DNA from: Carpediemonas membranifera BICM | Taxonomy: Eukaryota; Protista; Fornicata | Reading direction: 5' to 3' | DNA length: 64,000 bases | Assembly (NCBI GenBank): GCA_019828565.1 | Contig: JAHDYR010000003.1 | Span: 124,001-188,000, forward strand | Shown: piece after piece, positions 1 to 64,000 of the stretch | Layout: each line of letters begins with the position of its first letter | How positions within the stretch are numbered: position 1 is the stretch's first letter | Notes under the pieces: model-generated | What the model was told of the DNA's origin: nothing | Database searches by the model: none | The model's input: only the letters and a program-made list of their open reading frames with translations | Made by a program: the position numbers and the translations under genes

Positions 1-24
1 TGAGGTGGCGGGTTATGGGCGGAC

Positions 25-312
25 GAACAGGCTTGGGAAGAGGAGGGGGATGTCGGCTGAGGGATCGGGGAAGAGAACGCGGGCACCGTTGCAGTAAAGG
101 CGAAGCTCCTCGAGAGATGGAAAGGAAGAGAGATCAGTGAGTTTGAGTTTGTTGTCTGAAGCATCAAGAGTGTGCAGGCTGGTGAAAAGTTGGAGGTCGT
201 CGGCTTTCACGGACGTGTAACCCAGGGATGTGAGATTAAGAGTCTCTACATCAGCTGGATCATCTGCAGAGGCTATAGCGTTTATCTCAAACCCAGTGAG
301 CGTCTTGCGCAT
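25..312 (-). CDS. Leucine-rich repeat protein, XRRA1-like; first exon only, gene runs off the window start
   Basis: LRR units VETLNLT, LHTLDASDNKL, FPSLEELRLYCNG resemble the XRRA1 N-terminus as recalled. The apparent stop lies in a probable intron starting GTCCGC at 24 and reaching CTCA at the window edge. Confidence 0.65.
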
Positions 313-443
313 GAAATATGAAAGAACAGGGATGGTGGCTTGGGCAAACCTGCGTCCTCACAAACCAGGACCCCACAGCACACCGGGCAGCGCCCCCCAC
401 GCCCCCATGCCAATGATACTGGAGCTTTATATCTACAGAGGCG

Positions 444-1614
444 CTAGACTTGGATGGCGCCCTCGCTGTCGCTTGACTCGTCGCCACGCTGCAGCCGCAT
501 TGTCCGCCGCCGTTCGTCGCGATCTCGCTGCTTAGCGTTATGTCTCTTGACGAAGCTGGCTCTAATGATCATGATGGTGTGAGAGATGGCAAGCAGGGTA
601 ATCTGCAGCGAGTACACGTTCATACCGCTCAGATAGAACATCTCGGACGTGTCATCCATGAAGTACTGGCATACTAGGGCATCGTCGTCCGTTTTGTAAA
701 AGACCAGGATGATTAGAATCACACTTGTGATGATCATGCAAATTGACGCAATCGGATCTGTGTAAGAAGGCGGAATGGAACAAACAGGGCAGGATGAAGC
801 TGAGAATGAGACTAATGTAGTTCACACGGACCGATTTGCTGGACTGGCGGGACTTGGCCATGGCGTGGACCACGAGGAAGAACAGTGTCACCTGTATGAT
901 GACGCAGATCGTCATGATAGTGATGCGGACGAACGCAGAGCCCTGTCGCATTGCATTGGGGTCCTCAAATATGTAGTGAACGGCGATACTCGTGTGGTCG
1001 TCTATGAATATGAATGCCTTGTGGATGTAGCTAAAGAAGACGCGGCATACGATGACAACGACGCCTGTGCCGATCGACACGGCCCACTCCCAGGCTGGAA
1101 CAACAAAGATGCGGCGCCGGGTCAGCTTGAGGAGCTTGTCCGAAGAGATGCAGAGCCGGACCCTGTAGAGGAACACGGACGTCGTCATGGACAGCATGAT
1201 GCCCATGTAGAACAGAAGGGATGCGATGAAGCGAACAAAGTTGTCGTCGAAAGACATGGGCACCGTCACCCATTTCGACTGGGCAAATTCCTCGCAACTG
1301 TTGCCAGGATCCAGATTGTGGTCGTAGCCGATGCACCAGGTGTTGTAGTAGGCTTCGTAGACGACGTTGACCGGGTTTGTCGCGAGGAGCATTGAAAGAC
1401 CCCACACATCGAGGATAAGGTTGATCCGAGCAAAATAAGGCTTGCGGCGGATGTCTTTTGGAGATAGTATGTAGAAAAAGGTGAATATGAACGCACAGAC
1501 GAACGCTGGGACCTGTGCCAAGAGGGAAATGACCTCATATATGCACCGGCGGATCCAGGAGTCCACAGCTGCCTCATAGTAGTCATCAAGGGAGAATGGA
1601 CACCAGACTTTCAT
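444..1614 (-). CDS. Seven-transmembrane (GPCR-like) protein, ~380 aa, 2 exons
   Basis: ORFs 652..1614 and 444..737 join in frame (LP-Y-PIASIC) after removing the 28-nt intron 758-785. Seven hydrophobic segments and a charged C-tail. Confidence 0.7.
758..785 (-). other. Spliceosomal intron, 28 nt
   Basis: GTTTGT...CTTAC-ACAG; removal restores the frame. Confidence 0.85.
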
Positions 1615-1939
1615 TCTGTACGGTTGTGCAAGGCGCTTCGACGCGTTTTGAAGCCTTGACGCCGTTCGAAATCATTGGAAAATACATGATACATGAACAG
1701 ATCATAAATGAAGTGCCGACCTGAATGCAGGTGTCAAGGACAGCATGCCCATTGCCACCGAGCTCGCTGACCTCAACGAGGCGATGCTTTTCTCGGAGTA
1801 GTCAACATCGCTTGCCATTCTTACTTTGAGCCGTCCCGCGCGTTCCCACCAATCAAGCCATCATATACCGCTCCACGGAACCCTTAAAACAGGTTTATAT
1901 ACATAAAGCGAAGCATAGTAACAATATGTACACGTCCGC

Positions 1940-3784
1940 CTACACAACTGCTCGAGTCAGCCTAATGTCGTCCGCCTTGGCAAAAGCTGCCGTGAACTCC
2001 AGCACAGCAGCGGGCATAGTGATCAGCGGACCCAAGTCGGGGCTGACCCCGAGCAGGCTGCCCGTGTTGTCGCCCAGACCGAGCCAACAGACGTCGGTCT
2101 TGATCCAGCACCGCTTGCCATTGTATTTGACAGCGCGGGCCTCAAAGGGGATCTCAAAGCACTGACCGTACGGCCCGACTCCAAAAGACCCGTGACCGTC
2201 GGCCCTGACAAATACCCAAATCAGATCTGTCCGAATAAACACGATTTTCGGATTATGTGTGAGACTGAGCACGACCGGAGTTACAATAACGTCACCTTCG
2301 TTGTGCGGCAGGAAGTACGTTGCATGAGTAATCACCTGCCCGGCGTACAGCAGCGTTTCTCCCGAGAGGAATACCGTAAACGTCATGATGCCCCACAAAT
2401 CATCGACTGGGAACGGTATCTCAGTGAACACGTGCACGTCCTCGGTATGTCCCAGGCCGAGCTGGCCCATGTCGTTCTTACCCGCCACGAACACGCGACA
2501 TCCCTGCATCAGCGCCATGCTCACCCAGGTGCTTCGGTGTTGGGTTGGAGTAAAACTCTCCGGCAGGGCGAGCGGCCTGTACGTTGAGACCATGGGCTGC
2601 TCCAGCTCAAGGCCGAGCCGGCCGTGGTGGTTGCACCCGGCGATTACTGTGCCGACTGGAGTGACCATAACCTGCGTTATGATCTGGAACATGTCGATGA
2701 CGAGCTCATGCTTGTGCCATGGCGGGAGGGAGGCCTCGTACGCTGCCACGTGCGGGGCGTCAGGGAAGTAGACGCGGCGGGGTGTGACGTGCCGGGTGCT
2801 CCCGCCGAGTCCGAGCCCGAGGAACATGTTACGCCCCCAGCTGTAAATACCATGGTTGGGGGTTGTAGCGGTGCTGATGTTGCCGTCAGCGTACAGCTTG
2901 GCGATGGGCGGGCAGCGGACCCGTCGGTATGAGGGGAAGAGCTCGCATTCGCCCAGCCCCGTCTCACAGAAGACAGACTCGCCGCGGGCAAAGACCCGGC
3001 CAGCGTAGTGGCGAAAATTCACCTCGTTTGCGGCGAAGAAGTAGCCCTCCTTCTCTCCGACGGCGCGGCAGAAGGCGAACTTCTTGCAGAGGAACCAGAG
3101 GGCCCGCCCTGCCCCCTCCTCCTCCCACGGGAGCTCCTCTGGCGCACTCTCCTCGCTCATACTCGACTCTGAGTCGTCGTAGTCATCAGAGCTTTCTTCG
3201 TCGGGGTCCGAAGAGTTCTCAGACTCCTCAGAGGTGGGCAGGGCGAGTGGCACTGAGGGGACGAGTCGGTCGTCAGCCTCGGCCCCGCCCTGCATGAGTA
3301 TGGCCCACAGCGTGCCCTGGAGCAGGGTATGGAGCCGCACGGGCAGGTCCTCGCCGAGAGCCAGAGGAATGTTCATGCTTAGCTCGGGGCCGTTCGTGAC
3401 TATGGATATAGCACGATCAAGGAAGACCTGGGCTCTGGGCTTGTACGCTGGGAGAGAGGTGAGGACACTCCTTAGTTCAGTAATGATCCGATCGTCGTCG
3501 TCTGCGACATTAGCGTTGGTGGAAGCGACAGGTAGCATCTGGCCATACTGAATACTGAACGTGTGGGCTAGAAGAGTTGGGATGTCGCCGGGAATGCGGT
3601 GCGCAGCGATGAGGGAGAAATGAAAAGCGGCAATCAGAGCTGATCTTTCGTCGGAGATCTCTTGGTTACTGGAGAGTTCCTTTGAGCCATCACGAAGCGT
3701 ATTTGCCTCGTTGCTCGCCGTGCTCATCCCAACAATGCTGAGTTTTCGGCCACCCGATTTCGATTCTGACCTCGATGGAGTCAT
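1940..3784 (-). CDS. RCC1/BLIP-II beta-propeller protein with acidic linker, 614 aa
   Basis: RCC1 repeats YSWGRNMFLGLGLG, AGCNHHGRLGL, VAGKNDMGQLGLGH, GLGDNTGSLLG. Confidence 0.85.
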   Translation of the reverse strand: MTPSRSESKSGGRKLSIVGMSTASNEANTLRDGSKELSSNQEISDERSALIAAFHFSLIAAHRIPGDIPTLLAHTFSIQYGQMLPVASTNANVADDDDRIITELRSVLTSLPAYKPRAQVFLDRAISIVTNGPELSMNIPLALGEDLPVRLHTLLQGTLWAILMQGGAEADDRLVPSVPLALPTSEESENSSDPDEESSDDYDDSESSMSEESAPEELPWEEEGAGRALWFLCKKFAFCRAVGEKEGYFFAANEVNFRHYAGRVFARGESVFCETGLGECELFPSYRRVRCPPIAKLYADGNISTATTPNHGIYSWGRNMFLGLGLGGSTRHVTPRRVYFPDAPHVAAYEASLPPWHKHELVIDMFQIITQVMVTPVGTVIAGCNHHGRLGLELEQPMVSTYRPLALPESFTPTQHRSTWVSMALMQGCRVFVAGKNDMGQLGLGHTEDVHVFTEIPFPVDDLWGIMTFTVFLSGETLLYAGQVITHATYFLPHNEGDVIVTPVVLSLTHNPKIVFIRTDLIWVFVRADGHGSFGVGPYGQCFEIPFEARAVKYNGKRCWIKTDVCWLGLGDNTGSLLGVSPDLGPLITMPAAVLEFTAAFAKADDIRLTRAVV

Positions 3785-3984
3785 TTCGAAAGAAATTGAG
3801 ACCGAATTTGTTGGTTCTCGTCAACCTAAAGTCGAATATTCGGCAGTTATTGCCGGCCAGACGGGTTTCCTCTCCACATCACGTTTGATTTGCGGTCAAC
3901 CTGACCCAATTGAGAACCAGGACCGGACTACAAGCATTTAAAGTGGCATTTAATAGCGCCAGCCGAGTACAAACCACTCGCACC

Positions 3985-6153
3985 TCATGCCTGCCTGGCC
4001 TCCTTGATGAAGTCCACGCCACCCCGCATCACGACACCCTCTGCCACTCGAGCCACGCAGGCCAGAGCACCTCGGACGGCACACGGGAAGCAGCCAGGCT
4101 CGGTCTCAAGCGACTCTGGCGGATCGGCGGGCACGAGGTCGAGCTTGGAGAGGTAGTACCGTGTCACCGCGAGCAGGGGGTTGCCGACGAGCCGGGGTTG
4201 GGGGTCGGGCCCGGCGAGGAGGGTCAGGCCGGCCTTGGTGGCGATGGCGCTGGGGCTGGGTTCCTGCCCGAGCGACAACAGGGCCCTGTAGCCCTGGTAC
4301 ATCATGAAGAGGGCCGTGATGACGTCGTCGCCGTCGACGTCGCACTTGGCCACGAAGTCGTCGAGCACCCGGAGCACGCTCGAGACGGAGACGTCGCCGG
4401 GCACTGGGAAAGAAGGCTCAGATACGGCCTCTGGGAGGTCGAGCACGGTCTGCAGCGCGATGAACGCCTCGGCCATGCGAAGGTCCTTGGCCTCGCCCCC
4501 GTCGCGCTCATCACCGGGGCTGGCCTGGCCCTCCTCAGGGGCATCGTCTGTTAGGGTCTCAGCGGGCTCATCTCCGCTCTCAGACTCGCTCTCGCTGTCC
4601 TCAGCGGGCGTGAATACTGGCGTGCTGAGGTCCCCGGTGCCCTGTGGCGTGTCGACATGCGGAGTCTCATCCTTCTCTGGGGCCTTGCTCTCAGTCTCAG
4701 CCTGCTCACGGCCACGGGCCCGACCCCCAGGAGCAGTCGCCGGCGGCGGTGGTTTCTCCTGGGCAGACTCCTTCCCGTCGTGCCCAACCACCGCCGCCAC
4801 GGATGTGGGGGCAGTCACACCCCTGCCAGCCGCACGTCCCCTCGACCCGCGCCTTGCCCCCTGCCGCATGGGCGTGGCATTCTTCGCCTCCATCACATCA
4901 TCTGCCGATGGAAGGACAAGGCCGGGCGACTCGGCTCTCTTCGGCCGGGTCTCGCGCTCCTTCTTCAGCTCAGCCTGCTTCCTAGCCAAGTTCCGATGCC
5001 GCTCAGACCCGGGCGTCGGTACCTTGCTGCGGTCCGCGGTCCCTGGTCTGGCTCGATGTCCCTCAATCGCCATCGCCCGACCCGCTACGACTGGAATGCC
5101 GTGGGCCTGGAAACCTGGACCATTGCCGTACGCCGAGGACACCCTGCCTGCCACCGCGGGTCCAGCAGACGTCGGCCTGAGTCGAGCCTCGGCCGATCGG
5201 ACGGGTGGTGTTGGTACGGCAGTGCGGAGCATCACCGCGTGCTCGTCGAACCCGGGGTGGCTCTCCCGATAAGTGCTATACCACCCGTGGTGCTCTGATT
5301 GAATCGCTTGGATGCGATGCTTGATGAACGGGTGTGACAAGAGGCCTCGGGCAGTCAGACGGTCGGCCGGGTCAAGGGCGAGCGTTTTTTTCAGAATATC
5401 GTACAGATCTGCGCCAAAAGGATAGGTTTTGATTGTCTCAATATCTTTTGGATACTTACTGACCCTCATCTTGTGCAGCAAGTCATTGATGTCGCGGGCA
5501 GGATAAGGGTATTTTCCGGTCAGCATTTCGTACAGCACACACCCCAGCGAGTATATATCCGCAGCCTTGCGGTATGGCCTTCGTCTCAGCACCTCTGGGG
5601 CCATGAAGTACGGCGTTCCGACCACCGTCTGGGCCATCTCCATGGAGGACGCCAGCTCTCGGGCAATACCGAAGTCGCCGAGTTGGGCTATGTTGTCGCT
5701 CCGTAGGAAGATGTTCTGGGTCTTCAGGTCGCGGTGGAGCACGTTTTTGTCGTGGCAGTAGTATAGTGCATATGTGATCTGGACGAACCAAGTAATAATC
5801 TGGGCAACCTGCGCCTTAGACGGTGTCCGCCGCTCAGCTATGTATCGCTGTATGCGGTCGTGGAGGTCGCCGTTGGAGCAGTAGTCCATGACCATGCAAA
5901 TGTGCGTCTGCTCCTCGTCGTAGAAAACATCGTGAAGCTCTACGATGAACGGGCTGGATAGATTACGGAGGAGACCGGCCTCTTGCAGTGCAGAGTCCTT
6001 AACCTTGGCGGCGTCTTTCACATTGGCAACGAGGATCCGTTTCATGGCAAACTGCTTACCAGTCTTCGTGTCGCGGACAAGAAAGCACGATCCGAAGCTG
6101 CCTTGGCCAATCTTTCTAAGTTGTTGGTAGTTTGAACGTCTGTGAGAATGCAT
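3985..6153 (-). CDS. NEK (NIMA-related) Ser/Thr kinase, 722 aa
   Basis: GQGSFG, AMK, HRDLKTQNIFL, LGDFGIAR, GTPYFMAPE; low-complexity C-terminal extension. Confidence 0.93.
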   Translation of the reverse strand: MHSHRRSNYQQLRKIGQGSFGSCFLVRDTKTGKQFAMKRILVANVKDAAKVKDSALQEAGLLRNLSSPFIVELHDVFYDEEQTHICMVMDYCSNGDLHDRIQRYIAERRTPSKAQVAQIITWFVQITYALYYCHDKNVLHRDLKTQNIFLRSDNIAQLGDFGIARELASSMEMAQTVVGTPYFMAPEVLRRRPYRKAADIYSLGCVLYEMLTGKYPYPARDINDLLHKMRVSKYPKDIETIKTYPFGADLYDILKKTLALDPADRLTARGLLSHPFIKHRIQAIQSEHHGWYSTYRESHPGFDEHAVMLRTAVPTPPVRSAEARLRPTSAGPAVAGRVSSAYGNGPGFQAHGIPVVAGRAMAIEGHRARPGTADRSKVPTPGSERHRNLARKQAELKKERETRPKRAESPGLVLPSADDVMEAKNATPMRQGARRGSRGRAAGRGVTAPTSVAAVVGHDGKESAQEKPPPPATAPGGRARGREQAETESKAPEKDETPHVDTPQGTGDLSTPVFTPAEDSESESESGDEPAETLTDDAPEEGQASPGDERDGGEAKDLRMAEAFIALQTVLDLPEAVSEPSFPVPGDVSVSSVLRVLDDFVAKCDVDGDDVITALFMMYQGYRALLSLGQEPSPSAIATKAGLTLLAGPDPQPRLVGNPLLAVTRYYLSKLDLVPADPPESLETEPGCFPCAVRGALACVARVAEGVVMRGGVDFIKEARQA

Positions 6154-6277
6154 GTCTCACGATCAACGCTCGTTGGGTTTTGGCATTTACGACCTGCAAA
6201 ATAAGAACCTAGATGGCCACGGCCACGGCCATAGAGCCCTAGTGTCAACCACTGCTTGCACATCTCGCTATATCGGC

Positions 6278-6538
6278 TCACTCTGCGGCTCTAGACAATT
6301 CCCTCATCATACTTGGAATATCACGACGTTGGAAGCGGCCAATGACCTCCTCGCGCTTTGCATCCATCCGTACAATCACATGCTCCGGCAATGACGGATC
6401 GCTGGTGAGCGAGGCGATGATTTGAAGGTTGTCCGCGAGCTCCTCGATCCAGAGGTCCTCAATGTCCTCGGGGCGAATGCCAGCTGCTAGTACCGATTTC
6501 GGGGCTGGCTTTCCGCGATTGGGAGAGTTTCTGTTCAT
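6278..6538 (-). CDS. Small hypothetical protein, 86 aa
   Basis: ATG-initiated ORF filling the gap between two genes, with protein-like composition; no motif recognised. Confidence 0.45.
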   Translation of the reverse strand: MNRNSPNRGKPAPKSVLAAGIRPEDIEDLWIEELADNLQIIASLTSDPSLPEHVIVRMDAKREEVIGRFQRRDIPSMMRELSRAAE

Positions 6539-6671
6539 TTCGGATCGAAACCGAGACAGCTTCGCTCACGTTTGTGGCAAAACTGCTCTCTCAAGGTGGA
6601 GCTCTGCCACAAGAACTGCCCATGACACCAACATAATAGACATAAGTAACATTTACCGAGCTCTGGTCCGA

Positions 6672-7739
6672 TCAGAACTCGTCCTCCTCACACGAGTAAA
6701 AAGCGTCCGAATCTGACGGGTCCGCTTCACTCTCAGCCTCAACACTCTCACTACCACTGTCGTCAGACCATCCCTCGTCGTCACTGTCATCCGACATGTC
6801 CGGATTCATCGCCTGAAGCCGGCGGGCAAGGGCCTTCGCCAGGTCGTTATCAATCGAGTTCTCAACCGGCGCCTTGATGGGGGTCCCGCCCGGAGACCGC
6901 TGGCCGTTGGTGCGGCGGAGGGTCACCCCGAGTCGGATGGAGTCGAGCAGCGAGGGTGTGCCGACCTGGGGAGAGGACACTGACCGCTGGTGCCCGGCCC
7001 GCTCGGATCTCTGCTTGATGGCGCTGTTGAGCTCGTTGACGGAGAAAGGCATGGGTGGCCGCTTCGGGGTCTGGGCGGCAGGCATCGTCGTTGGCATGGG
7101 CGGCGGGGGCGGCGGGGCAGGAGCAGCGGGAGCAGCCTTGGGGGCAGCGCTGGGCGTGTTGACAGGCTTGTCCTGCTCGACATCGACGTCGACTGGCTTC
7201 TTAGGCTTGGCCGAATCGATCGTGGTCTTCAGGAGATCCTCGAGCTCCTCGAGACGCTGCTTGAGGACATCCTGCTCGGCCTTCCAGTCCGCCTCGGACC
7301 ACTCCGCGGGCTTCTGCACCTGGAGGGCGTTCTTGATCATCTGACGAAGCATCTTGTTCGGGACCAGAGTCTTACCGAGACTCGGCTTCTTGGACTTCTT
7401 CTTGGAATGGTGGTGGGAGGTGCCGCGCTTCGTCTTGGACTTGCCGTTCTTGCTCTTCTTGGTCTTCTTGAAGAGCTTGGGGGTGAGGGCCTTGCTGATG
7501 TCGTGCATTTCGTGCTTGAATCCGATTCTGCGGGCCTCCCAACTGTTCTTGCGCTTCTTACCGCCAATGGCACGGTTAAGCTGGACGAGAGCCCCAGCAT
7601 TTTGATAAGCAAGCAATTCCGGCATCAATTTCGCCAGAGCAGCCTGAGTTTCGTCCGAGCAGTCGTCTGCAGATGCATTCTGCTTTCCAACGAGGCTTGA
7701 AGGCGTCGAGGGATCAATTTGAGCAGGGAGAGACGACAT
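6672..7739 (-). CDS. Proline-rich WH2-C-A (WASP/WAVE-type) actin nucleation-promoting factor-like protein
   Basis: Basic region, coiled coil, poly-Pro, WH2 (SLLDSIRLGVTLRRT), central helix (NDLAKALARRLQAM), acidic segment with Trp (SDDSDDEGWSDD). First ATG at 7739. Confidence 0.75.
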   Translation of the reverse strand: MSSLPAQIDPSTPSSLVGKQNASADDCSDETQAALAKLMPELLAYQNAGALVQLNRAIGGKKRKNSWEARRIGFKHEMHDISKALTPKLFKKTKKSKNGKSKTKRGTSHHHSKKKSKKPSLGKTLVPNKMLRQMIKNALQVQKPAEWSEADWKAEQDVLKQRLEELEDLLKTTIDSAKPKKPVDVDVEQDKPVNTPSAAPKAAPAAPAPPPPPPMPTTMPAAQTPKRPPMPFSVNELNSAIKQRSERAGHQRSVSSPQVGTPSLLDSIRLGVTLRRTNGQRSPGGTPIKAPVENSIDNDLAKALARRLQAMNPDMSDDSDDEGWSDDSGSESVEAESEADPSDSDAFYSCEEDEF

Positions 7740-8222
7740 TTCCTGCCTTGCGTATTCTGAAAGTCGGGTCAAATTTCCAGTCGACTGCGGTCTCCCGAGT
7801 CTTGAACTAGGATGCTCGGACAGCCACCTTACACCCTATTGGACCGGACAGGTGCCGCTCTATATTTTCAGGGTCTCCCATGTGTTCTGATGGATCTCTC
7901 ACATTCGTCGCTGGAGCAGCGTTGGGTTAAATACATGGCGCTTTTGCATTGCGAGGTCTGTCAGAGGGACCAGGAGGGGGGAGCTAATAGACAAAAAGTC
8001 ATCATCAAGAAAAGAATGCTCCTTAAACTGCACTTTCGGAAGAATTCGATTCAATCGAAAGAGTAGCATCATTCAGCAGTAGCTCCCGGTCCAGCCGGCA
8101 TGCAGGGCTACACACACTATATCCTCAGCATAGTAATACTGCGATCAGATGCTGGGGAAAGAGGTTGACCCAAGGCTATTTTCCTGGTCGACAACACTCA
8201 TCAATATCAAACTTTACTCAGA

Positions 8223-11200
8223 TTACCACTTCTTCAGGCCTTCCACGCGCTCAGCCATCCATGCTGTCGACACCGCAGCCGGGTCATCGTCGCGGTCAAG
8301 TGCCTCGAGATACTCACGGACTCGTCCGTCGAGATGCTGTGCGCTGAACCGCTCGACGCGACGGATGAGCTCGTCGTCGTACTCGTCGTCAGGCGCCTGG
8401 TCGGCGTCGCTGTCAGTCTCTTCGGCCACGACAACCATGGGCTTAACCTGCGTCACAGAAACCGGCTGGGCGGGCTCTGCAGCAGGCTGGGTGGCGGTGT
8501 AGCCCTCGCGGAGGAGGGCCCTCGATGCGGCGGAGGGACTCGAAGAGCTCGGACGTCGACAGGATCTCCAGTAGCTGGGCGCGGTCGATGCCTGCCGTTG
8601 CGGCGACAAGGGCGCCGACGGGTGCGGCGGGAAGTGCCTGGCGCGGCGTGGCGGCCGTCTGCGGTCTTGTGGGGAAGGCGTCGGTCTCATCGTCGTCAGC
8701 GGCGGCGGCCTCAGCCTCGAGATACGCGCGCTCCTCTTCAGCCTGGCGCTCCTCGTCGAGCCGGCGGCGTTCCTCCTCCTCGATGCGAGCGAGCTCGGCC
8801 TGCTCTTCTTCCTCCCGCTTGCGCAGGGACTCGGCAAGCTCCGCCTCAGCCTCCTTGAGCTTCGCCATGCGCTTCCGTTCGCGGCGCTCCTTCAGCTTGT
8901 CCTGCAACATCTGCTGCTGGCGCTGGCGCTCGGAATCTATGACGCGGCCGAGGTTGTCGAGGTCGGCCTGGTGCTTGTCCAGGAGCTGCTTGCGCTGCTC
9001 GGCGGACATGTTGCCGAGCTGGGCCATCTCGGCCTGCTGCTTCTCCTTCTGCTTGTCGATGAGCTGCTGCTTGCGCTTCTCGAGCGCGTCCATGGCCTTC
9101 TCGGTCCGTTCGCGCTCCTTGCTCTCCTGCGCCTTGAGTTCGTCGTCGAACTTGTGCAGCTCCTCGTCAATCTTCTTCTTCTGCTCCTCCTCGTAGTGCT
9201 GGCGCTCATGCTTCAGGCGCTCGAGCTCCTTCTGCTTGGCCTCGTCGATGCGGGTCTGCTCGCTGTCGGCCTGGGGCTGGGTCGATGGGGCCGCGGTGAC
9301 CGCTGCAATCGACGTCGCGTTGCGGAGGGAGTCGTGGTGCTGCTGGAGTTGCGCCCTCATCTCCTGCTCCTGCTTGCGCTTCGCCTCGAGTTCGCGGCGG
9401 GCGCGGGCGGCGTCGAGCTTGGCCCTCATGGCCTCCTTCTGGCGCTGCCGCTCGGACTCTGCCTTGTCCATGGCCGTCTGGGCCTGGGTGTGCAGGCCGC
9501 TGATGAGCCCGGCCACGCGCTTGCCGACGTTCGCGCCGTCCTGGGCGGCCTCCTCGACCTGGGCGTTCCAGCTGCGGAGGACGCGGGTCTGGGCGGCCGC
9601 GGCGGTGTCCATGGCGTGGGCGAGCTCCGCCTCGAGGGCCTGCTCCTCTTCGGCGAGCTGGGTGGCGTTCGTCTCGACGGCCTGTACGGAGTTGATGCGT
9701 TCGCGGACCTCGCGCATGTGGGCGCGGGACAGCTTCTCCTGCTTCTCGCGGCGCTTGGCCTCGATGGCGGCCTTCGACTCGTCAGTCTGGCGGGCCCGCT
9801 CGGCCTGGAGACGCTGCTCCGTGCTGAGGCGGTCCTTCTCGTACTTGTCGAGGATGGCGAGGCGCTCATCGCGGTTGGCGGCCTGGGCCAGGTCAGACTC
9901 CTTGCGGAGGTACAGCGTCTTGAGCTCCTTGTTGCGGCGCCGCTCGATGTCGTTCTCGAGCAGAGTGGCGGCGGTGGCACGCTCCTCCGTCTCGGCGACA
10001 GCCACGACGGCCTGCTCGATGCGCTGCTTCTGCTGGAGCTGGCCGCGCTGCTCCTCCTGCTGGCGGCGCTGGGCCTCGAGGCGCTTACGCTCCTTCATGG
10101 CGGCGACGCGCTTGTCGAGGATGGCCTTCTGGCGGGCCTTCTCGGCAGCCAGCATGCTATCCAGCTCGGTGCGCTGCTTGGAGTGCAGCTCCGCGAGCTT
10201 CTTGGCAGCGGCGGGGTCCGATACGAGGGCCCGCTCCTTGGCCTGCTGCTGCTCGAGCTGGTCCATCGCCGCAGTCGCACGCTCCTCGACCTGCCGGGCG
10301 AAGTCGTTCTCGGCCTGCCGGACGTCGGCCTCGATGTCGGCCGTGATCGCGGCAGTCTCCTCGTGCTGGGCCTGCTTGACCGCCTCAGCGCTCTCGAGCT
10401 GCTGCTTGCGCTCGAGCTCGAGGCGCTTCCGCTGGGCACGGGCGGCGAGCTTGTCCTGGAGGTTCTGCATCTGGTGGGCGCGCTCTGCAGCGAGCTGGGC
10501 GTCGAGCTGCTTCATGCGGCCGTTGTGCTGCTTGAGCAGGGCCTGCTTGTCGGCCTTGGTCTTGGCCTCCTTCAGCCTGTCGTTGAGCAGGGCGGTCGCC
10601 TCCTTGCGCTTGACGCTCTCAGCCTGGTCGAGCTGCTGCTTCATCTGGGACGTCACCTGGGCCGCCTCCTCGTCGAGCACGGACTCCAGGGCGCCCAGGG
10701 CCCGCATGTGGCGGCTGGCCATGTCGGCGTCGTCGTCCGGGACATCGGGCACGTCCATCGTGTCGAGGGGCGAGCGGAGCGCGTCGTCCATCGCCATGCG
10801 GTCCTTGGCAGACAGCTGGCCACTCTCGGCGGACGCAGCCAGACGCATGAGAACGTCCATGAGCTCCTTTGGCAGCATCGCGGTGCCGGCGGCCGGGGCG
10901 GGTGTGGGGTCGACCGCCTGGGGCTTTCTTGAGCTGGCGCAGCTCGTTGACGGACTGCTGGGTGTCCTGCAGCATCGCCTTGGTCTCGTCGCGAAGGAGC
11001 CCGAGCTCCTCCATCTGGAGGGCCGCGTCGGCGAAGGCACGGTCGAGCTGGCCCTGGGCCTCCGAGACGAGCATCGCCACCTGGGCGTCAGCCTTGCTGA
11101 GGACGGCGTCAGGGTCGCGGGACGTGGCCGACTTCTTCTGGGCCTTGACCTGGGCGTCGATGATGCGGCGGGCCTGGCTCTGGAGGGTCTGCATGACGCC

Positions 11201-14200
11201 CTCGTGCTTGCTGAGGACGCCGCGCTCGGCATCGAGCTCGGTCTCGTCGTTGGCGCGGGTGGTCTTGAGGGCCTCGTTCGCGATGGCGGCGTTGGGGTCG
11301 ACGACCTCGCGGCGGATAGCCTCCTCGTTGACGTTCGACATCAACTCGGACAGGCCGGTGTGCAGCGCCTCGAGCTTTCTCCTCGAACTCGGCGACGGCG
11401 GCACCATGCTCGTCTGTGCCGGCGTGGTACAGCGCGATCTTCCCGAGCTGGCGCTTGAGTGTCTGCTCGACGTCCTCGAGGTTGGCCACACGGTCGGTCT
11501 GGCCCTCCTTGAAGCGGGAGCGGGCGGCGGTCTCAGCGGCGATGACCTGCTCGGCGTGGGCGATCTCGGCCGCGGCGTGCTCGTTGCTGACTCCGTTGAC
11601 CGTGGTGAGGGAGGCGGGGGTCGCCCCGGTCGCCATGACATGCTGGACGTCGTTGATGCGGTTGGCCATGTTGTTGCGGTGCTTGGCCATGACCTGGACC
11701 TCCTGCGAGCGCTTCTCCGCAATGGAGCTCCGCTTGGCAGCAAGGTCGCCGTCCACCTCGGCGCGGATGTCGTCGAGCTCGCGGCGGATGGACTGCAGCG
11801 CGCTCTGGTGGTTGGCGACGACAGTGGCCTGGTCGTTGGCGGTCTCCAGGCCCCGCTGGTACTCGTCCTCCGTCGCCTTGACGCGGGCAGCGAGCTGGTC
11901 GGCGGTCTCGACGGCGCGGGCGAGGTCGGCGATGTAGGAGTCGATGGCCTGAGCCTCGGCGCTGTCGATGCGGCGGATGTCGGAGCCGGTGAAGGCGACA
12001 GCGGAGCCCTTGGCGTCCACGGCGCCGCCGACGGCCATCATGGGGCCGAGGACGGGGTCGTCGTACATCTGGCCGAACGCGATCGGGACGCGCTGCTTGC
12101 CGCGGAGGGTCTCGCCGGCGACAGGCTCGACGATGCCGTTGGCGTTGATGCGGACGCCGGCGACGGGCATGAGCTTGCCGTCGACCATGGTCTGCGCGCC
12201 CTCGGTGATGGGCACGATCTCACCAGAAAGCGGGTCGCGCATGGTGCCGCCGAGGGCGACTGCGCGGCCCGTGTTGTGGTCGATTGTCGCGGCGAGCACA
12301 GGAACGGACATGCCCGTGACGGGGTCCGTGATCGTCTTGCGGCCGGCGTCCGAGAAGAACGCGTCGTTGTCGGCAGGGACGGAGACGGGGCCGACGCTGG
12401 GTAGGTAGGGCAACAGCTGACCGAGGGGGGCATCCTGGGCCTCGGCAGACGAGTTGTACAGCGCGGTACGGGCCCGGCGGTGGAGGGACGTCGCGCCGAT
12501 GGTCGGGAGGACGGACTTGGTCGCGGGGTCGACGACGTAGAGCTGGTAGTTGTCCGTGCTCACGGCGATGTCGCCCGCGTGGGTGCGGACGGTGGTACCG
12601 GGGGCGGGGTGGAAGAGGCCGGTGATCTTGTCCTCGATGACGACGTCCGTAAGCGCCCGGAGACCGCCGTCGGTGTCGGTGATGAGCGTGGGGTCGACCA
12701 GACGTCCGCCGACGCCAATAAGCTGGCCGCCCTTGACATCGATCTTGCGGCGCTTGCGCTCAGCCTCGGTAGCCTTGCGGAGACTCTCGAGCTTCTTCTT
12801 CGCCTCAGTGGTGCTGGGCAGGCGGTTGGTGTCGCCGCTCTCGACTGCGCGCTTGAGCTCCTCGAGCATCTGTGTGTGGAGGTCGACGAGACCGTGGTCG
12901 GCAGTCCTGAACTCCTTGTCGAACTTGCGGCGCGTGGCATGCTCGTTGTCGAGCTCGGCCTTGGCGCCCTGGAGCACCTTAGAGTAGCCGCTGGACAGCT
13001 CGCGGCGCTTGGCCAGGGGCTGGGCGACCCTGGGCTGTAGGGCCGCGACGTTCTTGGCTGGCATCATGCCGCGGTTAACGGCACCGGCGACGACACCCAT
13101 GCGACCGGCAAGCATCTCGCGGAGGTTTGTGGTCTCCTCGACGATGGCGTTGAAGATCCGGTCGGACTCTGACCTGTGGGCGGCCAGCTGGGCGGCGACG
13201 TGGGCGCTCTGGTCGTCGAGCTTGTCGTACAGGGTCTTGACGTTGAAGCCCTCGAGGTCGACCTGCCTCTCGTAGTCCCAGAACTCATCCTTGTATGCTT
13301 CCCAGTCGAGTGACTTGCCGTCGCTGCCGAGCACACCGGCCTCGTCTGTTGAATGGGCGGTGGCCGAGAAGTCGTGGGTCTGGCCGAGTCGACGGTACTT
13401 GGGCCGGGTCTTATCGATCTTCTGCCACGTCTTGCGGTTGAACCACCAGGCTGCGATGACGAGGATGATGACGAAGACGACGACGGTGGCGACGATGCCG
13501 ATGATGAGCGGCCAGTAGGTGGCGAGGATGAGGTCGCTGTGCTGGGCGATACCGAGCTCGACCAGGGTGGCTGCGGTGGTGTACGCGACCCGTCTCTCGC
13601 TGGGGCAGGCCACAGATTCGCCCATGACGGTGATGAGCAGGAGGTAGTCGGGGTTGTTCGAGTCGGCGAAGGTGTACGTGCCGGGCTCATTGAACGAGAA
13701 GCCGAAGGCGGTCACATTCGCGTAGTCCTGCTGCATGGCCTGTGCGAGCTGACGGAACACGCCGTAGTCGAAGTCGTCGTTCGTGTTGAACAGCGAGTCC
13801 TTGACGTACTCGGGGTAGTTGCCCGCAGACACGTCCCACACAACGCCCTCGTAAAGCTCCAGGCAGACAGTCGGCTGGGTCACACCGCTCGGGTCAGACG
13901 CGCTGATGTGGTCGGCGTCGATCCGTGCGGTGGGGGCTGCCGATTGGGCGATACCGAGGTCAGCCTCAAGCTGGGCGTCGACGATGGGCAGGGCCTTGCC
14001 GCGGTACGAGTCGGCCGAGGAGGGCGGGTCGTTGAACACGGAGGTCCAGTAGTCGACGTCGGGGTCGACCACGCCGATGAAGCCCTTCGTGGCGCTCATA
14101 GCCACAGCCTGGAGTGAGCAGCCGGCGGATGAGCTGTCGCTGCAGCCGAGCTGGGAGGACTCGAACCAGCCAGCCAGACTGCTGAACGAGAAGGTGGTAG

Positions 14201-17200
14201 CGTTGCCGCCCGATGACTGGAACACGATGGCCGTGCGGTCGCTGTTGGTCACGGCGAGGGTCGTCGCGGCAGCCAGGCACGTGCTGTTACAGATGGACTC
14301 GACGCTCTGGAGGCCAGTGCACTCGCAGATGCCTGTGTCGGCATTGAACTCACCAGTGCCAGTGGAGCAAGCAGAGGCGCAGGCGGAGGTGCTGGCTGAG
14401 GCAACACAGGCGCCATAGGCGTCGCGGGAGTAGCCAGTGTCGCAGCGGCTGTAGACGATCTCCTGGCAGTCGACAGTGGAGTCGCCCGTCATCACGTTCT
14501 GGGACTGGTCGTAGTACTCGTAGCCGGGCGAGCAGACGCAGGACCCGTCGGACGTCTGGAAGGCGCGGTTGGCGCCCGTGCACGTGCAGACGGTGGCCCC
14601 GGCCTTGGAGTACGAGGACGCGCCGCACGGGCTGCACTTCGAGGCGCCGGCGACGTTGTTGTACGAGTCAGCCTCGCACTCGGTGCATGCCTCAAGGGAC
14701 GTGCCGCCCGCGGTCGACCGGTAGGTGCCGGTGGGGCATGCGCTCGTCGTCGTGGCGCCGGCCAGGCAGTAGTACCCGGCAGGGCAGACGTAGCCCTTGG
14801 TGCCGTCGGTGGGGTTCGACACGCCTGAGCCCTCGAGGCAGATGTAGCCTGCGTCGCAGAGGGCCTTGGTCAGGCGGGCCTCGTCATTGCAGTAGTAGCC
14901 TGCGGGGCAGATGATGCAAGCCGAGTCGAGCGAGGCCTTGTCGTTGGTGGTGCTGTCGGGGTTGTAGTAGTAGCCGAGCGGGCAGAGGGTCGGCGACTCG
15001 GACCCCTCGGGGCAGTAGTAGCCCTCGGGGCACTCGTACTTGTAGATGACAGTGACGTCGTCCTCGTCGGTCTCGGGCTCGCAGTAGTAGCCAGCAGGGC
15101 AAGTCACACAGTCGGTGCTCGCGCCAGCCTTGACGCCGTCGAAGTAGGTACCAGAGGGGCACAGGATCGGGGCGGGTGTCGCCTCGGGGCAGTAGTACGA
15201 CTGGGCGCACGGGGACGTGGCGAAGTCGGACATGCCCACGGCATCACAGAAGTAGCCGGCCGGGCAAGTCAGGCAAGCGCTGATGTTAGTGGCGCCCTCG
15301 ACGGGGTTGTATGAGCCTGTGGGGCAGTCCTGGGGGTCCTTGTTGTATGGGCAGTACATGCCAGGGCTGCACAGGGAGGGGGAGTCGCCCGTGCACTCGT
15401 AGCCGGCGATGCAGGGCTCGCACTCGTCCTCGGAGATGGCGCCGGTGCTGAACGACCACATGTTCTCGGGGCACGCCACAGGGTAGTCAGTGCCAGAGGG
15501 GCAGTAGTAGCCGAGCGAGCACATCGAGCCGGAGGGCGTCGGCGTGGCAGACCCACCCGAGCAGTAGTACCCGGCCGTGCAGTTGGCCGTGACGGAGCCG
15601 TCGGAGCAGTAGCTGCCGGCGGGGCATGAGGCGCACTGGCTGGCGTCGTCGAGGCCGGTGGAGGTCGAGTAGGTGCCGGCGACGCACATCAGGGGAACAG
15701 AGGTGCCGGTCGGGCAGTAGTAACCTGCGGGGCAGACAGTCGGCGTGGACGCGCCGTCGCGGCAGTAGTAGCCCGCGGTGCACGTCTTGCAGGTGGCCTG
15801 GCCGGTCGAGCTCTGGTAGTAGCCGTCGGCACATGCGATGGGCTCGTCGGAGCCAGCAGGGCAGTAGTTGCCGACAGGGCACTTATAGCTCGAGGGGTTG
15901 GGTACGCTCGACCCAAGGTTCTCGGGGCAGTAGTACCCGGCGTCGCAGGTGCCAGTCGGGGCGCTGAGGCCCTTGGAGCCGCAGTAGTAACCCGCAGTGC
16001 AGGCGCCGCAGTCGTCACGCTTGTGCCGCCAGTGCTGGGGTTCATGGTCCCAATCGGGCATGCCGTGGCGGCAGAAGAGCCCAACCTCGCAGTAGTAGCC
16101 AGCGGGGCAGGGGACGTTACCGGCCTCGTCGTCGGGCATGTCAGACTCGGCGCCGCCAGGGCAGACGTAGCCGGCCTTGCACTGGCCAGTGGGGGCGGTG
16201 AGGGCCTCGCCGTTGCAGGCGTAACCCGGATCGCACTTGGTGCAGCTGCCGGAGCTGGCCAGGCCGGTGGAGTTCGAGTAAGTGCCGGCCGGGCAGTGGT
16301 GCTCTGTGGCGGCCTCGGTGCCGGTGGGGCAGTAGTAGCCGGCTGGGCACATGTAGTTGGTATACGCTGTGGTGGCCCCAGGGCAGTAGTACCCGGCCAC
16401 ACATGTCTTGCATAAAGTCTGTCCGGCGGTGTCCTGGTACGTCCCAGCAGCGCACGGGGCCGGGGAGGTAGACCCGGCCTCGCAGTAGTAGCCGAGTGGG
16501 CACTTGTTGCCGGTCGTGCCGTCAGTGGGGGCGGATGTGGAGGCACCCGCAGAGCAGTAGTAGCCCTCGGCACAAAGCGAGGCGTACGTTATCTGGCCCT
16601 CGGTGTCGCAGTAGTAGCCGCCGGGGCAGTCAAGGCAGTCGGCGAGGGAGCTGCCGCCCTTGGTCGGGTTGTAGGTGCCCGTGGGGCAGGCCGTCTCCTC
16701 GTAAGACCCGGCCGGGCAGTAGTGGCCCTTGGAGCACTGGCCCCCGGTGATGCCGTCCGTCGGGTTGGTGATGGACGCGCCGCCGATGCAGTAGTAGCCG
16801 GCGTCACAGTCGGCGTTGGCTACGGCGAGGCCCTCGACAGTGCAGGCGACGGCCTCCTCACAAGCGGGGCAGTCGGCTTCTTCGCTCAGACCGGTGTAGT
16901 TCGACGCGGTGCCAGCGGGGCAGGGGTGTGCTGTGCCGGTAGTCGACCCGGCAGGGCAGTAGTACCCGGCGGGGCACTCAGTGGGGTCTACCGTGCCGAG
17001 CTCGTCGCAGTAGTAGCCCGCGGGACAGGACTTGCATGTGCTCTGGCCAGTGGCGTCCTGGTATGTTCCAGCTGTGCAGGCGGTCGCCTCAGATGATCCG
17101 GCGGGGCAGTAGTAGCCAACCGGACACTTGTCTCCGGTGATGCCGTCGGTTGGGTCGGGCACAGACGCGCCGGTCTCGCAGTAGTAGCCGGCCGAGCAGG

Positions 17201-20200
17201 ACCCTGTGACTGTGGTCTGGCCGGTCCTCTCGCAGTAGAACCCGCCGCTGCAAGGGGCGCACTGGGATGCTGACTGGCGGCCAGCGGCCGTGCCGATGGT
17301 GCCGGGCGGGCACTCGGTCGGCACTGCAGTGCCCTCCTCGCAATAGAACCCGGTCGTGCAAGTCTTGGCGGCGTCAGAGGGAGTCGTCGCGCCCTCTTCG
17401 CAGTAGTAACCAGCGGTGCAGACGTCGTTGGGCGCAGTCAGACCAGTGGCCGAGCAGACCTGGCCAGCAGGGCACAGCAAGCACTGATCTTCGGCCTGGA
17501 GGCCCGTGGTGTCAGAGTAGGTGCCAGCCGGGCAGGGTGTGGCAATTGTGCTGCCCTCCTCGCAGTAGTAGCCGGCGGGGCAGACCGTACCGACGTCGAG
17601 GCCGGTGGTGGCACACGTGTAGCCGCTGGGGCAGGGTTCGCACGTTGACATTCTCTTGTCGGGCTGGAACGTACCGGCCTCGCAGGCGACGGGGGACGTC
17701 GAGCCGGCCGGGCAGTAGTGACCGACAGGACAGATGTCTCCGGTGGTGCCGTCGGTGGGGGTCGCAGTTGACGCGCCACCAAGGCAGTAGTAGCCGGCCA
17801 TGCAGTCGCCAGTGCCTGCTGCCGAGTTGATGCCCGTGGAGGCGCAGTACTTGCCGGCGGGGCAGTCCGAGCAGTCCTCTGGGCCCTCACCGCCGGTGGA
17901 CGGGTTGTAAGTGCCGAGACCGCATGGTGTAAAGGTGCTGGACCCCTCGGGGCAGTAATAGCCAACGGGGCACTCAGCTCCAGTGACCTCGTCAGTCGGG
18001 GTCGTCGTGGAAGCACCGCCTGTGCAGTAGAAGCCGGCAGCGCAGTCTCTATCAGGCGTAGACAGGCCGGTCGTCGTGCAGACCTTGCCAGCAGGGCACG
18101 GTGCGCACTCGTCCTCGGCCTGGAGGCCGGTGGTGTTGGAGTAGGTGCCGGCCGGGCAGGGGTTCGAGTACGGCAGGGAAGTGCCAGCGGGGCAGTAGTG
18201 GCCCGCCGGGCAGATGAGCGCAGCAGACATGCCCACAGCGTCGCAGTAGTACCCTGAGGGACAGGTGTCGCAGGTGCTCTGGGCGACGTCGGGCTGGTAC
18301 GTGCCGGGGTCGCACTCCTGGTAGGTGGTCGACCCCGAGATGCAGGCAGACCCGGCGGGGCACTCATCGCCTGTCATGCCGTCCGTCGGCGCGGGTGTGC
18401 TTGCTCCGCCAAGGCAGTAGTAGCCTGCGGTGCATGACCCCGTGACTGAAGTCAGTCCTGCAGTCGCACAGTACTTGCCTGCAGGGCAGGAGGTGCATTC
18501 GCCGCTTGTCTGCAGCCCAGTGGCTGAGCTGTAGGTGCCAACGGGGCAGTCGGTGCCGGCAGAGGACCCGGCAGGGCAGTAGCGGCCGGCCGTGCAGACG
18601 TTTCCAGTCGCGCCGTCAGCCGGGGTTGACGTGGATGCACCGGACGCACAGTAGTAGCCGGCAGTGCAGTCGCCCGTGACCGCGGTGTTGCCAGTGCCAG
18701 AACAGTACTTCCCGGCGGTGCAGGCGGTGCACTCGCCGCTAGAGGCGAGGCCAGTGATGTTCGAGAAGGATCCTGCGGGGCAGGGGTTGTCGTAGCGGGA
18801 GTCCTGGCCGCTGAGGCAGTAGTAGCCTGCGGGGCACTCAATGCCGGCAGTCATCTCGGTGTTGGGGCAGTAGTACCCGGCGGGGCAGTCGGCGCACGTG
18901 CTACCGCCGCTGTTGGGCTGGAAGGTGCCCGAGTCACAGGGGACGGGCGCCGCAGACCCGGCCTCGCACATGGAGCCGGCGGGGCACTTGTCTCCGGTGA
19001 GACCGTCTGTTGGGGTGGGGGTCTTCGCGCCGCCCGAGCAGTAGTACCCGGCGGCACAAGCGCCAGTGACGGCGGCGAGGCCGGAGCTGCTGCAGTAGGA
19101 CCCGGCCGTGCAGCTAACGCAGGCACCAAGGTCGCCACCGGTGGTGCCGGAGTTATAGGTGCCCTTGGGGCATGCAGTGGGTGACGATGAGCCAGCGGGG
19201 CAGTACTTGCCGGCGCCGCAGACGTTTCCAGTCGTGCCGTCAGTCGGGGTGGACGTGGTCGCGCCAGACACGCAGTAGTAGCCGGCCGAGCAGTTGCCCG
19301 TGGGGGTGGCGAGCTGAGTGGTCTCGCAGTACTGGCCGGCAGTGCAGGGCGTCTGGAAGGACGACCCAGCGGGGCAGTAGTAGCCGATGCCGCACACGGT
19401 CGTGGGTGTCGCCGAGTCAGTGCCGGAGGGGCAGTAGTAGCCCTCGGGGCAGGAACCGCTGGGGGCAGTCAGCCCAGTCGTCTCGCAGTATGACCCTGCG
19501 GTGCAGGACTTGCACTGGGACTGGGAGGTGCGGCCGGTGGACGCTGAGAACGTGCCGGCAGAGCAGGAGTACTGTGTTGCCGACTCGGTGCCGGCAGGAC
19601 AATAGTGGCCGGCGGGGCAGACGTTGCTGGCGTATGTGGCAGTGCCCTCGGGGCAGTAGTACCCAGACACGCAGGTCTTGCACGTGCTCTGGCCGTCGAT
19701 ATCCTGGTAAGTGCCCGCGGCACAAGCAATGGGGGCACCCGTTGCAGTGGGGCACATGTGGCCTGCGGGGCACTCGTCGCCGGTCGACCCGTCGATGGGG
19801 TTCGGGGTTGTCGCGCCGCTGGTGCAGTAGTAGCCGGCCGAGCAAGGTCCGCTCACGGCGGACAGGCTGGAGCTGCCGCAGTAGTAGCCTGCAGTGCAGC
19901 TTAGGCAGGCGTCGAGGTCTCCGCCCGTGGTGCCGGAGTTATAGGTGCCCTTGGGGCATGCAGTGGGTGACGATGAGCCAGCGGGGCAGTACTTGCCGGC
20001 GCCGCAGACGTTTCCAGTCGTGCCGTCAGTCGGGGTGGACGTGGTCGCGCCAGACATGCAGTAGTAGCCGGCGGCGCAATCTCCAGTCGGTTCCGTCCGA
20101 CCAGTGGCGCCGCAGTACTTGCCAGCAGTGCATGGGGTCGGGGCAGAGGAGCCGGCCGGGCAGTAGTACCCCTCGGGACAGATGACTTCAGCCGCCGAGG

Positions 20201-23200
20201 AACTGCCGGCGGGGCAGTAGTAGCCAGCAGTGCAGTTTCCAGTGGGCTCGGTCAGGCCAGTCGTCTCGCAATACTTGCCGGCAGTGCAGGAGGTGCACTG
20301 TCCAGGGGCCGACCGGCCGGTGGACGCTGAGAACGTGCCGGCAGAGCAGGAGTACTGTGTTGCCGACTCGGTGCCGGCAGGACAATAGTGGCCGGCGGGG
20401 CAGACGTTGCTGGCGTATGTGGCAGTGCCCTCGGGGCAGTAGTACCCAGACACGCAGGTCTCACACTCGCTCTGGCCGGCCTGTTCCTGGTAAGTGCCCG
20501 CGGCGCACGGGATGGGGCTGCCTGACCCGGACACGCAGTAGTAGCCGGCAGGGCAGATATTACCAGTGGTGCCGTCGATGGGGTTGGCAGACTGGGAGCC
20601 GCCAGTGCAGTAGTAGCCCGCCGAGCACAGCTCAGTGGGTGTAGACAGCGAGCTGGAGCTGCAGTAGGACCCGGCCGTGCAGCTAACGCAGGCACCAAGG
20701 TCGCCACCGGTGGTGCCGGAGTTATAGGTGCCCTTGGGGCATGAAGTGGGTGACGATGAGCCAGCGGGGCAGTACTTGCCGGCGCCGCAGACGTTTCCAG
20801 TCGTGCCGTCAGTCGGGGTGGACGTGGTCGCGCCAGACACGCAGTAGTAGCCGGCCGAGCAGTTGCCCGTGGGGGTGGCGAGCTGAGTGGTCTCGCAGTA
20901 CTGGCCGGCAGTGCAGGGCGTCTGGAAGGACGACCCAGCGGGGCAGTAGTAACCAGCAGAGCACTGGGCACCAGTCGTATCAGCCGGCGTGGCCGTCTCG
21001 GCAGACCCGACACAGTAGTAACCCGCGGCACACTCCCCCGAGACATCTGTCTGGGCGGTGTTCTCGCAGTAGTAACCGGGGTCGCAGTCGGTGCAGGCGT
21101 CCAGCTCAGTGAGGCCAGTCGCCGCGCCGTATGTGCCAGCGGGGCAGCTGTAGAGGTGCGGGTCCGTCGTCGAGACGGGGCAGTAGTAGCCTTGGGGGCA
21201 TGGGGTCAGCGTGTAGTCGCCTGTGCCCGACAGGCAGTAGTACCCGGCGGGGCAGGCCGTACACGAGGTCTGGCCGGCCTGGTCCTGGTACGTGCCCGCA
21301 GCACACGGGACGGGGCTGCTGGTGCCGGTGGGGCAGTAATAGCCGGCGGGGCATATGTCGCCAGTGACACCATCAATGGGCGTGGCGGAGGTCGCGTTCT
21401 CTGTGCAGTAGTAGCCGGCCGTGCACTGGGTGCCGACAGCCTCCATGTGGTCGTCGGGGCAGTAGTACCCGCCGGTGCAGGGCTTGCAGTCGTCCGCGGA
21501 CGCCTGGTTGAGCTGATCCTGGTAGCCCCCGGCCTCGCACGGTTCGGGGGCGCTGGACCCCTCGGGGCAGTAGTACCCCTTGGGGCAGTCGCCGCCGGCA
21601 GAGTCGGCGCCGTAGGCGTCAGTCGCGCCACCGGGGCAGTAATATCCCTCCTCGCAGAGCAAAGTCGCGGCTGACAGGCCAGTGGTGGGGCAGTAGTACC
21701 CGGCGGTGCAGCTAACACAGTCATCGACGGACTGAGCGAGCGTGCTGGGGCTGTACGTGCCAGCGGGGCAGTTGGTGCCGCTAGACGACCCAGCGGGGCA
21801 GTACTTTCCGGCGGGGCAGTCGGTTGGGGTCGACGTGGTGCTAGCACAGTAGTAACCTGCCGGGCATGTCTTGCATGTGGCGAGGCCGGACACATCGGCG
21901 TATGTGCCGGCAGAGCATGGCGTCTGGACAGATGAGCCAGCTGGGCAGTAGTACCCAGCGCCGCAGATGTCACCCTCGCCAGAGGCGGCGAGCGGTGTCG
22001 AGGACGTCGCGCCGCCCGAGCAGTAGTAGCCCTCTGCACAGTCACCAGTGACGGCGGCGAGGCCGGTGGTCTCGCAGTACTTTCCGGCAGTGCACTCCAC
22101 GCAGTCTCCGAGGGCGTCGGCGCCCTGGCTGTTCAGGAATGTCCCGGCGGGGCAGGCGAGCGGGCTTGAGGTCGCGTCAGGGCAGTAGTACCCGGAGGGG
22201 CAGCGGTCGCCGTAGGGTTGGCTCACAGGCGCGGGCTCGGTGGAGGAGCCTGAGCAGTAGTACCCGGCCGTGCAGTCGCCAGTGGGTGTGTCGAGCAGGC
22301 CGGCCGTCTCGCAGTACTGTCCACCAGGGCATGCCGTGCACTCAGACAGACTGGCGAGCCCGCTGGCAGTGGCGTATGTGCCTGCGGGGCACGAGGTCGG
22401 TACTGGACCCGGCGGGGCAGTAGGACCCCTTGGGGCAGGTCTGGGTCGAGTCCATGGCCGAGTTCGGGCAGTAGCTGCCGGCGGGGCAGGGCAAACAAGA
22501 CCCTTGGCCGGCCTGGGGCTGGTACGTGCCGGGGTCGCAGGGGGACTCGGCGATGGCGCCCTCCTCAGAGTAGTGACCGACGGAGACCTCGAACTGGGTC
22601 GGCGTGGACGAGCCGCCAGTGCAGTAGTACCCGGCGGCACAGTAGCCTGTCGTGGCGTTCTTCTCTGAGCCGGCGCAGTAGGACCCGGGCGGGCAATCGG
22701 TGCAGTCCGAGGCGTACCGGGCGCCCGTGTACGGGTTGTACGTCCCGGCCGGGCAGTTGGTGCCGGTTGCTGAGCCCTCGGGGCAGTACTTGCCGACGGG
22801 GCAGGGGCCGCCGGTGGGCAGGCCGGGGGGCGCTGAGGTGTAAGCCGCTCCCACGCAGTAGTAGCCGCGGTCACAGAGGCCGGTGGCGGCCGAGAGCCCG
22901 AGACCATCGCAGTATGACCCGGCGGGACAGTCGATGCAGTCCTCAGTGGACTTCATGCTGAGGGAGTTGCCGTAGGTGCCGAGAGGGCAGGGCTGGGGCG
23001 TATAGGACCCCTCGATGCAGTAGTAGCCGTTCGGACAGGCGACTGGATCGGCTGTCGCAGTGGGGCAGTAGAAGCCGGAGGGGCAGATTGAGCATGCGCC
23101 AACCTCACCTGCACCGGTCAGGTTGCGGTAGGTTCCGGCAGGGCATGAGATCTCGGTGGACGCCGACGACCCCGCGGGGCAGTAGTAGCCCTCGTCGCAG

Positions 23201-26200
23201 ACACCAGTGACAGCAGACTCGCCGCCGACGCAGTATGACCCGGCGGGGCAAGTCTCGCAGTCGCCCTCGGCCTCAGCGCCAGTGGTCGACCTGAACGCGC
23301 CAGGAGGGCAATCCACAGGGGCGGCGACACCGGCCTCGCAGTACTGGCCAACGGGGCAGGGCTCGTTGGTCAGCTCGGGGATCTTGTCCTGGCCCGTGGG
23401 GCAGTAGAGCCCGGCACTGCAGACCTGGGCGGTCATCTCAGTCTGGGTGGTGGTCTCGGTCCAGCAGTAGTGGCCCGCGGTGCACGAGGTGCAGGCAGAC
23501 GCACCCGAGGCAGAATATGAGCCGGCCGTGCACTCGGCGGGGTCAGAAGTCTCCAGCCCGCAGTAGTACCCGGCGGGGCACGTGGCGCACTCAGACCCGA
23601 GCACGCCTGGCCCCGCACTCTGGGCGCCCGTGACGCTGGAGAATGTGGTGGCGGGGCACTGGGTTGGGGCGGAGCTGCCTTCGGGGCAGTAGTTCCCAGT
23701 GGGGCAGGGGTCGCAGCACAGGTCGTTCTTCTGGCCCGTCAGAGGGTTGTATGTGCCGGCCGCACAGGGGTGCTGGGTGGCAGATGAAGTACCCTCAGGG
23801 CAGTAGTGGCCTGCAGGGCAGGGCGAGGTCGGGTCAGTCGAGGCCTGCAGACAATAGGAACCCTCAGGGCAAATAATACAGTTGGCAGCAGATATCTGAC
23901 CCGTATTGTTATTGAATGTTCCAGCAGCACAGGGGTACTCCGTGTCAAACGTCGTCCCGGCCGGACAATAGTGGCCAGTTGGGCACGTGGCAGGGGGGGT
24001 CGTGCCGCCCGTCCCTTCGAGGCAGTAATACCCCTCGGGGCAAATCTCGCACTCGATCGAGTCTGTCAGATTCGTCAGGTCAGTGAATGTCCCGGCCGGG
24101 CAGGGGTACTCCGTGGTGGAGACGGTGCCGGTGGGGCAGTAGTGGCCGGCCGCGCAGGATATGACAGGCGTGACGGTACCAGTGCCGGAGCAGACGAAGC
24201 TGGCCGTGCATGCCGTGCAGCTGGCCTGGGAGCTCCCGCCCGTGGTCTCGCGGTACGTGCCATCCGGGCAGGGGGTCGGGGCCGTTGAAGCCTGGAGACA
24301 GTAGTGGCCGGCTGGGCAGGTCTCGCAATCTCCGGTGTTCTCAGCGGCGACGTTTGAATAGAACGAACCAGCGGGGCACGGTGTGGCGGCGTAAGAGCCG
24401 GCGTTGGCCTCGCAGTAGTAGCCTGCCGGGCATGGAATCTCGCGGGATGAGCCAGATGGGCAGTAGAAGCCAGCATCGCAGTCGATGCAAGTCGCGGATG
24501 AGGTTGCCCCGGTCGTGGGTGAGTACGTTCCTGCGCCGCACGGGTTGGCGCGAGCAGTGGCAGTGCCGTCGGGGCAGTAGTACCCAGCGGGGCAGACGTA
24601 CTTGTCACCCTGGTCGGCGGGGTTTGTGATGCCGGAGGGGCAGTAGTATCCCTCAGGGCACGTGGTGCACTCACCGGCGGCACCCAGGCCAGTTGAAGCT
24701 CCGTAAGTGCCAGCGGCGCAGGGGAACTGCGCGGTCGTCCCGGAGAGGCAGTAGTACCCGATGGAGCAGATCGACGCGGCAGGGGTGGCCGTGTCGGACG
24801 TGGCCGGGCAGACGTAGCCGGCGTCACAGGCAGTGCAGGTTATCGCACCCGCCTCCGAGTAGGACCCGGCGGGGCAGCCAGAGGGGCCGCTGGATGCGGA
24901 GGGGCACTCGTAGCCGGCCGGGCAGATCGTGCAGGTCGTGGCGCCCTCGGCAGAGTACCAGCCCGAGGCGCAGGCGACGGGCGCGACACTGCTGTCGGCG
25001 CACTTGTAGCCAGCGGGGCAGGTGGTGCAGATGGTGGTGCCGCCGAGCGAGTACGATCCCGATGAGCAAGCCTTCATAGTGCCGACCTTATCGGGGCAGT
25101 AAGACCCGGTGTCACACGCGGTGCAAGACGTCGCACCGCCGGTCGAGTACTCACCAGCGTCACACGCTGTGACAATGGCGGCATCGGTGTCGGGGCAGTA
25201 GTAGCCTTCGGGGCAGACAGTACAGGCTGTCGACCCGGCAACGGCGTACTCACCGGAGGAGCAGGCTACGGGCGTGGAAACGGTGTCAGCACACGCAGAC
25301 CCAGCGGGGCACGTGGTACATGAGGTGGACTTTGCCAGCGAGTACTGCCCGAGGTCACAGGGCACGCGGTCAGAGATGCTACCACTGGGGCAGGCGTACC
25401 CGGCCTCGCACGGCGTGCATGAGGTGGCCCCGCTGTCGGAGTACTCGCCCTCAGCACATGCAGTGACTGTCGCGGCGTCCGTATCCGGGCAGTAGAAGCC
25501 CTCAGGGCACTCGGTGCAGTCTGTCGACCCAGCCTCGCTATAGTAGCCAGCGAGGCAGCTGACGATGCCAGTGCCGTCGGCGTTGGGGCAGGCCTGACCA
25601 GCGGGGCACTCCGTGCAGGCGGTCGCGCTCCCGGTGGAGTAATAGCCTGCGGCGCATGCGACAATACTGTCTGCGGGCGTCACGGCGTAGTACCCGGCGG
25701 GGACTGCGAGGCAGGCGTAGGTCGTCGGGTTGACGTACTGGCCGCTGGAGCAGGCCACGGGGGCGGAGGACGTCGTCGGGCATCCGTAGCCCGCCGGGCA
25801 GGTGGTGCAGGATGTGTCACCAGCCAGGGCATACGTGCCTAGCGGGCACGTTGTGGGTGTCGCCGAGCAGGTTGACCCGGCCGTGCACTCGGTGCAGGAG
25901 GTTGACATGGCTGTCGAGTAGAAGCCAGCGGGACAGGCCGTCGCAGTGGTCTTGTCAGAGCATTCGTAGCCGGCGGGACATGCAATGCAGGACTGCTGAC
26001 CAGTGGCGCTCTGATAGTAGCCGTTGGCGCAAGCGACGTGCGCCTCGTCGGGGCTGGGGCAGTAGTACCCGGCCTCGCAGTCGACGCACGACTGTCTGTT
26101 CGAGGCCACGTACTGGCCGTCCGCACAAGCACTCGGCGACGCCGGATCGGAGCACTCGTAGCCGTCAGGACACGTGCTGCACGAGGTCGACCCGGCGGGC

Positions 26201-26740
26201 GCATAGGACCCGGCCGAGCAGGCCACGGGAGACGAGGACGGCGTGGCACACTTGAATCCCTCGGGACAGACAGTGCATGACGTCGCGCTGCCACTGGAAT
26301 AGTAGCCGTATGAGCATGGGACTGGCGCGGACGTCGTCGTAAGACACGCGGACCCGGCGGGGCACGACGTGCACGTTGATGCACCACTGAGCGCGTATGT
26401 GCCGCTCGAGCATGTCAGACAGGACGACGCGCCGGCACTCGAGTAGGTTCCAGCGGGGCAGGTCGCACACGCCGAACCAGCAAGGGAGTACGTGCCTGCC
26501 GCGCAATCTGTGCAGTCGGAAGCTGCCGTAGAGCCAGTACCAGAGGTAGATGTACCTGCTGAGCAGGCTGTGGCCGTATATCCATCGGTGCAACTGTGTG
26601 AGGGGGAATGCGGCAACGAACTAAAACCCTGAGGGGCAAGGGAGACATTCGCCGATGAAATCGGGATGGACGTATTCTCCAGCCGAACACGCCAAGGCCA
26701 CCGCGATAAAGAGAGAAATTAACAGGATAAGCTTCTTCAT
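8223..26740 (-). CDS. Giant cysteine-rich (GCC2/GCC3, ephrin-receptor-like repeat) type-I membrane protein, ~6,160 aa; frame interrupted by 6 small indels
   Basis: Signal peptide MKKLILLISLFIAVALA from ATG 26740, intron 26594-26621, ~4,000 aa of CxAGxYC repeats, TM helix at ~13440-13515, long cytoplasmic coiled coil. Reconstructed from ORFs 22342..26616, 11109..22907, 10619..11743, 8443..11232 and 8223..8837. Confidence 0.85.
19090..20951 (-). repeat. Internal tandem duplication (~785-nt period) in the Cys-rich gene
   Basis: ~19090-19382 near-identical to ~20659-20951; ~19927-20056 is a third partial copy; ~19532-19678 matches ~20315-20461. Confidence 0.9.
26594..26621 (-). other. Spliceosomal intron, 28 nt
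   Basis: GTTCGT...CTCAC-ACAG; removal gives CPSGF-Y-CTDG, matching the repeat consensus and attaching the signal peptide. Confidence 0.9.
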
Positions 26741-27056
26741 CGTCGTTGGATGGGTATTTTCGCGATAAATTTATGTGAGCCTCGGCGCCGCACAGGGCGT
26801 CGATGGCCACGCGACTGGCGTCCAGACTCATTCAGGGGTTGGGCGCTTGATTTTGGCGCTTCACTTGAGCCTATTTGAGATTTGCTCTAAAGAATGCTTC
26901 CAAAGGCATTCCAAGTCACTTCACGTCTAGTTGTGCCCATATATGAGTCAGGCACGATACACCGTGGCACAAAAAGCAATGTGCAGGTTTACCCACTACT
27001 GTGATGTCATGACGGCGATGACACGCCTTTGTACGAAGGAACTGCAGCATTAACGC

Positions 27057-28037
27057 ATGATGGAAGCTGATTCATCACCATCAGTCGACAATAACGTCTC
27101 AACGTTCAGCGTCAGCCCCGCCTCGGTTCGTTCCAGTCCAGTGGCGCACTACGCCAAAGAAGAACGCAAACCAGCTATTCCCCCGCGTCTGTTGTACGTT
27201 ATTCTTCTCGGAGCATTCCTCTTTGCTGTTCCCTTGACTATATCATTCGTGTTTGCCTCAGACATCTTCGAGGACCTTGATCGCGAAGAGGCGAAGTTCC
27301 AGCATCAACACGTCACAGAGGCATTTGACCTCGAGCAGGACCTCAGGGCACACATAACAGAGGCACTGGCGATGTCTGCTAGCACTGAGCTTGTCTCCTA
27401 CGTACGGGGTGAGCTCGCTGAGTTCCAGACACCAGAATCACTCCGCAGGATTCTCAAGCTTATCTACAGCTCAGTAGAGGATATGAGGGCCGCGGATACC
27501 CCCTCCAGCATGACACAGGGGGAGAGTCGACTTCCCCCGGTCGACCTCGAGCGGGATCCCGAGGGAGTTCACCGTACAAGGGATTACGAGCCGGTGGATG
27601 TGCCTGAAGACGAAGTGTTCACAGAGGCCGAGGGGAGTTTGTTGGACGACATGACGGACGGGCCTGACTGGGATGAGGGTGACCATGGGCGGCAAGGGCA
27701 CATTGACGAAGGCGTGGGCCAGGGCAGTCGGGAGAGAGGTCAAGATATGGACGAGGAGAGAGAAGAAGCCAGGGACGAGACCAGGGATCAGGACAGGGAC
27801 ATGGACCGCGAGCGTGTTCCTGAGCCTGAAGAAGAACACGAGGAGGAGCGTGAGGAGGAACGTTGGCACGAGCACGAGGATGAGGATGAGCATGAGCATG
27901 ATCATGACTGTGAAGAAGAGCACGAGAAAGACCACGACCAGGATGACCTTGAGCCCGAGGAGTCTCCCGAGACCCCTGCCGCTGAGGAGCCCGAGGAGTA
28001 CCAGCCGTGGGCAGAAGCCCTTAACTCCGTCCTTTAA
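27057..28037 (+). CDS. Single-pass membrane protein with acidic, His-rich tail, 326 aa
   Basis: TM LLYVILLGAFLFAVPLTISFVFA; tail HEHEDEDEHEHDHDCEEEHEKDHD. Confidence 0.7.
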   Translation: MMEADSSPSVDNNVSTFSVSPASVRSSPVAHYAKEERKPAIPPRLLYVILLGAFLFAVPLTISFVFASDIFEDLDREEAKFQHQHVTEAFDLEQDLRAHITEALAMSASTELVSYVRGELAEFQTPESLRRILKLIYSSVEDMRAADTPSSMTQGESRLPPVDLERDPEGVHRTRDYEPVDVPEDEVFTEAEGSLLDDMTDGPDWDEGDHGRQGHIDEGVGQGSRERGQDMDEEREEARDETRDQDRDMDRERVPEPEEEHEEEREEERWHEHEDEDEHEHDHDCEEEHEKDHDQDDLEPEESPETPAAEEPEEYQPWAEALNSVL

Positions 28038-28158
28038 TGTAAATACGACCTGCTGCCCTCTAGGGCGTGTTCATTTGATTAGCACACGTGCTCGATTTAC
28101 TGCGATACATGAGCAATCATAACTTCTTGAACAAACGATAACGAACGCAAACGCGAAC

Positions 28159-30045
28159 ATGGCCGATATCCTGGATCCTCTGAGCCTACTGCATGATGTT
28201 TTGAACGATGTAGGAATGGATATCCAGCGCCTGGAGAGCGAACTGGGCCTTGATGAGCCGGCATCAACTCCGCCAGCGATGGTTCGCCAGTTCTCCCAGG
28301 AGATTCGCCCTACACTCGCGAGAACGAGCTTGTATACACCACATTCCAACACACGCACGTCCAGGTTCAGTTCCGCGGACAGCCAGCACCCTTCGACCGG
28401 TACTCTGATCTCTCGGCGAGTGTACGACCGCCCCAGCTACATGGCCGCCATCAGCCCCACGGCCATCCCCCGCAGTGACCGCGATAAGACATACATCGAG
28501 GCCAAGCGCCGTGCCAACGACTTCCGACGGACTCAGCTCGAGTCATTCACCCCACAGCCCAAGAAGCTGTCAAAGCTGGCCTCCCCTCAGACCCCGGTGC
28601 CACAGATCGCCAGGCGCCGGGCGTCTGTAGCCTCAGTGCACTCTATCAGGGAGTCCCCCCTCACCAGTGCGCGGGACGACGTCAGGGCAGCGGAGGCCCG
28701 CCAGTACGAGGCCGAGCTGCAGTCCAGACAGAAGGCCATCGCCGCCCTCGGTGTCGGCTCGGTCCGTGACTACAAGCGCTACGTCGGACTGACCCTCGAG
28801 GAGCGTGCCCAGTGCGATACCGGGCTGACCCGGTTCCAGGCGCTGTGGCGGGCCCACGTAGTCCGGAACAGTCTGAAACAGCCCCTAAAACTGCACCGCA
28901 AGAGACAGCGTGTGGTGCTGGAGCTGTTGGACACCGAGGAGCGGTTCCACACGGCCCTGTGCACGATGGTCGACCGGTACTACAAGCCCCTCGTCACAGC
29001 AGACCTGCTGCCCGCTGCGGTGGTCGAGGCCATCATCCCGACCGACGCGATCAACCAGATCCTGGCGATATCCGCCAAGATCCGCGCGGCGCTGTCCCAA
29101 CGCCTCTTCCATGGCTACGGGCTGTACACGAGGGTCGGGGACACGCTGCTGCCTCTGCTTGACGGGCTCATGGTCTACTCGCCCTACATCAACGGGTTCG
29201 ACCGTATGATGAAGGCTCTGACCGACGCCAAGGCGCAGTGCCCCGAGCTGGACGCCTGGCTGGGGGACGTGGCGTCGGGCGGGCTGGACCTCTCGTCGTA
29301 CCTCATCATGCCCGTCCAGCGGATCCCTAGGCTCGAGCTGCTGATACGGGACATCAAGAAAGACGTGCCCGAGGGCCACCCCGACCACGCCGACCTCGAC
29401 GCGGTGTTCGAGGGACTCAAACGGATCGGACAGTTCATCAACGAGAACAAGCGCACCGAGGAATCCCGCCAGGCCGTGGAGACGTTCGAGCGGGGCGTGC
29501 GGGGTCTGCCCGACGGCGTGCTCCTGAGTGCCCCCGGTCGCCGTATGATCAAGCAGGGCGCCGGACTCAAGCGGAGCAAGCTGCAGCAGGCCCGGACGAC
29601 GGCCGTTACTGCGGCCCTGATGACGGGCGTGCTCGTGCTGGCGGACGAGAAGAAGGACCGTCTCGAGTTTACGAGGGCCATTCCCCTGCACGACGCGACC
29701 ATCACGGACCTCAGGCCGTTCGGGCTGGGCGAGTGCATCGGCGTCAGCGACCCCTCGGGCACAGGCTGCGTGCTGGCCTTCGACACTGCCGCGGAGAGGG
29801 AGGCCTGGGTCCAAGCGCTCCACCTCGCCATCTCGGACGCCGCCCTCGCCGACCCCGAGCTCAGCGCCATCGACGAGGTGCTGAGCGGTGGGTTCGACAC
29901 GCCCATGACGGAGTCCCCCGCGTTGACTCCGAAGCTGTCAATGGGCCGACTGGCCCCGGACCAGACTGTCTACCTGACAACGCAGGAGACGTTCGGGGCA
30001 GAGATGGATTCACCCTTGAGTCAGCTCCTGCCGCTATCGGAATAA
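28159..30045 (+). CDS. Dbl-family RhoGEF (IQ-DH-PH), 628 aa
   Basis: IQ-like FQALWRAHVVR; DH motifs RQRVVLELLDTEERF, LSSYLIMPVQRIPRLELL, HPD, INENKR; PH end EREAWVQAL. Confidence 0.92.
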   Translation: MADILDPLSLLHDVLNDVGMDIQRLESELGLDEPASTPPAMVRQFSQEIRPTLARTSLYTPHSNTRTSRFSSADSQHPSTGTLISRRVYDRPSYMAAISPTAIPRSDRDKTYIEAKRRANDFRRTQLESFTPQPKKLSKLASPQTPVPQIARRRASVASVHSIRESPLTSARDDVRAAEARQYEAELQSRQKAIAALGVGSVRDYKRYVGLTLEERAQCDTGLTRFQALWRAHVVRNSLKQPLKLHRKRQRVVLELLDTEERFHTALCTMVDRYYKPLVTADLLPAAVVEAIIPTDAINQILAISAKIRAALSQRLFHGYGLYTRVGDTLLPLLDGLMVYSPYINGFDRMMKALTDAKAQCPELDAWLGDVASGGLDLSSYLIMPVQRIPRLELLIRDIKKDVPEGHPDHADLDAVFEGLKRIGQFINENKRTEESRQAVETFERGVRGLPDGVLLSAPGRRMIKQGAGLKRSKLQQARTTAVTAALMTGVLVLADEKKDRLEFTRAIPLHDATITDLRPFGLGECIGVSDPSGTGCVLAFDTAAEREAWVQALHLAISDAALADPELSAIDEVLSGGFDTPMTESPALTPKLSMGRLAPDQTVYLTTQETFGAEMDSPLSQLLPLSE

Positions 30046-30088
30046 ATTGGACGATTTATGATAATCTAAGCTGCAACAATGCCACTGC

Positions 30089-31385
30089 TCAGTCGAGTTC
30101 AATGACTTCAACAGGACTCTCTACCAGGACGGGCATCCCTATCTCGGGCAGTGCGGCCTCATCCTCAAGACGGGGTCGTCTTGGGATAAACTCCGACCGG
30201 GCCTGTGGCTGGCTAGGGTCGAGGTCTATAACCTCGAGGCTCTTCCGCTTCTGGGGCTGCGGGGTCTGGCTGAGGAATGGGATCAGAGTGGAGCGGTCGG
30301 TTGACAGATCCATGCAATCTTTCAGATGCGCCTTGATCTTCTTGGCCTCTTCCGGAGCTGTGGACACAATCGACTGCACCCGCTTTGGCCCGAGGACCCG
30401 CACTAGAGCCCTAGCTTCGCTGAACGACGAGTGCTCGCTGTATGCAAGGGTAAGCAGCATTGCCTGGCCAGAACAGTCGGGGTGGGTCGCTGTCTTGACG
30501 AGGGTGCCCGTGCCGTTGCGGGGGTTGGTGTGGGTCCAGCCCGTGGCGACGACCCCGACGACTGAGGTGAATCCCGCCTGGACTGCATGCTCGAGGAGGC
30601 CGGGCATGCCCTTGAACGAGACGCCCTTAGCCACGTGGACTTGCGCGGTGACGTCTGTGGCAGTGAAATACTTGGCCACGATGGCAGGGGGGTACATCAC
30701 TGATAGGAGGGCCAGCTTGGCCTCGGACACGTTCACACGGGTGTGGAGCGCGTCCGCTAGGGCAAAGAGGACCTTCTCCTTTCCAATCTTGTATGTTGCC
30801 ACCACGAACAGTCTGTCAGGCCTGTTGAGTTCGAGTGCTCTCGTCGTCAGGGCGTCGAGGACTGCACGTTGGGCCGGGAACTCCCAACGCGGGCTGAGGT
30901 ACGTCGTGTCCAAGAATATTGTCTCGATGTCGCCCGCTAGTCCTGCTATCGCGTCCGCGCTCTCCCGATCCATGTCCGCCGGGTGGTACCGGAAGTCGCC
31001 CGTGAACAGTACCCGCCGCTTGCCTTGGCGGATGAGGAACATGCATGCGCCAGGGCAGTGGTTGGCGTCGAGGGCAGTGATGTAGACTCCCGTGCCATCG
31101 ATCTCGACTGGCTTGTTGAGTTGGAGGGGTCTGAAATGGTTCTGGAGGATGCCGATGTCCTGAACAGCAAGGGCGATCGTTATGGGCGTTGCAAAGATCG
31201 GTCCGTACTTCCAGTTCTGTGTAATGGGTTGTTTTGTGGCGTACCTTGTTCAGGCCACCGTAATGGTCGCTATGATAGTGTGTGAGGCCGTAGAACGCAA
31301 ACTCAGGGCTTTTGAGAGCAAAACCATCAATCAGCATTGAAATGCCGCTTAGTGGGACCTTGCAAGCCTTCAATCGCGGATCCAT
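30089..31385 (-). CDS. SNM1: SNM1/PSO2 (DCLRE1) metallo-beta-lactamase/beta-CASP DNA crosslink-repair nuclease, ~422 aa, 2 exons
   Basis: THYHSDHYGGL, DANHCPG, FTGDFR, LDTTY, YKIGKEK, YSEHSSF; intron 31217-31244. Confidence 0.92.
31217..31244 (-). other. Spliceosomal intron, 28 nt
   Basis: GTACGC...ATTAC-ACAG; removal gives GGLNK-NWKYGPIF. Confidence 0.9.
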
Positions 31386-31682
31386 TTCATCTGCTCTTTG
31401 CCGTCAGCCTTGCTCGCCTGAAGCGCAGTTTTCGACCATGGTCACAACTGAGCCTTGCAGCCTCAAGACTGGCGCTGACACATCCAATGGCTGCCCAGTA
31501 AGCGCAGCAGGGTGGACATGTCAGCATCATTTGAAGTATGGCAGCTGGAGCAGCTGCGGGAAGGCTACTGCCATTCAGGACGTGGCTTGAGAGTTGTCAT
31601 TCGAATTGACGAATTACATTCAGTTCCGTAAATCATGTAACGGAAGGTCGCAACTGAACAACCACTCTCCTTCTGCCGCTCA

Positions 31683-33148
31683 ATGAGTCAGGAGATTCGA
31701 AAGCGAATCGACAAATATGAAGTGGGCCGTACGATCGGGAGTGGTGCATTTGGGAAGTCTGTCTTGCTCTTGTTCGCTAACACAGGGTCAAATACGGCGT
31801 CAATACCGTGACTGGGGAGGCGGTTGCCATCAAAATCCTCGACAGGCAACGTCTATCGAGGGCTAACATGTCTGCACAGATCAAGAAGGAGATCCGTGTT
31901 CTCAAAGCGCTGAATCACGATTCCATCGTCCGTCTTCACGACGTACTCACGTCCAAGACCAAAATCTTCCTAGTCATGGAGCTTATCACGGGTGGAGAGC
32001 TGTTCGAGCGCCTTGCTACTAGCGGCAAGTTCTCAGAGAGCACGGGCCGCATGTTCCTCCACCAGCTCGTCAGCGGGCTCGACTACATGCACAAGAAGGG
32101 CATCGCCCACCGCGACCTCAAGCCTGAGAACCTGCTACTCAACGCAGACGGCGACCTGAAGATCTCCGACTTTGGTCTTGCCTCCGAGGACGCCGCCCGT
32201 ATAATTAAGACGGTCTGCGGTACCCCAAACTACATCGCCCCCGAGATCCTTCGCTCCCAGCCGTACGACGGCAAGCGTGCGGACATCTGGTCTGTCGGAG
32301 TGATTCTGTACGTCATGCTCGCGGGGTTCATGCCGTTTGAAGACCCCTCGCAGCAGACACTCATCAGAAACATCGTAGAAGCACGGTACAACTGCCCCTC
32401 ATGGTTCAGCGAGGACGCCAGAGACCTCATTTCCAAGATGATCAACCCCGACGTTGCCCAGCGGATCACGATCCCCGACATCCTGGCCCACCCATGGATG
32501 CTGGTTGACAGCGAGAGCCGCTGCCCCTCGCCCACCAAGCCGAAGCAGGTGAGCAAGACGTACACGGAGGCCGAGGGCGAGAAGGTGCATGCCCCGCCCG
32601 ACATCACGGCGTTTGACGTCATTGGCCTCAGCGGGGCACTCAACCTCACGCCGATGCTCAACCGGGACGTGGAGGAGAAGGGCCTGGGGATATTCAGGGC
32701 CACGTGCTTCGTATCGCACTATGCACCGCTCCAGATCCTCGAGGCGCTGCTGCCTGTGCTCCAAAGACTGAAGGCGAACTGCCAGATACACGAGCCAACG
32801 TTCAAGATGAGGGTGTCTGCGCCGACGATGAACGGGATCCTACAGATCAGCGTTCAGGTCTTCCGGATCACGGACAACCGGTTCATTGCGGAGTTCCGTC
32901 GCAACAGCGGCGACGTCCTTGACTTCCATTCGTTCTTCAATGATGTGCTCGAAAACATCCCGTCCGACCTCATTGACACGACGCACTACGCCGCGAACGG
33001 GCAGAAGGGGTTGAAACTCATCCTGCAGCGGCGAAAGCAGAGCGTGGCGATGATGCAGAAGGCCTTTACGATGGGGTCCCGCAAGCATAGGGGGCGGGCG
33101 GACAGCAAGCTTCCGCCGATGAGCGGCGAGGACTCAGATGACTTTTGA
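31683..33148 (+). CDS. CBL-interacting (CIPK/SnRK3-like) Ser/Thr kinase, ~478 aa, 2 exons
   Basis: After splicing: KYEVGRTIGSGAFGKVKYG; HRDLKPENLLL, SDFGL, CGTPNYIAPE; NAF/FISL-like motif ITAFDVIGLSGALNL. Confidence 0.88.
31757..31785 (+). other. Spliceosomal intron, 29 nt
   Basis: GTCTGT...CTAAC-ACAG; restores the kinase Gly-rich loop. Confidence 0.93.
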
Positions 33149-33229
33149 TGACATATTCAATTGACGCAACGACTCTATTTATGCCGTAACGGAGATATTA
33201 CATAACCGGTAGATTTTATAAATGGCATG

Positions 33230-36200
33230 TCAGTCAATGAACTGGATGTCGTCCTTGCTGAGGCGGACGACCTGCGTGTGCATCATGGAGAGGAGATAGT
33301 TCCTCTTCAGGCTGGCCTCTGGTACCATCGCCAGCAGGGATTTGACCAGCATCTCCTGAGCTACAAAGGCGGCGAAAACGTTGTGCTTGAGCATTCTAAA
33401 TATGATAGGAATTGATACGAGCGCGGTCGTCAGCAGCAGCACGCTCACAATACGGCCAACGGTGTCAGTGGCGCTGGTAGCCAGCAGTGCAGCTCTGTAC
33501 TGCTCCCACAGCACACTTGTCATCGGATACTCAATCTCACGAAGGATGCTGAAGGCACTGCTGGCGACAGTGCCAGGTGCAAGGCATCCGTCGGGCCTCA
33601 GCTCGTTGACAGACGAGACCAGCAGCTGCTGTAGTTCGCTGTTCTTAATGCCAGTAGGGACGAACGAGCAATGTGGGCAAGTTCCGGGGAACAGCGGGTC
33701 CGGGATGACGGCGGTGTAGAAGGGCGAGGCCTGCTTCACCTCAGCCAGGGAGATCGTCGCGTTGGCCATTTGTTCGAGCGAGCACACGGTGTGGTTGTGG
33801 GCGCAGTGGGAGGCAGCGGGGGAGATGACGAGGTCGATGCCGTCGTTCTCGACAATGAGGACGGTTAGCAGCTGGATCACGATGTAGCGGATGGCGACGA
33901 AGCCGTGCTTGATGGCGAAGTCGGCCAGTACAGAGACGACCGCCCCAACGACGACAAGCCCGACGAGTACAGCAGCCAGAAGCACTGCGAGACGGAGGTT
34001 TCGCCAGGACTCGCGGACGTGGATCTTGTGGACCCGGCGTAATGCCCAGGTCACGCTGGGCGGACCGACGAAGTAAACAGTGCAGGATAAGAACAAGACC
34101 AGCAGAGCCAGGGCCAGAGCTTCTAGGATAGTGGTGGCACCGCGGCGAAGGGTGTCTGCGTCTGAGGCGAAAACCATGGTGTCATAGGCGTCGAGGAGGA
34201 CGGATGTCGTGGCGTTGACAGCGACCTCGAACTCGGTAAACAGGTCGACCATCTTGTCGTCAAAGAGCAGCAGACGCGCCATCTCAGCCTGGACGTCCGC
34301 GTCGAGGAGGCCGTCCGCGGTGTCGCTGCTGTACATGTGCCCAGACCTGGCAGGGTAGTGCAGGGCGTCCTCAGCGGTGTCATCCTCCGTGCTGGCGTCG
34401 TAGCTGTAGTGGGGCAGGGGCAGCGTGGTGTCCAGACTGGCGGCCTCGGTCGCCAGCTGGAAGGAGATGCGGAGGATGTGCTCGATGGAAGCTGAGGCGT
34501 TGGTAGCAGCCTCGAGCTGAGCTGAGGCCTCGTTGACGCAACCACTGAAGTCGAAGACGCCCTTGTCGGCCAGCACCGCGATGGAGGCGCTGATGCCCTC
34601 GACCGTGTCGGGCCATGTGCTAAGTACCACCATAGCCTGGTATCCAAGTGTTACATCTCCAAATTGAGCGTATCTCTTCACAGTCCGGATTCTATCATGC
34701 ATATCTAGTAAATCTTCGGATCTATTCCCGTGGAAGTACTGTATCTCATTATATGAATCCATCTCATAGTCCCAAACAGGCCCCCACAGATTCCACTGGA
34801 CGATGATGAGCAGATTAAGGACAACAATGGCGGCAATGAAAAGGGCACCGACACAAAGCTTGGCGCATGTGTAGCGTTTGCTCGCTCTCCTCGTTGCACC
34901 CTCGCCCAGACGGAAGGGCGTGTCGGGCCTTTCAACAATCCACTCCTGGACACCGGCGATCTCACCATTGATGCGGTCAAGGCGTCTGTTGATGGCGAGG
35001 ACGCCCATGAGGATGGGTCCTGAGATAATCACCAGGGGCATGAGCAACGATGCGCACACAACAGAGATGTCATCCAGGACCCTGTTGGACTTAAAGAGCT
35101 CATCGAGACGGGCCTTGTTGTTGTCTAGGAGGGTGTCGCGTGCTGCTAGTAAATCTTTTTTGATCCGATCTGAGATCTCGATATACGCTGGATCGACCAG
35201 TATATTCCTAGCGACAGTGAACGAGTCATTGGAGCTCAGCAGGGCGTCGGCGCCGGCGTCGGAGTAGTAGCCGCGGCTCCTCGAGCTGTTGTACACCAGG
35301 GCCTGCAGCAGGTGGGTCGGCTCGGCAGTGTAGTTGTACGCCATCCCGGACAGGAAGCACTGGCTTGAGATCGGAAGCGACGCCCCGGCAGCGTTGGCCG
35401 ACTGGTAGAGGGAGATGGCATCAAGCCGGGTCAGCCGCAGCATCGCGGTGTATGCCGAGGCAAGGGCGGCTGCCACGGGGCCGTCATGTCCTTGCGCCAT
35501 GAGATAGTCTAACGCCGAGGCCACACGCTGGCCGTTGATGGCGGTGTCGTATTCCTCGATCCAGCGGAGGTCAAGACACTGGGCATAGGCAAGGGCTGCG
35601 TCCGCCTGGGCGTTGCTCATCGCCAACAGGTGGTCGAACCCCTCCTGGATGGCGACGTTGCTGGCGTAGACGGTCTTGTAGTCGTCGATAGCGATCTTGG
35701 GCACGATAACAGTGCAGACTATGACACAAAGGCCGAGCACTAAGCTAGCTAGGTGTGCGACTCCCGCGGCTATCATCAGAATCACAGCGCGGCGACGGTG
35801 TGACGCAAACCTGCTCGACAGGGCGCTGATACGATGCTTAGCGAGGTCCTGCGAGCTCTGCTTGTGGATCTGCTCGGAGACAGTTGCCGGGTTCACGGAG
35901 TATCTCGGGGCGGGCTCAATAGTGATGGTGTCGCTGAAGTCACCGTGGGGCAGCTGGTCGTCCAGGTCCGAGGCCACCGAGTCCGAGGTGTACGCGGTGT
36001 CTGCGTCTTCCTCGTCGTACAGAGAGTATGCAACGTCATCGACGGTTGCCAGGCTGGCGTGCGAGGTCTGGGTTGTGGCCGAGGCATCCCTGTCCCCGAG
36101 CTGGAGGGCGGAGAGGTGTCTCATATGGCCCAGCGCCGAGTTCGATAGTAAGTCGTCGGCCGATGGGACGTATCCGGTCGTCTTTTGGGTGTCAGTAGAC

Positions 36201-38953
36201 CTGGCCATCATGGCGGCGATGCCCTTGTCGATCCGCATGAATAGGTTGAGGTTCCTCTCCTGAGCATGCTTCACAGCGATGGTTGGGTGGATAAATACGG
36301 CGGGGAACCCCAGCACGATCATGCCGAGGATGACGATGACACACAATTCAGACACCGCACAGTCCACGACGGCGAGGTCGTTCATGGCGCTGTCTAATGC
36401 GTCAAGAAGATAGTACAACCTGGGCAGCTGACAGTGCAAGATGTTGAAGTGCGCGTAGTATGCCGTGGAGGCGGAGATAGTCGCACCTGATAGAAGATCG
36501 GATCCGATCTCGGAGATATAGGCTGAAAACTGGACCAAAGATGTGATATCGACTGAAGCGGTCGAGTAAATACCCTCTGGAGTGACAGAGTCAAGCTCAG
36601 CGACATATGTCATGAGATTGTGGTCTAAAGCCGAGCTAATCAATGACGGCCACAGCAGGTCGACTAGGGGCATCTTGATATGATCATAAAGTGACCTGAC
36701 ACCATCGTTACACTGCTCAAGCACCTCCGCCGTTCTCTCTAGCAGGGGCATGTCGTCCGAGTCGAACGGGTGGACAGGCAGGTCAGGCCAGTGGACGCTA
36801 CTGACCTGGGTCCTGAGCAGAAAGTCGAACTCGACAAGCCGACCCGAGTAAGCGGTGGCCGCTGAGTGAAGGGAACGCATGTTGAACTCGACTACGATGT
36901 GGACCAGCTGGAAGCCGATGAAGGCGGCGATGACGACAGCAATGGCACTCAGGGCGACAGCGATCGTCAGCTCAAGCCTGGCTATAAATGGTGACCGTTT
37001 CTGGTGCTTTCGTCCCTTCAGCACGTTATTATGCTCGAACTCCACGCGGTAGTCTGCCCTGACCGAGTCGGACCTTGAGTCGCCCTGGTCCCCGAGGTAC
37101 TCCGCATACGAGTCCAGCTTGTCGGCTGCGTCGGGGGCGAGGGCGACGTTCCTGAGGAAATCCGCATACATGGTGATGACTGGGATCCTCTGGGGGAAGT
37201 ACTCTAGGAGCCAGATAAATGTCCGCTCAGCACTGGTGGATGACGCGTAAATCTGCTCGGACACGCGATGCAGCTCGAGGATGTCGACCTTGTCTCGAGC
37301 CAGGATGCTCCAGAACGTGTTGATGGCGAGCTTCGCCTGCATCACCTGCCGCTGCACCGTCTTGAGCTTCACGTGGAGCCGTCTCAGCATGGCGCTGTCG
37401 AAGCCTCTGTGCTGCGTGCGGCGGGAATTCTCGGCGTTCTGGTACAATGCGTAGAGGTAGACGCATGACAAGGCGTCGATTGGCCCCTTGACGTGGTCGA
37501 AAGCCCTGAATATCTCAAAGATCGCGGCGTCGGTGTTGGCCCTGATATACTGGATATAAATGATAAAATTGATCCGGGAAAACAGGGTTGGACCAAAGTG
37601 GCTGTCAGTGTTGACCGTGACAGACTCAAGCACATCCGCGATCTGGTGAATCTCGGATATTAGATTCGCATCGCAGTTATCGTCCGGCTGCATGAACGAG
37701 AGAAACTCTAGCCTGTCCCGCTTCTGCCGTATCATGCTCATACTGAGACCTCCGAACCGGGACCTACAAAAGGCGTAGAAGAACAGGCTCTGGGCCGTGA
37801 ACAGTCCTGGCGGGACATGGGTCTGCGACGCCGCAGACTCGGGCTGGTCGCCCTTCGCCTTGGAGGGTCTGATGATGGTGGCAAATTTCTTCGTCAGCAT
37901 GGCGTACCGGATCAGGATGGATATATATACAGCAATGTATAGGATAAAGAATGAGATCGGGGTGACAATACCGAGGTCGACTCTGCCGAGGTCGAAGAAA
38001 CGGTACACCCCAGCAACACCGGCGCACAGCACAATGGCCGTGTCGAAAGCCATAGAGGCGGGATGGGCGTGGGCGGGGAACACGAATAGTGTCAGGGCGT
38101 ACACAATGGGCATGACGGTGGTCAGGGCGACCAGGGTCCAGCGGACGGGTGACGTGGGGGCAGCAGGGGCGTAGTGCATGGCGACAATGTAGACAGCGGT
38201 GGTCAGAGGGGCTATTGCGGCGGATACGGAGGGCAGCTGGGTCATGGCATTGAGGCTCTTGCTCAGCGTATGATTGAAGAAAGCCAGGCGGGTCAGCGTG
38301 GCGATGCAGACCAGGAGGACTATGGAGCAGACCGAGATCATCCATCCAAATGGGTTGCTGATTGAAAACACGGTGACTTCCCTGAACGGGGCGGCAACGG
38401 ATTGAACCCTGGTGAAGAAGACGACGGCTGGGATGAACAGAGCAGTGGAGATCACACGGTGGACGGAGGTGATCATGCGGCTGACAACAACGTTGTTGGG
38501 GGCGATCTGCTTGCCGAGGATGACGAATAGCAGCAGGCCGACTGCAGACGACCAGTACAGGATGACCGAGACCCATATGACCACCTCCTGCACCTGGTCA
38601 GTGAGAAGCTTGCCGTTGAGCATGGGGACGAGGAAAACAGCGCCCACCCTGTCTCTGGGTGCAGGATCGGTCTGGATGATGAAGGAGAAGAAGAAAAACA
38701 CACTCAGTATGCGGCCTAGAGTTAACATGGTCATGGGAAACCGCATTCCCATCGTTCTAATTGCCATGACGAGCTTTAGAGACGCCCAGGGCACTTTCCC
38801 ACCCGTCAGCCCGAATGTGTCGCTGCTGAAGCTAATGGTTGAGATTCGCGACGATGGGCCCGCACTGCTCACTTGTGGGGCAGCTGGGTGTAGTAATCCG
38901 TCGTTAATCGAGCCATACCGGCGGCCCCTTTCACCCATCGAAGCGCTGCGCAT
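33230..38953 (-). CDS. Large multi-pass membrane protein (TmcB/TmcC-like architecture), ~1,900 aa
   Basis: N-terminal multi-TM block, helical cytosolic region (MYADFLRNV), then repeated TM-loop-TM units. Start taken as first ATG. Confidence 0.7.
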   Translation of the reverse strand: MRSASMGERGRRYGSINDGLLHPAAPQVSSAGPSSRISTISFSSDTFGLTGGKVPWASLKLVMAIRTMGMRFPMTMLTLGRILSVFFFFSFIIQTDPAPRDRVGAVFLVPMLNGKLLTDQVQEVVIWVSVILYWSSAVGLLLFVILGKQIAPNNVVVSRMITSVHRVISTALFIPAVVFFTRVQSVAAPFREVTVFSISNPFGWMISVCSIVLLVCIATLTRLAFFNHTLSKSLNAMTQLPSVSAAIAPLTTAVYIVAMHYAPAAPTSPVRWTLVALTTVMPIVYALTLFVFPAHAHPASMAFDTAIVLCAGVAGVYRFFDLGRVDLGIVTPISFFILYIAVYISILIRYAMLTKKFATIIRPSKAKGDQPESAASQTHVPPGLFTAQSLFFYAFCRSRFGGLSMSMIRQKRDRLEFLSFMQPDDNCDANLISEIHQIADVLESVTVNTDSHFGPTLFSRINFIIYIQYIRANTDAAIFEIFRAFDHVKGPIDALSCVYLYALYQNAENSRRTQHRGFDSAMLRRLHVKLKTVQRQVMQAKLAINTFWSILARDKVDILELHRVSEQIYASSTSAERTFIWLLEYFPQRIPVITMYADFLRNVALAPDAADKLDSYAEYLGDQGDSRSDSVRADYRVEFEHNNVLKGRKHQKRSPFIARLELTIAVALSAIAVVIAAFIGFQLVHIVVEFNMRSLHSAATAYSGRLVEFDFLLRTQVSSVHWPDLPVHPFDSDDMPLLERTAEVLEQCNDGVRSLYDHIKMPLVDLLWPSLISSALDHNLMTYVAELDSVTPEGIYSTASVDITSLVQFSAYISEIGSDLLSGATISASTAYYAHFNILHCQLPRLYYLLDALDSAMNDLAVVDCAVSELCVIVILGMIVLGFPAVFIHPTIAVKHAQERNLNLFMRIDKGIAAMMARSTDTQKTTGYVPSADDLLSNSALGHMRHLSALQLGDRDASATTQTSHASLATVDDVAYSLYDEEDADTAYTSDSVASDLDDQLPHGDFSDTITIEPAPRYSVNPATVSEQIHKQSSQDLAKHRISALSSRFASHRRRAVILMIAAGVAHLASLVLGLCVIVCTVIVPKIAIDDYKTVYASNVAIQEGFDHLLAMSNAQADAALAYAQCLDLRWIEEYDTAINGQRVASALDYLMAQGHDGPVAAALASAYTAMLRLTRLDAISLYQSANAAGASLPISSQCFLSGMAYNYTAEPTHLLQALVYNSSRSRGYYSDAGADALLSSNDSFTVARNILVDPAYIEISDRIKKDLLAARDTLLDNNKARLDELFKSNRVLDDISVVCASLLMPLVIISGPILMGVLAINRRLDRINGEIAGVQEWIVERPDTPFRLGEGATRRASKRYTCAKLCVGALFIAAIVVLNLLIIVQWNLWGPVWDYEMDSYNEIQYFHGNRSEDLLDMHDRIRTVKRYAQFGDVTLGYQAMVVLSTWPDTVEGISASIAVLADKGVFDFSGCVNEASAQLEAATNASASIEHILRISFQLATEAASLDTTLPLPHYSYDASTEDDTAEDALHYPARSGHMYSSDTADGLLDADVQAEMARLLLFDDKMVDLFTEFEVAVNATTSVLLDAYDTMVFASDADTLRRGATTILEALALALLVLFLSCTVYFVGPPSVTWALRRVHKIHVRESWRNLRLAVLLAAVLVGLVVVGAVVSVLADFAIKHGFVAIRYIVIQLLTVLIVENDGIDLVISPAASHCAHNHTVCSLEQMANATISLAEVKQASPFYTAVIPDPLFPGTCPHCSFVPTGIKNSELQQLLVSSVNELRPDGCLAPGTVASSAFSILREIEYPMTSVLWEQYRAALLATSATDTVGRIVSVLLLTTALVSIPIIFRMLKHNVFAAFVAQEMLVKSLLAMVPEASLKRNYLLSMMHTQVVRLSKDDIQFID

Positions 38954-39086
38954 GCTCTTGAAAAAATTAGCGTCGGCCGATATCTTCGCTAATTGGGGCT
39001 GAGCGATTGAGAATCGGGAGCATAGACACACGTACACAGACGGAGGTCAGGCCCTGGCCCAACCCACGAACCCATCCGAATAAAAT

Positions 39087-40391
39087 TTACACGCGCATGT
39101 CCAGCAGCCCCAGCTCGTCGTCCTGTTCAGTCGACCTGGTGTACGTCTCCACAGTCATCTGGGGGTCGGGGTCGGGGACGTAGATGTCCTGTACGTAGGA
39201 GTTGGACACGGGGTCGTCGATCACAAGGGTGAATGGCCTGCCCGAGATGAACTCACCGAGTGTGGCCACAACTTGCAGCATCTTGGTGCGCTCGGCGGCA
39301 TCAGCACTGTCGCCCGCACTAAACGGCATGACACCGTCGAGCTGGGTCCTGACTTGGTTCAGGAAGCCTTCGACAGTGGTGAACATGCCGCCCAGGGTGC
39401 CCGTCTCCACGCCCACGAGAACCTCGCCGTTCTCGATGATCTTGGCCGAGGCTGTGTCCGACTTGAGCACATCCCGGTTGAGATCAAGCTCATCGGCCAC
39501 ATTGAGAATGTAGCGGGTGCCGTGGTCGGCAATCTCACCGCCGCACTTGACCTCGGTGCTCTTGAATCCGCAATGGTCGCACTTGAACGCCATGATGATG
39601 ACCTCCTTGAAGTGCGGGATGGATGTGATGCACATGCGGTTGACGCCGTTGGTCTGGCATGAAGGGCAGATGGATGGCAGCTCCATGATGTCGCCAGCCG
39701 TTGTGAACTTCTCAGCGAGGTTCTCAGCAGCATCATTGTTCATGATGGCAGCGGCCTTGTTTCCAGGCGCCATGGCTCTCTCCTGGGCCAGGTTGAGTCC
39801 GAGCGCGAGGTTCTGGTCATCTGACCTGGCGTAGGGGGTGTGGGTGAGGTTGGGGTCCTTGCTGGGGGCGTGGGGGTTCTCGATGAAGGAGTTGCCGGTG
39901 GGGTCGTCCAGGATCACCGTAAAGTTCGGTTCATCGGTCAGGAGGCCACGCATCTTCTCGAGGAAGGCGTTGATGGCCTCGTACTGCTCGGGGGCATGGG
40001 TCTTTCGGTCGGGCTGGAGCATCTCGAGGTTGGTGATCGCCTGCATAATGATGCCCTCCAGGGTAGTGAACTGGCCGGGCTGGACGTTGGCGGGGATTTC
40101 GAACTCCACCTCGAGGATCTGGAAGAGAGCGGCATCAGACTTGACGATACGACGCTGCAGATCCTGCTTGCAGGTGACCTTGAGGAGGAAGTTGCTGCCC
40201 GTGGCGGCAATAGTGGCAGCAGGCTGCACAGAGGTGTTGTGCTCGTTGCAGTGAGGGCAATCGAAGCTCACAACGATGACTTCCTTGAAGTAGGGCACCT
40301 TGACCATAAGCATGCGAGTCAGGCCGTTCTTATGGCAGCTGGGACACATACTCTCGACTTCATTGACGTTATCCGCGTCAAAGCCTTCCAT
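39087..40391 (-). CDS. ZPR1: Zinc finger protein ZPR1
   Basis: Two C4 finger + A-domain modules (CPSC...VPYFKEVI...CPHC; CPSC...IPHFKEVI...CDHCG), TTLEG/TTVEG, LDDPTGNSFI. Confidence 0.97.
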   Translation of the reverse strand: MEGFDADNVNEVESMCPSCHKNGLTRMLMVKVPYFKEVIVVSFDCPHCNEHNTSVQPAATIAATGSNFLLKVTCKQDLQRRIVKSDAALFQILEVEFEIPANVQPGQFTTLEGIIMQAITNLEMLQPDRKTHAPEQYEAINAFLEKMRGLLTDEPNFTVILDDPTGNSFIENPHAPSKDPNLTHTPYARSDDQNLALGLNLAQERAMAPGNKAAAIMNNDAAENLAEKFTTAGDIMELPSICPSCQTNGVNRMCITSIPHFKEVIIMAFKCDHCGFKSTEVKCGGEIADHGTRYILNVADELDLNRDVLKSDTASAKIIENGEVLVGVETGTLGGMFTTVEGFLNQVRTQLDGVMPFSAGDSADAAERTKMLQVVATLGEFISGRPFTLVIDDPVSNSYVQDIYVPDPDPQMTVETYTRSTEQDDELGLLDMRV

Positions 40392-40859
40392 TGCCTGTTT
40401 CCGTCGCTTCAGCTTTTTTTCTTGCAATTGATCCAACTGGATCAATCAGGTCCTACCCGTGTCTCATTATGAGCTTGGACGCGTGGGAGGAAGGCGTGTC
40501 CCCGGTTGTCTTTTTTCCGGCTCTCGATCCCTTGAAGCCTGAAGTCTGATAATTGACGAATGCTCTCAGGCTTCAAGCGCCAGAGGTGGCAATACAACGC
40601 ATTTACGTCCACCTAATCGCGTATCTACACTGTTCTCACCGTTTCGTCTGCCAGCGGCGCTCTCTGTGTGAGGCGTCGATGAGTACCGATAGCTTGATCG
40701 AGGGCCAAGTGACTGCGAGCCCGACACTGCCGTTGGGGTAGAAGTAGTTCTGCCGTTGAGGTGCTTATTGATCTAAATCATCCGTGTTGCTGAAAAAAAT
40801 GGAACGAGATCGTTTCTCGGCTAATCAGATGATGCGTGCGCTCCACACTTGATCACAAC

Positions 40860-42464
40860 ATGTCGGATCTTGTTGAATTCAACAAGGACAAGAGTGACTT
40901 CGCCAAGTGGTACGATACCATCCTCATTGCCGCGGATATCCTGGACAAGCGGTACCCCGTTAAGGGAATGCCCGTGATGAAGCCCGCTGGTTGGTACATC
41001 CACGAGAAGATCATGCGCCTTGCTGAAGACGAGTGGGAGAAGCAGGGGATTGACAAGTGTCAGTTCCCCACGCTCATCCCCGAGACTTTCCTGACCAAGG
41101 AAGAGGAGCACGTCGCCGGCTTCGAGAAGGAGTGCTTCTGGGTCACCAAGGGCGGTCTCAACACCCTCGATATCCGCCTTGCCCTGCGTCCGACCTCCGA
41201 GACTGCCATGTACTCCATGTTCAGCCTGTGGGTCCGGTCCTACGCCGACCTCCCCCTTAAGGTGCACCAGTCCTGCAACGTCTTCCGGTATGAGACAAAG
41301 AGCACCAAGCCCCTCATCAGGGTCCGCGAGATCCCCTGGAACGAGGCTCACACTGCACACGCCACTGCCGAGGACGCCGAGGAGAACCTCCGCCAGGCCT
41401 GGGTCGGCTATGACGAGGTCATCAACCGCCAGCTTGGCTTCTACGGCCTCGTGCTCCGCCGCCCCGAGTGGGACAAGTTTGCCGGCTCCATTTACACCGA
41501 AGTCCTTGACACTATCATGCCTTGCGGCCGGGTGCTTCAGACTGTCGGAGCCCACAACCTTGGCCAGAAGTTCGCCAAGGTGTTCGACATCAAGTACCAG
41601 ACCGAGGACAACCGCGAGGAGTACGCCCACATGACGTGCTACGGCATCTCCACTCGCGTCATGGCCGCCTGCCTCTCGATCCACGGTGACGACCGCGGTC
41701 TCGTGTTGCCGCCCGTTATCGCGAAGGTCCAGGCCGTTGTCATCCCCATCAAGCCCAAGCAGCCCGCTGAGAAGACCGAGGAGAACATCGCTGCCGCTGA
41801 GGCCTCGTGGCAGAAGATCCTCGCTTCTTCCAAGAAGATCACCGCCGCTCTCCAGGCTGCCGGCATCCGCGCCAAGCTCGACGACTCGGACCGCACCCCT
41901 GGCTTCAAATACGCCCATTGGGAGCTCCGCGGCATCCCCCTCCGCGTCGAGGTCGGCCCCCGTGATGTCGACCACGAGGACGAGGCTGAGTTCGAGTGCA
42001 TGATGGTGCCCCGTAACAACAACATGCCCGCCGGCAAGGGTAAGAAGGGCAAGCAGGCCAAGCAGGCTGCCGAGACCCCCCAGACTGGCCTGGACAAGCG
42101 TCTCGTGAAGCAGGCCGACATTGCCGCTGAGGCGCACAAGTTCCTCGATGATATCATCGACAAGCTCCGGGACGAGGCCCAGCGCCAGCACAACGAGCGT
42201 GTGGTGAAGTGCTTCCGTCTCTCCGACGTCAAGAAGGCCATGAAGAAGGGCAAGGTTGCCCTCGTCCCCTTCTGCGACATGGGCGACAAGGGCAAGCAGG
42301 CCGAGGACCGCATCCGCGAGTATCTTGGCGCTGACCTGCCTGGTGAGGTTCGCGGCTGGGATCCCCGCATCACCGACAGCCTCGAGGGCAAGACGTGCAT
42401 CGCCAGCAAGCCTGACGAGCCCGATGCCGCGCACTACTGGGCGTATATTGCCCGCGCCTATTGA
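40860..42464 (+). CDS. proS: Prolyl-tRNA synthetase, archaeal/eukaryotic type
   Basis: LRPTSET, FRYETK, REIPWNEAHTAH, HNLGQKF, CYGISTR, WELRGIPLRVEVGPRD, terminal ARAY. Confidence 0.97.
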   Translation: MSDLVEFNKDKSDFAKWYDTILIAADILDKRYPVKGMPVMKPAGWYIHEKIMRLAEDEWEKQGIDKCQFPTLIPETFLTKEEEHVAGFEKECFWVTKGGLNTLDIRLALRPTSETAMYSMFSLWVRSYADLPLKVHQSCNVFRYETKSTKPLIRVREIPWNEAHTAHATAEDAEENLRQAWVGYDEVINRQLGFYGLVLRRPEWDKFAGSIYTEVLDTIMPCGRVLQTVGAHNLGQKFAKVFDIKYQTEDNREEYAHMTCYGISTRVMAACLSIHGDDRGLVLPPVIAKVQAVVIPIKPKQPAEKTEENIAAAEASWQKILASSKKITAALQAAGIRAKLDDSDRTPGFKYAHWELRGIPLRVEVGPRDVDHEDEAEFECMMVPRNNNMPAGKGKKGKQAKQAAETPQTGLDKRLVKQADIAAEAHKFLDDIIDKLRDEAQRQHNERVVKCFRLSDVKKAMKKGKVALVPFCDMGDKGKQAEDRIREYLGADLPGEVRGWDPRITDSLEGKTCIASKPDEPDAAHYWAYIARAY

Positions 42465-42511
42465 GTAATAAACGAGGATAATAACACGCACGGTTGTCTT
42501 TATGTATGCCA

Positions 42512-43789
42512 TCACCACTGAAGCTGTGCCATGGTCGCCGTCGTGGCGTCCTTCGCCGTCTCTACATGGTCAATGAAAGTCTGCCGCACAACCTCGCTGT
42601 GCCGCACGCCGTCAAGTCCAGCTACCTCAAGCTTGTCCCACGCGTCATGCACCATCCCCGCGAAGGTCTTATGGCCGACGCTGTCAGGTGCGGGGCATTG
42701 GCCTCCGCCCATGACGCAGCCGCCCGGACACGCCATGGCCTCGATCACGGCCCTCTCGCCCCTGGTTCGGACCATACGGGTGACGTTATAAATGTTGCGG
42801 GCACCATAGGCCTTGTATAACATGACCCTCGTCGGGCCGCCCTTCATGGGGAGTTCCGCCTCGCTGACTGTGAAATCGGGGTTGCCGCGGCGCTTAGGCC
42901 TCCACTCGCTGTTGCTTACGCCGTAGTGCGCGCACAGGTGCTCGCCGTAGTTCCCCGAGACGCCCTCGGGAACGGGGTCGACCGCCACACTGTCTGACTC
43001 GACCGACTCGAGGGAGTCTACCCCGAGCTTGTCCGAGATGACGTCTACGAGCTCGAACGGAGAGATGACAACCTCCGTGGCGGCCCCCGGCTGGAACTCG
43101 GGCCTCGCACTCTCGAGTTTCCGGTCGAAGCAGGGCTGGATGGAGAGATGCTTGGTACCCTCGGGCCGGGTGCTGTGGACCCATGCCGCAGTGTAGGCCA
43201 TGGGCGAGCCGACCCGCGACATCTTTGGGAGAACCTCCGGGTTCTGCTTCTCGCACACACAGACGAACCCGGGGCACGATGAGACGACGAGGGGAAGCTG
43301 CTCTGGAGCCAGCTGCTCAAACTCTCTGATGAAGTCACGCAGGGCCTCGGCCTGGCCCTCATTCGTGGAAACGAGCTCGGCCCCGTTTGTCTTAAAGAAG
43401 GCAGACAGCTTGCTGAACACCTCAGCATGCGGAAGGTTGTAATGGACGGCCAGAGAGACTAGGGACTGCGGCGCAATGGACACCACGGGCCTGAACCCGG
43501 CCTCAACGTTGTCAGTGAGGACTTGCATGAACCTTGCACCGCCTTGGCTCTGAACAAACACGGCCTCGGCAGATGTGATGCAACCAGAGCATGCAAGACA
43601 GTCCTGCAAGCTGATTTCTGCCCTCTCGGGCTTTGCGCGCTCTTCCTTGGCCTGCTTCTTCAATGCGGCGACCTCCTCACGAGTACGAAGCTGTACCTCG
43701 CCCTTTGGCGCCTCAGGCTCCTGCAATGGAATAGTACACTCTTCTGCAAGCTCTAGATAGTCGTTGAGCTCACCGAGCTTTATACTCAT
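42512..43789 (-). CDS. NAR1: Cytosolic Fe-S assembly factor Nar1/NARFL (hydrogenase-like), 425 aa
   Basis: ISLQDCLACSGCITSAE, SSCPG, PCFDRKLE, EAMACPGGCVMGGGQ, terminal Trp. Confidence 0.95.
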   Translation of the reverse strand: MSIKLGELNDYLELAEECTIPLQEPEAPKGEVQLRTREEVAALKKQAKEERAKPERAEISLQDCLACSGCITSAEAVFVQSQGGARFMQVLTDNVEAGFRPVVSIAPQSLVSLAVHYNLPHAEVFSKLSAFFKTNGAELVSTNEGQAEALRDFIREFEQLAPEQLPLVVSSCPGFVCVCEKQNPEVLPKMSRVGSPMAYTAAWVHSTRPEGTKHLSIQPCFDRKLESARPEFQPGAATEVVISPFELVDVISDKLGVDSLESVESDSVAVDPVPEGVSGNYGEHLCAHYGVSNSEWRPKRRGNPDFTVSEAELPMKGGPTRVMLYKAYGARNIYNVTRMVRTRGERAVIEAMACPGGCVMGGGQCPAPDSVGHKTFAGMVHDAWDKLEVAGLDGVRHSEVVRQTFIDHVETAKDATTATMAQLQW

Positions 43790-43868
43790 CTTGTCGCTTT
43801 TTCGTCGCTTCAGGGGCCCTCACACAAAATCGGACGGAATCGGGCTGAAAACGCTTTTATTGTGCTGC

Positions 43869-44762
43869 TTACTCGTCTGTGAGAACAATCTTAGCGATTA
43901 TATCATCGTGCAAGGCCGCTGACAGTGTCGCCACCACCCCCTTCTCGTTCTTGGTGTGTTCAGTGTCCAAATAGTCGATCTTCTTCCCGTAAATATCGGT
44001 GAGCACACCCCCGCATGCGGCAAGGATGGCCTCAGGTCCGCAGGAGTCCCACTTGCTCGTCCCAGTCATCGGGTAGACGTAGGCGTCGGCATGGCCCTCG
44101 ATCACCTGCAGCGTCTTCCATCCAGCCCCAGACTGGGTGATCAGCTCGGTGTATGGGATGTTCTGCAGTCTGTGCTTCGTCAGGGGCACTCTCCGGTTGC
44201 TGGTGGTTACCCTCAGCCGGCCCTCTTCGGAGGGGGCGACCTCGATGTTCGAACCGACACCCACGACGCCCCAGTATGTCTTGCGGTCGGGTGTGAATGG
44301 CTGGTGGAGCACCCCGGCGACGGGGACGCCCTTGTAGCATATTCCAATCATCACCATGCATATGTGGAGGTTCTTCTGCTTCACAAGACTGCTTGTACCG
44401 TCGATCGGGTCGACATACAGCAGCACGTCATCCATGTTCATCTCCGTGTCATCCTCCCAGTGGCGCTGGGCCCACTGTTCAAATGCCGCGTCCACGGCTG
44501 CAGTAAAGCCGGCAGGATCCCCTTCTTCTTGTTCCTCACCAACTATTTGGAGATCAGGATATTCTGTCTTCAGAATGGTGAAGATCCGCACCTGGCCTTG
44601 CTTATCAGCTGCTGTGACGAAGTCTTTCGGTGCGTCTGCTGCGAGGGCTTTGTTCTCAGTGCGAAGGGACTCGACACCAGCTTTTTGAATACTACTAGCA
44701 ACATCTCCAGCGCTTACAGCCGCACTAACGCAGCAGCTTACGAGTTGCCGCAAGGAGACCAT
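43869..44762 (-). CDS. BPNT1: 3'(2'),5'-bisphosphate nucleotidase / inositol monophosphatase family
   Basis: VTAAD, VGEE, VDPIDGT, GAGWK, KWDSCGPEAIL. Confidence 0.9.
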   Translation of the reverse strand: MVSLRQLVSCCVSAAVSAGDVASSIQKAGVESLRTENKALAADAPKDFVTAADKQGQVRIFTILKTEYPDLQIVGEEQEEGDPAGFTAAVDAAFEQWAQRHWEDDTEMNMDDVLLYVDPIDGTSSLVKQKNLHICMVMIGICYKGVPVAGVLHQPFTPDRKTYWGVVGVGSNIEVAPSEEGRLRVTTSNRRVPLTKHRLQNIPYTELITQSGAGWKTLQVIEGHADAYVYPMTGTSKWDSCGPEAILAACGGVLTDIYGKKIDYLDTEHTKNEKGVVATLSAALHDDIIAKIVLTDE

Positions 44763-44904
44763 TGTGCATTTTAGAGACCAATCATTTGATGACCATATCC
44801 GCAATGAAGTTTCAAACCCAGCTAAACGGATGTTTACAATCAGCACCTCAACGGCAGTGTCTCCACCATGGCGACCGCACTTTAAGACACAGCAATAATA
44901 TATC

Positions 44905-47247
44905 CTACTTCTTCTTCTTATGAACACGCTTCCCCCTCTTGACGCCCCGCATGGTGTAATGAACCACGGCCTTGCTGACGACGGTGGTCTGCTGCTCCTC
45001 GTCCGCCTCTTTGGCCACCTTCGCCGCGATCTTCACCCTGTTCTGAATCTCAGCGGGGATCGAATCTATTGAGATCTTCATGGGCTTGAGATTCTCCCTG
45101 AGATTGAGCTTGGTCGAGCTCTGCTCCAGCACGGCGAAGTCCTCGAGCTGGCTCTCCTTCACCAGCAGGAAGGCGTTGCCCGTCCTGCCCGCCCTCGCTG
45201 TCCGGCCGACCTTGTGGACGTACAGCTCGGGGTTGAGGGGCACGTCGCACTGGATGACGACCTCAACGAAAGGGATGTCGAGGCCTCTGCTGGCCACGTC
45301 CGTCGCAACCAGGACATTGGCTGTGCCGTTGGCGAAGCGGTTGAGGTACTCCATGCGCGTGTCTCTGTCCAGCAGGGAGCAGAGAGGCACGGCCTTCATG
45401 GACGCGCCCTCGCCCCAGAAGGCGTTGACGAGCAGCGCCACACGGATGGCCTCCTCCTTCGTCGGTACGAACACGATGTGCTTATGGCCGGCATTCAGCA
45501 TCATGAGGTGGATGAGGATCACATTTTGCAGGCCCTCGTGCTTCCGTCTGATCATTATCCTGCTCTGCCGCAGCGTGTCGACGGTGCCCTTGTCGACCTC
45601 GACGAGCGTCCACTTCTCTTCGCCAAGGACCATGTTCCTCAGATGAGCAACCTTCTCGTCGATGGTGGCGCTGAAGAGGGCGGTCACCCTGTTCTCCGAT
45701 CTCGGAATCTGGGAAATAATCTCCCGAATCTGCTCCAGGAATGACTTATTCAAAAGCTGGTCAGCCTCGTCGAGCACCAGATACTGCAGGTTGTTGAAGT
45801 ACGTCTTGATCAGAGCACCGTTGGGGCCTGTGAACTCAGCGAGCAGCTTGCCGGGCGTCGCCACGATGAAGTGCGGCCTATCCGAGAGATCAATGAAGCA
45901 TGGCTTGCCCTGGTGCTTACCGCTGGTCAGCGTCAGGACGTTCACCCGCTCCCCCACGATCCTACTGACGCTGGTGATGACCCCGGCGATCTGGGCGGCG
46001 AGCTCCTTGGTGGAGACGAGCACGAGCGAGTAGAAGCTGGGGCGGTCGGGGTTGGCGATGAACTTGTCCAGCATCGGGAGCACGAAGGCGCCGGTGTTGT
46101 GCGTGACGACCATCTCGTGGTTGATGACGAACCGTCTGTTGCCGTCGATGGTGAAGCCGTAGTAGTCGCCCACCGGCAGCCGCTCGACCGTGAAGGCCTG
46201 GCGGTGGTGGTCAGGCTGGGGGCGACTGGACTCAACCCGCAGAGGAAGGCGGGTCAGGTCGCCCGTGATCTCGCCCGACTTGGTCACCACCAGGCCCAAG
46301 GAGCGGGCCATGAAGGCGGCGTCGTCGACCAGACCCCTGGAGCCGGACTGGTAGCCGTTGGTGTCGACCAGGCCGGCCAGACACTGGCGCCGGGCCTCGG
46401 CGGGCCCGTACTTGATGGCTGGGGGAACGCGCTTGCCGTACGGACGCATGGCCTCGACGGGGTCGCGGTTGGGGAGGAGCTCCTCGATCGCCTCGAGGAC
46501 GGCGGCGGGGGTGTCCTCGGGCATGGCGTCGTCCCAGGCGGCCCCGAGCCAGGCCCCGACGACGTATGGGTGGACGGGGACGGCGGGGTCGGCCCGGCCG
46601 TGGAAGGAGAGCTCGGGGGCGATGACGGCCTTGAGCTCGGCCCGGATGGCGTCGGGGAGGGCGAAGTAGGATTCGACGGAGATGTCGAAGACGCCGTCCG
46701 CCGGGACGTTGAGGGGGTTGCCGACCACGGACGCCAGCCAGCCCTCGGCGACGGCCTTGGTGTCGAACTTCTGGGACTCGAGCTGGATGGCAGTAGCGCT
46801 GCCGTCTAGACCCAGGCTGAGTCTGTACGCCGCGGCAGCCCAGCCCTTGCCCTCGACCTCGGCCAGGCGCTGGGGCTCGGGCAGGGCTACCGTGAGAATG
46901 TGCGACATGTTGCATCTGAAGACCGCGCCGCCCTCTAGGGTGACTCTCGCCATCTCCTGGCGGCCAGTGGTGACGCTGGTGACGAGGCGGGGCGTCCCAT
47001 CGTCTCCCATGAGCCTCTCGCCAGCAACAATGTCCTGAACAGGTTTGAACTCACCATTAGCCATGAGAACAGGAGTATCTCTGGCCAGGCACTTGCCAGA
47101 GCCTGTCTTGGCGCTGCCGACCGCGTTCTCTCCCCTAGCGATGACCGGGATAACACGGCGCTGGACCTCGTATGGCTCTTTCCAGTCCATAAGAGTAACA
47201 GACTCTTCAATATCCTTTGACAGGCCGAGGTCTTGCCAAACGCCCAT
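44905..47247 (-). CDS. DEAD-box RNA helicase (Rrp3/Dbp8/Drs1-like), 780-aa precursor containing an intein; 448 aa after splicing
   Basis: Q motif, AKTGSGK|T split by the intein, TKELA, ATPGKL, DEAD, SAT, TDVASRGLD, HKVGRTARAG. Subfamily not resolved. Confidence 0.93.
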   Translation of the reverse strand: MGVWQDLGLSKDIEESVTLMDWKEPYEVQRRVIPVIARGENAVGSAKTGSGKCLARDTPVLMANGEFKPVQDIVAGERLMGDDGTPRLVTSVTTGRQEMARVTLEGGAVFRCNMSHILTVALPEPQRLAEVEGKGWAAAAYRLSLGLDGSATAIQLESQKFDTKAVAEGWLASVVGNPLNVPADGVFDISVESYFALPDAIRAELKAVIAPELSFHGRADPAVPVHPYVVGAWLGAAWDDAMPEDTPAAVLEAIEELLPNRDPVEAMRPYGKRVPPAIKYGPAEARRQCLAGLVDTNGYQSGSRGLVDDAAFMARSLGLVVTKSGEITGDLTRLPLRVESSRPQPDHHRQAFTVERLPVGDYYGFTIDGNRRFVINHEMVVTHNTGAFVLPMLDKFIANPDRPSFYSLVLVSTKELAAQIAGVITSVSRIVGERVNVLTLTSGKHQGKPCFIDLSDRPHFIVATPGKLLAEFTGPNGALIKTYFNNLQYLVLDEADQLLNKSFLEQIREIISQIPRSENRVTALFSATIDEKVAHLRNMVLGEEKWTLVEVDKGTVDTLRQSRIMIRRKHEGLQNVILIHLMMLNAGHKHIVFVPTKEEAIRVALLVNAFWGEGASMKAVPLCSLLDRDTRMEYLNRFANGTANVLVATDVASRGLDIPFVEVVIQCDVPLNPELYVHKVGRTARAGRTGNAFLLVKESQLEDFAVLEQSSTKLNLRENLKPMKISIDSIPAEIQNRVKIAAKVAKEADEEQQTTVVSKAVVHYTMRGVKRGKRVHKKKK
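46096..47091 (-). mobile_element. Intein (332 aa, VMA/Hint type) with degenerate LAGLIDADG homing endonuclease
   Basis: Starts CLARDTPVLMANG...MGDDGTPR; block B CNMSHIL; block F DYYGFTIDGN; ends VVTHN followed by Thr. Excision restores GSGKTGAF. Confidence 0.96.
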
Positions 47248-47565
47248 CGCTCGCCAGATCGCGGTTAAAGTGCGAAATGACGATAACAACCGTTGATAGC
47301 GGAGGAGAGTAGATATATGTGCAATGAAGCAACCAGCCAGTAACAACGCCTCACTGTGCTCGATTTCCAAACTAGGAGTGTCCCGGGGCCAACCCTCAAT
47401 GACGGCCAGCCCGCTCAAGAGAACTCAAGCCACGGTGCGGCGTCATCATGGCTGCCCGTTGATGACATGGGTGGCTGTATGCGCCATTCGGGTCCGTTTT
47501 AGCTTTTCGATATTTGGCCACAGCCGCGGGCTACAAAACGTGATTCAAGCAATAAGAAGAACAAA
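47248..47565. promoter_or_regulatory. Probable bidirectional promoter region
   Basis: 318 nt between divergent ATGs at 47247(-) and 47566(+); A-rich just upstream of 47566. No specific element identified. Confidence 0.45.
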
Positions 47566-48588
47566 ATGCCAAGATATTGTGGCAAGTACGTGCCAAACAG
47601 CTCTACTAACGCAGACCGTCCGTTATTCTCCTCCTAACTCACCCAGAACGTGTGTTTCTTACCCTCATTGACTATTATCCAGCCAGTTTGTCCAAAATTC
47701 CACAGTTTACTCAGGTAGTGCGTTCTACAGCATTCTCCTAACATAGCGAGTTCGTTCCCATCCACCATCCCTCTTATCCAGCGAGTTTGTCACCTCCTGC
47801 TAGTCTCACACAGCGCGTCCGTAGCTCCATTCCAGCCTAACACAGCGGGTACGTGATACATAGCCCATTTACACAGCAAGTACGTCCCTTTAACCCACCC
47901 TCACCCAGCGGCATGTTTGTATCCCCGCCTTGACCGTTACCCAGCCAGTAAGTTCACGCAGCTTTCCCTCACACAGCCAGTATGTTGCAACATGAACTAC
48001 CCATGTCTTACCCAGTTGCAAGTATGACCTTCATCCACCCTTCTTACGTAGTTCCAGCCAGTACGTCCCCAACACGCCCTCTGACACAGCCAATGTGACG
48101 AGTGCAAGCGAGTCGATGACCTCATCCACAAGGCCACGACTGACAAGATCACCATGGAAACCGAGATCCAGATCATCCCCCGTGACGAGACGAAGACCAC
48201 CATTGACGATCTCCTGAAGGTTATCACCCACATTGCCGAGGAGAACAACATCCCCAAGAAGTTCGAGATGCGGCTGACGGACCCCCACCTCACCGAGAGC
48301 CACTCGTGGAAGGAGTTCTTCAAGCAGCTGCTCACCGGTCACCCCGCGATCACCGTCAGTCTCAACAGTGACGGGCAGTTCGTATCAAACCCTGAGAACG
48401 CTGAGGTTATGGCCCTTGCTAATGAGATGAACTCCCACCTCTGCTGCGCCTACCACGGCCCGCAGGCGACGTTCTCGACCGTCGGCACTCCTAGGTCCCA
48501 GATCACCCAACTCATCTCACAGCACGTGGCCGAGATCGCCGAGCTCAACGAGAAGCTTGTAGCCATCGCCAAGTCCCGTAAGGAGTAA
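47566..48588 (+). CDS. Micro-exon gene: 16 exons/15 introns, 190-aa protein with an N-terminal Cys/His motif, function unknown
   Basis: Exons 47566-47585, 47615-17, 47647-49, 47683-85, 47715-17, 47747-49, 47782-84, 47814-16, 47846-48, 47877-79, 47909-14, 47945-47, 47977-79, 48016-21, 48052-60, 48090-48588. Spliced: MPRYCGKPTQYDDAGNGIHHCNSSHQCDECKRVDDLIHKATTDKIT, continuing in frame into ORF 48154..48588. Confidence 0.88.
47586..48089 (+). other. Tandem array of 15 tiny spliceosomal introns (28-36 nt), all phase 2
   Basis: Lengths 29,29,33,29,29,32,29,29,28,29,30,29,36,30,29. 14/15 donors are GTNNGT (one GTATGA); 15/15 end TNAY-NYAG. Same architecture as introns in conserved genes of this window. 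Confidence 0.92.
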
Positions 48589-48623
48589 GTTGACCAGTAA
48601 ACAGTGGTGCGTGTCTTTACCTG

Positions 48624-49472
48624 CTAGTACTTGTCGGCGTTGAGGACATCGAGCTGCACTTGCTCAGTGTGAATGCGGACGTCCTCCCGTCTCAAACGGT
48701 CGAGCACTCGCATGAGAAGGGGGGTGGCGACAGCAAATAATATAAAAACTAGGAATAATAAAACACCGGGGGCGCCACCCAAGATCACCCCGAGGAGCAT
48801 CGCTTGGCCCGTCCAAAGGCTATATGTCGCCACAGGTGCGCTCAGACGCAGCGTTCCCATAGCCTTGCCGTGCCAGACCAGGAGGAGCAAGCTTGAGTCC
48901 ATCATGACCCCCCTCAATGCAGGGGGGACGTATCCAGTGGCCAGCAGGATAAGGATGATCACGGCCGCCACTGCTGGAACTAGGGTTGCCCGTTCAGCGT
49001 GCTTCAGCTGGATAGTCTGGGAGGCTGGGTTAATGGACGCCGCGAAGAGGTACAGGAGCAGAAGGAGAGCGGCCCAGAACAGAGCCGTCGTCTCGTGGGC
49101 ATCCCGGAAGTAGACGACGTCCATGTGGGTCGACGCCACGCGAAGAAGACCGTAGCTGATAGATATGACTGCCTTGCGAACGATGGCGCGCCTGCTCCTG
49201 TCAAACGAGAGAGAGATCCCATTCTTTTGCGCAAAGGCTATGTACAACACAGAAAACACGGTGGCAAGAGCAATGAACAGGTTGGACAGGATTATTGGCC
49301 AGTCCGACTTCTCAGCAAGAGTTTTGTAAAAGACGATAACCAGGTTAAAGACGTTCAGGATGGTCTGCAGCGGCATCCAAGCTATAGACAGGTTAGCGAG
49401 ATACCATTCCGGCACGAGCGTATTAAATACACCGGGTGATACCCGAAGGCGCTTCTTTCCTGCGCCATCCAT
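48624..49472 (-). CDS. Hypothetical multi-pass membrane protein, 282 aa
   Basis: ATG ORF with about 7-8 hydrophobic segments; no family recognised. Confidence 0.65.
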   Translation of the reverse strand: MDGAGKKRLRVSPGVFNTLVPEWYLANLSIAWMPLQTILNVFNLVIVFYKTLAEKSDWPIILSNLFIALATVFSVLYIAFAQKNGISLSFDRSRRAIVRKAVISISYGLLRVASTHMDVVYFRDAHETTALFWAALLLLLYLFAASINPASQTIQLKHAERATLVPAVAAVIILILLATGYVPPALRGVMMDSSLLLLVWHGKAMGTLRLSAPVATYSLWTGQAMLLGVILGGAPGVLLFLVFILFAVATPLLMRVLDRLRREDVRIHTEQVQLDVLNADKY

Positions 49473-49653
49473 GAACTTTCACAGAGATAAGATGCCAGGA
49501 TGTCGTGGCCATTATCCTTAAAATGCGACTTCTGAACAGCTGCTAGACAGGGTTAGCTAGGGCTTAACAACACCTCAGACGGCCTTTCCCAAGTGCGTTT
49601 TTCCATCTCGTTTTTTCAGCTGCGTAATCAGGCACTATCCCTAAAACGAGCGA

Positions 49654-50574
49654 ATGGCCGCCGCTGATAAGCAAAAGGTACGTCACAACATCAAGTATCG
49701 TCACATAGAAAGTGAAGGCCCTCACAGCAAACGGAGCGAACAAGTTCTGCTGTGACTGTGGTGCCAAGGGTATGTTCATTCCGATCAAAGCACTAACGAA
49801 GCACCTGGCTGGGCTAGCTTGAACCTTGGTGTGTTCTTCTGCATCAACTGCTCCGCCATTCACCGTAAGATGGGCGCGCATATCAGCCAGTGCAGGTCCG
49901 TCACTCTCGACGAGTGGACCACCGACGGCTACAACCGCATGATGTTCATGGGCAACGAGCGGGCCCGGCCCATCTGGGAGGGCAAGCTGCCTGATAACTT
50001 CGCCCGCCCCACGGACGCTGGCCGCGAACAGTTCATCCGGGACAAGTACGAGCGCCGCAAGTACTTTGTCGCACCCACCGACGCCGACGTTGCAGCCTTC
50101 CTCGAGGGCAAGACGCCCAAGATGTCTGCCCGTCCCACGGTGACCCAGACTATGGCCGCCCCCCCTCAGGAGGAGGACCCCTTCCCCTCGGTCTCGGCCC
50201 CTGTCACCTTCTCCCCGGGCCAGCAGGACAAGCGCAGCTCCCACAAGAACGAGCAGGACCTGATGGCGCTCTTCGGCAACCCCGTCACGACCCAACCCTC
50301 CCCTGTCGGCGTCTCGGCAACCCCCGCCAAGACCAAGTCCACCCCCGAGGCCCGCGAGCCCCCGGCCTCCATGGATAGCTTCTTCACTGTTGCCGAGACC
50401 CCCGCCAACTTCGCGGCTCCCGCCGCCCCCGCCTCCGCCGCCCCCGTGAACTTCACTGCCCCCGCCGCTGCGAGCCACGGACACACTAGCTCCCTGTCGA
50501 ATGTCGAGAAGGTCGAGGCACCCGTCGATATCAAGAGGAGTGCCTTCCTTAGCGCCTTTAACGACACTTTCTAA
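49654..50574 (+). CDS. ArfGAP domain protein, ~285 aa, 3 exons
   Basis: After removing 49678-49708 and 49770-49801: [45 protein letters not shown]. Confidence 0.93.
49678..49708 (+). other. Spliceosomal intron, 31 nt
   Basis: GTACGT...GTCAC-ATAG; removal links the ATG to the zinc-finger frame. Confidence 0.85.
49770..49801 (+). other. Spliceosomal intron, 32 nt
   Basis: GTATGT...CTAAC-GAAG (AAG acceptor); restores the CxxC-x16-CxxC finger. Confidence 0.9.
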
Positions 50575-50753
50575 TTAAAATGTAATGTTGTGCCGGGCTA
50601 CAAGACCAAGGGGCGACAGATTGAGTTATGTGGGGAGAGCAGTAGCTGCATGATGTGTATGCAAGCCATACCCGGCTCTGCGTTGCTCCCAGCGGTGGTG
50701 TGGGTCCATCATTTGATGGGCAACATTGGAACAGAACAAGACGGGCATAAGAA

Positions 50754-52334
50754 ATGGACAACAAGGCCAAAGGAACAGCCAACTACAAGGCCAAGCGATT
50801 TGACCTTGCAATCAGCTTCTATCTTAAGGCTGCATATGACGCCAAGCTGCGTGGGGACTATCTCGAGGTCCAGCGTCTCTACGGGAATGTCTCGGCCGCT
50901 GCATTCGAGCTGGGGCAGCTGGAATACACCATTGAATGCTGCAAGGCAGCTGTATCTTACGAGCCTGACGACACTCCCGAGGACTTCAAGGAGAAGATGA
51001 GGGTCCGCCGTGCCAGCGCAGAGGCTCTCCTGGCCACGCCTTTGCCCGCGCCCCAGCTCTGCCAGCAGTCCGAGTGCGACTACAGCCTGAGCTATCCGCC
51101 TGCTGTTGTCTGGGCGCCGGGTAGTACTCCAGGCATGCAACTACAGGTGGCCGCGACGATGCTCTTCTTCAGCACTCAGCGCCCAGACATGAACGTGGCG
51201 TCTGTGAACACAGTGGGGCTGGGTGACCTTCTGCTAGCAGCCCAGCAGTGCTACATGCCCGTCCTGACTGAGGGCACATCAATCGACGCCTACACCTCCC
51301 TCCCCCCGCCCAAGAGGAAGCCGCTCGTCGTGCAATGGACGCTCCACACGCCAGACAGCGGAGTGGCCAAGGCTATGGCAGCAATACTGCGGCTGATCAG
51401 GAGCAGACACGCGGGTCAGGTCGGAAAGGACGTGATTGTGTCAGAATATAGGGAGACGGCCAGCATGCTGCACAGGATCTCTGCTGGTGACATTGATGAC
51501 GATCTTCTTGCCACTCTTAGAACCGCGGTGGACGCGAGTGTTGACGGGCAAGACTCGTCGGAGGTGACAAAGGATGACTTCATGTTCAATCTCAATATTG
51601 GATCGAATCTTGTGGTCCAGCTGATATCCATGTCCGTGGCGGACATCAGGGTCACTGTGACATCATCTCTCCCGCCCCACTCAGCCGAGTTCGACTTCAT
51701 TTACATGACCCAACCCACCCTGCCCCTGCTCCTCCACTGGACGCCCCTCCTCGCTGTGAGGGCTGCCTCGAGACTTGTCTTCCCTATCTCCTCCTCTGCC
51801 TCGCCCTATGACATTGTGTCGACTGTCCTGACCCTCCCCAGCGGCACCGCGCCCTCAGATGTGCAGGCTATGTCTGCTGCGATCACTGGTGCAGTGGTCG
51901 ATCTGACGATGACCTCTTCCAGCCATGTGGTCATGGCCCCGCTGCTTCCCCTGTCATTCCCCGGTGACGGCGAGGCTGCTGACCTCGGCATCGACGAGCC
52001 CGTCATCCCATCTGTCGATCATAGCCCAAAGGCCCAGCCCATTCTCGCAGACCCCTTCGCCTACCAGCTGCGGCACGGCCCCCACGCATGCAGGGCCTGG
52101 CTCCAGTATCTGCAGGCCGTGTTCGGCGAGGACCCCGTGCTCGCCCAGTCCGTGCGGGAGATCAGCGCGAAGGCGTCGGCCCGCGCGGTGCCCATGGAGA
52201 GACCATCGCCGCATCAATTGATTAGTGTGTTCAAGAAGATGGATGGTGGCGACGCGGTTCGGCTGGCCCTGGTGAGGGCTGTGGAGAGGCGGGCCGTGAC
52301 GAAGAAGGCTGCCCTGTCTCTTATAAACGGGTGA
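50754..52334 (+). CDS. TPR-containing protein, 526 aa
   Basis: KAKGTANYKAKRFDLAISFYLKA and YGNVSAAAFELGQLEYTIECCKAAV TPR units. Confidence 0.75.
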   Translation: MDNKAKGTANYKAKRFDLAISFYLKAAYDAKLRGDYLEVQRLYGNVSAAAFELGQLEYTIECCKAAVSYEPDDTPEDFKEKMRVRRASAEALLATPLPAPQLCQQSECDYSLSYPPAVVWAPGSTPGMQLQVAATMLFFSTQRPDMNVASVNTVGLGDLLLAAQQCYMPVLTEGTSIDAYTSLPPPKRKPLVVQWTLHTPDSGVAKAMAAILRLIRSRHAGQVGKDVIVSEYRETASMLHRISAGDIDDDLLATLRTAVDASVDGQDSSEVTKDDFMFNLNIGSNLVVQLISMSVADIRVTVTSSLPPHSAEFDFIYMTQPTLPLLLHWTPLLAVRAASRLVFPISSSASPYDIVSTVLTLPSGTAPSDVQAMSAAITGAVVDLTMTSSSHVVMAPLLPLSFPGDGEAADLGIDEPVIPSVDHSPKAQPILADPFAYQLRHGPHACRAWLQYLQAVFGEDPVLAQSVREISAKASARAVPMERPSPHQLISVFKKMDGGDAVRLALVRAVERRAVTKKAALSLING

Positions 52335-52658
52335 GTGTTGTCTCCTCTGCTGACTGTAGTGTTAAAACAATGGCATGGTTGGCCAAACTGACTGGCTTGC
52401 CATGAAAGGGGGAGGGCATATCAAGATCTGATCTCAATCTGGACCAAATTTCCGAGATGCAGTATCCTTAACATGGCAGCCCTGTATCTTGGTCACGATT
52501 TAGCAGAAAATTTACAGGTGTGAAGATCGTCTCTATGAGTAGCTTGGCGTGGATAAGGCCGTCTGAAGGCCTGATCCCGGCTGGACGTCATGGCTGTAAA
52601 AAAAGATGCCGACAAAATTCTGCCAGTTCGCTGAAGCACACAAAGAAAGATATCCAAG

Positions 52659-53198
52659 ATGTCCACACCAAGAATTAAGTTGATTAACCCCATTGAAGAG
52701 TGGAGCGAAGGCGACGTTTGCTCTTGGCTCAACGGCATCAAGATGCGCCACCATGCCGAGACCTTCCGCAAGAACGGCATCAACGGGCGCGCCCTCATGC
52801 GTCTTACTGAGCAGGATCTTCAGCAGAGCCTCAACATCTCCAAGCTCGGCGAGCGCCGCTGCATTAAGTACGAGATTGACAACCTCGAAAAGTGGATGGG
52901 CTGGCTCTGGCGCGAGGAGGTCAACGGCACCACCATCGAGGCCCTCCTGACCCTCTCCGCCAACAAGATGATTGCCCTCACCTGCGTCCGCCTCGAGCCC
53001 TGCCACGAGCCCATCAAGGGCACTTGGACATTCACGAAGCTCGCCGAGGAGGGCTCCCCCGACTCTACCCAGCTGGTCAAGTTCACCACGGACGTCATGT
53101 ACGAGGGTGAGAAGTCGAGGAACATTATCCGGCTCCCCTGCCCTGTGTCTGACGTCGAGGCCACGTTCCAGGCTGCCGACAACGACACTCAGGAGTAA
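52659..53198 (+). CDS. SAM-domain protein, 179 aa
   Basis: WSEGDVCSWL...HAETFRKNGINGRALMRLTEQDL...LGERRCI. Confidence 0.88.
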   Translation: MSTPRIKLINPIEEWSEGDVCSWLNGIKMRHHAETFRKNGINGRALMRLTEQDLQQSLNISKLGERRCIKYEIDNLEKWMGWLWREEVNGTTIEALLTLSANKMIALTCVRLEPCHEPIKGTWTFTKLAEEGSPDSTQLVKFTTDVMYEGEKSRNIIRLPCPVSDVEATFQAADNDTQE

Positions 53199-53465
53199 GC
53201 TAGACTAATGCGCACAAACCTTGTAAACTATGGGAAAAGAGGGTAGCAGTAGACTGGGCCGAGTAAGTCTGAATGCCCATGCTCCCTGACCTTATATCAA
53301 AGGCCCGAGGGCTGACGAATCGAACCCGGCGGATTGCCGCCAGACTGCCCGGGTACATGCTCCCCAGTGCTCACTGGACCCACCGCCGGCCCATACTCTC
53401 CTATGCGGCAGGGCAGACTCGGAGCAGTCGGATCACACGCGATCAACGGGGAGAAATTTGTCGAA

Positions 53466-55106
53466 ATGGCTGATTCCCTTGTTGGAAAGAGGAAAAATCC
53501 AGGGCATAACAGCCAGACAGGTGGTTTATGGTCACTTTTCCCTCGAGAAGACATGTACCGTGTCGCCTATCTGCATGGTTCGCCCATTCTCCATTTGCTC
53601 GCTGTTGAGGACTGTGTACTCACCACAGATGCCACGGGCGTCGTCAGAGTGTGGCGTAGGCTCGAAAACTCACTAGAGGAAGAGAAAACGCTCAACGCTC
53701 ATCACGATGAGGTCCTCAGCCTCGTCACTGATGGTGTGTTCATCGCCTCCGTAGGCGCTGACCGTGTAGTCAACATCTACGATCGCACCACCCGCGACAT
53801 CGTGATCCGCGCCGAGCTCCCCTTCCGTCCCTCCCTTTGCTCGCTGATCCAGGGCGACCTCGTCGTTGCCGACCGCGACGATTTCTCGCTACACTGGTTC
53901 GCCGTAGCCAAGGGGCTGGTCGAGAAGTGCGTCATCACCGGCCACCAGGCCCGTGTTGTCGGTGTGATCCCTCTCGGCCGGGGTGACGTCCTCAGCGGCG
54001 ATTGCATGGGCCGCTTCTTCATCACACCCCACCCTCGGGTCAGCGGGACAATGGAAGCGCCCTTCATGCTGCTCAAGGGGTCCAGCAGTGACCCGCCCAA
54101 GCCTGTTACCATCGTCTCCAACTCCACTGCCACTGCCTTTGTCGTCTGCGGGACGGACAGAGTCACGCGGGTGTTCCAATCGAGCTCGAGGAGGCGGCTA
54201 TTCCAGGTCAATGACACCCTCAGTAAGTGGCAGCAGGTGCCGGAGTCCTCGACCATCAATTTACGGGAGAACGTCATATTCAAGCAGTCGGCAACAAGAC
54301 AGTACATCCAGCCGTGTTTCGACCCCTCCGGCCGCTTCCTCGCAGTACCGCTGGCCAACAACATCTCCATTTACCACGTTGAGAAGAAGGCCCGCATCAA
54401 CAGATTAGCTGAGACCGAGTCTGCCCGGTTCATCGCCCTCGCCATCCTTCCCGTCCCAGACCGCGGTGGGGTGGGCACCGAGGATTACCAGCCCCTGCTC
54501 CTCGCCATAGAGCACCAGTCGCCCCGGCTGTGTGTATTCTGCGATGACCCTCCGGCCGACCCGACCATGCGGGACACGGGCGTGGGGGCAGCCAAGCCTA
54601 AGGACGCTGTGCCAGAGTCCACTGCGGGTTGTGCGAAGGCTGTGATCTCCACGACTATGGGGGACATCTGGGTCGACTTGTTTCCCCAGAAATGCCCCAA
54701 GACTGTCGATAACTTCGCCAGGTTAGCGCGGTCGGGGTACTACAACGGCAACATATTCCATCGTGTAATTCGTGACTTTATGATCCAGTCGGGCGACCCC
54801 ACCGGCACCGGCACGGGCGGGGTCTCCGCTGATGGAGTCCCGTTTGCTGATGAATTCGACTCGGAGCTGACCCACAACAAGCCCTTCGTCCTTTCCATGG
54901 CCAACAGAGGGCCAGACACCAACACCTCGCAGTGGTTCGTCACTGTCGCTTCGTGTCCATGGTTGAACTGGAAGCATACGGTCTTCGGCGCGGTGTCGCA
55001 GGAGAGCAGCAAGAATGTTGCCCGGCAACTGTCGTGTGTCGAGACGGACAGGTCGACCGACAAGCCCGTCAAGGAGGTGCGGGTCGTCAGCGTCACGGTC
55101 ATGTAA
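53466..55106 (+). CDS. PPWD1: WD40-repeat cyclophilin (PPWD1-like)
   Basis: N-terminal WD40 region plus cyclophilin motifs PKTVDNF, FHRVIRDFMIQSGDPTGTGTGG, SMANRGPDTNTSQWF, KHTVFG. Confidence 0.9.
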   Translation: MADSLVGKRKNPGHNSQTGGLWSLFPREDMYRVAYLHGSPILHLLAVEDCVLTTDATGVVRVWRRLENSLEEEKTLNAHHDEVLSLVTDGVFIASVGADRVVNIYDRTTRDIVIRAELPFRPSLCSLIQGDLVVADRDDFSLHWFAVAKGLVEKCVITGHQARVVGVIPLGRGDVLSGDCMGRFFITPHPRVSGTMEAPFMLLKGSSSDPPKPVTIVSNSTATAFVVCGTDRVTRVFQSSSRRRLFQVNDTLSKWQQVPESSTINLRENVIFKQSATRQYIQPCFDPSGRFLAVPLANNISIYHVEKKARINRLAETESARFIALAILPVPDRGGVGTEDYQPLLLAIEHQSPRLCVFCDDPPADPTMRDTGVGAAKPKDAVPESTAGCAKAVISTTMGDIWVDLFPQKCPKTVDNFARLARSGYYNGNIFHRVIRDFMIQSGDPTGTGTGGVSADGVPFADEFDSELTHNKPFVLSMANRGPDTNTSQWFVTVASCPWLNWKHTVFGAVSQESSKNVARQLSCVETDRSTDKPVKEVRVVSVTVM

Positions 55107-55328
55107 AGGCCACGGATTATTGATTGAGTGTGTTGCTGGGGTATGCTGGGTTTTCAGTGCTCTCATCGTTGTTGCACCCGGGCTGGGGAGAGCTGGGTCC
55201 CTGATGGAACTGCAGTCCTTGCCGTCTTCAGCTTCAATCTCCCTCGGCATCATCTGATGCTCAGATCCGAAGATTTGATGGAATCCAAAGTGATTTTGAG
55301 ATGGCGGCTTGGTAGCTTTGGTACCAAC

Positions 55329-56411
55329 ATGGTGTCTACAGACTTGACCGACCGCAACATGATGTCATTAGAAGAGAAACACGATAGCAAGCAGACAAAT
55401 GAGACATTCCATTCTCCTGCGTCCATCCCAGACCTCTCAGGGCTGTTCACTGACTACCACTGCCCCTGGCGCTACATGAATGGCTATGTAGCAACGATGG
55501 CCGCGTTTAAGCCGTCTAACGTCCGTGCACCGTATGTCCGGGAAGAATTGACGACCACAGATGGCGACTTCATCGACCTTGATATCTGTTCCCCCGAGAA
55601 CGACGCCGATGACGCCCCCATAGTAGTAGTGCTCCACGGCCTTGGGTCCTCATCCTATGCCGCCTATATCCAGAAGCTGGCCGTTGCCCTCCGTCAAGAG
55701 GGCATCCGTACCGTTGCCATGAACCTCCGCTCCTCCTCCCGGCGCCCCAACAAGACCCCAGTCCTGTACAACGGCATGTTCACACTCGATGTGGAGTGCA
55801 CCGTTGCCCTGCTCACTGAGCGCTACCCCTGCTCCAAGATTGCCCTGGCTGGGTACAGCCTCGGGGGCGCCATCCTCACCCACTACACCGCCACCTGTGC
55901 CCCGCCCCCTGCTGTGTGCGGGTTGTACACCTGCTGCTCGCCCATGAGTCTGCGGGAGAATGTGCTCGACGACCACTGGCTGACGAGCAGGCTCATCAAG
56001 CCCGCCATCATGCCCTTCCTGCACAAGGTCATGAAGGAGAAGGCCGAACGCTTCCCTAAAATGCGCGAACATGCTCTGGCCGCAGCCATCGCCACTGATA
56101 TCACCGAGTTCGACCGCAACTGGACATGTAAGGTGTTTGAATATGACACACCCGAAGCGTACTACGAAGATGCCAGCGCCGACAACGTCATCCAGGACAT
56201 CGCGGTGCCGACCCTCATGCTGTTCGCCAAGAATGACCCTCTCGCGACCCCCTCCATGCAGGAGCGGGCATGGGGCAAGATCAACGCCAACGAGTACGTC
56301 ACGGCCGTCGTCCAGAAGAGGGGCGGCCACCAGGGCTTCGTCAGCAAGGAGGGTGACTGGCTTGAAGTCAACGAGGTCAAGCTCATGAAGCGGTTCTTTG
56401 GCATGGAGTAA
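55329..56411 (+). CDS. Alpha/beta hydrolase, YheT/ABHD1-3/EHT1 family
   Basis: HGLGSSS, GYSLGG nucleophile motif, NDP, GGHQGF; start uncertain. Confidence 0.9.
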   Translation: MVSTDLTDRNMMSLEEKHDSKQTNETFHSPASIPDLSGLFTDYHCPWRYMNGYVATMAAFKPSNVRAPYVREELTTTDGDFIDLDICSPENDADDAPIVVVLHGLGSSSYAAYIQKLAVALRQEGIRTVAMNLRSSSRRPNKTPVLYNGMFTLDVECTVALLTERYPCSKIALAGYSLGGAILTHYTATCAPPPAVCGLYTCCSPMSLRENVLDDHWLTSRLIKPAIMPFLHKVMKEKAERFPKMREHALAAAIATDITEFDRNWTCKVFEYDTPEAYYEDASADNVIQDIAVPTLMLFAKNDPLATPSMQERAWGKINANEYVTAVVQKRGGHQGFVSKEGDWLEVNEVKLMKRFFGME

Positions 56412-56973
56412 AGTTTTACGTAGTTATCCAGTCTTTGTGCACATTGTGTTTTAAGATATTTATGTACGGAGTTTATGTATACAAGCACTGATGCATATCA
56501 GATGCGGATGGCCGGGGCAACCATTCCTCTGGGAGGATGTCACCAAGGGAAGGCCGATCGGCGTCCCCGTTCGCGACCCCCTCCAGGGAAGCAGGTAAAA
56601 TAGTAAAAGGTGCGGTCCTGAGCAGGCGTCTGTGGTTCGCTGCTCGGGCCTGGTAGAGGCTTTCTCCAATCCAACTCATCAATGACTTCGCCAGGGCCTT
56701 TTGTGCTTCCTTCAGGGAGAATGACACCGACCGCCTTTGGCGAGACAGTTGCTGTCCGATGTCGTGAATAACAGCCGCGGAGCTAACCACCCGTCCAACA
56801 GGCTGACCACATCTGAACACAACACGAACGAAGCACGTACGCCGACACTACCGACACTGACTCGGGTCCACAGCCTGAACGACCTCTGTGTCACCGAGGG
56901 AGAGGAGATAAAACACTCGAGATTAGAAGGACAAACATTTAATGGCTCAATTTATCTCACGTAAACAGCTGGC

Positions 56974-57340
56974 TCAGGCCGACAGCTCAACTGGAAGTAC
57001 CAGTGGGCTGAACAGTCCCAGCTTGACACTCCACTTGTCATACACCAATAGGGTAGCGGACATGAGGGCATCAGCCATGGTAAGGGCGATCTTGCGGGCA
57101 GAGATGTGGAATCTGGCTGCGGACGCGTTGAGGTAGGCCTCGACCTTCACGACGGACCTGATGATGTTGGCGCCATCGGGGCGGGGGTTCACCACGGTGA
57201 GGTTGACGCGGTAGAGGGCGTATTGCTTCGCCTTATTCTCGGCCTCCTTCTCGACGGATACGCCGTTACCGATCGTCCAGTCGATGACGAGGGGGTATTC
57301 ACCCTTGGGGTCGAGGGTGAAGACATCGGCGGTTCTCCGC
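56974..57340 (-). CDS. Hypothetical protein or gene fragment
   Basis: Coding-like codon usage at ~57000-57335, but the 5' end runs into an A/T tract with no clear start. Confidence 0.3.
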
Positions 57341-57396
57341 TTCACTTTTTTCTTTTTACATTTTTTTAAAATGCAGATTATGTCACCAAAGTGCAA

Positions 57397-59094
57397 ATGT
57401 CCTTGGAATCCATCAGGAGAGGACTTACGATGCTTTCGTTCCAGTTTCAATCATTTTCAGGTAAGTGGAAATTGCTTTTTAGCTTCAGTGGCTGGGTTGT
57501 CGCAATCCTCACATTTCTGTCCTCAGACTTTTCGAATGGGACGGTGTATAGGAGTATCATCAAGCCACTGAAAACCTGGTTTGGGGATGCGTCCATTGCA
57601 CTCAAATGCCTTTTCGTCATTGTCGGTTTTATCATCGTTCTTCTTATTATTCTATCCATTTGTTGCTGTTGTGTGATCCGTTTCATTCTCCTCAGAATCA
57701 TACGCCGCCGTACGTCGGCATCATCTCAGTTCAGATGTCTCGCCGCTCCAAACTATGCTGAGACAGCTCCTCCGCCGTGTTCTCTCATAGTGCTTCGTGG
57801 TCGCGCTTTTGTCGACAAGTTTGAGAACGGGGTTGGCCAAGTGCTCCGTGCTGGCAATCAACCTGAGTATGCTCTCCAGGAAGGAGAAAACGCCAAAGAA
57901 AAAAAGGGTGTGACGTGTGTGGCCTTCTTGCCGGATAGCACCATGATCACAGGATCTAAGGACGGGTATGTTAGACTGTGGAACAGGGATGGGCACTGTC
58001 TGAAGACATTGTGCCACCCCACAGGTGACGAATGTCGTCTGTGTCTTGCTGTCTCGCACGATGGGACCATCGCCTCCGGTGGGAATGGCAAGATCATTCT
58101 TTGGACAAAGAAGACTGATGAATCCTGGGAGTATCAGAGCAAGCAATGGAAGGCACACAAGAGGGTTAACAGCCTTGCTTTCTACGACGGCAAGCTCTTC
58201 TCCGGTGGGTATGGCAGATCGACCAAAGTCAGAGTCTGGGTGAAGAGCGAGTGTAGAGAGTTCAACACTTCGTCGAATGAAATCAACTGCGTCGCTATTT
58301 CGCCCTGTGGCAAGCTAATTGTCGCGAGTGGATCAAAGAAATTGTTGTGGGCTGCCATTCCTGATCTGACGAGTCCCGCCCTATACCCTGTCGATATGAA
58401 GTCGATAACATTAAGTAATGACCCTATTAGTTGTGTGGCTTTCTCCCCCGACGGCAAGTACCTGGCATGCCCGTCGCAGAAAGGGAGCTCGCTTGTCGTT
58501 CTGGAGACTCCTGAGGATGATATAACGAAGACGCTGGAAAAATGTGAGGCCGTTTTCACACTCGATGACACGAGGACCATCACCAGCGTGTCCTTCTCCC
58601 CTGATTCCAGAACTATCGCGGTTGCTTACGTTGGTGAGATCGAGCTCTATGACTTGACTCAGCACGGGAACTCTCTTTGCACGTTCAAGCACCCTGGCAA
58701 TGCTAACAGCGAGTTGAACGTTGCTTTCTCTCCCGACAGTTCCATGCTTCTATCTGGATCTTCTTATGCTGCTAATGATGCCATGGTTTGGCCGGTATAC
58801 GACATCAACCTGCCCAAATTGACTCAGGAGGCCCTCAATACCCTGACGAGACATGGTTTCGGGCAAGCCATCGTTCACTTCGAGGGCAGCCTATATGACG
58901 CCAAACGCGCCTTCGAGGCTGCGAAGAAGCTGATAGTCCGCCCCCGCGAGTTTACCGTGACTGTGACTGGCATTGTCCCAGTTGTCACTGTTACGATGCT
59001 CGATAGCGGTAAGCTGTTTGCTGACCAATTCAATCAAGATGTCGATGAGTGGATGCAAGAGATGTGGAATAGATCTGGAATAGATATTGTGTGA
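57397..59094 (+). CDS. Membrane-anchored WD40-repeat protein, ~565 aa
   Basis: Two N-terminal hydrophobic segments; WD repeats TGSKDGYVRLWN, CVAFSPDGKYLA, SVSFSPDS, VAFSPDSSMLLSGS. Confidence 0.85.
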   Translation: MSLESIRRGLTMLSFQFQSFSGKWKLLFSFSGWVVAILTFLSSDFSNGTVYRSIIKPLKTWFGDASIALKCLFVIVGFIIVLLIILSICCCCVIRFILLRIIRRRTSASSQFRCLAAPNYAETAPPPCSLIVLRGRAFVDKFENGVGQVLRAGNQPEYALQEGENAKEKKGVTCVAFLPDSTMITGSKDGYVRLWNRDGHCLKTLCHPTGDECRLCLAVSHDGTIASGGNGKIILWTKKTDESWEYQSKQWKAHKRVNSLAFYDGKLFSGGYGRSTKVRVWVKSECREFNTSSNEINCVAISPCGKLIVASGSKKLLWAAIPDLTSPALYPVDMKSITLSNDPISCVAFSPDGKYLACPSQKGSSLVVLETPEDDITKTLEKCEAVFTLDDTRTITSVSFSPDSRTIAVAYVGEIELYDLTQHGNSLCTFKHPGNANSELNVAFSPDSSMLLSGSSYAANDAMVWPVYDINLPKLTQEALNTLTRHGFGQAIVHFEGSLYDAKRAFEAAKKLIVRPREFTVTVTGIVPVVTVTMLDSGKLFADQFNQDVDEWMQEMWNRSGIDIV

Positions 59095-59185
59095 ATCGCA
59101 TCCACGGACAACACTTATAAACAGCAAAGAGAGTCACTTCCGATCCTCGACCAACACAACGCCGAGTCAAATCAAACTTTACACA

Positions 59186-62100
59186 CTAACACCAAGATTC
59201 AGCCACACAGGCCAGCAGCACAGGGACGTCGGAGATGCGGACGTCCGACAGAGCAGCAAACTTGGTGTATACCTCCATCTCATCCTCGATATACGTGGTA
59301 CGTAAATCACACAATGTGGCGAAATCCATGAGGCCTGTGCTCTTCGCCTTCGACGCGGGATCGGTCCCCTCCTCGATCTGCTTACTGAACAGCAGGGCAG
59401 AGTCGAGCGCCATAACGTATGCCGTCCAGAGGTCTTCCTGGCTGTCAAAGGGTGCGAGCGCCTGGACGACGTTGTTCACAGCATCGGGCTCCTCGTCGGC
59501 CGCGGTGACAGGAGCGAAGGGGGCGAAGGGGCCGGCCGTGAGCATCCAATCGCGGGCCTCGCCGAGCTTTTGTCTGCGGCCCAGGAAGATGGAATCGACC
59601 AGCTGGAGGGCTCCGACGGCATGGCACATCGAGACCCCCGAGAGCAGGGGCGACGTCGGCATGTCGAGCTTCTTGATGACAGCGTTGAGGTCGTGCTGGG
59701 AGGAGTGGACGACCTTCATGGCGATGTCGAGCAGCCCGCGTGCCTCGCCGAGGTCCACGTCTGTTGCCCGGCTGAGCCTGCTGAACAGCTCTGGCTGGGG
59801 CGGCTGTTGCGGGATATTGGCCTTGAATATGTCTATCGGATCAGAGACCGGCGGGATGATCTTGTAGATACGGAGGAGGCTGTCGAACTCAGCCTGGGGT
59901 GGGCAGAACGTCAGCGTCCACTCAACGAGGGCGTCTGTGGTGTCCTGTACCCGGAATGAGGGCCCGAAGAAGAGCTCGAACGACGGGGACGCGATGGCGT
60001 ACGACTCGACCGGCAGGGTCGGATCCGTCCCGCCGACCATGAAGTGGCGCACCTGCTTGCCGCCGAGCTTGGCGTTGTGGGTCATTCTGTAGACATCGGT
60101 GAAGAAGTCATCGGCGGACCGCACGAGCTGGCGGAGGAATCGGCGGACAAAGAGGCCGTTGGGCGTCTGGTCGGGCTTGAAGATGCCCGTGGGGACGTCG
60201 TCGGCGTTGTCGGAGTCGAACACGGCCTTCCCCGGCTGAGAGTGGGCAATAAAGGCCCTGGCGTACTTCTGGACAGCAACATGCACGGACGGTCTGGACA
60301 GCCTGAGGTCCCTGACGACGGAGCCGAGCTCATCCTTCTCGCAGCGGCGGACGACGGCGAGGATGTCTGGGAGGTGGCAGATGCACTCGTGCATGGCATC
60401 GGCCTTGTTACGGACGATGAAGTCCGTCGTCGATGTGACGTCCGCGAGGGTACAAGCGGCCCTATGCTCGACGGCATTCAGGCCGGGGCAGTCGAGGAGG
60501 GCATCCATCGTCTCGAGCTGCTTGACGGCGTCCACGGTGCCGATGATGTCTCTGACGCGGCTGATGGACGTCATCGCCATGAGGCGGTCTCTATGGTAGG
60601 GGAGAGTGTCGATGAGGCTGTGGTACGCCTTGTTGAACTCCAGCTCCCACTTGTTCCTGCTGTCCGCCGTATTGAACGACGTGACACAGACCTTGGCCAT
60701 GTGGATGAACAACAGGTGTAGCAGAATCCACATCTCGTCGACCGACTGCACCTTGCCCGCTGAGTGGGTCAGGGCGAGGTTGGTGAGGCTCAGGGCCTTC
60801 TTGTGCGAGATCTGGTCGCCGTGGATGGAGAGTAGGAGGATTCTGGCCATGGTGGTGACCCCGACGGTGCTGAGAGAGCGTACCGCGCCCGCTGGAATGG
60901 TCTCCGACCGGATGATCTCGATCGAGTCCTTGAAGGCGGCGGCGTCGGTGTTGTTGGCGACCTTCACCGAGCCACTTAGGGGGTTGTGGTGCGTGCCGCC
61001 GACCTGGGCCCCGCAGCTGACGCATACGCCGACCTGCATTGGCATGCTGCATTCGCCGATAAAGAAGGGGGTGCCGCACTTGGTACAGACCCATTGTGCC
61101 ATCCGCTTCCCGTCGCTCATGACCCGGAACACCTCCTGGGTGGCGTCGTCGTCGGTAGGGAGGAATGTACCCCTCATCCTGTCGCCTGTGGCCATGGCCT
61201 GGACCCAGCCCTGGGTCTGGTCGGAAGTCGCCACGCGATGGCGGAACACCTTGAGGCCAGCCGCGCGACTGTCGTTGAAGTCGTCATCAGTGAAGCCAGC
61301 CTGCTTGAGCTGCTTGAGCATATCCATCGGGTCAGTGGCGCTGACCTTCTCCCACTCAATCATGAGGGGCGCCATGGCGGCGGGCCAGTCGGGCTTGAGG
61401 ATGGATTGCAGGCCAGGGATGGATGCAAAGCCGAACTGCCCGGCCGTGAGCATGACCTCGAGCTGGGAGAGACCCTTGGCCTCGAGGACAGAGGAGAGCA
61501 CGTGGGCAGTGGCCTTGGCCATCGACACGCCCTCACCGGCCCGCTGGACCTTAGCCTGGGCGGCGTGGCATATGTCCGCGACGGCGTGGGCGAGTGTCTG
61601 GTTGGCTCGAGGCCAGTCACTCGTTAGAATGGCGACAGCCTGCTGGAAGACACCGACGAGCAGTGCCTCTACGCCTTCCATGGGCGTGTTGTGCTCCACG
61701 GCCACCTTGAGATGAACCAGGATGCCGGGCAGGATGTGGTGCTTCGACACAGGCAGGGCAGCCGTCACGGCCCGGCCGATGGTGGCCATGGTCGAGGCAG
61801 CGGCGTACCTCACCGTGTGCAGGGCGCCATCCTCCTGGGCGTGGGGGGTACCGTCGCCGAACAGGGTGGGCATCCAGTCGTGGTTCTCGGCCCCGCTGAT
61901 CATGGTGTAGCAGGCGAGTGGCGGCGTGAGCATGAAGAGTGCAGCCCGGTCGGCGTTGTACTTCATGCATCGGTTGAACACCATGTACACGCCCTTATCG
62001 ATGCCCTCGACGGTACCCGAGAGCGTGAGGATCATGTCCAGGGCCCTGGGGACCATGGAGTTCAGCCACGTCATACTGTGGGGGGCAAAGTCAAGTCGAC

Positions 62101-64000
62101 TGACAACTCTGTCGATCACATGGTCGACAAAGGCAGTCAGCCATAGACTGTCGGGCTTGCTGTTGAAGAAGCCGCTGTACTCTATGGACTCTGGCACTGC
62201 GATCGGGGCCCACAGTTCATACCAGAGCTCGGCGACGGCCGCCATGAGGGCTGTGGGGTTCATGGTGATGGCAGACTCCGTGTTGGGCTGTGACAGGGCC
62301 GCCGCAGCCACCGTCTGTGCGAGAACGGCGCTGATGCCCATGAGGATCTTGAGGGCATACGGGGAAAGATCGGGGTGGGTCATGGCCTGGTCGACCGTCT
62401 GGACGGGCACCTCGTAGCCGGCATCGGGGTCGGGGTCGCTGTACTCGGACGAGTCGGAGGAGTAGTCGCTGTCGTACTCACTCGAGTCGTCTGAAGTCGC
62501 CTCGAAGTCAGAGTCGGAGTCGGAGTCAGAGTCGGAGTCGAGTTGCCAGCGCTTGGCTCTGCGTCGTTCAACAATGTCGGAGTCATCTGAGTCGCTGTCC
62601 GACTCGCTCGACTCGGACTCAGCAGTGGAGTCGTCCGCGGGCTTGGCTGGGATCATCTCGAAGATGTCTGTGAGGATAGAGCTGTCCAGGGCGAGCTTGC
62701 AGCACATGTTGACGTCCACGGCGTTGCACATCTTTGTCAGGCGTGCGATGATGGTGACCATGGAGCATGCCGCTTGGAGGATGCGGGTGTGCTCGTTGGG
62801 CTTGAGTCCGACAACTGTCTGGACGCTCTTCATCGCCATAAAGGTCGAGGCGAGCAGGACGGCGGTGGGGATGGCGCTGAGGGAGTCCTTGTCCGCCTTG
62901 ATGAGGCGGACGGCGATACCGGCGGCCCGGTTCATGAGGGCGTTGGCGTTGAAGGTCTTGCCGTTGACAACCGTGGCGCACGAGACGACGTGCTTCATGA
63001 GGGCGAGCATTCCGAAGTTGGACTGGCCTACGACGGAGACGGCGGCGATGACAGCGGCGACGGACCGTTTCTTGGGCACCAGCTGGCACGCGGTCTCGGC
63101 AATAAACGTGACGAGGGCGTGGTCGTCACTCTGGAGCTGGCGGAGCAGGTCGTGGGCGTACACCGCGGCGAACTCATGCATGGCGTCGTTTCCTACTGTA
63201 ATAGCGGAGAGTTCCTTGGCGAGGTCAGACGCGCCATCCTTGAGGAAAGCCTCGAGCAGCGTCACTCTCTGGATAATGCTTTCGTGGTGCTCCATCATCG
63301 TCTCCCGCCACCGCTCAGTCTCGGCGAAGATGGCGTTGCTGAAGGGGAAGAGCAGGGTGGCGGGGCTGCGGGTGAGGGTGACCTTGAACGTCTGGCCCAT
63401 CGGGGAGGTCGAGGACTTCCCCACAGCCACAAAGACGTGGTGTTCAGCGAGCCTTGACCACAGCTCGTGCCAGGCCTTGGCGTGGCGGGCTGGTTTGACG
63501 ACAGAGGACAGGTTATGGCACGTGTCGAGGCTGGCGATGACGAACCTGAAGGCGAAGAGCACCTTGTCCATTATGACGGCCTTGAGGTGCTTCTTGAGAG
63601 AACCCTGCTTGCTGCCAGTGGCCTTGGCCTCTGCCTTCATCCAGTCATCCATAAATGACATGAAGATCTCAGCGTCTTCGGGCTGCTTGTCATGGTCCAG
63701 CACGAGCTGCTCAGCCAGATGATACACGACCCGCCTCATCCTCTTGTTCCCAGCGAGAGTCCTGGCCACTTCGTCAGCGTGCGTGCGGTCCTTGGAGCTT
63801 GGATCATGCACCGTGTGCTTCAGGGCGTCGAGGATGTCTGCCCGCACCTCGTCCGGGTTGAGGGTATCACAATCCAGCCTCTGTCTGACAATAGCGGCGG
63901 TGTCGGCCTCGCTGACCGTCCATCTGTCGCACGTGTCATCGATATGGTAGTGCTCCCACTTCCCGTCGAAGCTGCGGACGATGTCAGCTGGTCTGAACCT
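59186..64000 (-). CDS. RNF213 (mysterin)-like giant protein, C-terminal part with RZ-type finger; 5' end outside the window
   Basis: Frame is open to the window edge; FDGKWEHYHIDD resembles the RNF213 post-AAA motif as recalled; RZ-like WVCTKCGTPFFIGECSMPMQVGVCVSCGAQVGGTHH at ~60985-61094. Confidence 0.75.
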   Translation of the reverse strand, partial: RFRPADIVRSFDGKWEHYHIDDTCDRWTVSEADTAAIVRQRLDCDTLNPDEVRADILDALKHTVHDPSSKDRTHADEVARTLAGNKRMRRVVYHLAEQLVLDHDKQPEDAEIFMSFMDDWMKAEAKATGSKQGSLKKHLKAVIMDKVLFAFRFVIASLDTCHNLSSVVKPARHAKAWHELWSRLAEHHVFVAVGKSSTSPMGQTFKVTLTRSPATLLFPFSNAIFAETERWRETMMEHHESIIQRVTLLEAFLKDGASDLAKELSAITVGNDAMHEFAAVYAHDLLRQLQSDDHALVTFIAETACQLVPKKRSVAAVIAAVSVVGQSNFGMLALMKHVVSCATVVNGKTFNANALMNRAAGIAVRLIKADKDSLSAIPTAVLLASTFMAMKSVQTVVGLKPNEHTRILQAACSMVTIIARLTKMCNAVDVNMCCKLALDSSILTDIFEMIPAKPADDSTAESESSESDSDSDDSDIVERRRAKRWQLDSDSDSDSDSDFEATSDDSSEYDSDYSSDSSEYSDPDPDAGYEVPVQTVDQAMTHPDLSPYALKILMGISAVLAQTVAAAALSQPNTESAITMNPTALMAAVAELWYELWAPIAVPESIEYSGFFNSKPDSLWLTAFVDHVIDRVVSRLDFAPHSMTWLNSMVPRALDMILTLSGTVEGIDKGVYMVFNRCMKYNADRAALFMLTPPLACYTMISGAENHDWMPTLFGDGTPHAQEDGALHTVRYAAASTMATIGRAVTAALPVSKHHILPGILVHLKVAVEHNTPMEGVEALLVGVFQQAVAILTSDWPRANQTLAHAVADICHAAQAKVQRAGEGVSMAKATAHVLSSVLEAKGLSQLEVMLTAGQFGFASIPGLQSILKPDWPAAMAPLMIEWEKVSATDPMDMLKQLKQAGFTDDDFNDSRAAGLKVFRHRVATSDQTQGWVQAMATGDRMRGTFLPTDDDATQEVFRVMSDGKRMAQWVCTKCGTPFFIGECSMPMQVGVCVSCGAQVGGTHHNPLSGSVKVANNTDAAAFKDSIEIIRSETIPAGAVRSLSTVGVTTMARILLLSIHGDQISHKKALSLTNLALTHSAGKVQSVDEMWILLHLLFIHMAKVCVTSFNTADSRNKWELEFNKAYHSLIDTLPYHRDRLMAMTSISRVRDIIGTVDAVKQLETMDALLDCPGLNAVEHRAACTLADVTSTTDFIVRNKADAMHECICHLPDILAVVRRCEKDELGSVVRDLRLSRPSVHVAVQKYARAFIAHSQPGKAVFDSDNADDVPTGIFKPDQTPNGLFVRRFLRQLVRSADDFFTDVYRMTHNAKLGGKQVRHFMVGGTDPTLPVESYAIASPSFELFFGPSFRVQDTTDALVEWTLTFCPPQAEFDSLLRIYKIIPPVSDPIDIFKANIPQQPPQPELFSRLSRATDVDLGEARGLLDIAMKVVHSSQHDLNAVIKKLDMPTSPLLSGVSMCHAVGALQLVDSIFLGRRQKLGEARDWMLTAGPFAPFAPVTAADEEPDAVNNVVQALAPFDSQEDLWTAYVMALDSALLFSKQIEEGTDPASKAKSTGLMDFATLCDLRTTYIEDEMEVYTKFAALSDVRISDVPVLLACVAESWC

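Follow-up and report, generated by a model that had tools for sequence, protein, structure and literature searches.

In Carpediemonas membranifera BICM, the gene for a nuclear DEAD-box helicase is interrupted by an intein. The intein is a genuine class-1 element, of the PI-SceI (Hom_end_hint) type, and occupies the classic insertion site of P-loops, splitting GSGK|T after the K. The gene lies in the 64,000-nt window analyzed here (contig JAHDYR010000003.1, positions 124,001 to 188,000 of the forward strand). The best explanation of the whole locus, to which we assign a probability of roughly 80%, is that this class-1 intein splices from the helicase, that it is a selfish passenger with a dead endonuclease, and that its history includes gene conversion and a duplication of the host gene. 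The features of the locus, in window coordinates and with the basis of each call in brackets, are the following.

44905..47247, minus strand: complete coding sequence of a DDX47/Rrp3-like DEAD-box helicase with the intein, 780 aa plus stop (ORF, translation, Pfam)
47092..47247, minus strand: N-extein, 52 aa, Q-motif region and GSGK of Walker A (Pfam DEAD 2-27, E 1.7e-4)
46096..47091, minus strand: intein, 332 aa, 996 nt, class 1, PI-SceI-like (PF05203, phmmer, AlphaFold2, Foldseek)
46897..47091, minus strand: intein nt 1-195, codons 1-65, blocks A and B, putative old 'DEAD-type' segment (identity pattern)
46900..46911, minus strand: block B, Asn61-Met-Ser-His64 (NMSH) (N61 and H64 invariant in 41 family members)
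46096..46896, minus strand: intein nt 196-996, putative gene-conversion tract common to four copies (identity pattern)
46537..46563, minus strand: first LAGLIDADG remnant, VVGAWLGAA, catalytic Asp position occupied by Ala184 (alignment)
46354..46380, minus strand: second LAGLIDADG remnant, LAGLVDTNG, catalytic Asp position occupied by Asn245 (alignment)
46096..46194, minus strand: blocks F and G (DYYGFTIDGNRRF ... VVTHN), with terminal His331-Asn332 (alignment to the PI-SceI C-terminus)
46093-46095, minus strand: Thr+1, the first C-extein residue (translation)
44908..46095, minus strand: C-extein, 396 aa, rest of DEAD and Helicase_C (Pfam)
44892..47288, no strand assigned: segment duplicated at contig 14 (C14:61623-64020), 97% identity (genome DNA search, blastn)

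The enclosing ORF extends from 44905 to 47418 on the minus strand, and translation from its first ATG, at 47247, gives 780 aa. Public gene models of the helicase are likewise 780 aa long, one of them being identical to the ORF translation; these models (one is titled 'hypothetical protein') thus depict the precursor rather than the mature helicase. Pfam recognizes DEAD, Hom_end_hint and Helicase_C in the 780-aa protein. The two exteins were also searched as separate pieces, never joined, and the N-extein follows the DEAD profile up to position 27, where it ends, while the first C-extein residue takes the profile up again at position 28 (28-165, E 4e-25; Helicase_C, E 2e-23), so the insert interrupts one contiguous domain. 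The host has the elements expected of a DEAD-box RNA helicase, namely a Q-motif region, Walker A, DEAD, SAT and motif VI of the form HxxGRxxR (the DEAD, SAT and HKVGRTARAG motifs being read from the C-extein translation), in two RecA-like domains, with Walker A whole only once the intein is removed. Its closest matches outside Carpediemonas are DDX47/RRP3/RH10 proteins (38-41% identity), a set that three other paralogues in the genome match about equally well. The gene is called DDX47/Rrp3-like here and could be the Rrp3 orthologue or a related paralogue. Only two copies of this helicase are present in the genome and both carry the intein. The preliminary description of this DNA had recommended comparing orthologues for empty sites. 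GSGKT is unbroken in 11 paralogues, and the Hint domain is absent from the top 120 outside homologues of the helicase. A repeat downstream of the gene matched no tRNA and no Rfam family.

The intein comprises residues 53-384 of the precursor, begins with CLARDTPVLM and ends with VVTHN, and is flanked by GSGK and TGAF; it is in frame, and its removal would restore a contiguous GSGKT. Translation and Pfam agree with the preliminary description, which had placed a 332-aa insertion (46096-47091) between K and T of the Walker A motif of a nuclear DEAD-box gene, had given the sizes correctly (780 = 448 + 332 aa) and had suggested Hint/Hom_end profiles as a check. Hom_end_hint (PF05203) covers residues 1-329 of the insert and profile positions 1-227/228, with E 1.8e-19 and 71 bits where the score cut-off is 32. 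The resemblance of the termini to VMA-type inteins, claimed earlier from the letters, holds both by sequence and by fold. In phmmer, PI-SceI is the best sequence match (E 7e-9), with four collinear matches that take in both LAGLIDADG blocks and the C-terminus. The AlphaFold2 model (pLDDT 92.5, pTM 0.89) has PI-SceI as its best Foldseek match as well (E 3.5e-20, TM 0.67-0.73), and Prp8 and mini-inteins are also matched. The architecture is that of a Hint domain with blocks A, B, F and G, an insert like the DNA-recognition region, and a decayed LAGLIDADG domain. The splicing residues that the earlier reading had called intact (Cys1, the block-B His, the terminal His-Asn and Thr+1) are all present and, where aligned, invariant in 41 family members; in that alignment C1, N61, H64, G312, F313, F321, H331 and N332 do not vary, and the beta strands of model residues 300-331 have pLDDT 96-98. 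Block B, NMSH, has the same NxxH form as NATH of PI-SceI. The class 3 P-loop inteins of Anaeramoeba have an atypical N-terminal residue and no Cys1 or Ser1 (PMC10710043); here Cys1 is invariant in the family.

The helicase gene would be translated as the 780-aa precursor, from which the intein most likely excises itself by attack of Cys1, trans-esterification at Thr+1 and cyclization of Asn332, so that GSGK and TGAF would be rejoined and the resulting helicase, of 448 aa, would have its Walker A whole. With the P-loop split by 332 residues, it is reasonable to suppose, as was suggested earlier, that the helicase would be inactive until spliced. We infer splicing because the exteins of both intein-bearing copies are under strong purifying selection: between the window copy and the contig-14 copy there are 24 synonymous and 4 non-synonymous differences (dN/dS 0.05, p 6e-12), and the N-exteins do not differ by a single amino acid. 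The N-terminal part of the Hint domain is also constrained (dN/dS about 0.1 across 57-65 differences). Over the whole intein, dN/dS between the two helicase copies is 0.35 as against 0.05 in the exteins (Fisher p 0.003), which points to relaxed constraint on the intein; in its middle part the ratio is 0.35-0.86, on few changes, and is indistinguishable from neutral.

This relaxation is what might be expected if the intein did not splice and both helicase copies were decaying pseudogenes or encoded an inactive protein, and other DEAD-box paralogues do exist. However, the exteins have had a dN/dS of only 0.05 since the duplication, and the helicase motifs and splicing residues are all intact in both copies, making a dead insert very improbable. 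Even less probable is the removal of the 996 nt at the RNA level, in the manner of an intron and with no protein splicing. It could be entertained because three paralogues have tiny introns at precisely the same K|T point, but no GT..AG pair within 6 nt of either junction would permit an in-frame excision, and the segment has an open frame, a full Hint profile and purifying selection at the codon level. Moreover, the public gene models, which were built with RNA-seq hints (PMC8516963), retain it. Dysnectes proteins also keep related inteins, and the naming style of these proteins is that of sequences translated from assembled transcripts.

Judged by sequence and model, the homing endonuclease of this intein is evidently dead, since both catalytic Asp residues are replaced and the DNA-binding sheets deleted. 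The first LAGLIDADG remnant was aligned to LLGLWIGDG of PI-SceI and to GLWLGDG/GVLIGDG of prokaryotic and phage-type inteins, and the second to LAGLIDTDG/LAGLIDSDG; both remnants are identical in all four near-identical copies. An active LAGLIDADG endonuclease of the PI-SceI type has an acidic catalytic residue in each of its two motifs, and a DNA-binding beta saddle built from alpha-beta-beta-alpha-beta-beta-alpha repeats. In the intein both acidic positions are lost, and model residues 158-299 form helices and isolated two-residue bridges only, with no beta strands, in a nuclease region ~80 residues shorter than in prokaryotic relatives. PF05204 scores under its cut-off on the intein (E 0.25). 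In profile searches of the genome PF14528 was absent and PF05204 gave six weak matches, and a motif scan found no genome member of this intein family with intact LAGLIDADG motifs. The sole intein of the genome with both Asp residues intact belongs to another family, has Cys at +1 and sits at a non-P-loop site. The decayed domain might still bind DNA.

The intein is one of a large family. At least 17 PF05203 Hint matches were found in the genome, most of them in unrelated genes whose P-loop they interrupt at GK|T/S, and about a dozen functionally unrelated genes carry this very family, whose position is always K|T/S. Near-identical 332-aa copies occur in three further genes: the contig-14 helicase duplicate, an SNF2 gene and an SRP-receptor gene. 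In the databases, more than 110 proteins share GK|C..TP.LM ... TVTHN|T/S, and the family extends to Dysnectes and other protists, to bacteria and to phage-like contigs. The eukaryotic members form a clade (SH-aLRT 98), in which block B is followed by an additional segment and the nuclease region has shrunk. In published surveys the usual nuclear hosts are Prp8, VMA1 and RNA polymerases, as the preliminary description had stated, and no DEAD-box host is listed; our literature search turned up no report of inteins from Carpediemonas, nor of one in any nuclear DEAD-box gene. The rarity of inteins in eukaryotic nuclear genes, also asserted there, is true among eukaryotes but not in this genome. 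In the literature consulted, the highest nuclear count outside Anaeramoeba is four (PMC10710043), and the Hint matches found here point to C. membranifera as a second intein-rich eukaryote. The insertion site itself is of a known kind, since K|T has been called the 'classic' P-loop intein insertion (PMC5050341).

The intein is a mosaic of two segments that meet at a sharp breakpoint at intein nt 195 (Fisher p 4e-26). The first 195 nt are 97% identical to the contig-14 copy and only ~72% identical to the SNF2 and SRP-receptor copies; against this SNF2/SRP-receptor type there are 57 differences in 195 nt (29%), with dS about 1 and dN/dS about 0.1. In the remaining 801 nt, 23 positions (2.9%) differ from the SNF2 copy, and the segment is about equally close to each of the three other copies (96.1-96.6% identity). 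All but one of the 51 sites with fixed differences between the DEAD and the SNF2/SRa copies lie before nt 193. Base composition changes as well: GC3 is 0.68 in nt 1-195 and 0.65 in the N-extein, and 0.92 in nt 196-996. Similarity to the unrelated host genes stops at the intein ends, beyond which they have in common only GGCAAG upstream and ACC or A downstream. The step from 29% to 2.9% divergence across this breakpoint indicates ectopic gene conversion between non-allelic intein copies. An old resident helicase intein would have retained its first 195 nt, while ectopic conversion would have exchanged the other 801 nt with the intein copies that the SNF2 and SRP-receptor genes carry today. Alternatively, the 5' 195 nt may have been replaced from a lost donor, and a genome search for such a donor gave no match closer than the 72% of the SNF2 type.

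The duplication of the helicase gene to contig 14, intein included, is of about the same age as the conversion (dS 0.07-0.08). The duplicated segment consists of the gene and intein with 41 nt upstream and about 15 nt downstream, and the flanks diverge beyond. Retroposition of the gene was considered but is not supported; the duplicate is only ~2.4 kb long, but upstream of it a weak similarity persists, and no vestige of a poly(A) tail was seen. With the endonuclease dead, the recent history of the intein would have been written by host recombination; Carpediemonas is without NHEJ, has alt-EJ and is reliant on HR (PMC8516963). The locus may thus serve as a datable record, with a sharp breakpoint, equal dS for conversion and duplication, and an endonuclease that was already dead. 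Such exchange of intein DNA between non-allelic copies, with no nuclease of the intein's own, is relevant to the problem of how new genes come to be colonized by inteins.

The best reading of the family as a whole is that this intein is a selfish passenger and no demonstrated regulator, its presence at K|T/S of so many unrelated genes being, on sequence evidence, the pattern of a selfish element. This speaks against the idea, put forward in the preliminary description, that splicing could act as a conditional switch; in a regulatory intein, redox, metal, temperature or substrate would govern splicing and so switch the helicase on. Conditional splicing has been documented for P-loop inteins elsewhere, for example in mycobacterial DnaB and archaeal RadA; every genome copy of this helicase carries the intein, and the N-terminal part of its Hint domain is under purifying selection. 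However, any intein whose host gene is needed should show purifying selection on its splicing residues, a spread through about a dozen unrelated genes is expected of a parasite, and the N-extein translation has no Cys near the junction, so that a regulatory intein seems improbable. At least as improbable is a still-mobile homing element, in which empty GK|T sites are cut, and copying is driven, by an endonuclease of its own or by one that another intein or a virus provides in trans. The complete and nearly identical inteins of the SNF2 and SRP-receptor genes (96.6% identity in DNA) do represent a recent jump to a new gene, the LAGLIDADG motifs are intact in prokaryotic and phage-type relatives, and in three DEAD-box paralogues an intron sits exactly at the target site, as if to shield it. 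Yet the common ancestor of the four copies had already lost both catalytic Asp residues, the beta-sheet saddle is absent from the model, and the genome offers neither PF14528 nor a family member with intact motifs.

Among known systems, the best match in sequence and fold is PI-SceI, the S. cerevisiae VMA1 intein (PDB 1VDE, 1DFA, 1LWS). The two have in common Cys1, a block B of the form NxxH, a Hint insert like the DNA-recognition region, collinear LAGLIDADG blocks, a terminal His-Asn and a P-loop ATPase as host. PI-SceI, however, has 454 aa and an active endonuclease, whereas this intein has 332 aa and has lost the catalytic Asp residues and the sheets. PI-SceI is also inserted three residues earlier, at G|CGKT with Cys at +1, where here the site is GK|T with Thr at +1, and overall identity is about 20%. 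The insertion point is identical to that of the classic P-loop inteins at K|T/S known from bacteria, archaea and phages, for example mycobacteriophage TerL1-a (PMC5050341, PMC4760082), and homologous inteins with the same termini (25-40% identity) occur in over 100 metagenomic proteins (helicase, AAA+, terminase, DnaB and Lon). The bacterial, archaeal and phage P-loop inteins mostly have a full LAGLIDADG domain, whereas here the domain is decayed and the host is a nuclear eukaryotic DEAD-box gene. A further parallel is a DDX6/Dhh1-type helicase of another eukaryote (GCA_041442895.1). Its intein is a member of this family (31% identity from end to end), likewise interrupts GK|T of a nuclear-type DEAD-box host, and has a decayed nuclease region. 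It belongs to a different helicase orthologue and a different organism, falls in the sister eukaryote clade of the tree, and is a database entry only, on which our literature search found no paper.

Anaeramoeba, also a metamonad, has many nuclear inteins, and those of its cluster 1 occupy P-loops of non-homologous proteins, a spread that implies non-allelic movement within the genome, as described in the part of the account available to us (PMC10710043). That P-loop cluster has been assigned to class 3, with atypical N-terminal residues, so the P-loop-targeting family of Carpediemonas, being of class 1 with Cys1, differs from it. In the portion of the Anaeramoeba paper available to us, the main text does not contain the word 'DEAD', and evidence of mosaic structure or gene conversion, present here, does not appear.

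In three DEAD-box paralogues of C. membranifera, an intron of 28-31 nt, in phase 0, lies exactly at the K|T intein site. A tentative and rather doubtful proposal is that inteins with dead endonucleases might be maintained and moved by host recombination, copies in unrelated P-loop genes serving as mutual templates, as in the 801-nt conversion tract, and insertion occurring at GGCAAG|AC microhomology, while empty or vacated K|T sites gain tiny spliceosomal introns. If this were true, intein invasion and loss and intron gain would be mechanistically linked at a single nucleotide position. Paralogues in Anaeramoeba likewise have introns at empty sites, according to the part of that account available to us (PMC10710043).

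The helicase is encoded by a minus-strand ORF (window 44905-47418) whose first ATG, at 47247, gives a product of 780 aa, the length found in the public models both for this gene and for its near-copy. This protein carries three Pfam domains, DEAD, Hom_end_hint and Helicase_C. The 332 residues encoded by 47091-46096 match the Hom_end_hint profile (PF05203) over positions 1-227 of 228 (E 1.8e-19; 71 bits, with a cut-off of 32 bits), bearing out the preliminary description, which had taken this segment for an intein. When the N-extein and C-extein were scanned separately against Pfam, DEAD profile positions 2-27 fell in the former and 28-165 in the latter; what is otherwise one contiguous DEAD domain is therefore interrupted by the insert, at the K/T step of GSGK↓T (the arrow marks the junction). 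Cys1, Asn61-x-x-His64, His331-Asn332 and Thr+1 are all present, and C1, N61, H64, G312, F313, H331 and N332 are invariant across an alignment of 41 relatives. By translation and by this alignment, the coordinates and splicing residues originally assigned to the intein proved exact. Its best solved relative by sequence is PI-SceI (E 7e-9), with which it is collinear in four stretches, namely at the two termini and in the two LAGLIDADG blocks. In an AlphaFold2 model built from the 41-row alignment (mean pLDDT 92.5, pTM 0.89), the Hint part is of high confidence, including residues 74-157, whose strands and helices resemble the DNA-recognition region of PI-SceI. A Foldseek search placed every PI-SceI entry (E 3.5e-20 to 3e-18; TM 0.67-0.73 by query) ahead of Prp8 inteins and archaeal VMA inteins, which came next. 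The insert is a real intein, well placed and well preserved.

The endonuclease part of the intein is a remnant. The first LAGLIDADG motif reads VVGAWLGAA, compared with GLWLGDG in prokaryotic relatives, and the second LAGLVDTNG, compared with LAGLIDTDG; both catalytic acidic positions are therefore gone (Ala184, Asn245). Such substitutions are known to abolish cleavage in LAGLIDADG enzymes. In the model, residues 158-299 form helices without beta sheets, the alignment shows a nuclease region much shorter than in relatives, and PF05204 remained below threshold on the intein (E 0.25). The only intein-like ORF found in the genome with both catalytic Asp residues intact (GLWLGDG, LAGLLDSDG) is L006, a segment of contig 8 (C8:696572-699805); this ORF is of another family (CFAAGT..., +1 Cys), and its site lies outside P-loops.

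The same 332-aa intein resides in four genes: this helicase, its copy on contig 14, an SNF2 gene on contig 17 (330 aa) and an SRP-receptor gene on contig 39. The four copies are 91-96.5% identical in DNA, and all share both dead LAGLIDADG motifs; loss of the nuclease therefore predates their divergence. Between unrelated hosts, similarity stops at the intein ends, the common flanks being GGCAAG upstream (up to TCGGCAAG) and ACC or A downstream; the complete copy that passed between the SNF2 and SRP-receptor genes, in one direction or the other, did so with a flank identity of just 8 nt upstream and 1 nt downstream.

Divergence is very unevenly distributed along the intein. Against the SNF2 and SRP-receptor copies, the first 195 nt of the helicase intein show 57 differences (29%; dS ~1, dN/dS ~0.1) and the other 801 nt only 23 (2.9%), with the best breakpoint at nt 195 (Fisher p 4e-26). 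The helicase pair and the SNF2/SRP-receptor pair are told apart by 51 sites, 50 of which lie within nt 3-192. The 3' 801 nt are star-like, with 96.1-96.6% identity to each of the three other copies, the helicase's own paralogue included. That the 5' part is merely fast-evolving can be ruled out, since it differs by only 1-3% within each pair. The mosaic is most simply explained if two old resident inteins that had already diverged underwent ectopic gene conversion, over a tract extending from nt ~196 almost to the 3' end. The 5' part has a third-position GC of 0.68, similar to that of the N-extein (0.65), against 0.92 in the 3' part; in these small samples, this is consistent with long residence of the 5' part in the helicase gene. 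No better donor for the 5' part was found in the genome.

The duplication on contig 14 is confined to window 44892-47288 (97% identity); the flanks differ.

Differences between the contig-4 and contig-14 copies of the helicase gene
Exteins: 24 synonymous, 4 non-synonymous; dS 0.080; dN/dS 0.05
Intein: 17 synonymous, 18 non-synonymous; dS 0.070; dN/dS 0.35

Exteins and intein have equal dS, so the intein was duplicated along with its host. In the shared 3' part dS is at this level too, which dates the proposed conversion, the gene duplication and the separation of the SNF2 and SRP-receptor copies to about the same time. The exteins depart from neutrality (p 6e-12); the intein is also constrained (p 0.003 against neutrality), but more weakly (Fisher p 0.003 for the contrast with the exteins). 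The two helicase genes both have the intein and are both under strong purifying selection; the cell must therefore get a working P-loop from them. This selection on both intein-bearing copies is the main argument that the helicase intein splices, as it probably does. The alternative would be removal of the segment as an intron, but a search up to 6 nt from each junction yielded no GT..AG pair that would take it out in frame, and codon-level selection across the segment also speaks against it. The inteins are retained in the Dysnectes relatives, whose names resemble those given to proteins translated from transcript assemblies. Under protein splicing, the helicase mRNA would be translated through the intein, which would then splice itself out by the standard class-1 path from a presumably inactive precursor helicase. 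The further proposal that splicing acts as a conditional switch is unsupported. The spread of these inteins would proceed via host recombination; in Carpediemonas, homologous recombination is the main double-strand-break repair, with alt-EJ present and NHEJ absent (PMC8516963).

The C. membranifera genome (24.2 Mb, 69 contigs, GC 57.1%; PMC8516963) contains 17 places matching the PF05203 profile (24.24 Mb searched, 69 contigs). The junctions, where read, place most of the 17 in unrelated P-loop proteins, at GK↓T or GK↓S.

Intein hosts in the genome
P-loop: AAA+ ATPase
P-loop: SMC-type protein
P-loop: RNF213-like giant ATPase, just beyond the window
P-loop: XRCC3
P-loop: kinesin, 399-aa intein, plus a broken duplicate (L010 and L008; C63:831996 and 823653)
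P-loop: Ski2-type helicase
P-loop: G-alpha protein
P-loop: SNF2 helicase
P-loop: SRP receptor
Classic VMA1 site: V-ATPase A subunit, GAFG↓C (L014; C13:568020-574256)
Non-P-loop site: P-type cation ATPase, minus-strand ORF, AY↓T of the KKSIAYTLTSNIPE motif (L016; C6:1602672-1608914)

The kinesin duplicate is nearby and inverted, and has the C-terminal part of the intein in another reading frame, so it is broken. The V-ATPase A intein has a degenerate second LAGLIDADG motif; its frame breaks directly after ...HHN with no CGKT continuation, which suggests an intron or frameshift at the C-terminal junction. The P-type ATPase intein is short (CHRAGTLVRM ... IITHN). Another intein-like ORF (L011; C15:278263-281463) reads CLGTNTQVTM ... 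TVTHN↓STPE, followed by a stop; its surroundings show no recognisable P-loop host, and its branch in the tree is very long.

Outside this genome, the same intein ends (GK↓C-[LH]-x-x-x-T-P-x-L-M ... T-V-T-H-N↓T/S) recur in more than 110 database proteins, among them helicases, AAA+ proteins, terminases, DnaB and Lon. A quick maximum-likelihood tree unites the eukaryotic members in a single clade with SH-aLRT 98, within which Carpediemonas and Dysnectes brevis make up one subclade (95) and other protists the second (96). The latter includes the intein of a DDX6/Dhh1-type DEAD-box helicase, located at the same GK↓T. The sister of the four-copy group is an intein from a Dysnectes kinesin (SH-aLRT 90), whereas the intein of the Carpediemonas kinesin falls in another subgroup; the intein tree and the host tree therefore disagree. 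In other protists the family also occupies non-P-loop K↓T/S sites: HRDLK↓T/S in the catalytic loop of protein kinases (P0018, P0027, P0030, P0072, P0077, P0078), HGPK↓S in methionine aminopeptidase (P0023, P0090), and a site of this type in a Dictyostelium-type STAT (P0019, STAT-like). It may be the Lys-Thr/Ser junction, and not the P-loop fold, that these sites have in common.

The helicase intein belongs to a known kind, though its nuclear host is new. P-loop ATPases have been described as intein sinks (PMC4760082), and according to a study of the metamonad Anaeramoeba (PMC10710043), related inteins there moved between P-loops of unrelated proteins; those are class 3, whereas the Carpediemonas inteins are class 1. 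The preliminary description was unsure whether the insertion site had been reported: the host is new, but K↓T itself is the "classic" P-loop insertion (PMC5050341). A 2018 survey of eukaryotic inteins has no nuclear DEAD-box host, "DEAD" is absent from the main text of the Anaeramoeba study, and we found no relevant literature linking inteins to Carpediemonas, Dysnectes, Fornicata or Kipferlia. The 17 Hint matches exceed the earlier maximum in other eukaryotes, four nuclear inteins as given in the same study (PMC10710043). The locus is of value as a sharp recombination record with a dead nuclease, within an unreported intein-rich genome.

The closest outside matches of the helicase are DDX47/RRP3/plant RH10 (38-41% identity), and none of the 120 best outside homologues has a Hint domain. 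Because three other paralogues in the genome match this set about equally well, we use "DDX47/Rrp3-like" without a claim of orthology. Among 14 further DEAD-box loci examined, GSGK-T is uninterrupted in 11; the other three have a phase-0 GT..AG intron that separates the AAG codon (Lys) from the ACx codon (Thr), precisely where the intein is inserted in GSGK↓T.

Introns at the Lys/Thr codons of intein-free paralogues
L018:753-783 (contig 19), 31 nt
L024:1059-1089 (contig 16), 31 nt
L025:1167-1194 (contig 54), 28 nt

In the contig-19 paralogue this intron is the sole interruption of the reading frame. In Anaeramoeba, paralogues have introns at or near empty intein sites, and these introns are suggested to block homing (PMC10710043). 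The K↓T introns of Carpediemonas may be ancestral, protective or scars.

Two repeated sequences lie at or next to the helicase gene. One, of 65-110 nt, lies just 3' of the stop (window 44805-44891) with an inverted copy 4 kb off (40723-40792); it matches no tRNA or Rfam family and occurs at more than 30 places in the genome at 70-98% identity. The other is a 61-nt piece (window 47225-47285) made up of the initial 23 nt of the coding sequence and the 38 nt before them; a copy with 98% identity lies on the same contig at a distance of 570 kb (L032:2031-2091; C4:744030-744090), outside any recognisable helicase gene.

Follow-up and report, generated by a model that had tools for sequence, protein, structure and literature searches.

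A run of 15 minute introns, separated by 14 micro-exons of which most are a single codon long, belongs to a genuine nuclear gene of Carpediemonas membranifera that is expressed and that keeps all 14 micro-exons (54 nt) in its mRNA. The array occupies positions 47586..48089 on the forward strand of the window, as we call the whole 64,000-nt stretch analysed here, which lies on contig JAHDYR010000003.1 of the C. membranifera assembly (JAHDYR; 57.1% GC; PMC8516963). These 504 nt parse into introns and exons without remainder, and our parse returned the same 15 introns and 14 internal exons, at the same places and with the same sequences, as a preliminary description made from the DNA letters.

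Exon 1 (47535..47585, +) comprises a 31-nt 5′ UTR, ATG 47566 and the first cysteine, C5, and ends two bases into codon 7; its start is given by joins to adapter at 47535 in two cDNA contigs (X1 and X2, described below). The introns begin at 47586, 47618, 47650, 47686, 47718, 47750, 47785, 47817, 47849, 47880, 47915, 47948, 47980, 48022 and 48061 (+), are 28-36 nt long (29 nt in nine of the 15), together make up 450 of the 504 nt, and are all in phase 2. The internal exons measure 3, 3, 3, 3, 3, 3, 3, 3, 3, 6, 3, 3, 6 and 9 nt; all 14 are symmetric, 11 are 3 nt long, and successive 5′ splice sites stand ~32 nt apart. Nine consecutive 3-nt exons come first (exons 2-10, 47615..47879, starting at 47615, 47647, 47683, 47715, 47747, 47782, 47814, 47846 and 47877), followed by exon 11 (6 nt, 47909..47914), exon 12 (3 nt, 47945..47947), exon 13 (3 nt, 47977..47979), exon 14 (6 nt, 48016..48021), which carries the second cysteine, C21, and exon 15 (9 nt, 48052..48060), all on the forward strand. 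Exon 16 (48090..48612, +) encodes C27 and C30, one ~85-aa alpha/beta repeat domain and a long C-terminal helix, with the stop at 48588 and a poly(A) site at 48612. Translating the spliced model gives a frame that is open from ATG 47566 to TAA 48588 (190 aa), and the unspliced array has stops in all three frames.

The splicing signals are equally regular. Exactly 15 GTNNG sites occur in 47586-48089, one per intron, and the expected match to a shared consensus held up: every intron has T at -8, A at -6 and a YAG 3′ end, and 14 of the 15 start with GTNNGT. The intron interiors are G-poor. With GT...YAG ends and a branch point at a fixed distance from the AG in all 15, the introns fit the U2 type in its short metamonad form. 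Chains of introns reach a length of 15 at the array; the maximum was 2 among 3000 dinucleotide shuffles, and 1 in the remainder of the window, whichever strand is taken. Ordinary introns are indeed few in the other 63.5 kb, although the earlier count of six was low; we find about 8-10 candidates, two of them RNA-confirmed, still fewer than the array's 15. These two lie in an ArfGAP gene, at 49678-49708 and 49770-49801 (+), and the second ends in AAG rather than YAG. A 3932-aa ORF at 11109-22907 (-), apparently made of repeated cysteine-rich units, produces false intron-like matches on the forward strand at 19095, 20664 and 21685.

No tandem repeat or satellite was found at the array locus. We also rejected introners, or recently copied introns, as its source: the interiors are not copies of one another, as had been noted at the outset, and show no mutual similarity by our tests (p 0.085 overall; p 0.31 for adjacent introns).

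RNA contigs from four runs (X1-X4) were compared with window positions 47150-52550. X3 and X4 appear to be a single data set deposited in duplicate and were counted once; that they are RNA follows from their contigs, which skip the two ArfGAP introns. X1 and X2 each contain one ~650-nt contig that runs from adapter through 47535-47585, 54 letters and 48090-48612, with poly(A) after 48612 in X2. Among the 16,384 inclusion patterns of 14 exons, only full inclusion reaches a total of 54 nt. In X4, a loose end of 20 letters precedes 48090. It is identical to the final 20 nt of the predicted micro-exon string, has no counterpart in the genomic window, and reads exons 13, 14 and 15 and the last two bases of exon 12 directly. 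The first 34 of the 54 letters, exons 2-11 among them, are confirmed by length only. Together, the 20-nt match and the 54-letter joint confirm removal of introns 12-15 from the mature mRNA by sequence and of the other introns by total length, and they place the array exons among coding microexons, that is, internal exons of at most 27-30 nt present in mRNA. Thus the proposal that ATG 47566 is joined in frame to the downstream ORF through 14 micro-exons agrees with the cDNA contigs, in which none of the outcomes named beforehand as contrary to it (a start after 48089, retention of the region, or its removal as a single 504-nt intron) is seen.

As predicted for gene finders in general, the public call on this contig misses exons 1-15 and begins at ATG 48154, giving 144 aa. 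Taken at face value, that call would mean that there is no micro-exon array, and that the region is one 504-nt intron, non-coding repeat DNA, or simply upstream of the annotated gene. We give this reading practically no chance: it is refuted by the 54 letters between exons 1 and 16 and by a spliced 20-mer that genomic DNA does not contain, and it is at odds with the lack of tandem repeats at the locus and with paralogue homology that starts upstream of 48154.

Neighbouring genes lie close by. A gene on the opposite strand has its transcript end at 48609-48610, which touches the poly(A) site at 48610-48612 or overlaps it by a few bases. Head-to-head with the micro-exon gene is a DEAD-box helicase gene (44905-47247, -) that contains a Hint-family intein (PF05203, residues 54-382; ~46096-47091), inserted directly after the Walker A G-S-G-K and ending in H-N before T.

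In the RNA contigs, which drop rare forms, we saw no skipped-exon form, only full inclusion, and no retained-intron form of the array transcript. At a depth of 63.5, the X2 contig continues without a break from the adapter to the 3′ end, and this transcript has no variant bubbles. In the neighbouring gene, X2 keeps variant bubbles at depths of 5.6-12.6, so a skipping isoform that made up more than roughly 10% ought to have been visible. In the X2 sample, fully included transcripts would thus predominate, at roughly 90% or more, as far as contigs, which drop rare isoforms, can show. In X3/X4 (depth ~860) the contigs are fragmented over the 5′ end and none is placed over exon 1.

These observations bear on whether the array is a diversification cassette like the micro-exon genes (MEGs) of schistosomes, in which symmetric one-codon exons would be skipped combinatorially, at a low level or under other conditions. 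All exons are symmetric, any junction made by skipping would stay in frame without a stop, the array coincides with the family's most variable loop, and exon 15 contains an in-frame alternative AG at 48057; the missing contig over exon 1 in X3/X4 could also stem from heterogeneity. Against this, the unbroken contigs show only full inclusion, X3/X4 contigs break inside exon 16 as well, and the X4 loose end uses the 48051 acceptor of exon 15. Stop-free skipping was rejected as a sign of selection, since 33% of exon-order shuffles also give it, and duplication of intron-plus-exon units would yield symmetry with no selection for skipping. The product, moreover, has no signal peptide. We therefore regard such a cassette as unlikely, and the Schistosoma-like variation by exon skipping hinted at in the preliminary description is so far unsupported.

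What does the array encode? The 190-aa product begins with a hydrophilic, cysteine-rich region, judged by eye to be without a signal peptide, that contains the motif C-x15-C-x5-C-x2-C, most of it encoded by micro-exons. The pattern Y-C-G-[KR]...Q-C-x-x-C may, as a tentative lead, resemble a motif without a name that occurs in HECTD4-like and protist proteins. Protein and structure searches used exon 16 as the query. A word-index search found no homologues of exon 16 outside this genome, and phmmer against 1.84 billion proteins returned only same-genome paralogues and one unrelated repeat protein (P0010). Exon 16 had no Pfam match, and its model (pLDDT 85.8) had no fold match (best Z 4.5, Foldseek E 0.28, Atlas TM below 0.4). 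In these searches, its ~85-aa alpha/beta repeat was found only in Carpediemonas, where it occurs in large proteins, encoded by the same genome, alongside WD40, ankyrin or kinase domains. The members of this undescribed repeat family, seen only in this genome, are P0002-P0009 and P0011 (loci L002-L010).

The annotated N-termini of these paralogues read through intron-like DNA, and most of those of P0002-P0009 and P0011 appear to be wrong. Parsing the DNA instead predicts three introns each in L002, L003, L004, L006, L007 and L010 and four each in L008 and L009. In all eight models every intron is in phase 2, the exons measure 3-15 nt, and the predicted N-terminal motif is C-x2/3-C-x4/5/8-C-x2-C, with a first spacer of 2-3 residues compared with 15 in the window gene. 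The position of intron 1 is shared by all eight models and the window gene: it falls within the second codon past the first cysteine. Intron 2 of L008 (2671-2700) is ambiguous, either 21 nt with GT-AG ends after a 9-nt exon or 27 nt with CT-AG ends after a 3-nt exon; the frame is preserved in either case. P0007 (L005) combines the domain with another N-terminus, and of the introns its gene has just the last.

Six paralogues have a longer second intron of 61-68 nt (L003:3073-3136, L004:3055-3115, L006:2869-2932, L007:2973-3040, L002:5041-5104 and L010:3443-3505). It contains a conserved stem, mostly with a GAGA tetraloop, and folds at -12 to -14 kcal/mol, leaving 26-33 nt unpaired; the hairpin is no more stable than those of shuffled sequences (z 0.05 to -1.5). 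This intron has the look of a pair of tiny introns merged across a relic exon of 3 or 6 nt whose donor is GC, and the relic may be a skipped or optional micro-exon.

A second array came from a scan of metagenome contigs for the intron-chain pattern. Forty of its 41 hits were plain tandem repeats. The remaining one, L037 (PPCM01004241.1; GCA_002919055.1, run SRR4018424), has, as predicted from DNA, 17 introns in phase 2 that measure 29-36 nt and separate 16 internal exons, of which twelve are 3 nt long. Its exon 1 ends in Y-C-G-K, like that of the window gene, and its motif, C-x18-C-x5-C-x2-C ending in H-Q-C-x-E-C, has the same cysteine scaffold around an 18-residue loop of unrelated sequence. 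In both assemblies built from those reads, one 29-nt intron-like unit (L037:3028-3056) has CG in place of AG at its end; as the 9-nt exon that follows carries the second cysteine, this unit would be a non-canonical acceptor or a damaged allele. The L037 introns cannot be aligned to those of the window array, and similarity tests gave p 0.28 within L037 and p 0.39 between the arrays. We do not claim orthology, since the last exons do not align and the neighbours differ. The organism is probably C. frisia, judging from the GC content of a sister contig (57.9%, published value 58.6%), the same intron signals, and a run number that seems to fall within the range of the Hamann 2017 submission. Public gene calls miss this array as well as that of the window gene.

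Four conserved cysteines in two knuckles are thus present in ten of ten models, nine of them predicted from DNA only, and suggest a zinc finger with a variable loop. The cysteines would bind zinc and present the loop as a binding surface, and as paralogues add WD40, ankyrin and kinase domains, we propose a family of cytosolic adaptors or sensors. Taking all the evidence together, the explanation we favour, and consider probable, is that of an expressed gene with ruler-guided, mostly constitutive splicing, an origin by unit duplication, and a zinc-binding variable loop.

How might such an array be spliced? Donors ~32 nt apart leave no room for exon definition, so each ~29-nt intron would be recognised alone, by intron definition, through GTNNGT and a branch point fixed 6 nt from the AG. 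Spliceosome footprints are established, and two spliceosomes cannot sit 3 nt apart; neighbouring introns would therefore be removed in turn. Consecutive intron removal has been reported around plant microexons, in the accessible part of that account (PMC8831610). For an exon to be skipped, an intron of 60-72 nt that lacks a stable stem would have to be removed, in breach of the ~30-nt ruler of the lineage. In Giardia, Spironucleus and Trichomonas, according to the portion available of one report, long introns fold to the length of short ones (PMC6679479); the introns that skipping would create in the array have folding energies of only 0 to -8 kcal/mol. A length ruler would thus explain faithful inclusion.

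A single phase-2 intron behind the first cysteine may have been the seed of the array, which would have grown as intron-plus-codon units were duplicated again and again, long ago, with later, scattered intron losses merging exons into pieces of 6-15 nt. This is suggested by the uniform phase 2 in ten genes, the fixed first intron, and a loop length that tracks intron number (2-3 residues for 3-4 introns, 15 residues for 15 introns, and 18 for 17). As intron interiors lack mutual similarity, the duplication is deduced rather than seen, and, with no sequence trace of it left, a dense ancestor that eroded in the paralogues would fit equally well. On the duplication model the array would act as an in-frame expansion joint, letting loop length differ in steps of a single residue among paralogues and species. 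It is a tentative possibility that one-codon-per-exon arrays are maintained by selection in Carpediemonas as dedicated diversifiers of a putative zinc-finger recognition loop in sensor-like proteins, with single-residue edits arising by combinatorial skipping or by in-frame unequal crossing-over between the tiny introns.

Alternatively, the introns themselves could be what matters, with 15 serial splicing steps tying output steeply to spliceosome capacity, as a delay or stress switch, and the peptide secondary. The crowding of introns into 504 nt relative to the rest of the window, the recurrence of the dense design in a second organism with introns that do not align, and the frameshift that most single retained introns (28, 29 or 32 nt) would cause all fit such a regulatory load. 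Full-length mRNA is present with no retained form seen, though, and the paralogues have just 3-4 introns, which makes this quite unlikely in our estimation.

The closest known layout is that of the Schistosoma MEGs, reported as flatworm-restricted, with runs of 10-20 very short exons that are mostly multiples of 3 and are missed by automatic annotation; the exons are mostly 15 bp, the introns 0.1-5 kb, and the products secreted and alternatively spliced (PMC10526429, PMC4350168). The window gene shares the run of tiny symmetric exons and the failed annotation. It differs in exon size (3 nt in 11 of 14), in its introns of 28-36 nt, in the small part that micro-exons play in the coding region (54 of 573 nt, the bulk lying in one ordinary exon, whereas small symmetric exons make up most of the coding sequence of MEGs), and in a product without a signal peptide by eye. 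As for a pool of skipped isoforms, only full inclusion is seen, in contigs that drop rare forms.

Animal neuronal microexons, in the partial accounts considered here, measure 3-27 nt, are regulated by SRRM3/4, and are isolated cassettes in long introns that need exon-definition enhancers. They too are in-frame exons of down to 3 nt that alter protein surfaces, but the minimal introns of the window array leave no room for enhancers. The plant microexons, as far as the available sections describe them, are coding exons of 1-15 nt that complete conserved motifs, are usually included and are misannotated (PMC8831610). The window array resembles them in all these respects and, on our model, in the consecutive removal of flanking introns; the densest plant case in those sections is two adjacent microexons of 5 and 12 nt, as against 14 in a row here. 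With Giardia, Spironucleus and Trichomonas, whose introns have a branch point fused to the 3′ splice site and a uniform short length, long ones being shortened by stems, the array shares short uniform introns and a branch point tied to the 3′ splice site; these species have few scattered introns, and the part of the source at hand describes no array, in contrast to the 15 introns here (PMC6679479). Precedents exist for single 3-nt exons and for adjacent microexons in pairs. The impression that a run of one-codon exons is undescribed stands, in that we found no report of a comparable array in the literature searched, where coverage of subscription journals was thin. The window gene is thus an extreme variant of the micro-exon gene layout, RNA-supported, common to a family and present in a second organism.

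Carpediemonas, a free-living and intron-poor protist, builds a cysteine-rich domain almost one amino acid per exon. With nine 3-nt exons in succession, the gene is a natural test of the limits on exon size and spacing, and it makes intron definition, splicing order and the proposed metamonad length ruler testable on one apparently well-expressed transcript. It also suggests a route by which introns multiply and a loop grows one codon at a time. Finally, public records apparently mis-call N-termini across an entire Carpediemonas gene family, a point of relevance to the use of this genome in arguing for the absence of genes.

Follow-up and report, generated by a model that had tools for sequence, protein, structure and literature searches.

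An array of fourteen microexons in a gene of a Carpediemonas-specific family

Arrays of codon-sized exons have been described for the nank genes of Tuber melanosporum, and the passages that cite them report extensive alternative splicing (cited in PMC4986451, PMC13449251). The MEGs of Schistosoma carry 10–20 short, mostly symmetric exons of 3n length in a row and are missed by automatic annotation; their exons mostly measure ~15 nt, their introns 0.1–5 kb, and they encode secreted proteins with signal peptides and have documented isoforms (bioRxiv 10.1101/2023.06.21.545858). For Carpediemonas, a literature search retrieved no papers on microexons. The genome of Carpediemonas membranifera has been assembled into 69 contigs with 24.2 Mb and 57% GC (PMC8516963).

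Here we describe a gene of the free-living metamonad C. membranifera in which 14 microexons are separated by 15 canonical GT..AG introns at positions 47586–48089 (+) of the window, i.e., the whole stretch of 64,000 nt that was analysed. The gene is similar to Tuber nank in that many consecutive codon-sized exons occur in a lineage-expanded, repeat-domain signalling family of a microbial eukaryote. With a probability of roughly 0.65, we regard it as an expressed, constitutive gene of a Carpediemonas-specific family, whose array would have grown by duplication of a unit of one intron plus 3 nt, whose skippability would be a by-product of this growth, and whose product would be a zinc-knuckle adaptor or decoy. 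The array appears to be extreme in layout but fixed, and not a shuffler of 16,000 protein variants.

Structure and transcript of the array gene

The joined reading frame extends from the ATG at 47566 to the stop codon at 48586–48588 and comprises 190 codons. The microexons measure, in order, 3, 3, 3, 3, 3, 3, 3, 3, 3, 6, 3, 3, 6 and 9 nt and sum up to 54 nt. The original prediction of one residue per exon between 47615 and 48060 is correct with respect to the array itself and to the phase of its introns, but only 11 of the 14 exons are single codons, the others being two of 6 nt and one of 9 nt. Intron lengths range from 28 to 36 nt (29 nt in 9 of 15) and the donors within the array are mostly spaced by 32 nt. 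The donors read GTNNG[T/A], and the 3′ ends consist of a branch-like element directly before YAG. Phase 2 holds for the end of exon 1 and for all 15 introns; a splice-signal parser without phase constraint returned the identical 15-intron model. Overall, the array turns 504 nt of pre-mRNA into 54 coding bases, and introns interrupt 15 of 19 codons in a row. Together, the 14 tiny exons encode a stretch of 18 residues within a predicted zinc-binding motif.

Exon 1 (47535..47585, +), with the transcript 5′ end at ~47535, encodes residues 1–6, including the first cysteine (C5), and two bases of codon 7. It is followed by intron 1 (47586..47614, +; 29 nt), a phase-2 intron in codon C1+2 whose position is common to nearly all parsed paralogs. 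Nine successive 3-nt exons (47615–17, 47647–49, 47683–85, 47715–17, 47747–49, 47782–84, 47814–16, 47846–48 and 47877–79) occupy 47615..47879 (+), and introns 2–9 (28–33 nt) lie between them, with a total length that agrees with the RNA joint. Further downstream on the same strand are a 6-nt exon without an intron in its Gly17 codon (47909..47914) and a pair of identical 3-nt exons (47945–47 and 47977–79, spanning 47945..47979) which flank intron 12. The second 6-nt exon (48016..48021, +) contains Cys21 and is equivalent to the 3-nt Cys exon of the paralogs fused to the next 3-nt exon; it may have arisen by precise intron loss. The 9-nt exon (48052..48060, +) corresponds in size and position to that of paralog L044, and intron 15 (48061..48089, +; 29 nt, phase 2) lies at position C2+4, which is shared with the group-A paralogs and L044. 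The last exon (48090..48612, +) starts with the equivalent of the paralogs' 6-nt exon, followed by a CxxC, an alpha/beta domain of ~70–100 aa, a C-terminal helix and the stop codon. Its start would reflect the loss of an intron in the Cys27 codon. This ordinary, uninterrupted exon holds most of the CDS. The database protein for the locus has 144 aa and starts at a downstream ATG (48154), so that the array is missing.

Genome-wide pattern scans detected runs of at least three clear 3-nt exons only in the array gene and in one decayed paralog (C54:5934xx), and the run in the array gene is not due to chance. Outside the family, the genome-wide count of 1–6-nt exons is uninformative, with 87 matches versus 83 in the control. 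Candidates for 1-nt exons with branch/acceptor and donor consensus were observed at G000:C10:282586, C20:5088, C23:97060, C39:1126453 and C54:119978; their overall count equals that of the control.

RNA data were available as assembled contigs from four runs (X1–X4) of one 2017 sample. In X1, X2 and X3, contigs join 47585 to 48090 with exactly 54 letters in between, a joint that is known by its letter count and not by the letters themselves; the contigs have no depth over 47606–48064. These contigs begin at 47535 after a non-genomic tag of 21–22 nt, presumably the 5′ adapter of the cDNA library, and poly-A tails are found at 48612–48613. The poly-A end of the gene overlaps or abuts the 3′ end of a convergent minus-strand gene (window 48605–48613).

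No combination of the exons other than the complete set of 14 sums up to 54. We also considered a candidate in-frame acceptor at 48057, which would shorten the last microexon from 9 to 3 nt and limit the array to a maximum of 48 nt; this variant was rejected, since the contigs show 54 and not 48 letters. Moreover, the 9-nt form yields the spacing C-x5-C-x2-C, as in the group-A paralogs and L044. If introns are limited to 26–40 nt and donors to those with +5G, a single splice path leads to 54 and another single path to 48. Under looser rules, 4 paths (introns ≤60 nt), 376 paths (≤80 nt) or 11 paths (any GT donor) give 54. The 54 letters correspond to all 14 exons added up, so that the dominant mRNA is best read as the form that includes all microexons. 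Assembled contigs drop minor isoforms because bubbles are removed. In X4, the deepest run, exon 1 is not covered by any contig, and the contig starts 4 letters before the last exon. This break could hide heterogeneity near the array, but as X4 likewise has gaps within the constitutive last exon, it proves nothing either way. Among the assembled contigs, none that retains an intron was seen.

A Carpediemonas-specific family and its Cys-rich module

Searches of the genome assembly (24,237,836 nt in 69 contigs) with the first 70 residues of the last exon matched 31 places; a second query matched 53 and a third 141, the last number counting internal domain repeats. The family comprises more than 30 genes, most of which encode large WD40/ankyrin/kinase proteins and are clustered on a few contigs; a RhoGEF tail was found in one more distant paralog by a splice-pattern scan. 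All named homologues are labelled C. membranifera. Outside this species, phmmer revealed no homologue among 1.84 billion proteins apart from one unrelated repeat protein at E 1e-4, and a profile search of proteins of 0.55–1.75 times the query length revealed none.

The N-terminal module of the paralogs has the motif C-x2-C-x4/5-C-x2-C and is split by 3–4 introns. Parsing without phase constraint gave only phase-2 introns at 30 of 32 paralog loci, the two exceptions being degenerate copies, and internal exons of 3, 6, 12, 15 or 39 nt (3+12+6 nt in group A, 3+15 nt in group B). The 3-nt exon of the paralogs supplies the TG of the second cysteine. Compact members such as KAG9397012.1, KAG9396940.1 and KAG9389540.1 have one such exon and share with the array gene the N-terminal module and the phase-2 introns at C1+2 and, in group A, at C2+4. 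In contrast to the array gene, they have a C-x2-C loop, 3–4 introns and WD40/ANK/kinase or RhoGEF tails. Compared to groups A and B, the array gene lacks the introns in the second and third Cys codons and has 13 additional residues and 12 additional introns between the first two cysteines.

Two further members carry several introns in this loop. L044 (C13) has seven phase-2 introns, a 12-residue loop and exons of 3, 3, 27, 3, 9 and 6 nt, of which the 9-nt exon is the same as in the array gene; its last acceptor reads CAT in the assembly. L083 (C54) has four 3-nt exons and looks decayed, and its phase is ambiguous: phase 2 requires a GA donor and soon meets a stop codon, phase 0 an atypical 24-nt intron. 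Loop residues and loop introns increase in parallel and amount to x2/1 in groups A and B, x4/3 in L083 (if phase 2), x12/3 in L044 and x15/13 in the array gene. Non-canonical sites (GA donors, a CAT acceptor) occur at otherwise intact positions in L056, L059, L083 and L044 and may represent decayed copies, assembly errors or real non-canonical splicing. Apparent exon shuffling is seen in L006 (G000:C5:68351) and L014 (C5:324170): both start with another Cys/His-rich exon in place of the knuckle, and this exon is attached through the same phase-2 intron that interrupts the third Cys codon. Inside the second intron (~63 nt) of the group-B paralogs L002–L020 lie an acceptor, a stretch resembling a short exon and a degenerate donor, which looks like the permanent skipping of an exon with fusion of its two introns. 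Furthermore, the public protein models P0002, P0003, P0005, P0006 and P0008 read through microexon introns, which hides the CxxC motif, and their N-termini are probably wrong. Database N-termini are thus in error for the array gene, with its downstream start, and probably also for many paralogs.

The array gene itself is single-copy and stands alone, without a WD40/kinase or RhoGEF tail. Its spliced model has the pattern C-x15-C-x5-C-x2-C plus a His, and the N-terminus encoded by exon 1 and the microexons appears by inspection polar and Cys/His-rich, without a hydrophobic stretch. Judged from these residues, the array would encode the loop of a Cys-rich zinc knuckle that heads the family, and the protein may bind zinc through C5/C21/C27/C30 or a neighbouring His. 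One guess is that the tailless protein has an adaptor or decoy role towards the large members of the family. Family and fold searches used the last exon as query. It has no Pfam match; its predicted fold reached a pLDDT of 83 with an alignment of 36 family sequences and 37 from the single sequence, and the model found no match among known folds (Foldseek best E 0.59; VIA best Z 4.5; Atlas TM 0.36). Its alpha/beta domain of ~70–100 aa would therefore appear to be novel and specific to Carpediemonas, as far as sequence and model can tell.

The neighbours in the window are ordinary eukaryotic genes, mostly long uninterrupted ORFs; a viral origin, suggested by the long ORFs and an adjacent intein, was discarded on these grounds. 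The intein (Hom_end Hint, ~330 aa, Cys start, His-Asn end) interrupts the Walker A motif of a DEAD-box helicase (44905–47256, −), which it splits between GSGK and T. The helicase gene is oriented head-to-head with the microexon gene, with ~310 nt between the start codons. A long ORF with an RZ-type zinc finger (RNF213/ZNFX1-like) is located at 59186–63847 (−). At 11109–26616 (−), two overlapping ORFs of great length (3932 and 1424 aa) contain Cys-rich repeats of the ephrin-receptor-like type; they probably belong to a single giant surface protein that is interrupted by a frameshift or an intron.

Consequences of exon skipping and intron retention

The original prediction stated that all 2^14 skip combinations of the array are in frame and stop-free, with TA as the only stop-prone prefix. 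Recomputation over all 16,384 exon subsets agrees on each of these points. The frame is kept under skipping because the exons lie between same-phase introns, which is automatic. Because several exons are identical, the number of distinct mRNAs and peptides is 9,184 instead of the maximum of 16,384, a reduction that had been anticipated. Single skips lead to 12 distinct products. As proposed, neighbour choice can recode a codon, since skipping of exon GTA turns Gln into His; another single skip, that of the 6-nt exon at 48016, deletes Cys21.

Avoidance of stop codons was considered as a sign of selection and rejected, because it is at chance level: of 6,357 real 19-codon coding stretches cut identically, 65% are also stop-free under all skips, as are 40% of synonymous recodings of the array peptide and 27% of codon shuffles. 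Such tolerance is common here because third codon positions are mostly C or G.

The in-frame arithmetic could nevertheless serve a diversifier at codon resolution, in which microexons are skipped, either under regulation or stochastically, so that a recognition module comes in many loop variants, as a convergent counterpart of Tuber melanosporum nank. Every exon is symmetric and 3n, and the WD40/ANK/kinase proteins of the family have expanded in clusters within this lineage alone. Moreover, the fifteen introns were retained where other positions lost theirs, and the X4 contig is broken near the array. However, X1–X3 contain unbroken contigs of all-included length, and a computed skipping rate of 10% per exon would leave the full-length form at 23% of mRNAs. 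The single constitutive isoform that had been named as evidence against a diversifier is therefore approached, with the all-included form as the sole transcript length in contigs that hide minor isoforms. Any skip also requires an intron of 60–72 nt, compared to a local mode of 28–30 nt; introns of 45–63 nt, which the paralogs appear to use, make skip-sized introns physically possible. Furthermore, the array is confined to one small gene instead of extending through the receptor-like family, combinations are wasted where neighbouring exons are identical, and loss of the exon at 48016 removes a likely zinc ligand. We consider a diversifier unlikely, and the same doubt applies to a narrower form in which a minority, regulated fraction of transcripts skips 3-nt exons and provides a zinc-knuckle loop repertoire for an adaptor tuning the WD40/kinase receptor-like family. 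If such skipping were true, codon-scale diversification would have arisen a second time, independently of Tuber nank.

The alternative offered in the original prediction, a splicing-efficiency sensor or timer that tolerates skipping, fits poorly, given the intron lengths that skips require and given that retention of an intron is the more probable way for splicing to fail. A modified version would measure splicing capacity through 15 serial splicing events, its output depending steeply on efficiency and its failures being lost by retention and not tolerated by skipping. The computed values are compatible with this idea: retention of a single intron truncates the ORF in 14 of 15 cases, and serial removal of 15 introns gives 46% full-length mRNA at 0.95 per intron and 21% at 0.9. 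Yet retained introns truncate ORFs by default, the assembled contigs showed none with a retained intron, and nothing links the gene to stress or splicing control, which makes this version very improbable.

Proposed growth of the array and relation to known systems

For the constitutive reading, the spliceosome would recognise the ~29-nt introns one by one (intron definition), leaving exon size unconstrained, and all exons would normally be kept. Recognition across very short introns is established for short-intron unicellular organisms. The ancestral state would be a single phase-2 3-nt exon between the first two cysteines, as in the compact paralogs, where a pair of similar introns separated by 3 nt gives a 32-nt unit able to misalign. 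Repeated tandem duplication of this unit of intron plus 3 nt, by slippage or unequal crossover, would each time have added one residue and one phase-2 intron. The loop would thereby have expanded from 2 to 15 residues and from 1 to 13 introns, and the copies would later have diverged, with precise loss of a few introns. That exons can be skipped in frame would then be a by-product of array growth.

Duplication of such a unit would explain phase, spacing and loop growth together, as it fixes the phase automatically from ancestral phase-2 introns. By independent insertion, the chance of all twelve extra introns being in phase 2 is ~(1/3)^12, or ~2 in a million. The comparison with paralogous arrays that had been suggested revealed phase 2 there as well; being automatic and inherited, this uniformity provides no evidence of selection for modular skipping. 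Apart from their C-rich/G-poor composition and 3′ consensus, the array introns display no mutual similarity (permutation p=0.07), and in the family tree the array gene lies on a long unresolved branch that does not fix the direction of change. The duplication would therefore be old.

This leaves room for a constitutive gene of other origin, either through independent insertions into an already long loop or from an ancestral state of one intron per codon, with the other genes losing introns and residues. The dissimilar introns and the unresolved polarity are in line with it, as are the precise intron losses evident in the family and the long loop of L044 with its uninterrupted 27-nt exon. On the other hand, independent insertion fails to explain one phase-2 intron per codon, confined to ~20 codons in an intron-poor neighbourhood, and the compact C-x2-C form is present in both large clades and several divergent members. 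We regard such an origin as rather improbable and favour growth by unit duplication.

Even if fixed, the array gene is near the limit of exon-intron architecture. Parasitic members of the group to which Carpediemonas belongs have almost no introns. Spliceosome footprints in the array should overlap neighbouring introns, which makes the gene a natural substrate for studies of splicing order among minimal introns around 3-nt exons and of the means by which exons are kept from being lost. Moreover, the family series with 1, 3, 3 and 13 introns and loops of 2, 4, 12 and 15 residues represents a test bed for intron gain and loop growth by duplication of intron plus codon.

Overall, the array gene resembles nank in layout, with consecutive codon-sized exons (11 of 3 nt among 14) whose length is supported by RNA. 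It differs in architecture, nank being of the NACHT-ANK (NLR) type and the array gene a small stand-alone gene of an unrelated lineage and protein whose array encodes a Cys-knuckle loop; no NACHT domain was found among the families listed for the paralogs (up to 25 per list), which include WD40, ANK, kinase and RhoGEF. Extensive alternative splicing, the defining trait of nank, is reported in the citing passages, whereas the array gene shows only the all-included length in assembled contigs from three runs of one sample. With the MEGs it has in common a run of 14 symmetric 3n microexons, all flanked in phase 2. Unlike the MEGs, its introns measure 28–36 nt, its exons are mostly 3 nt in contrast to ~15 nt, most of its CDS lies in one ordinary exon, and its polar Cys-rich N-terminus does not, by inspection, resemble a signal peptide of a secreted protein. 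MEG isoforms arise by skipping of central exons, whereas the array gene displays the all-included length only, in contigs which drop minor forms. The gene is therefore a member of neither group; it is nank-like in layout, and the MEGs are looser relatives. Codon-sized exon arrays were already known, and the architecture described here, missed by the database model, is new for the Carpediemonas lineage.
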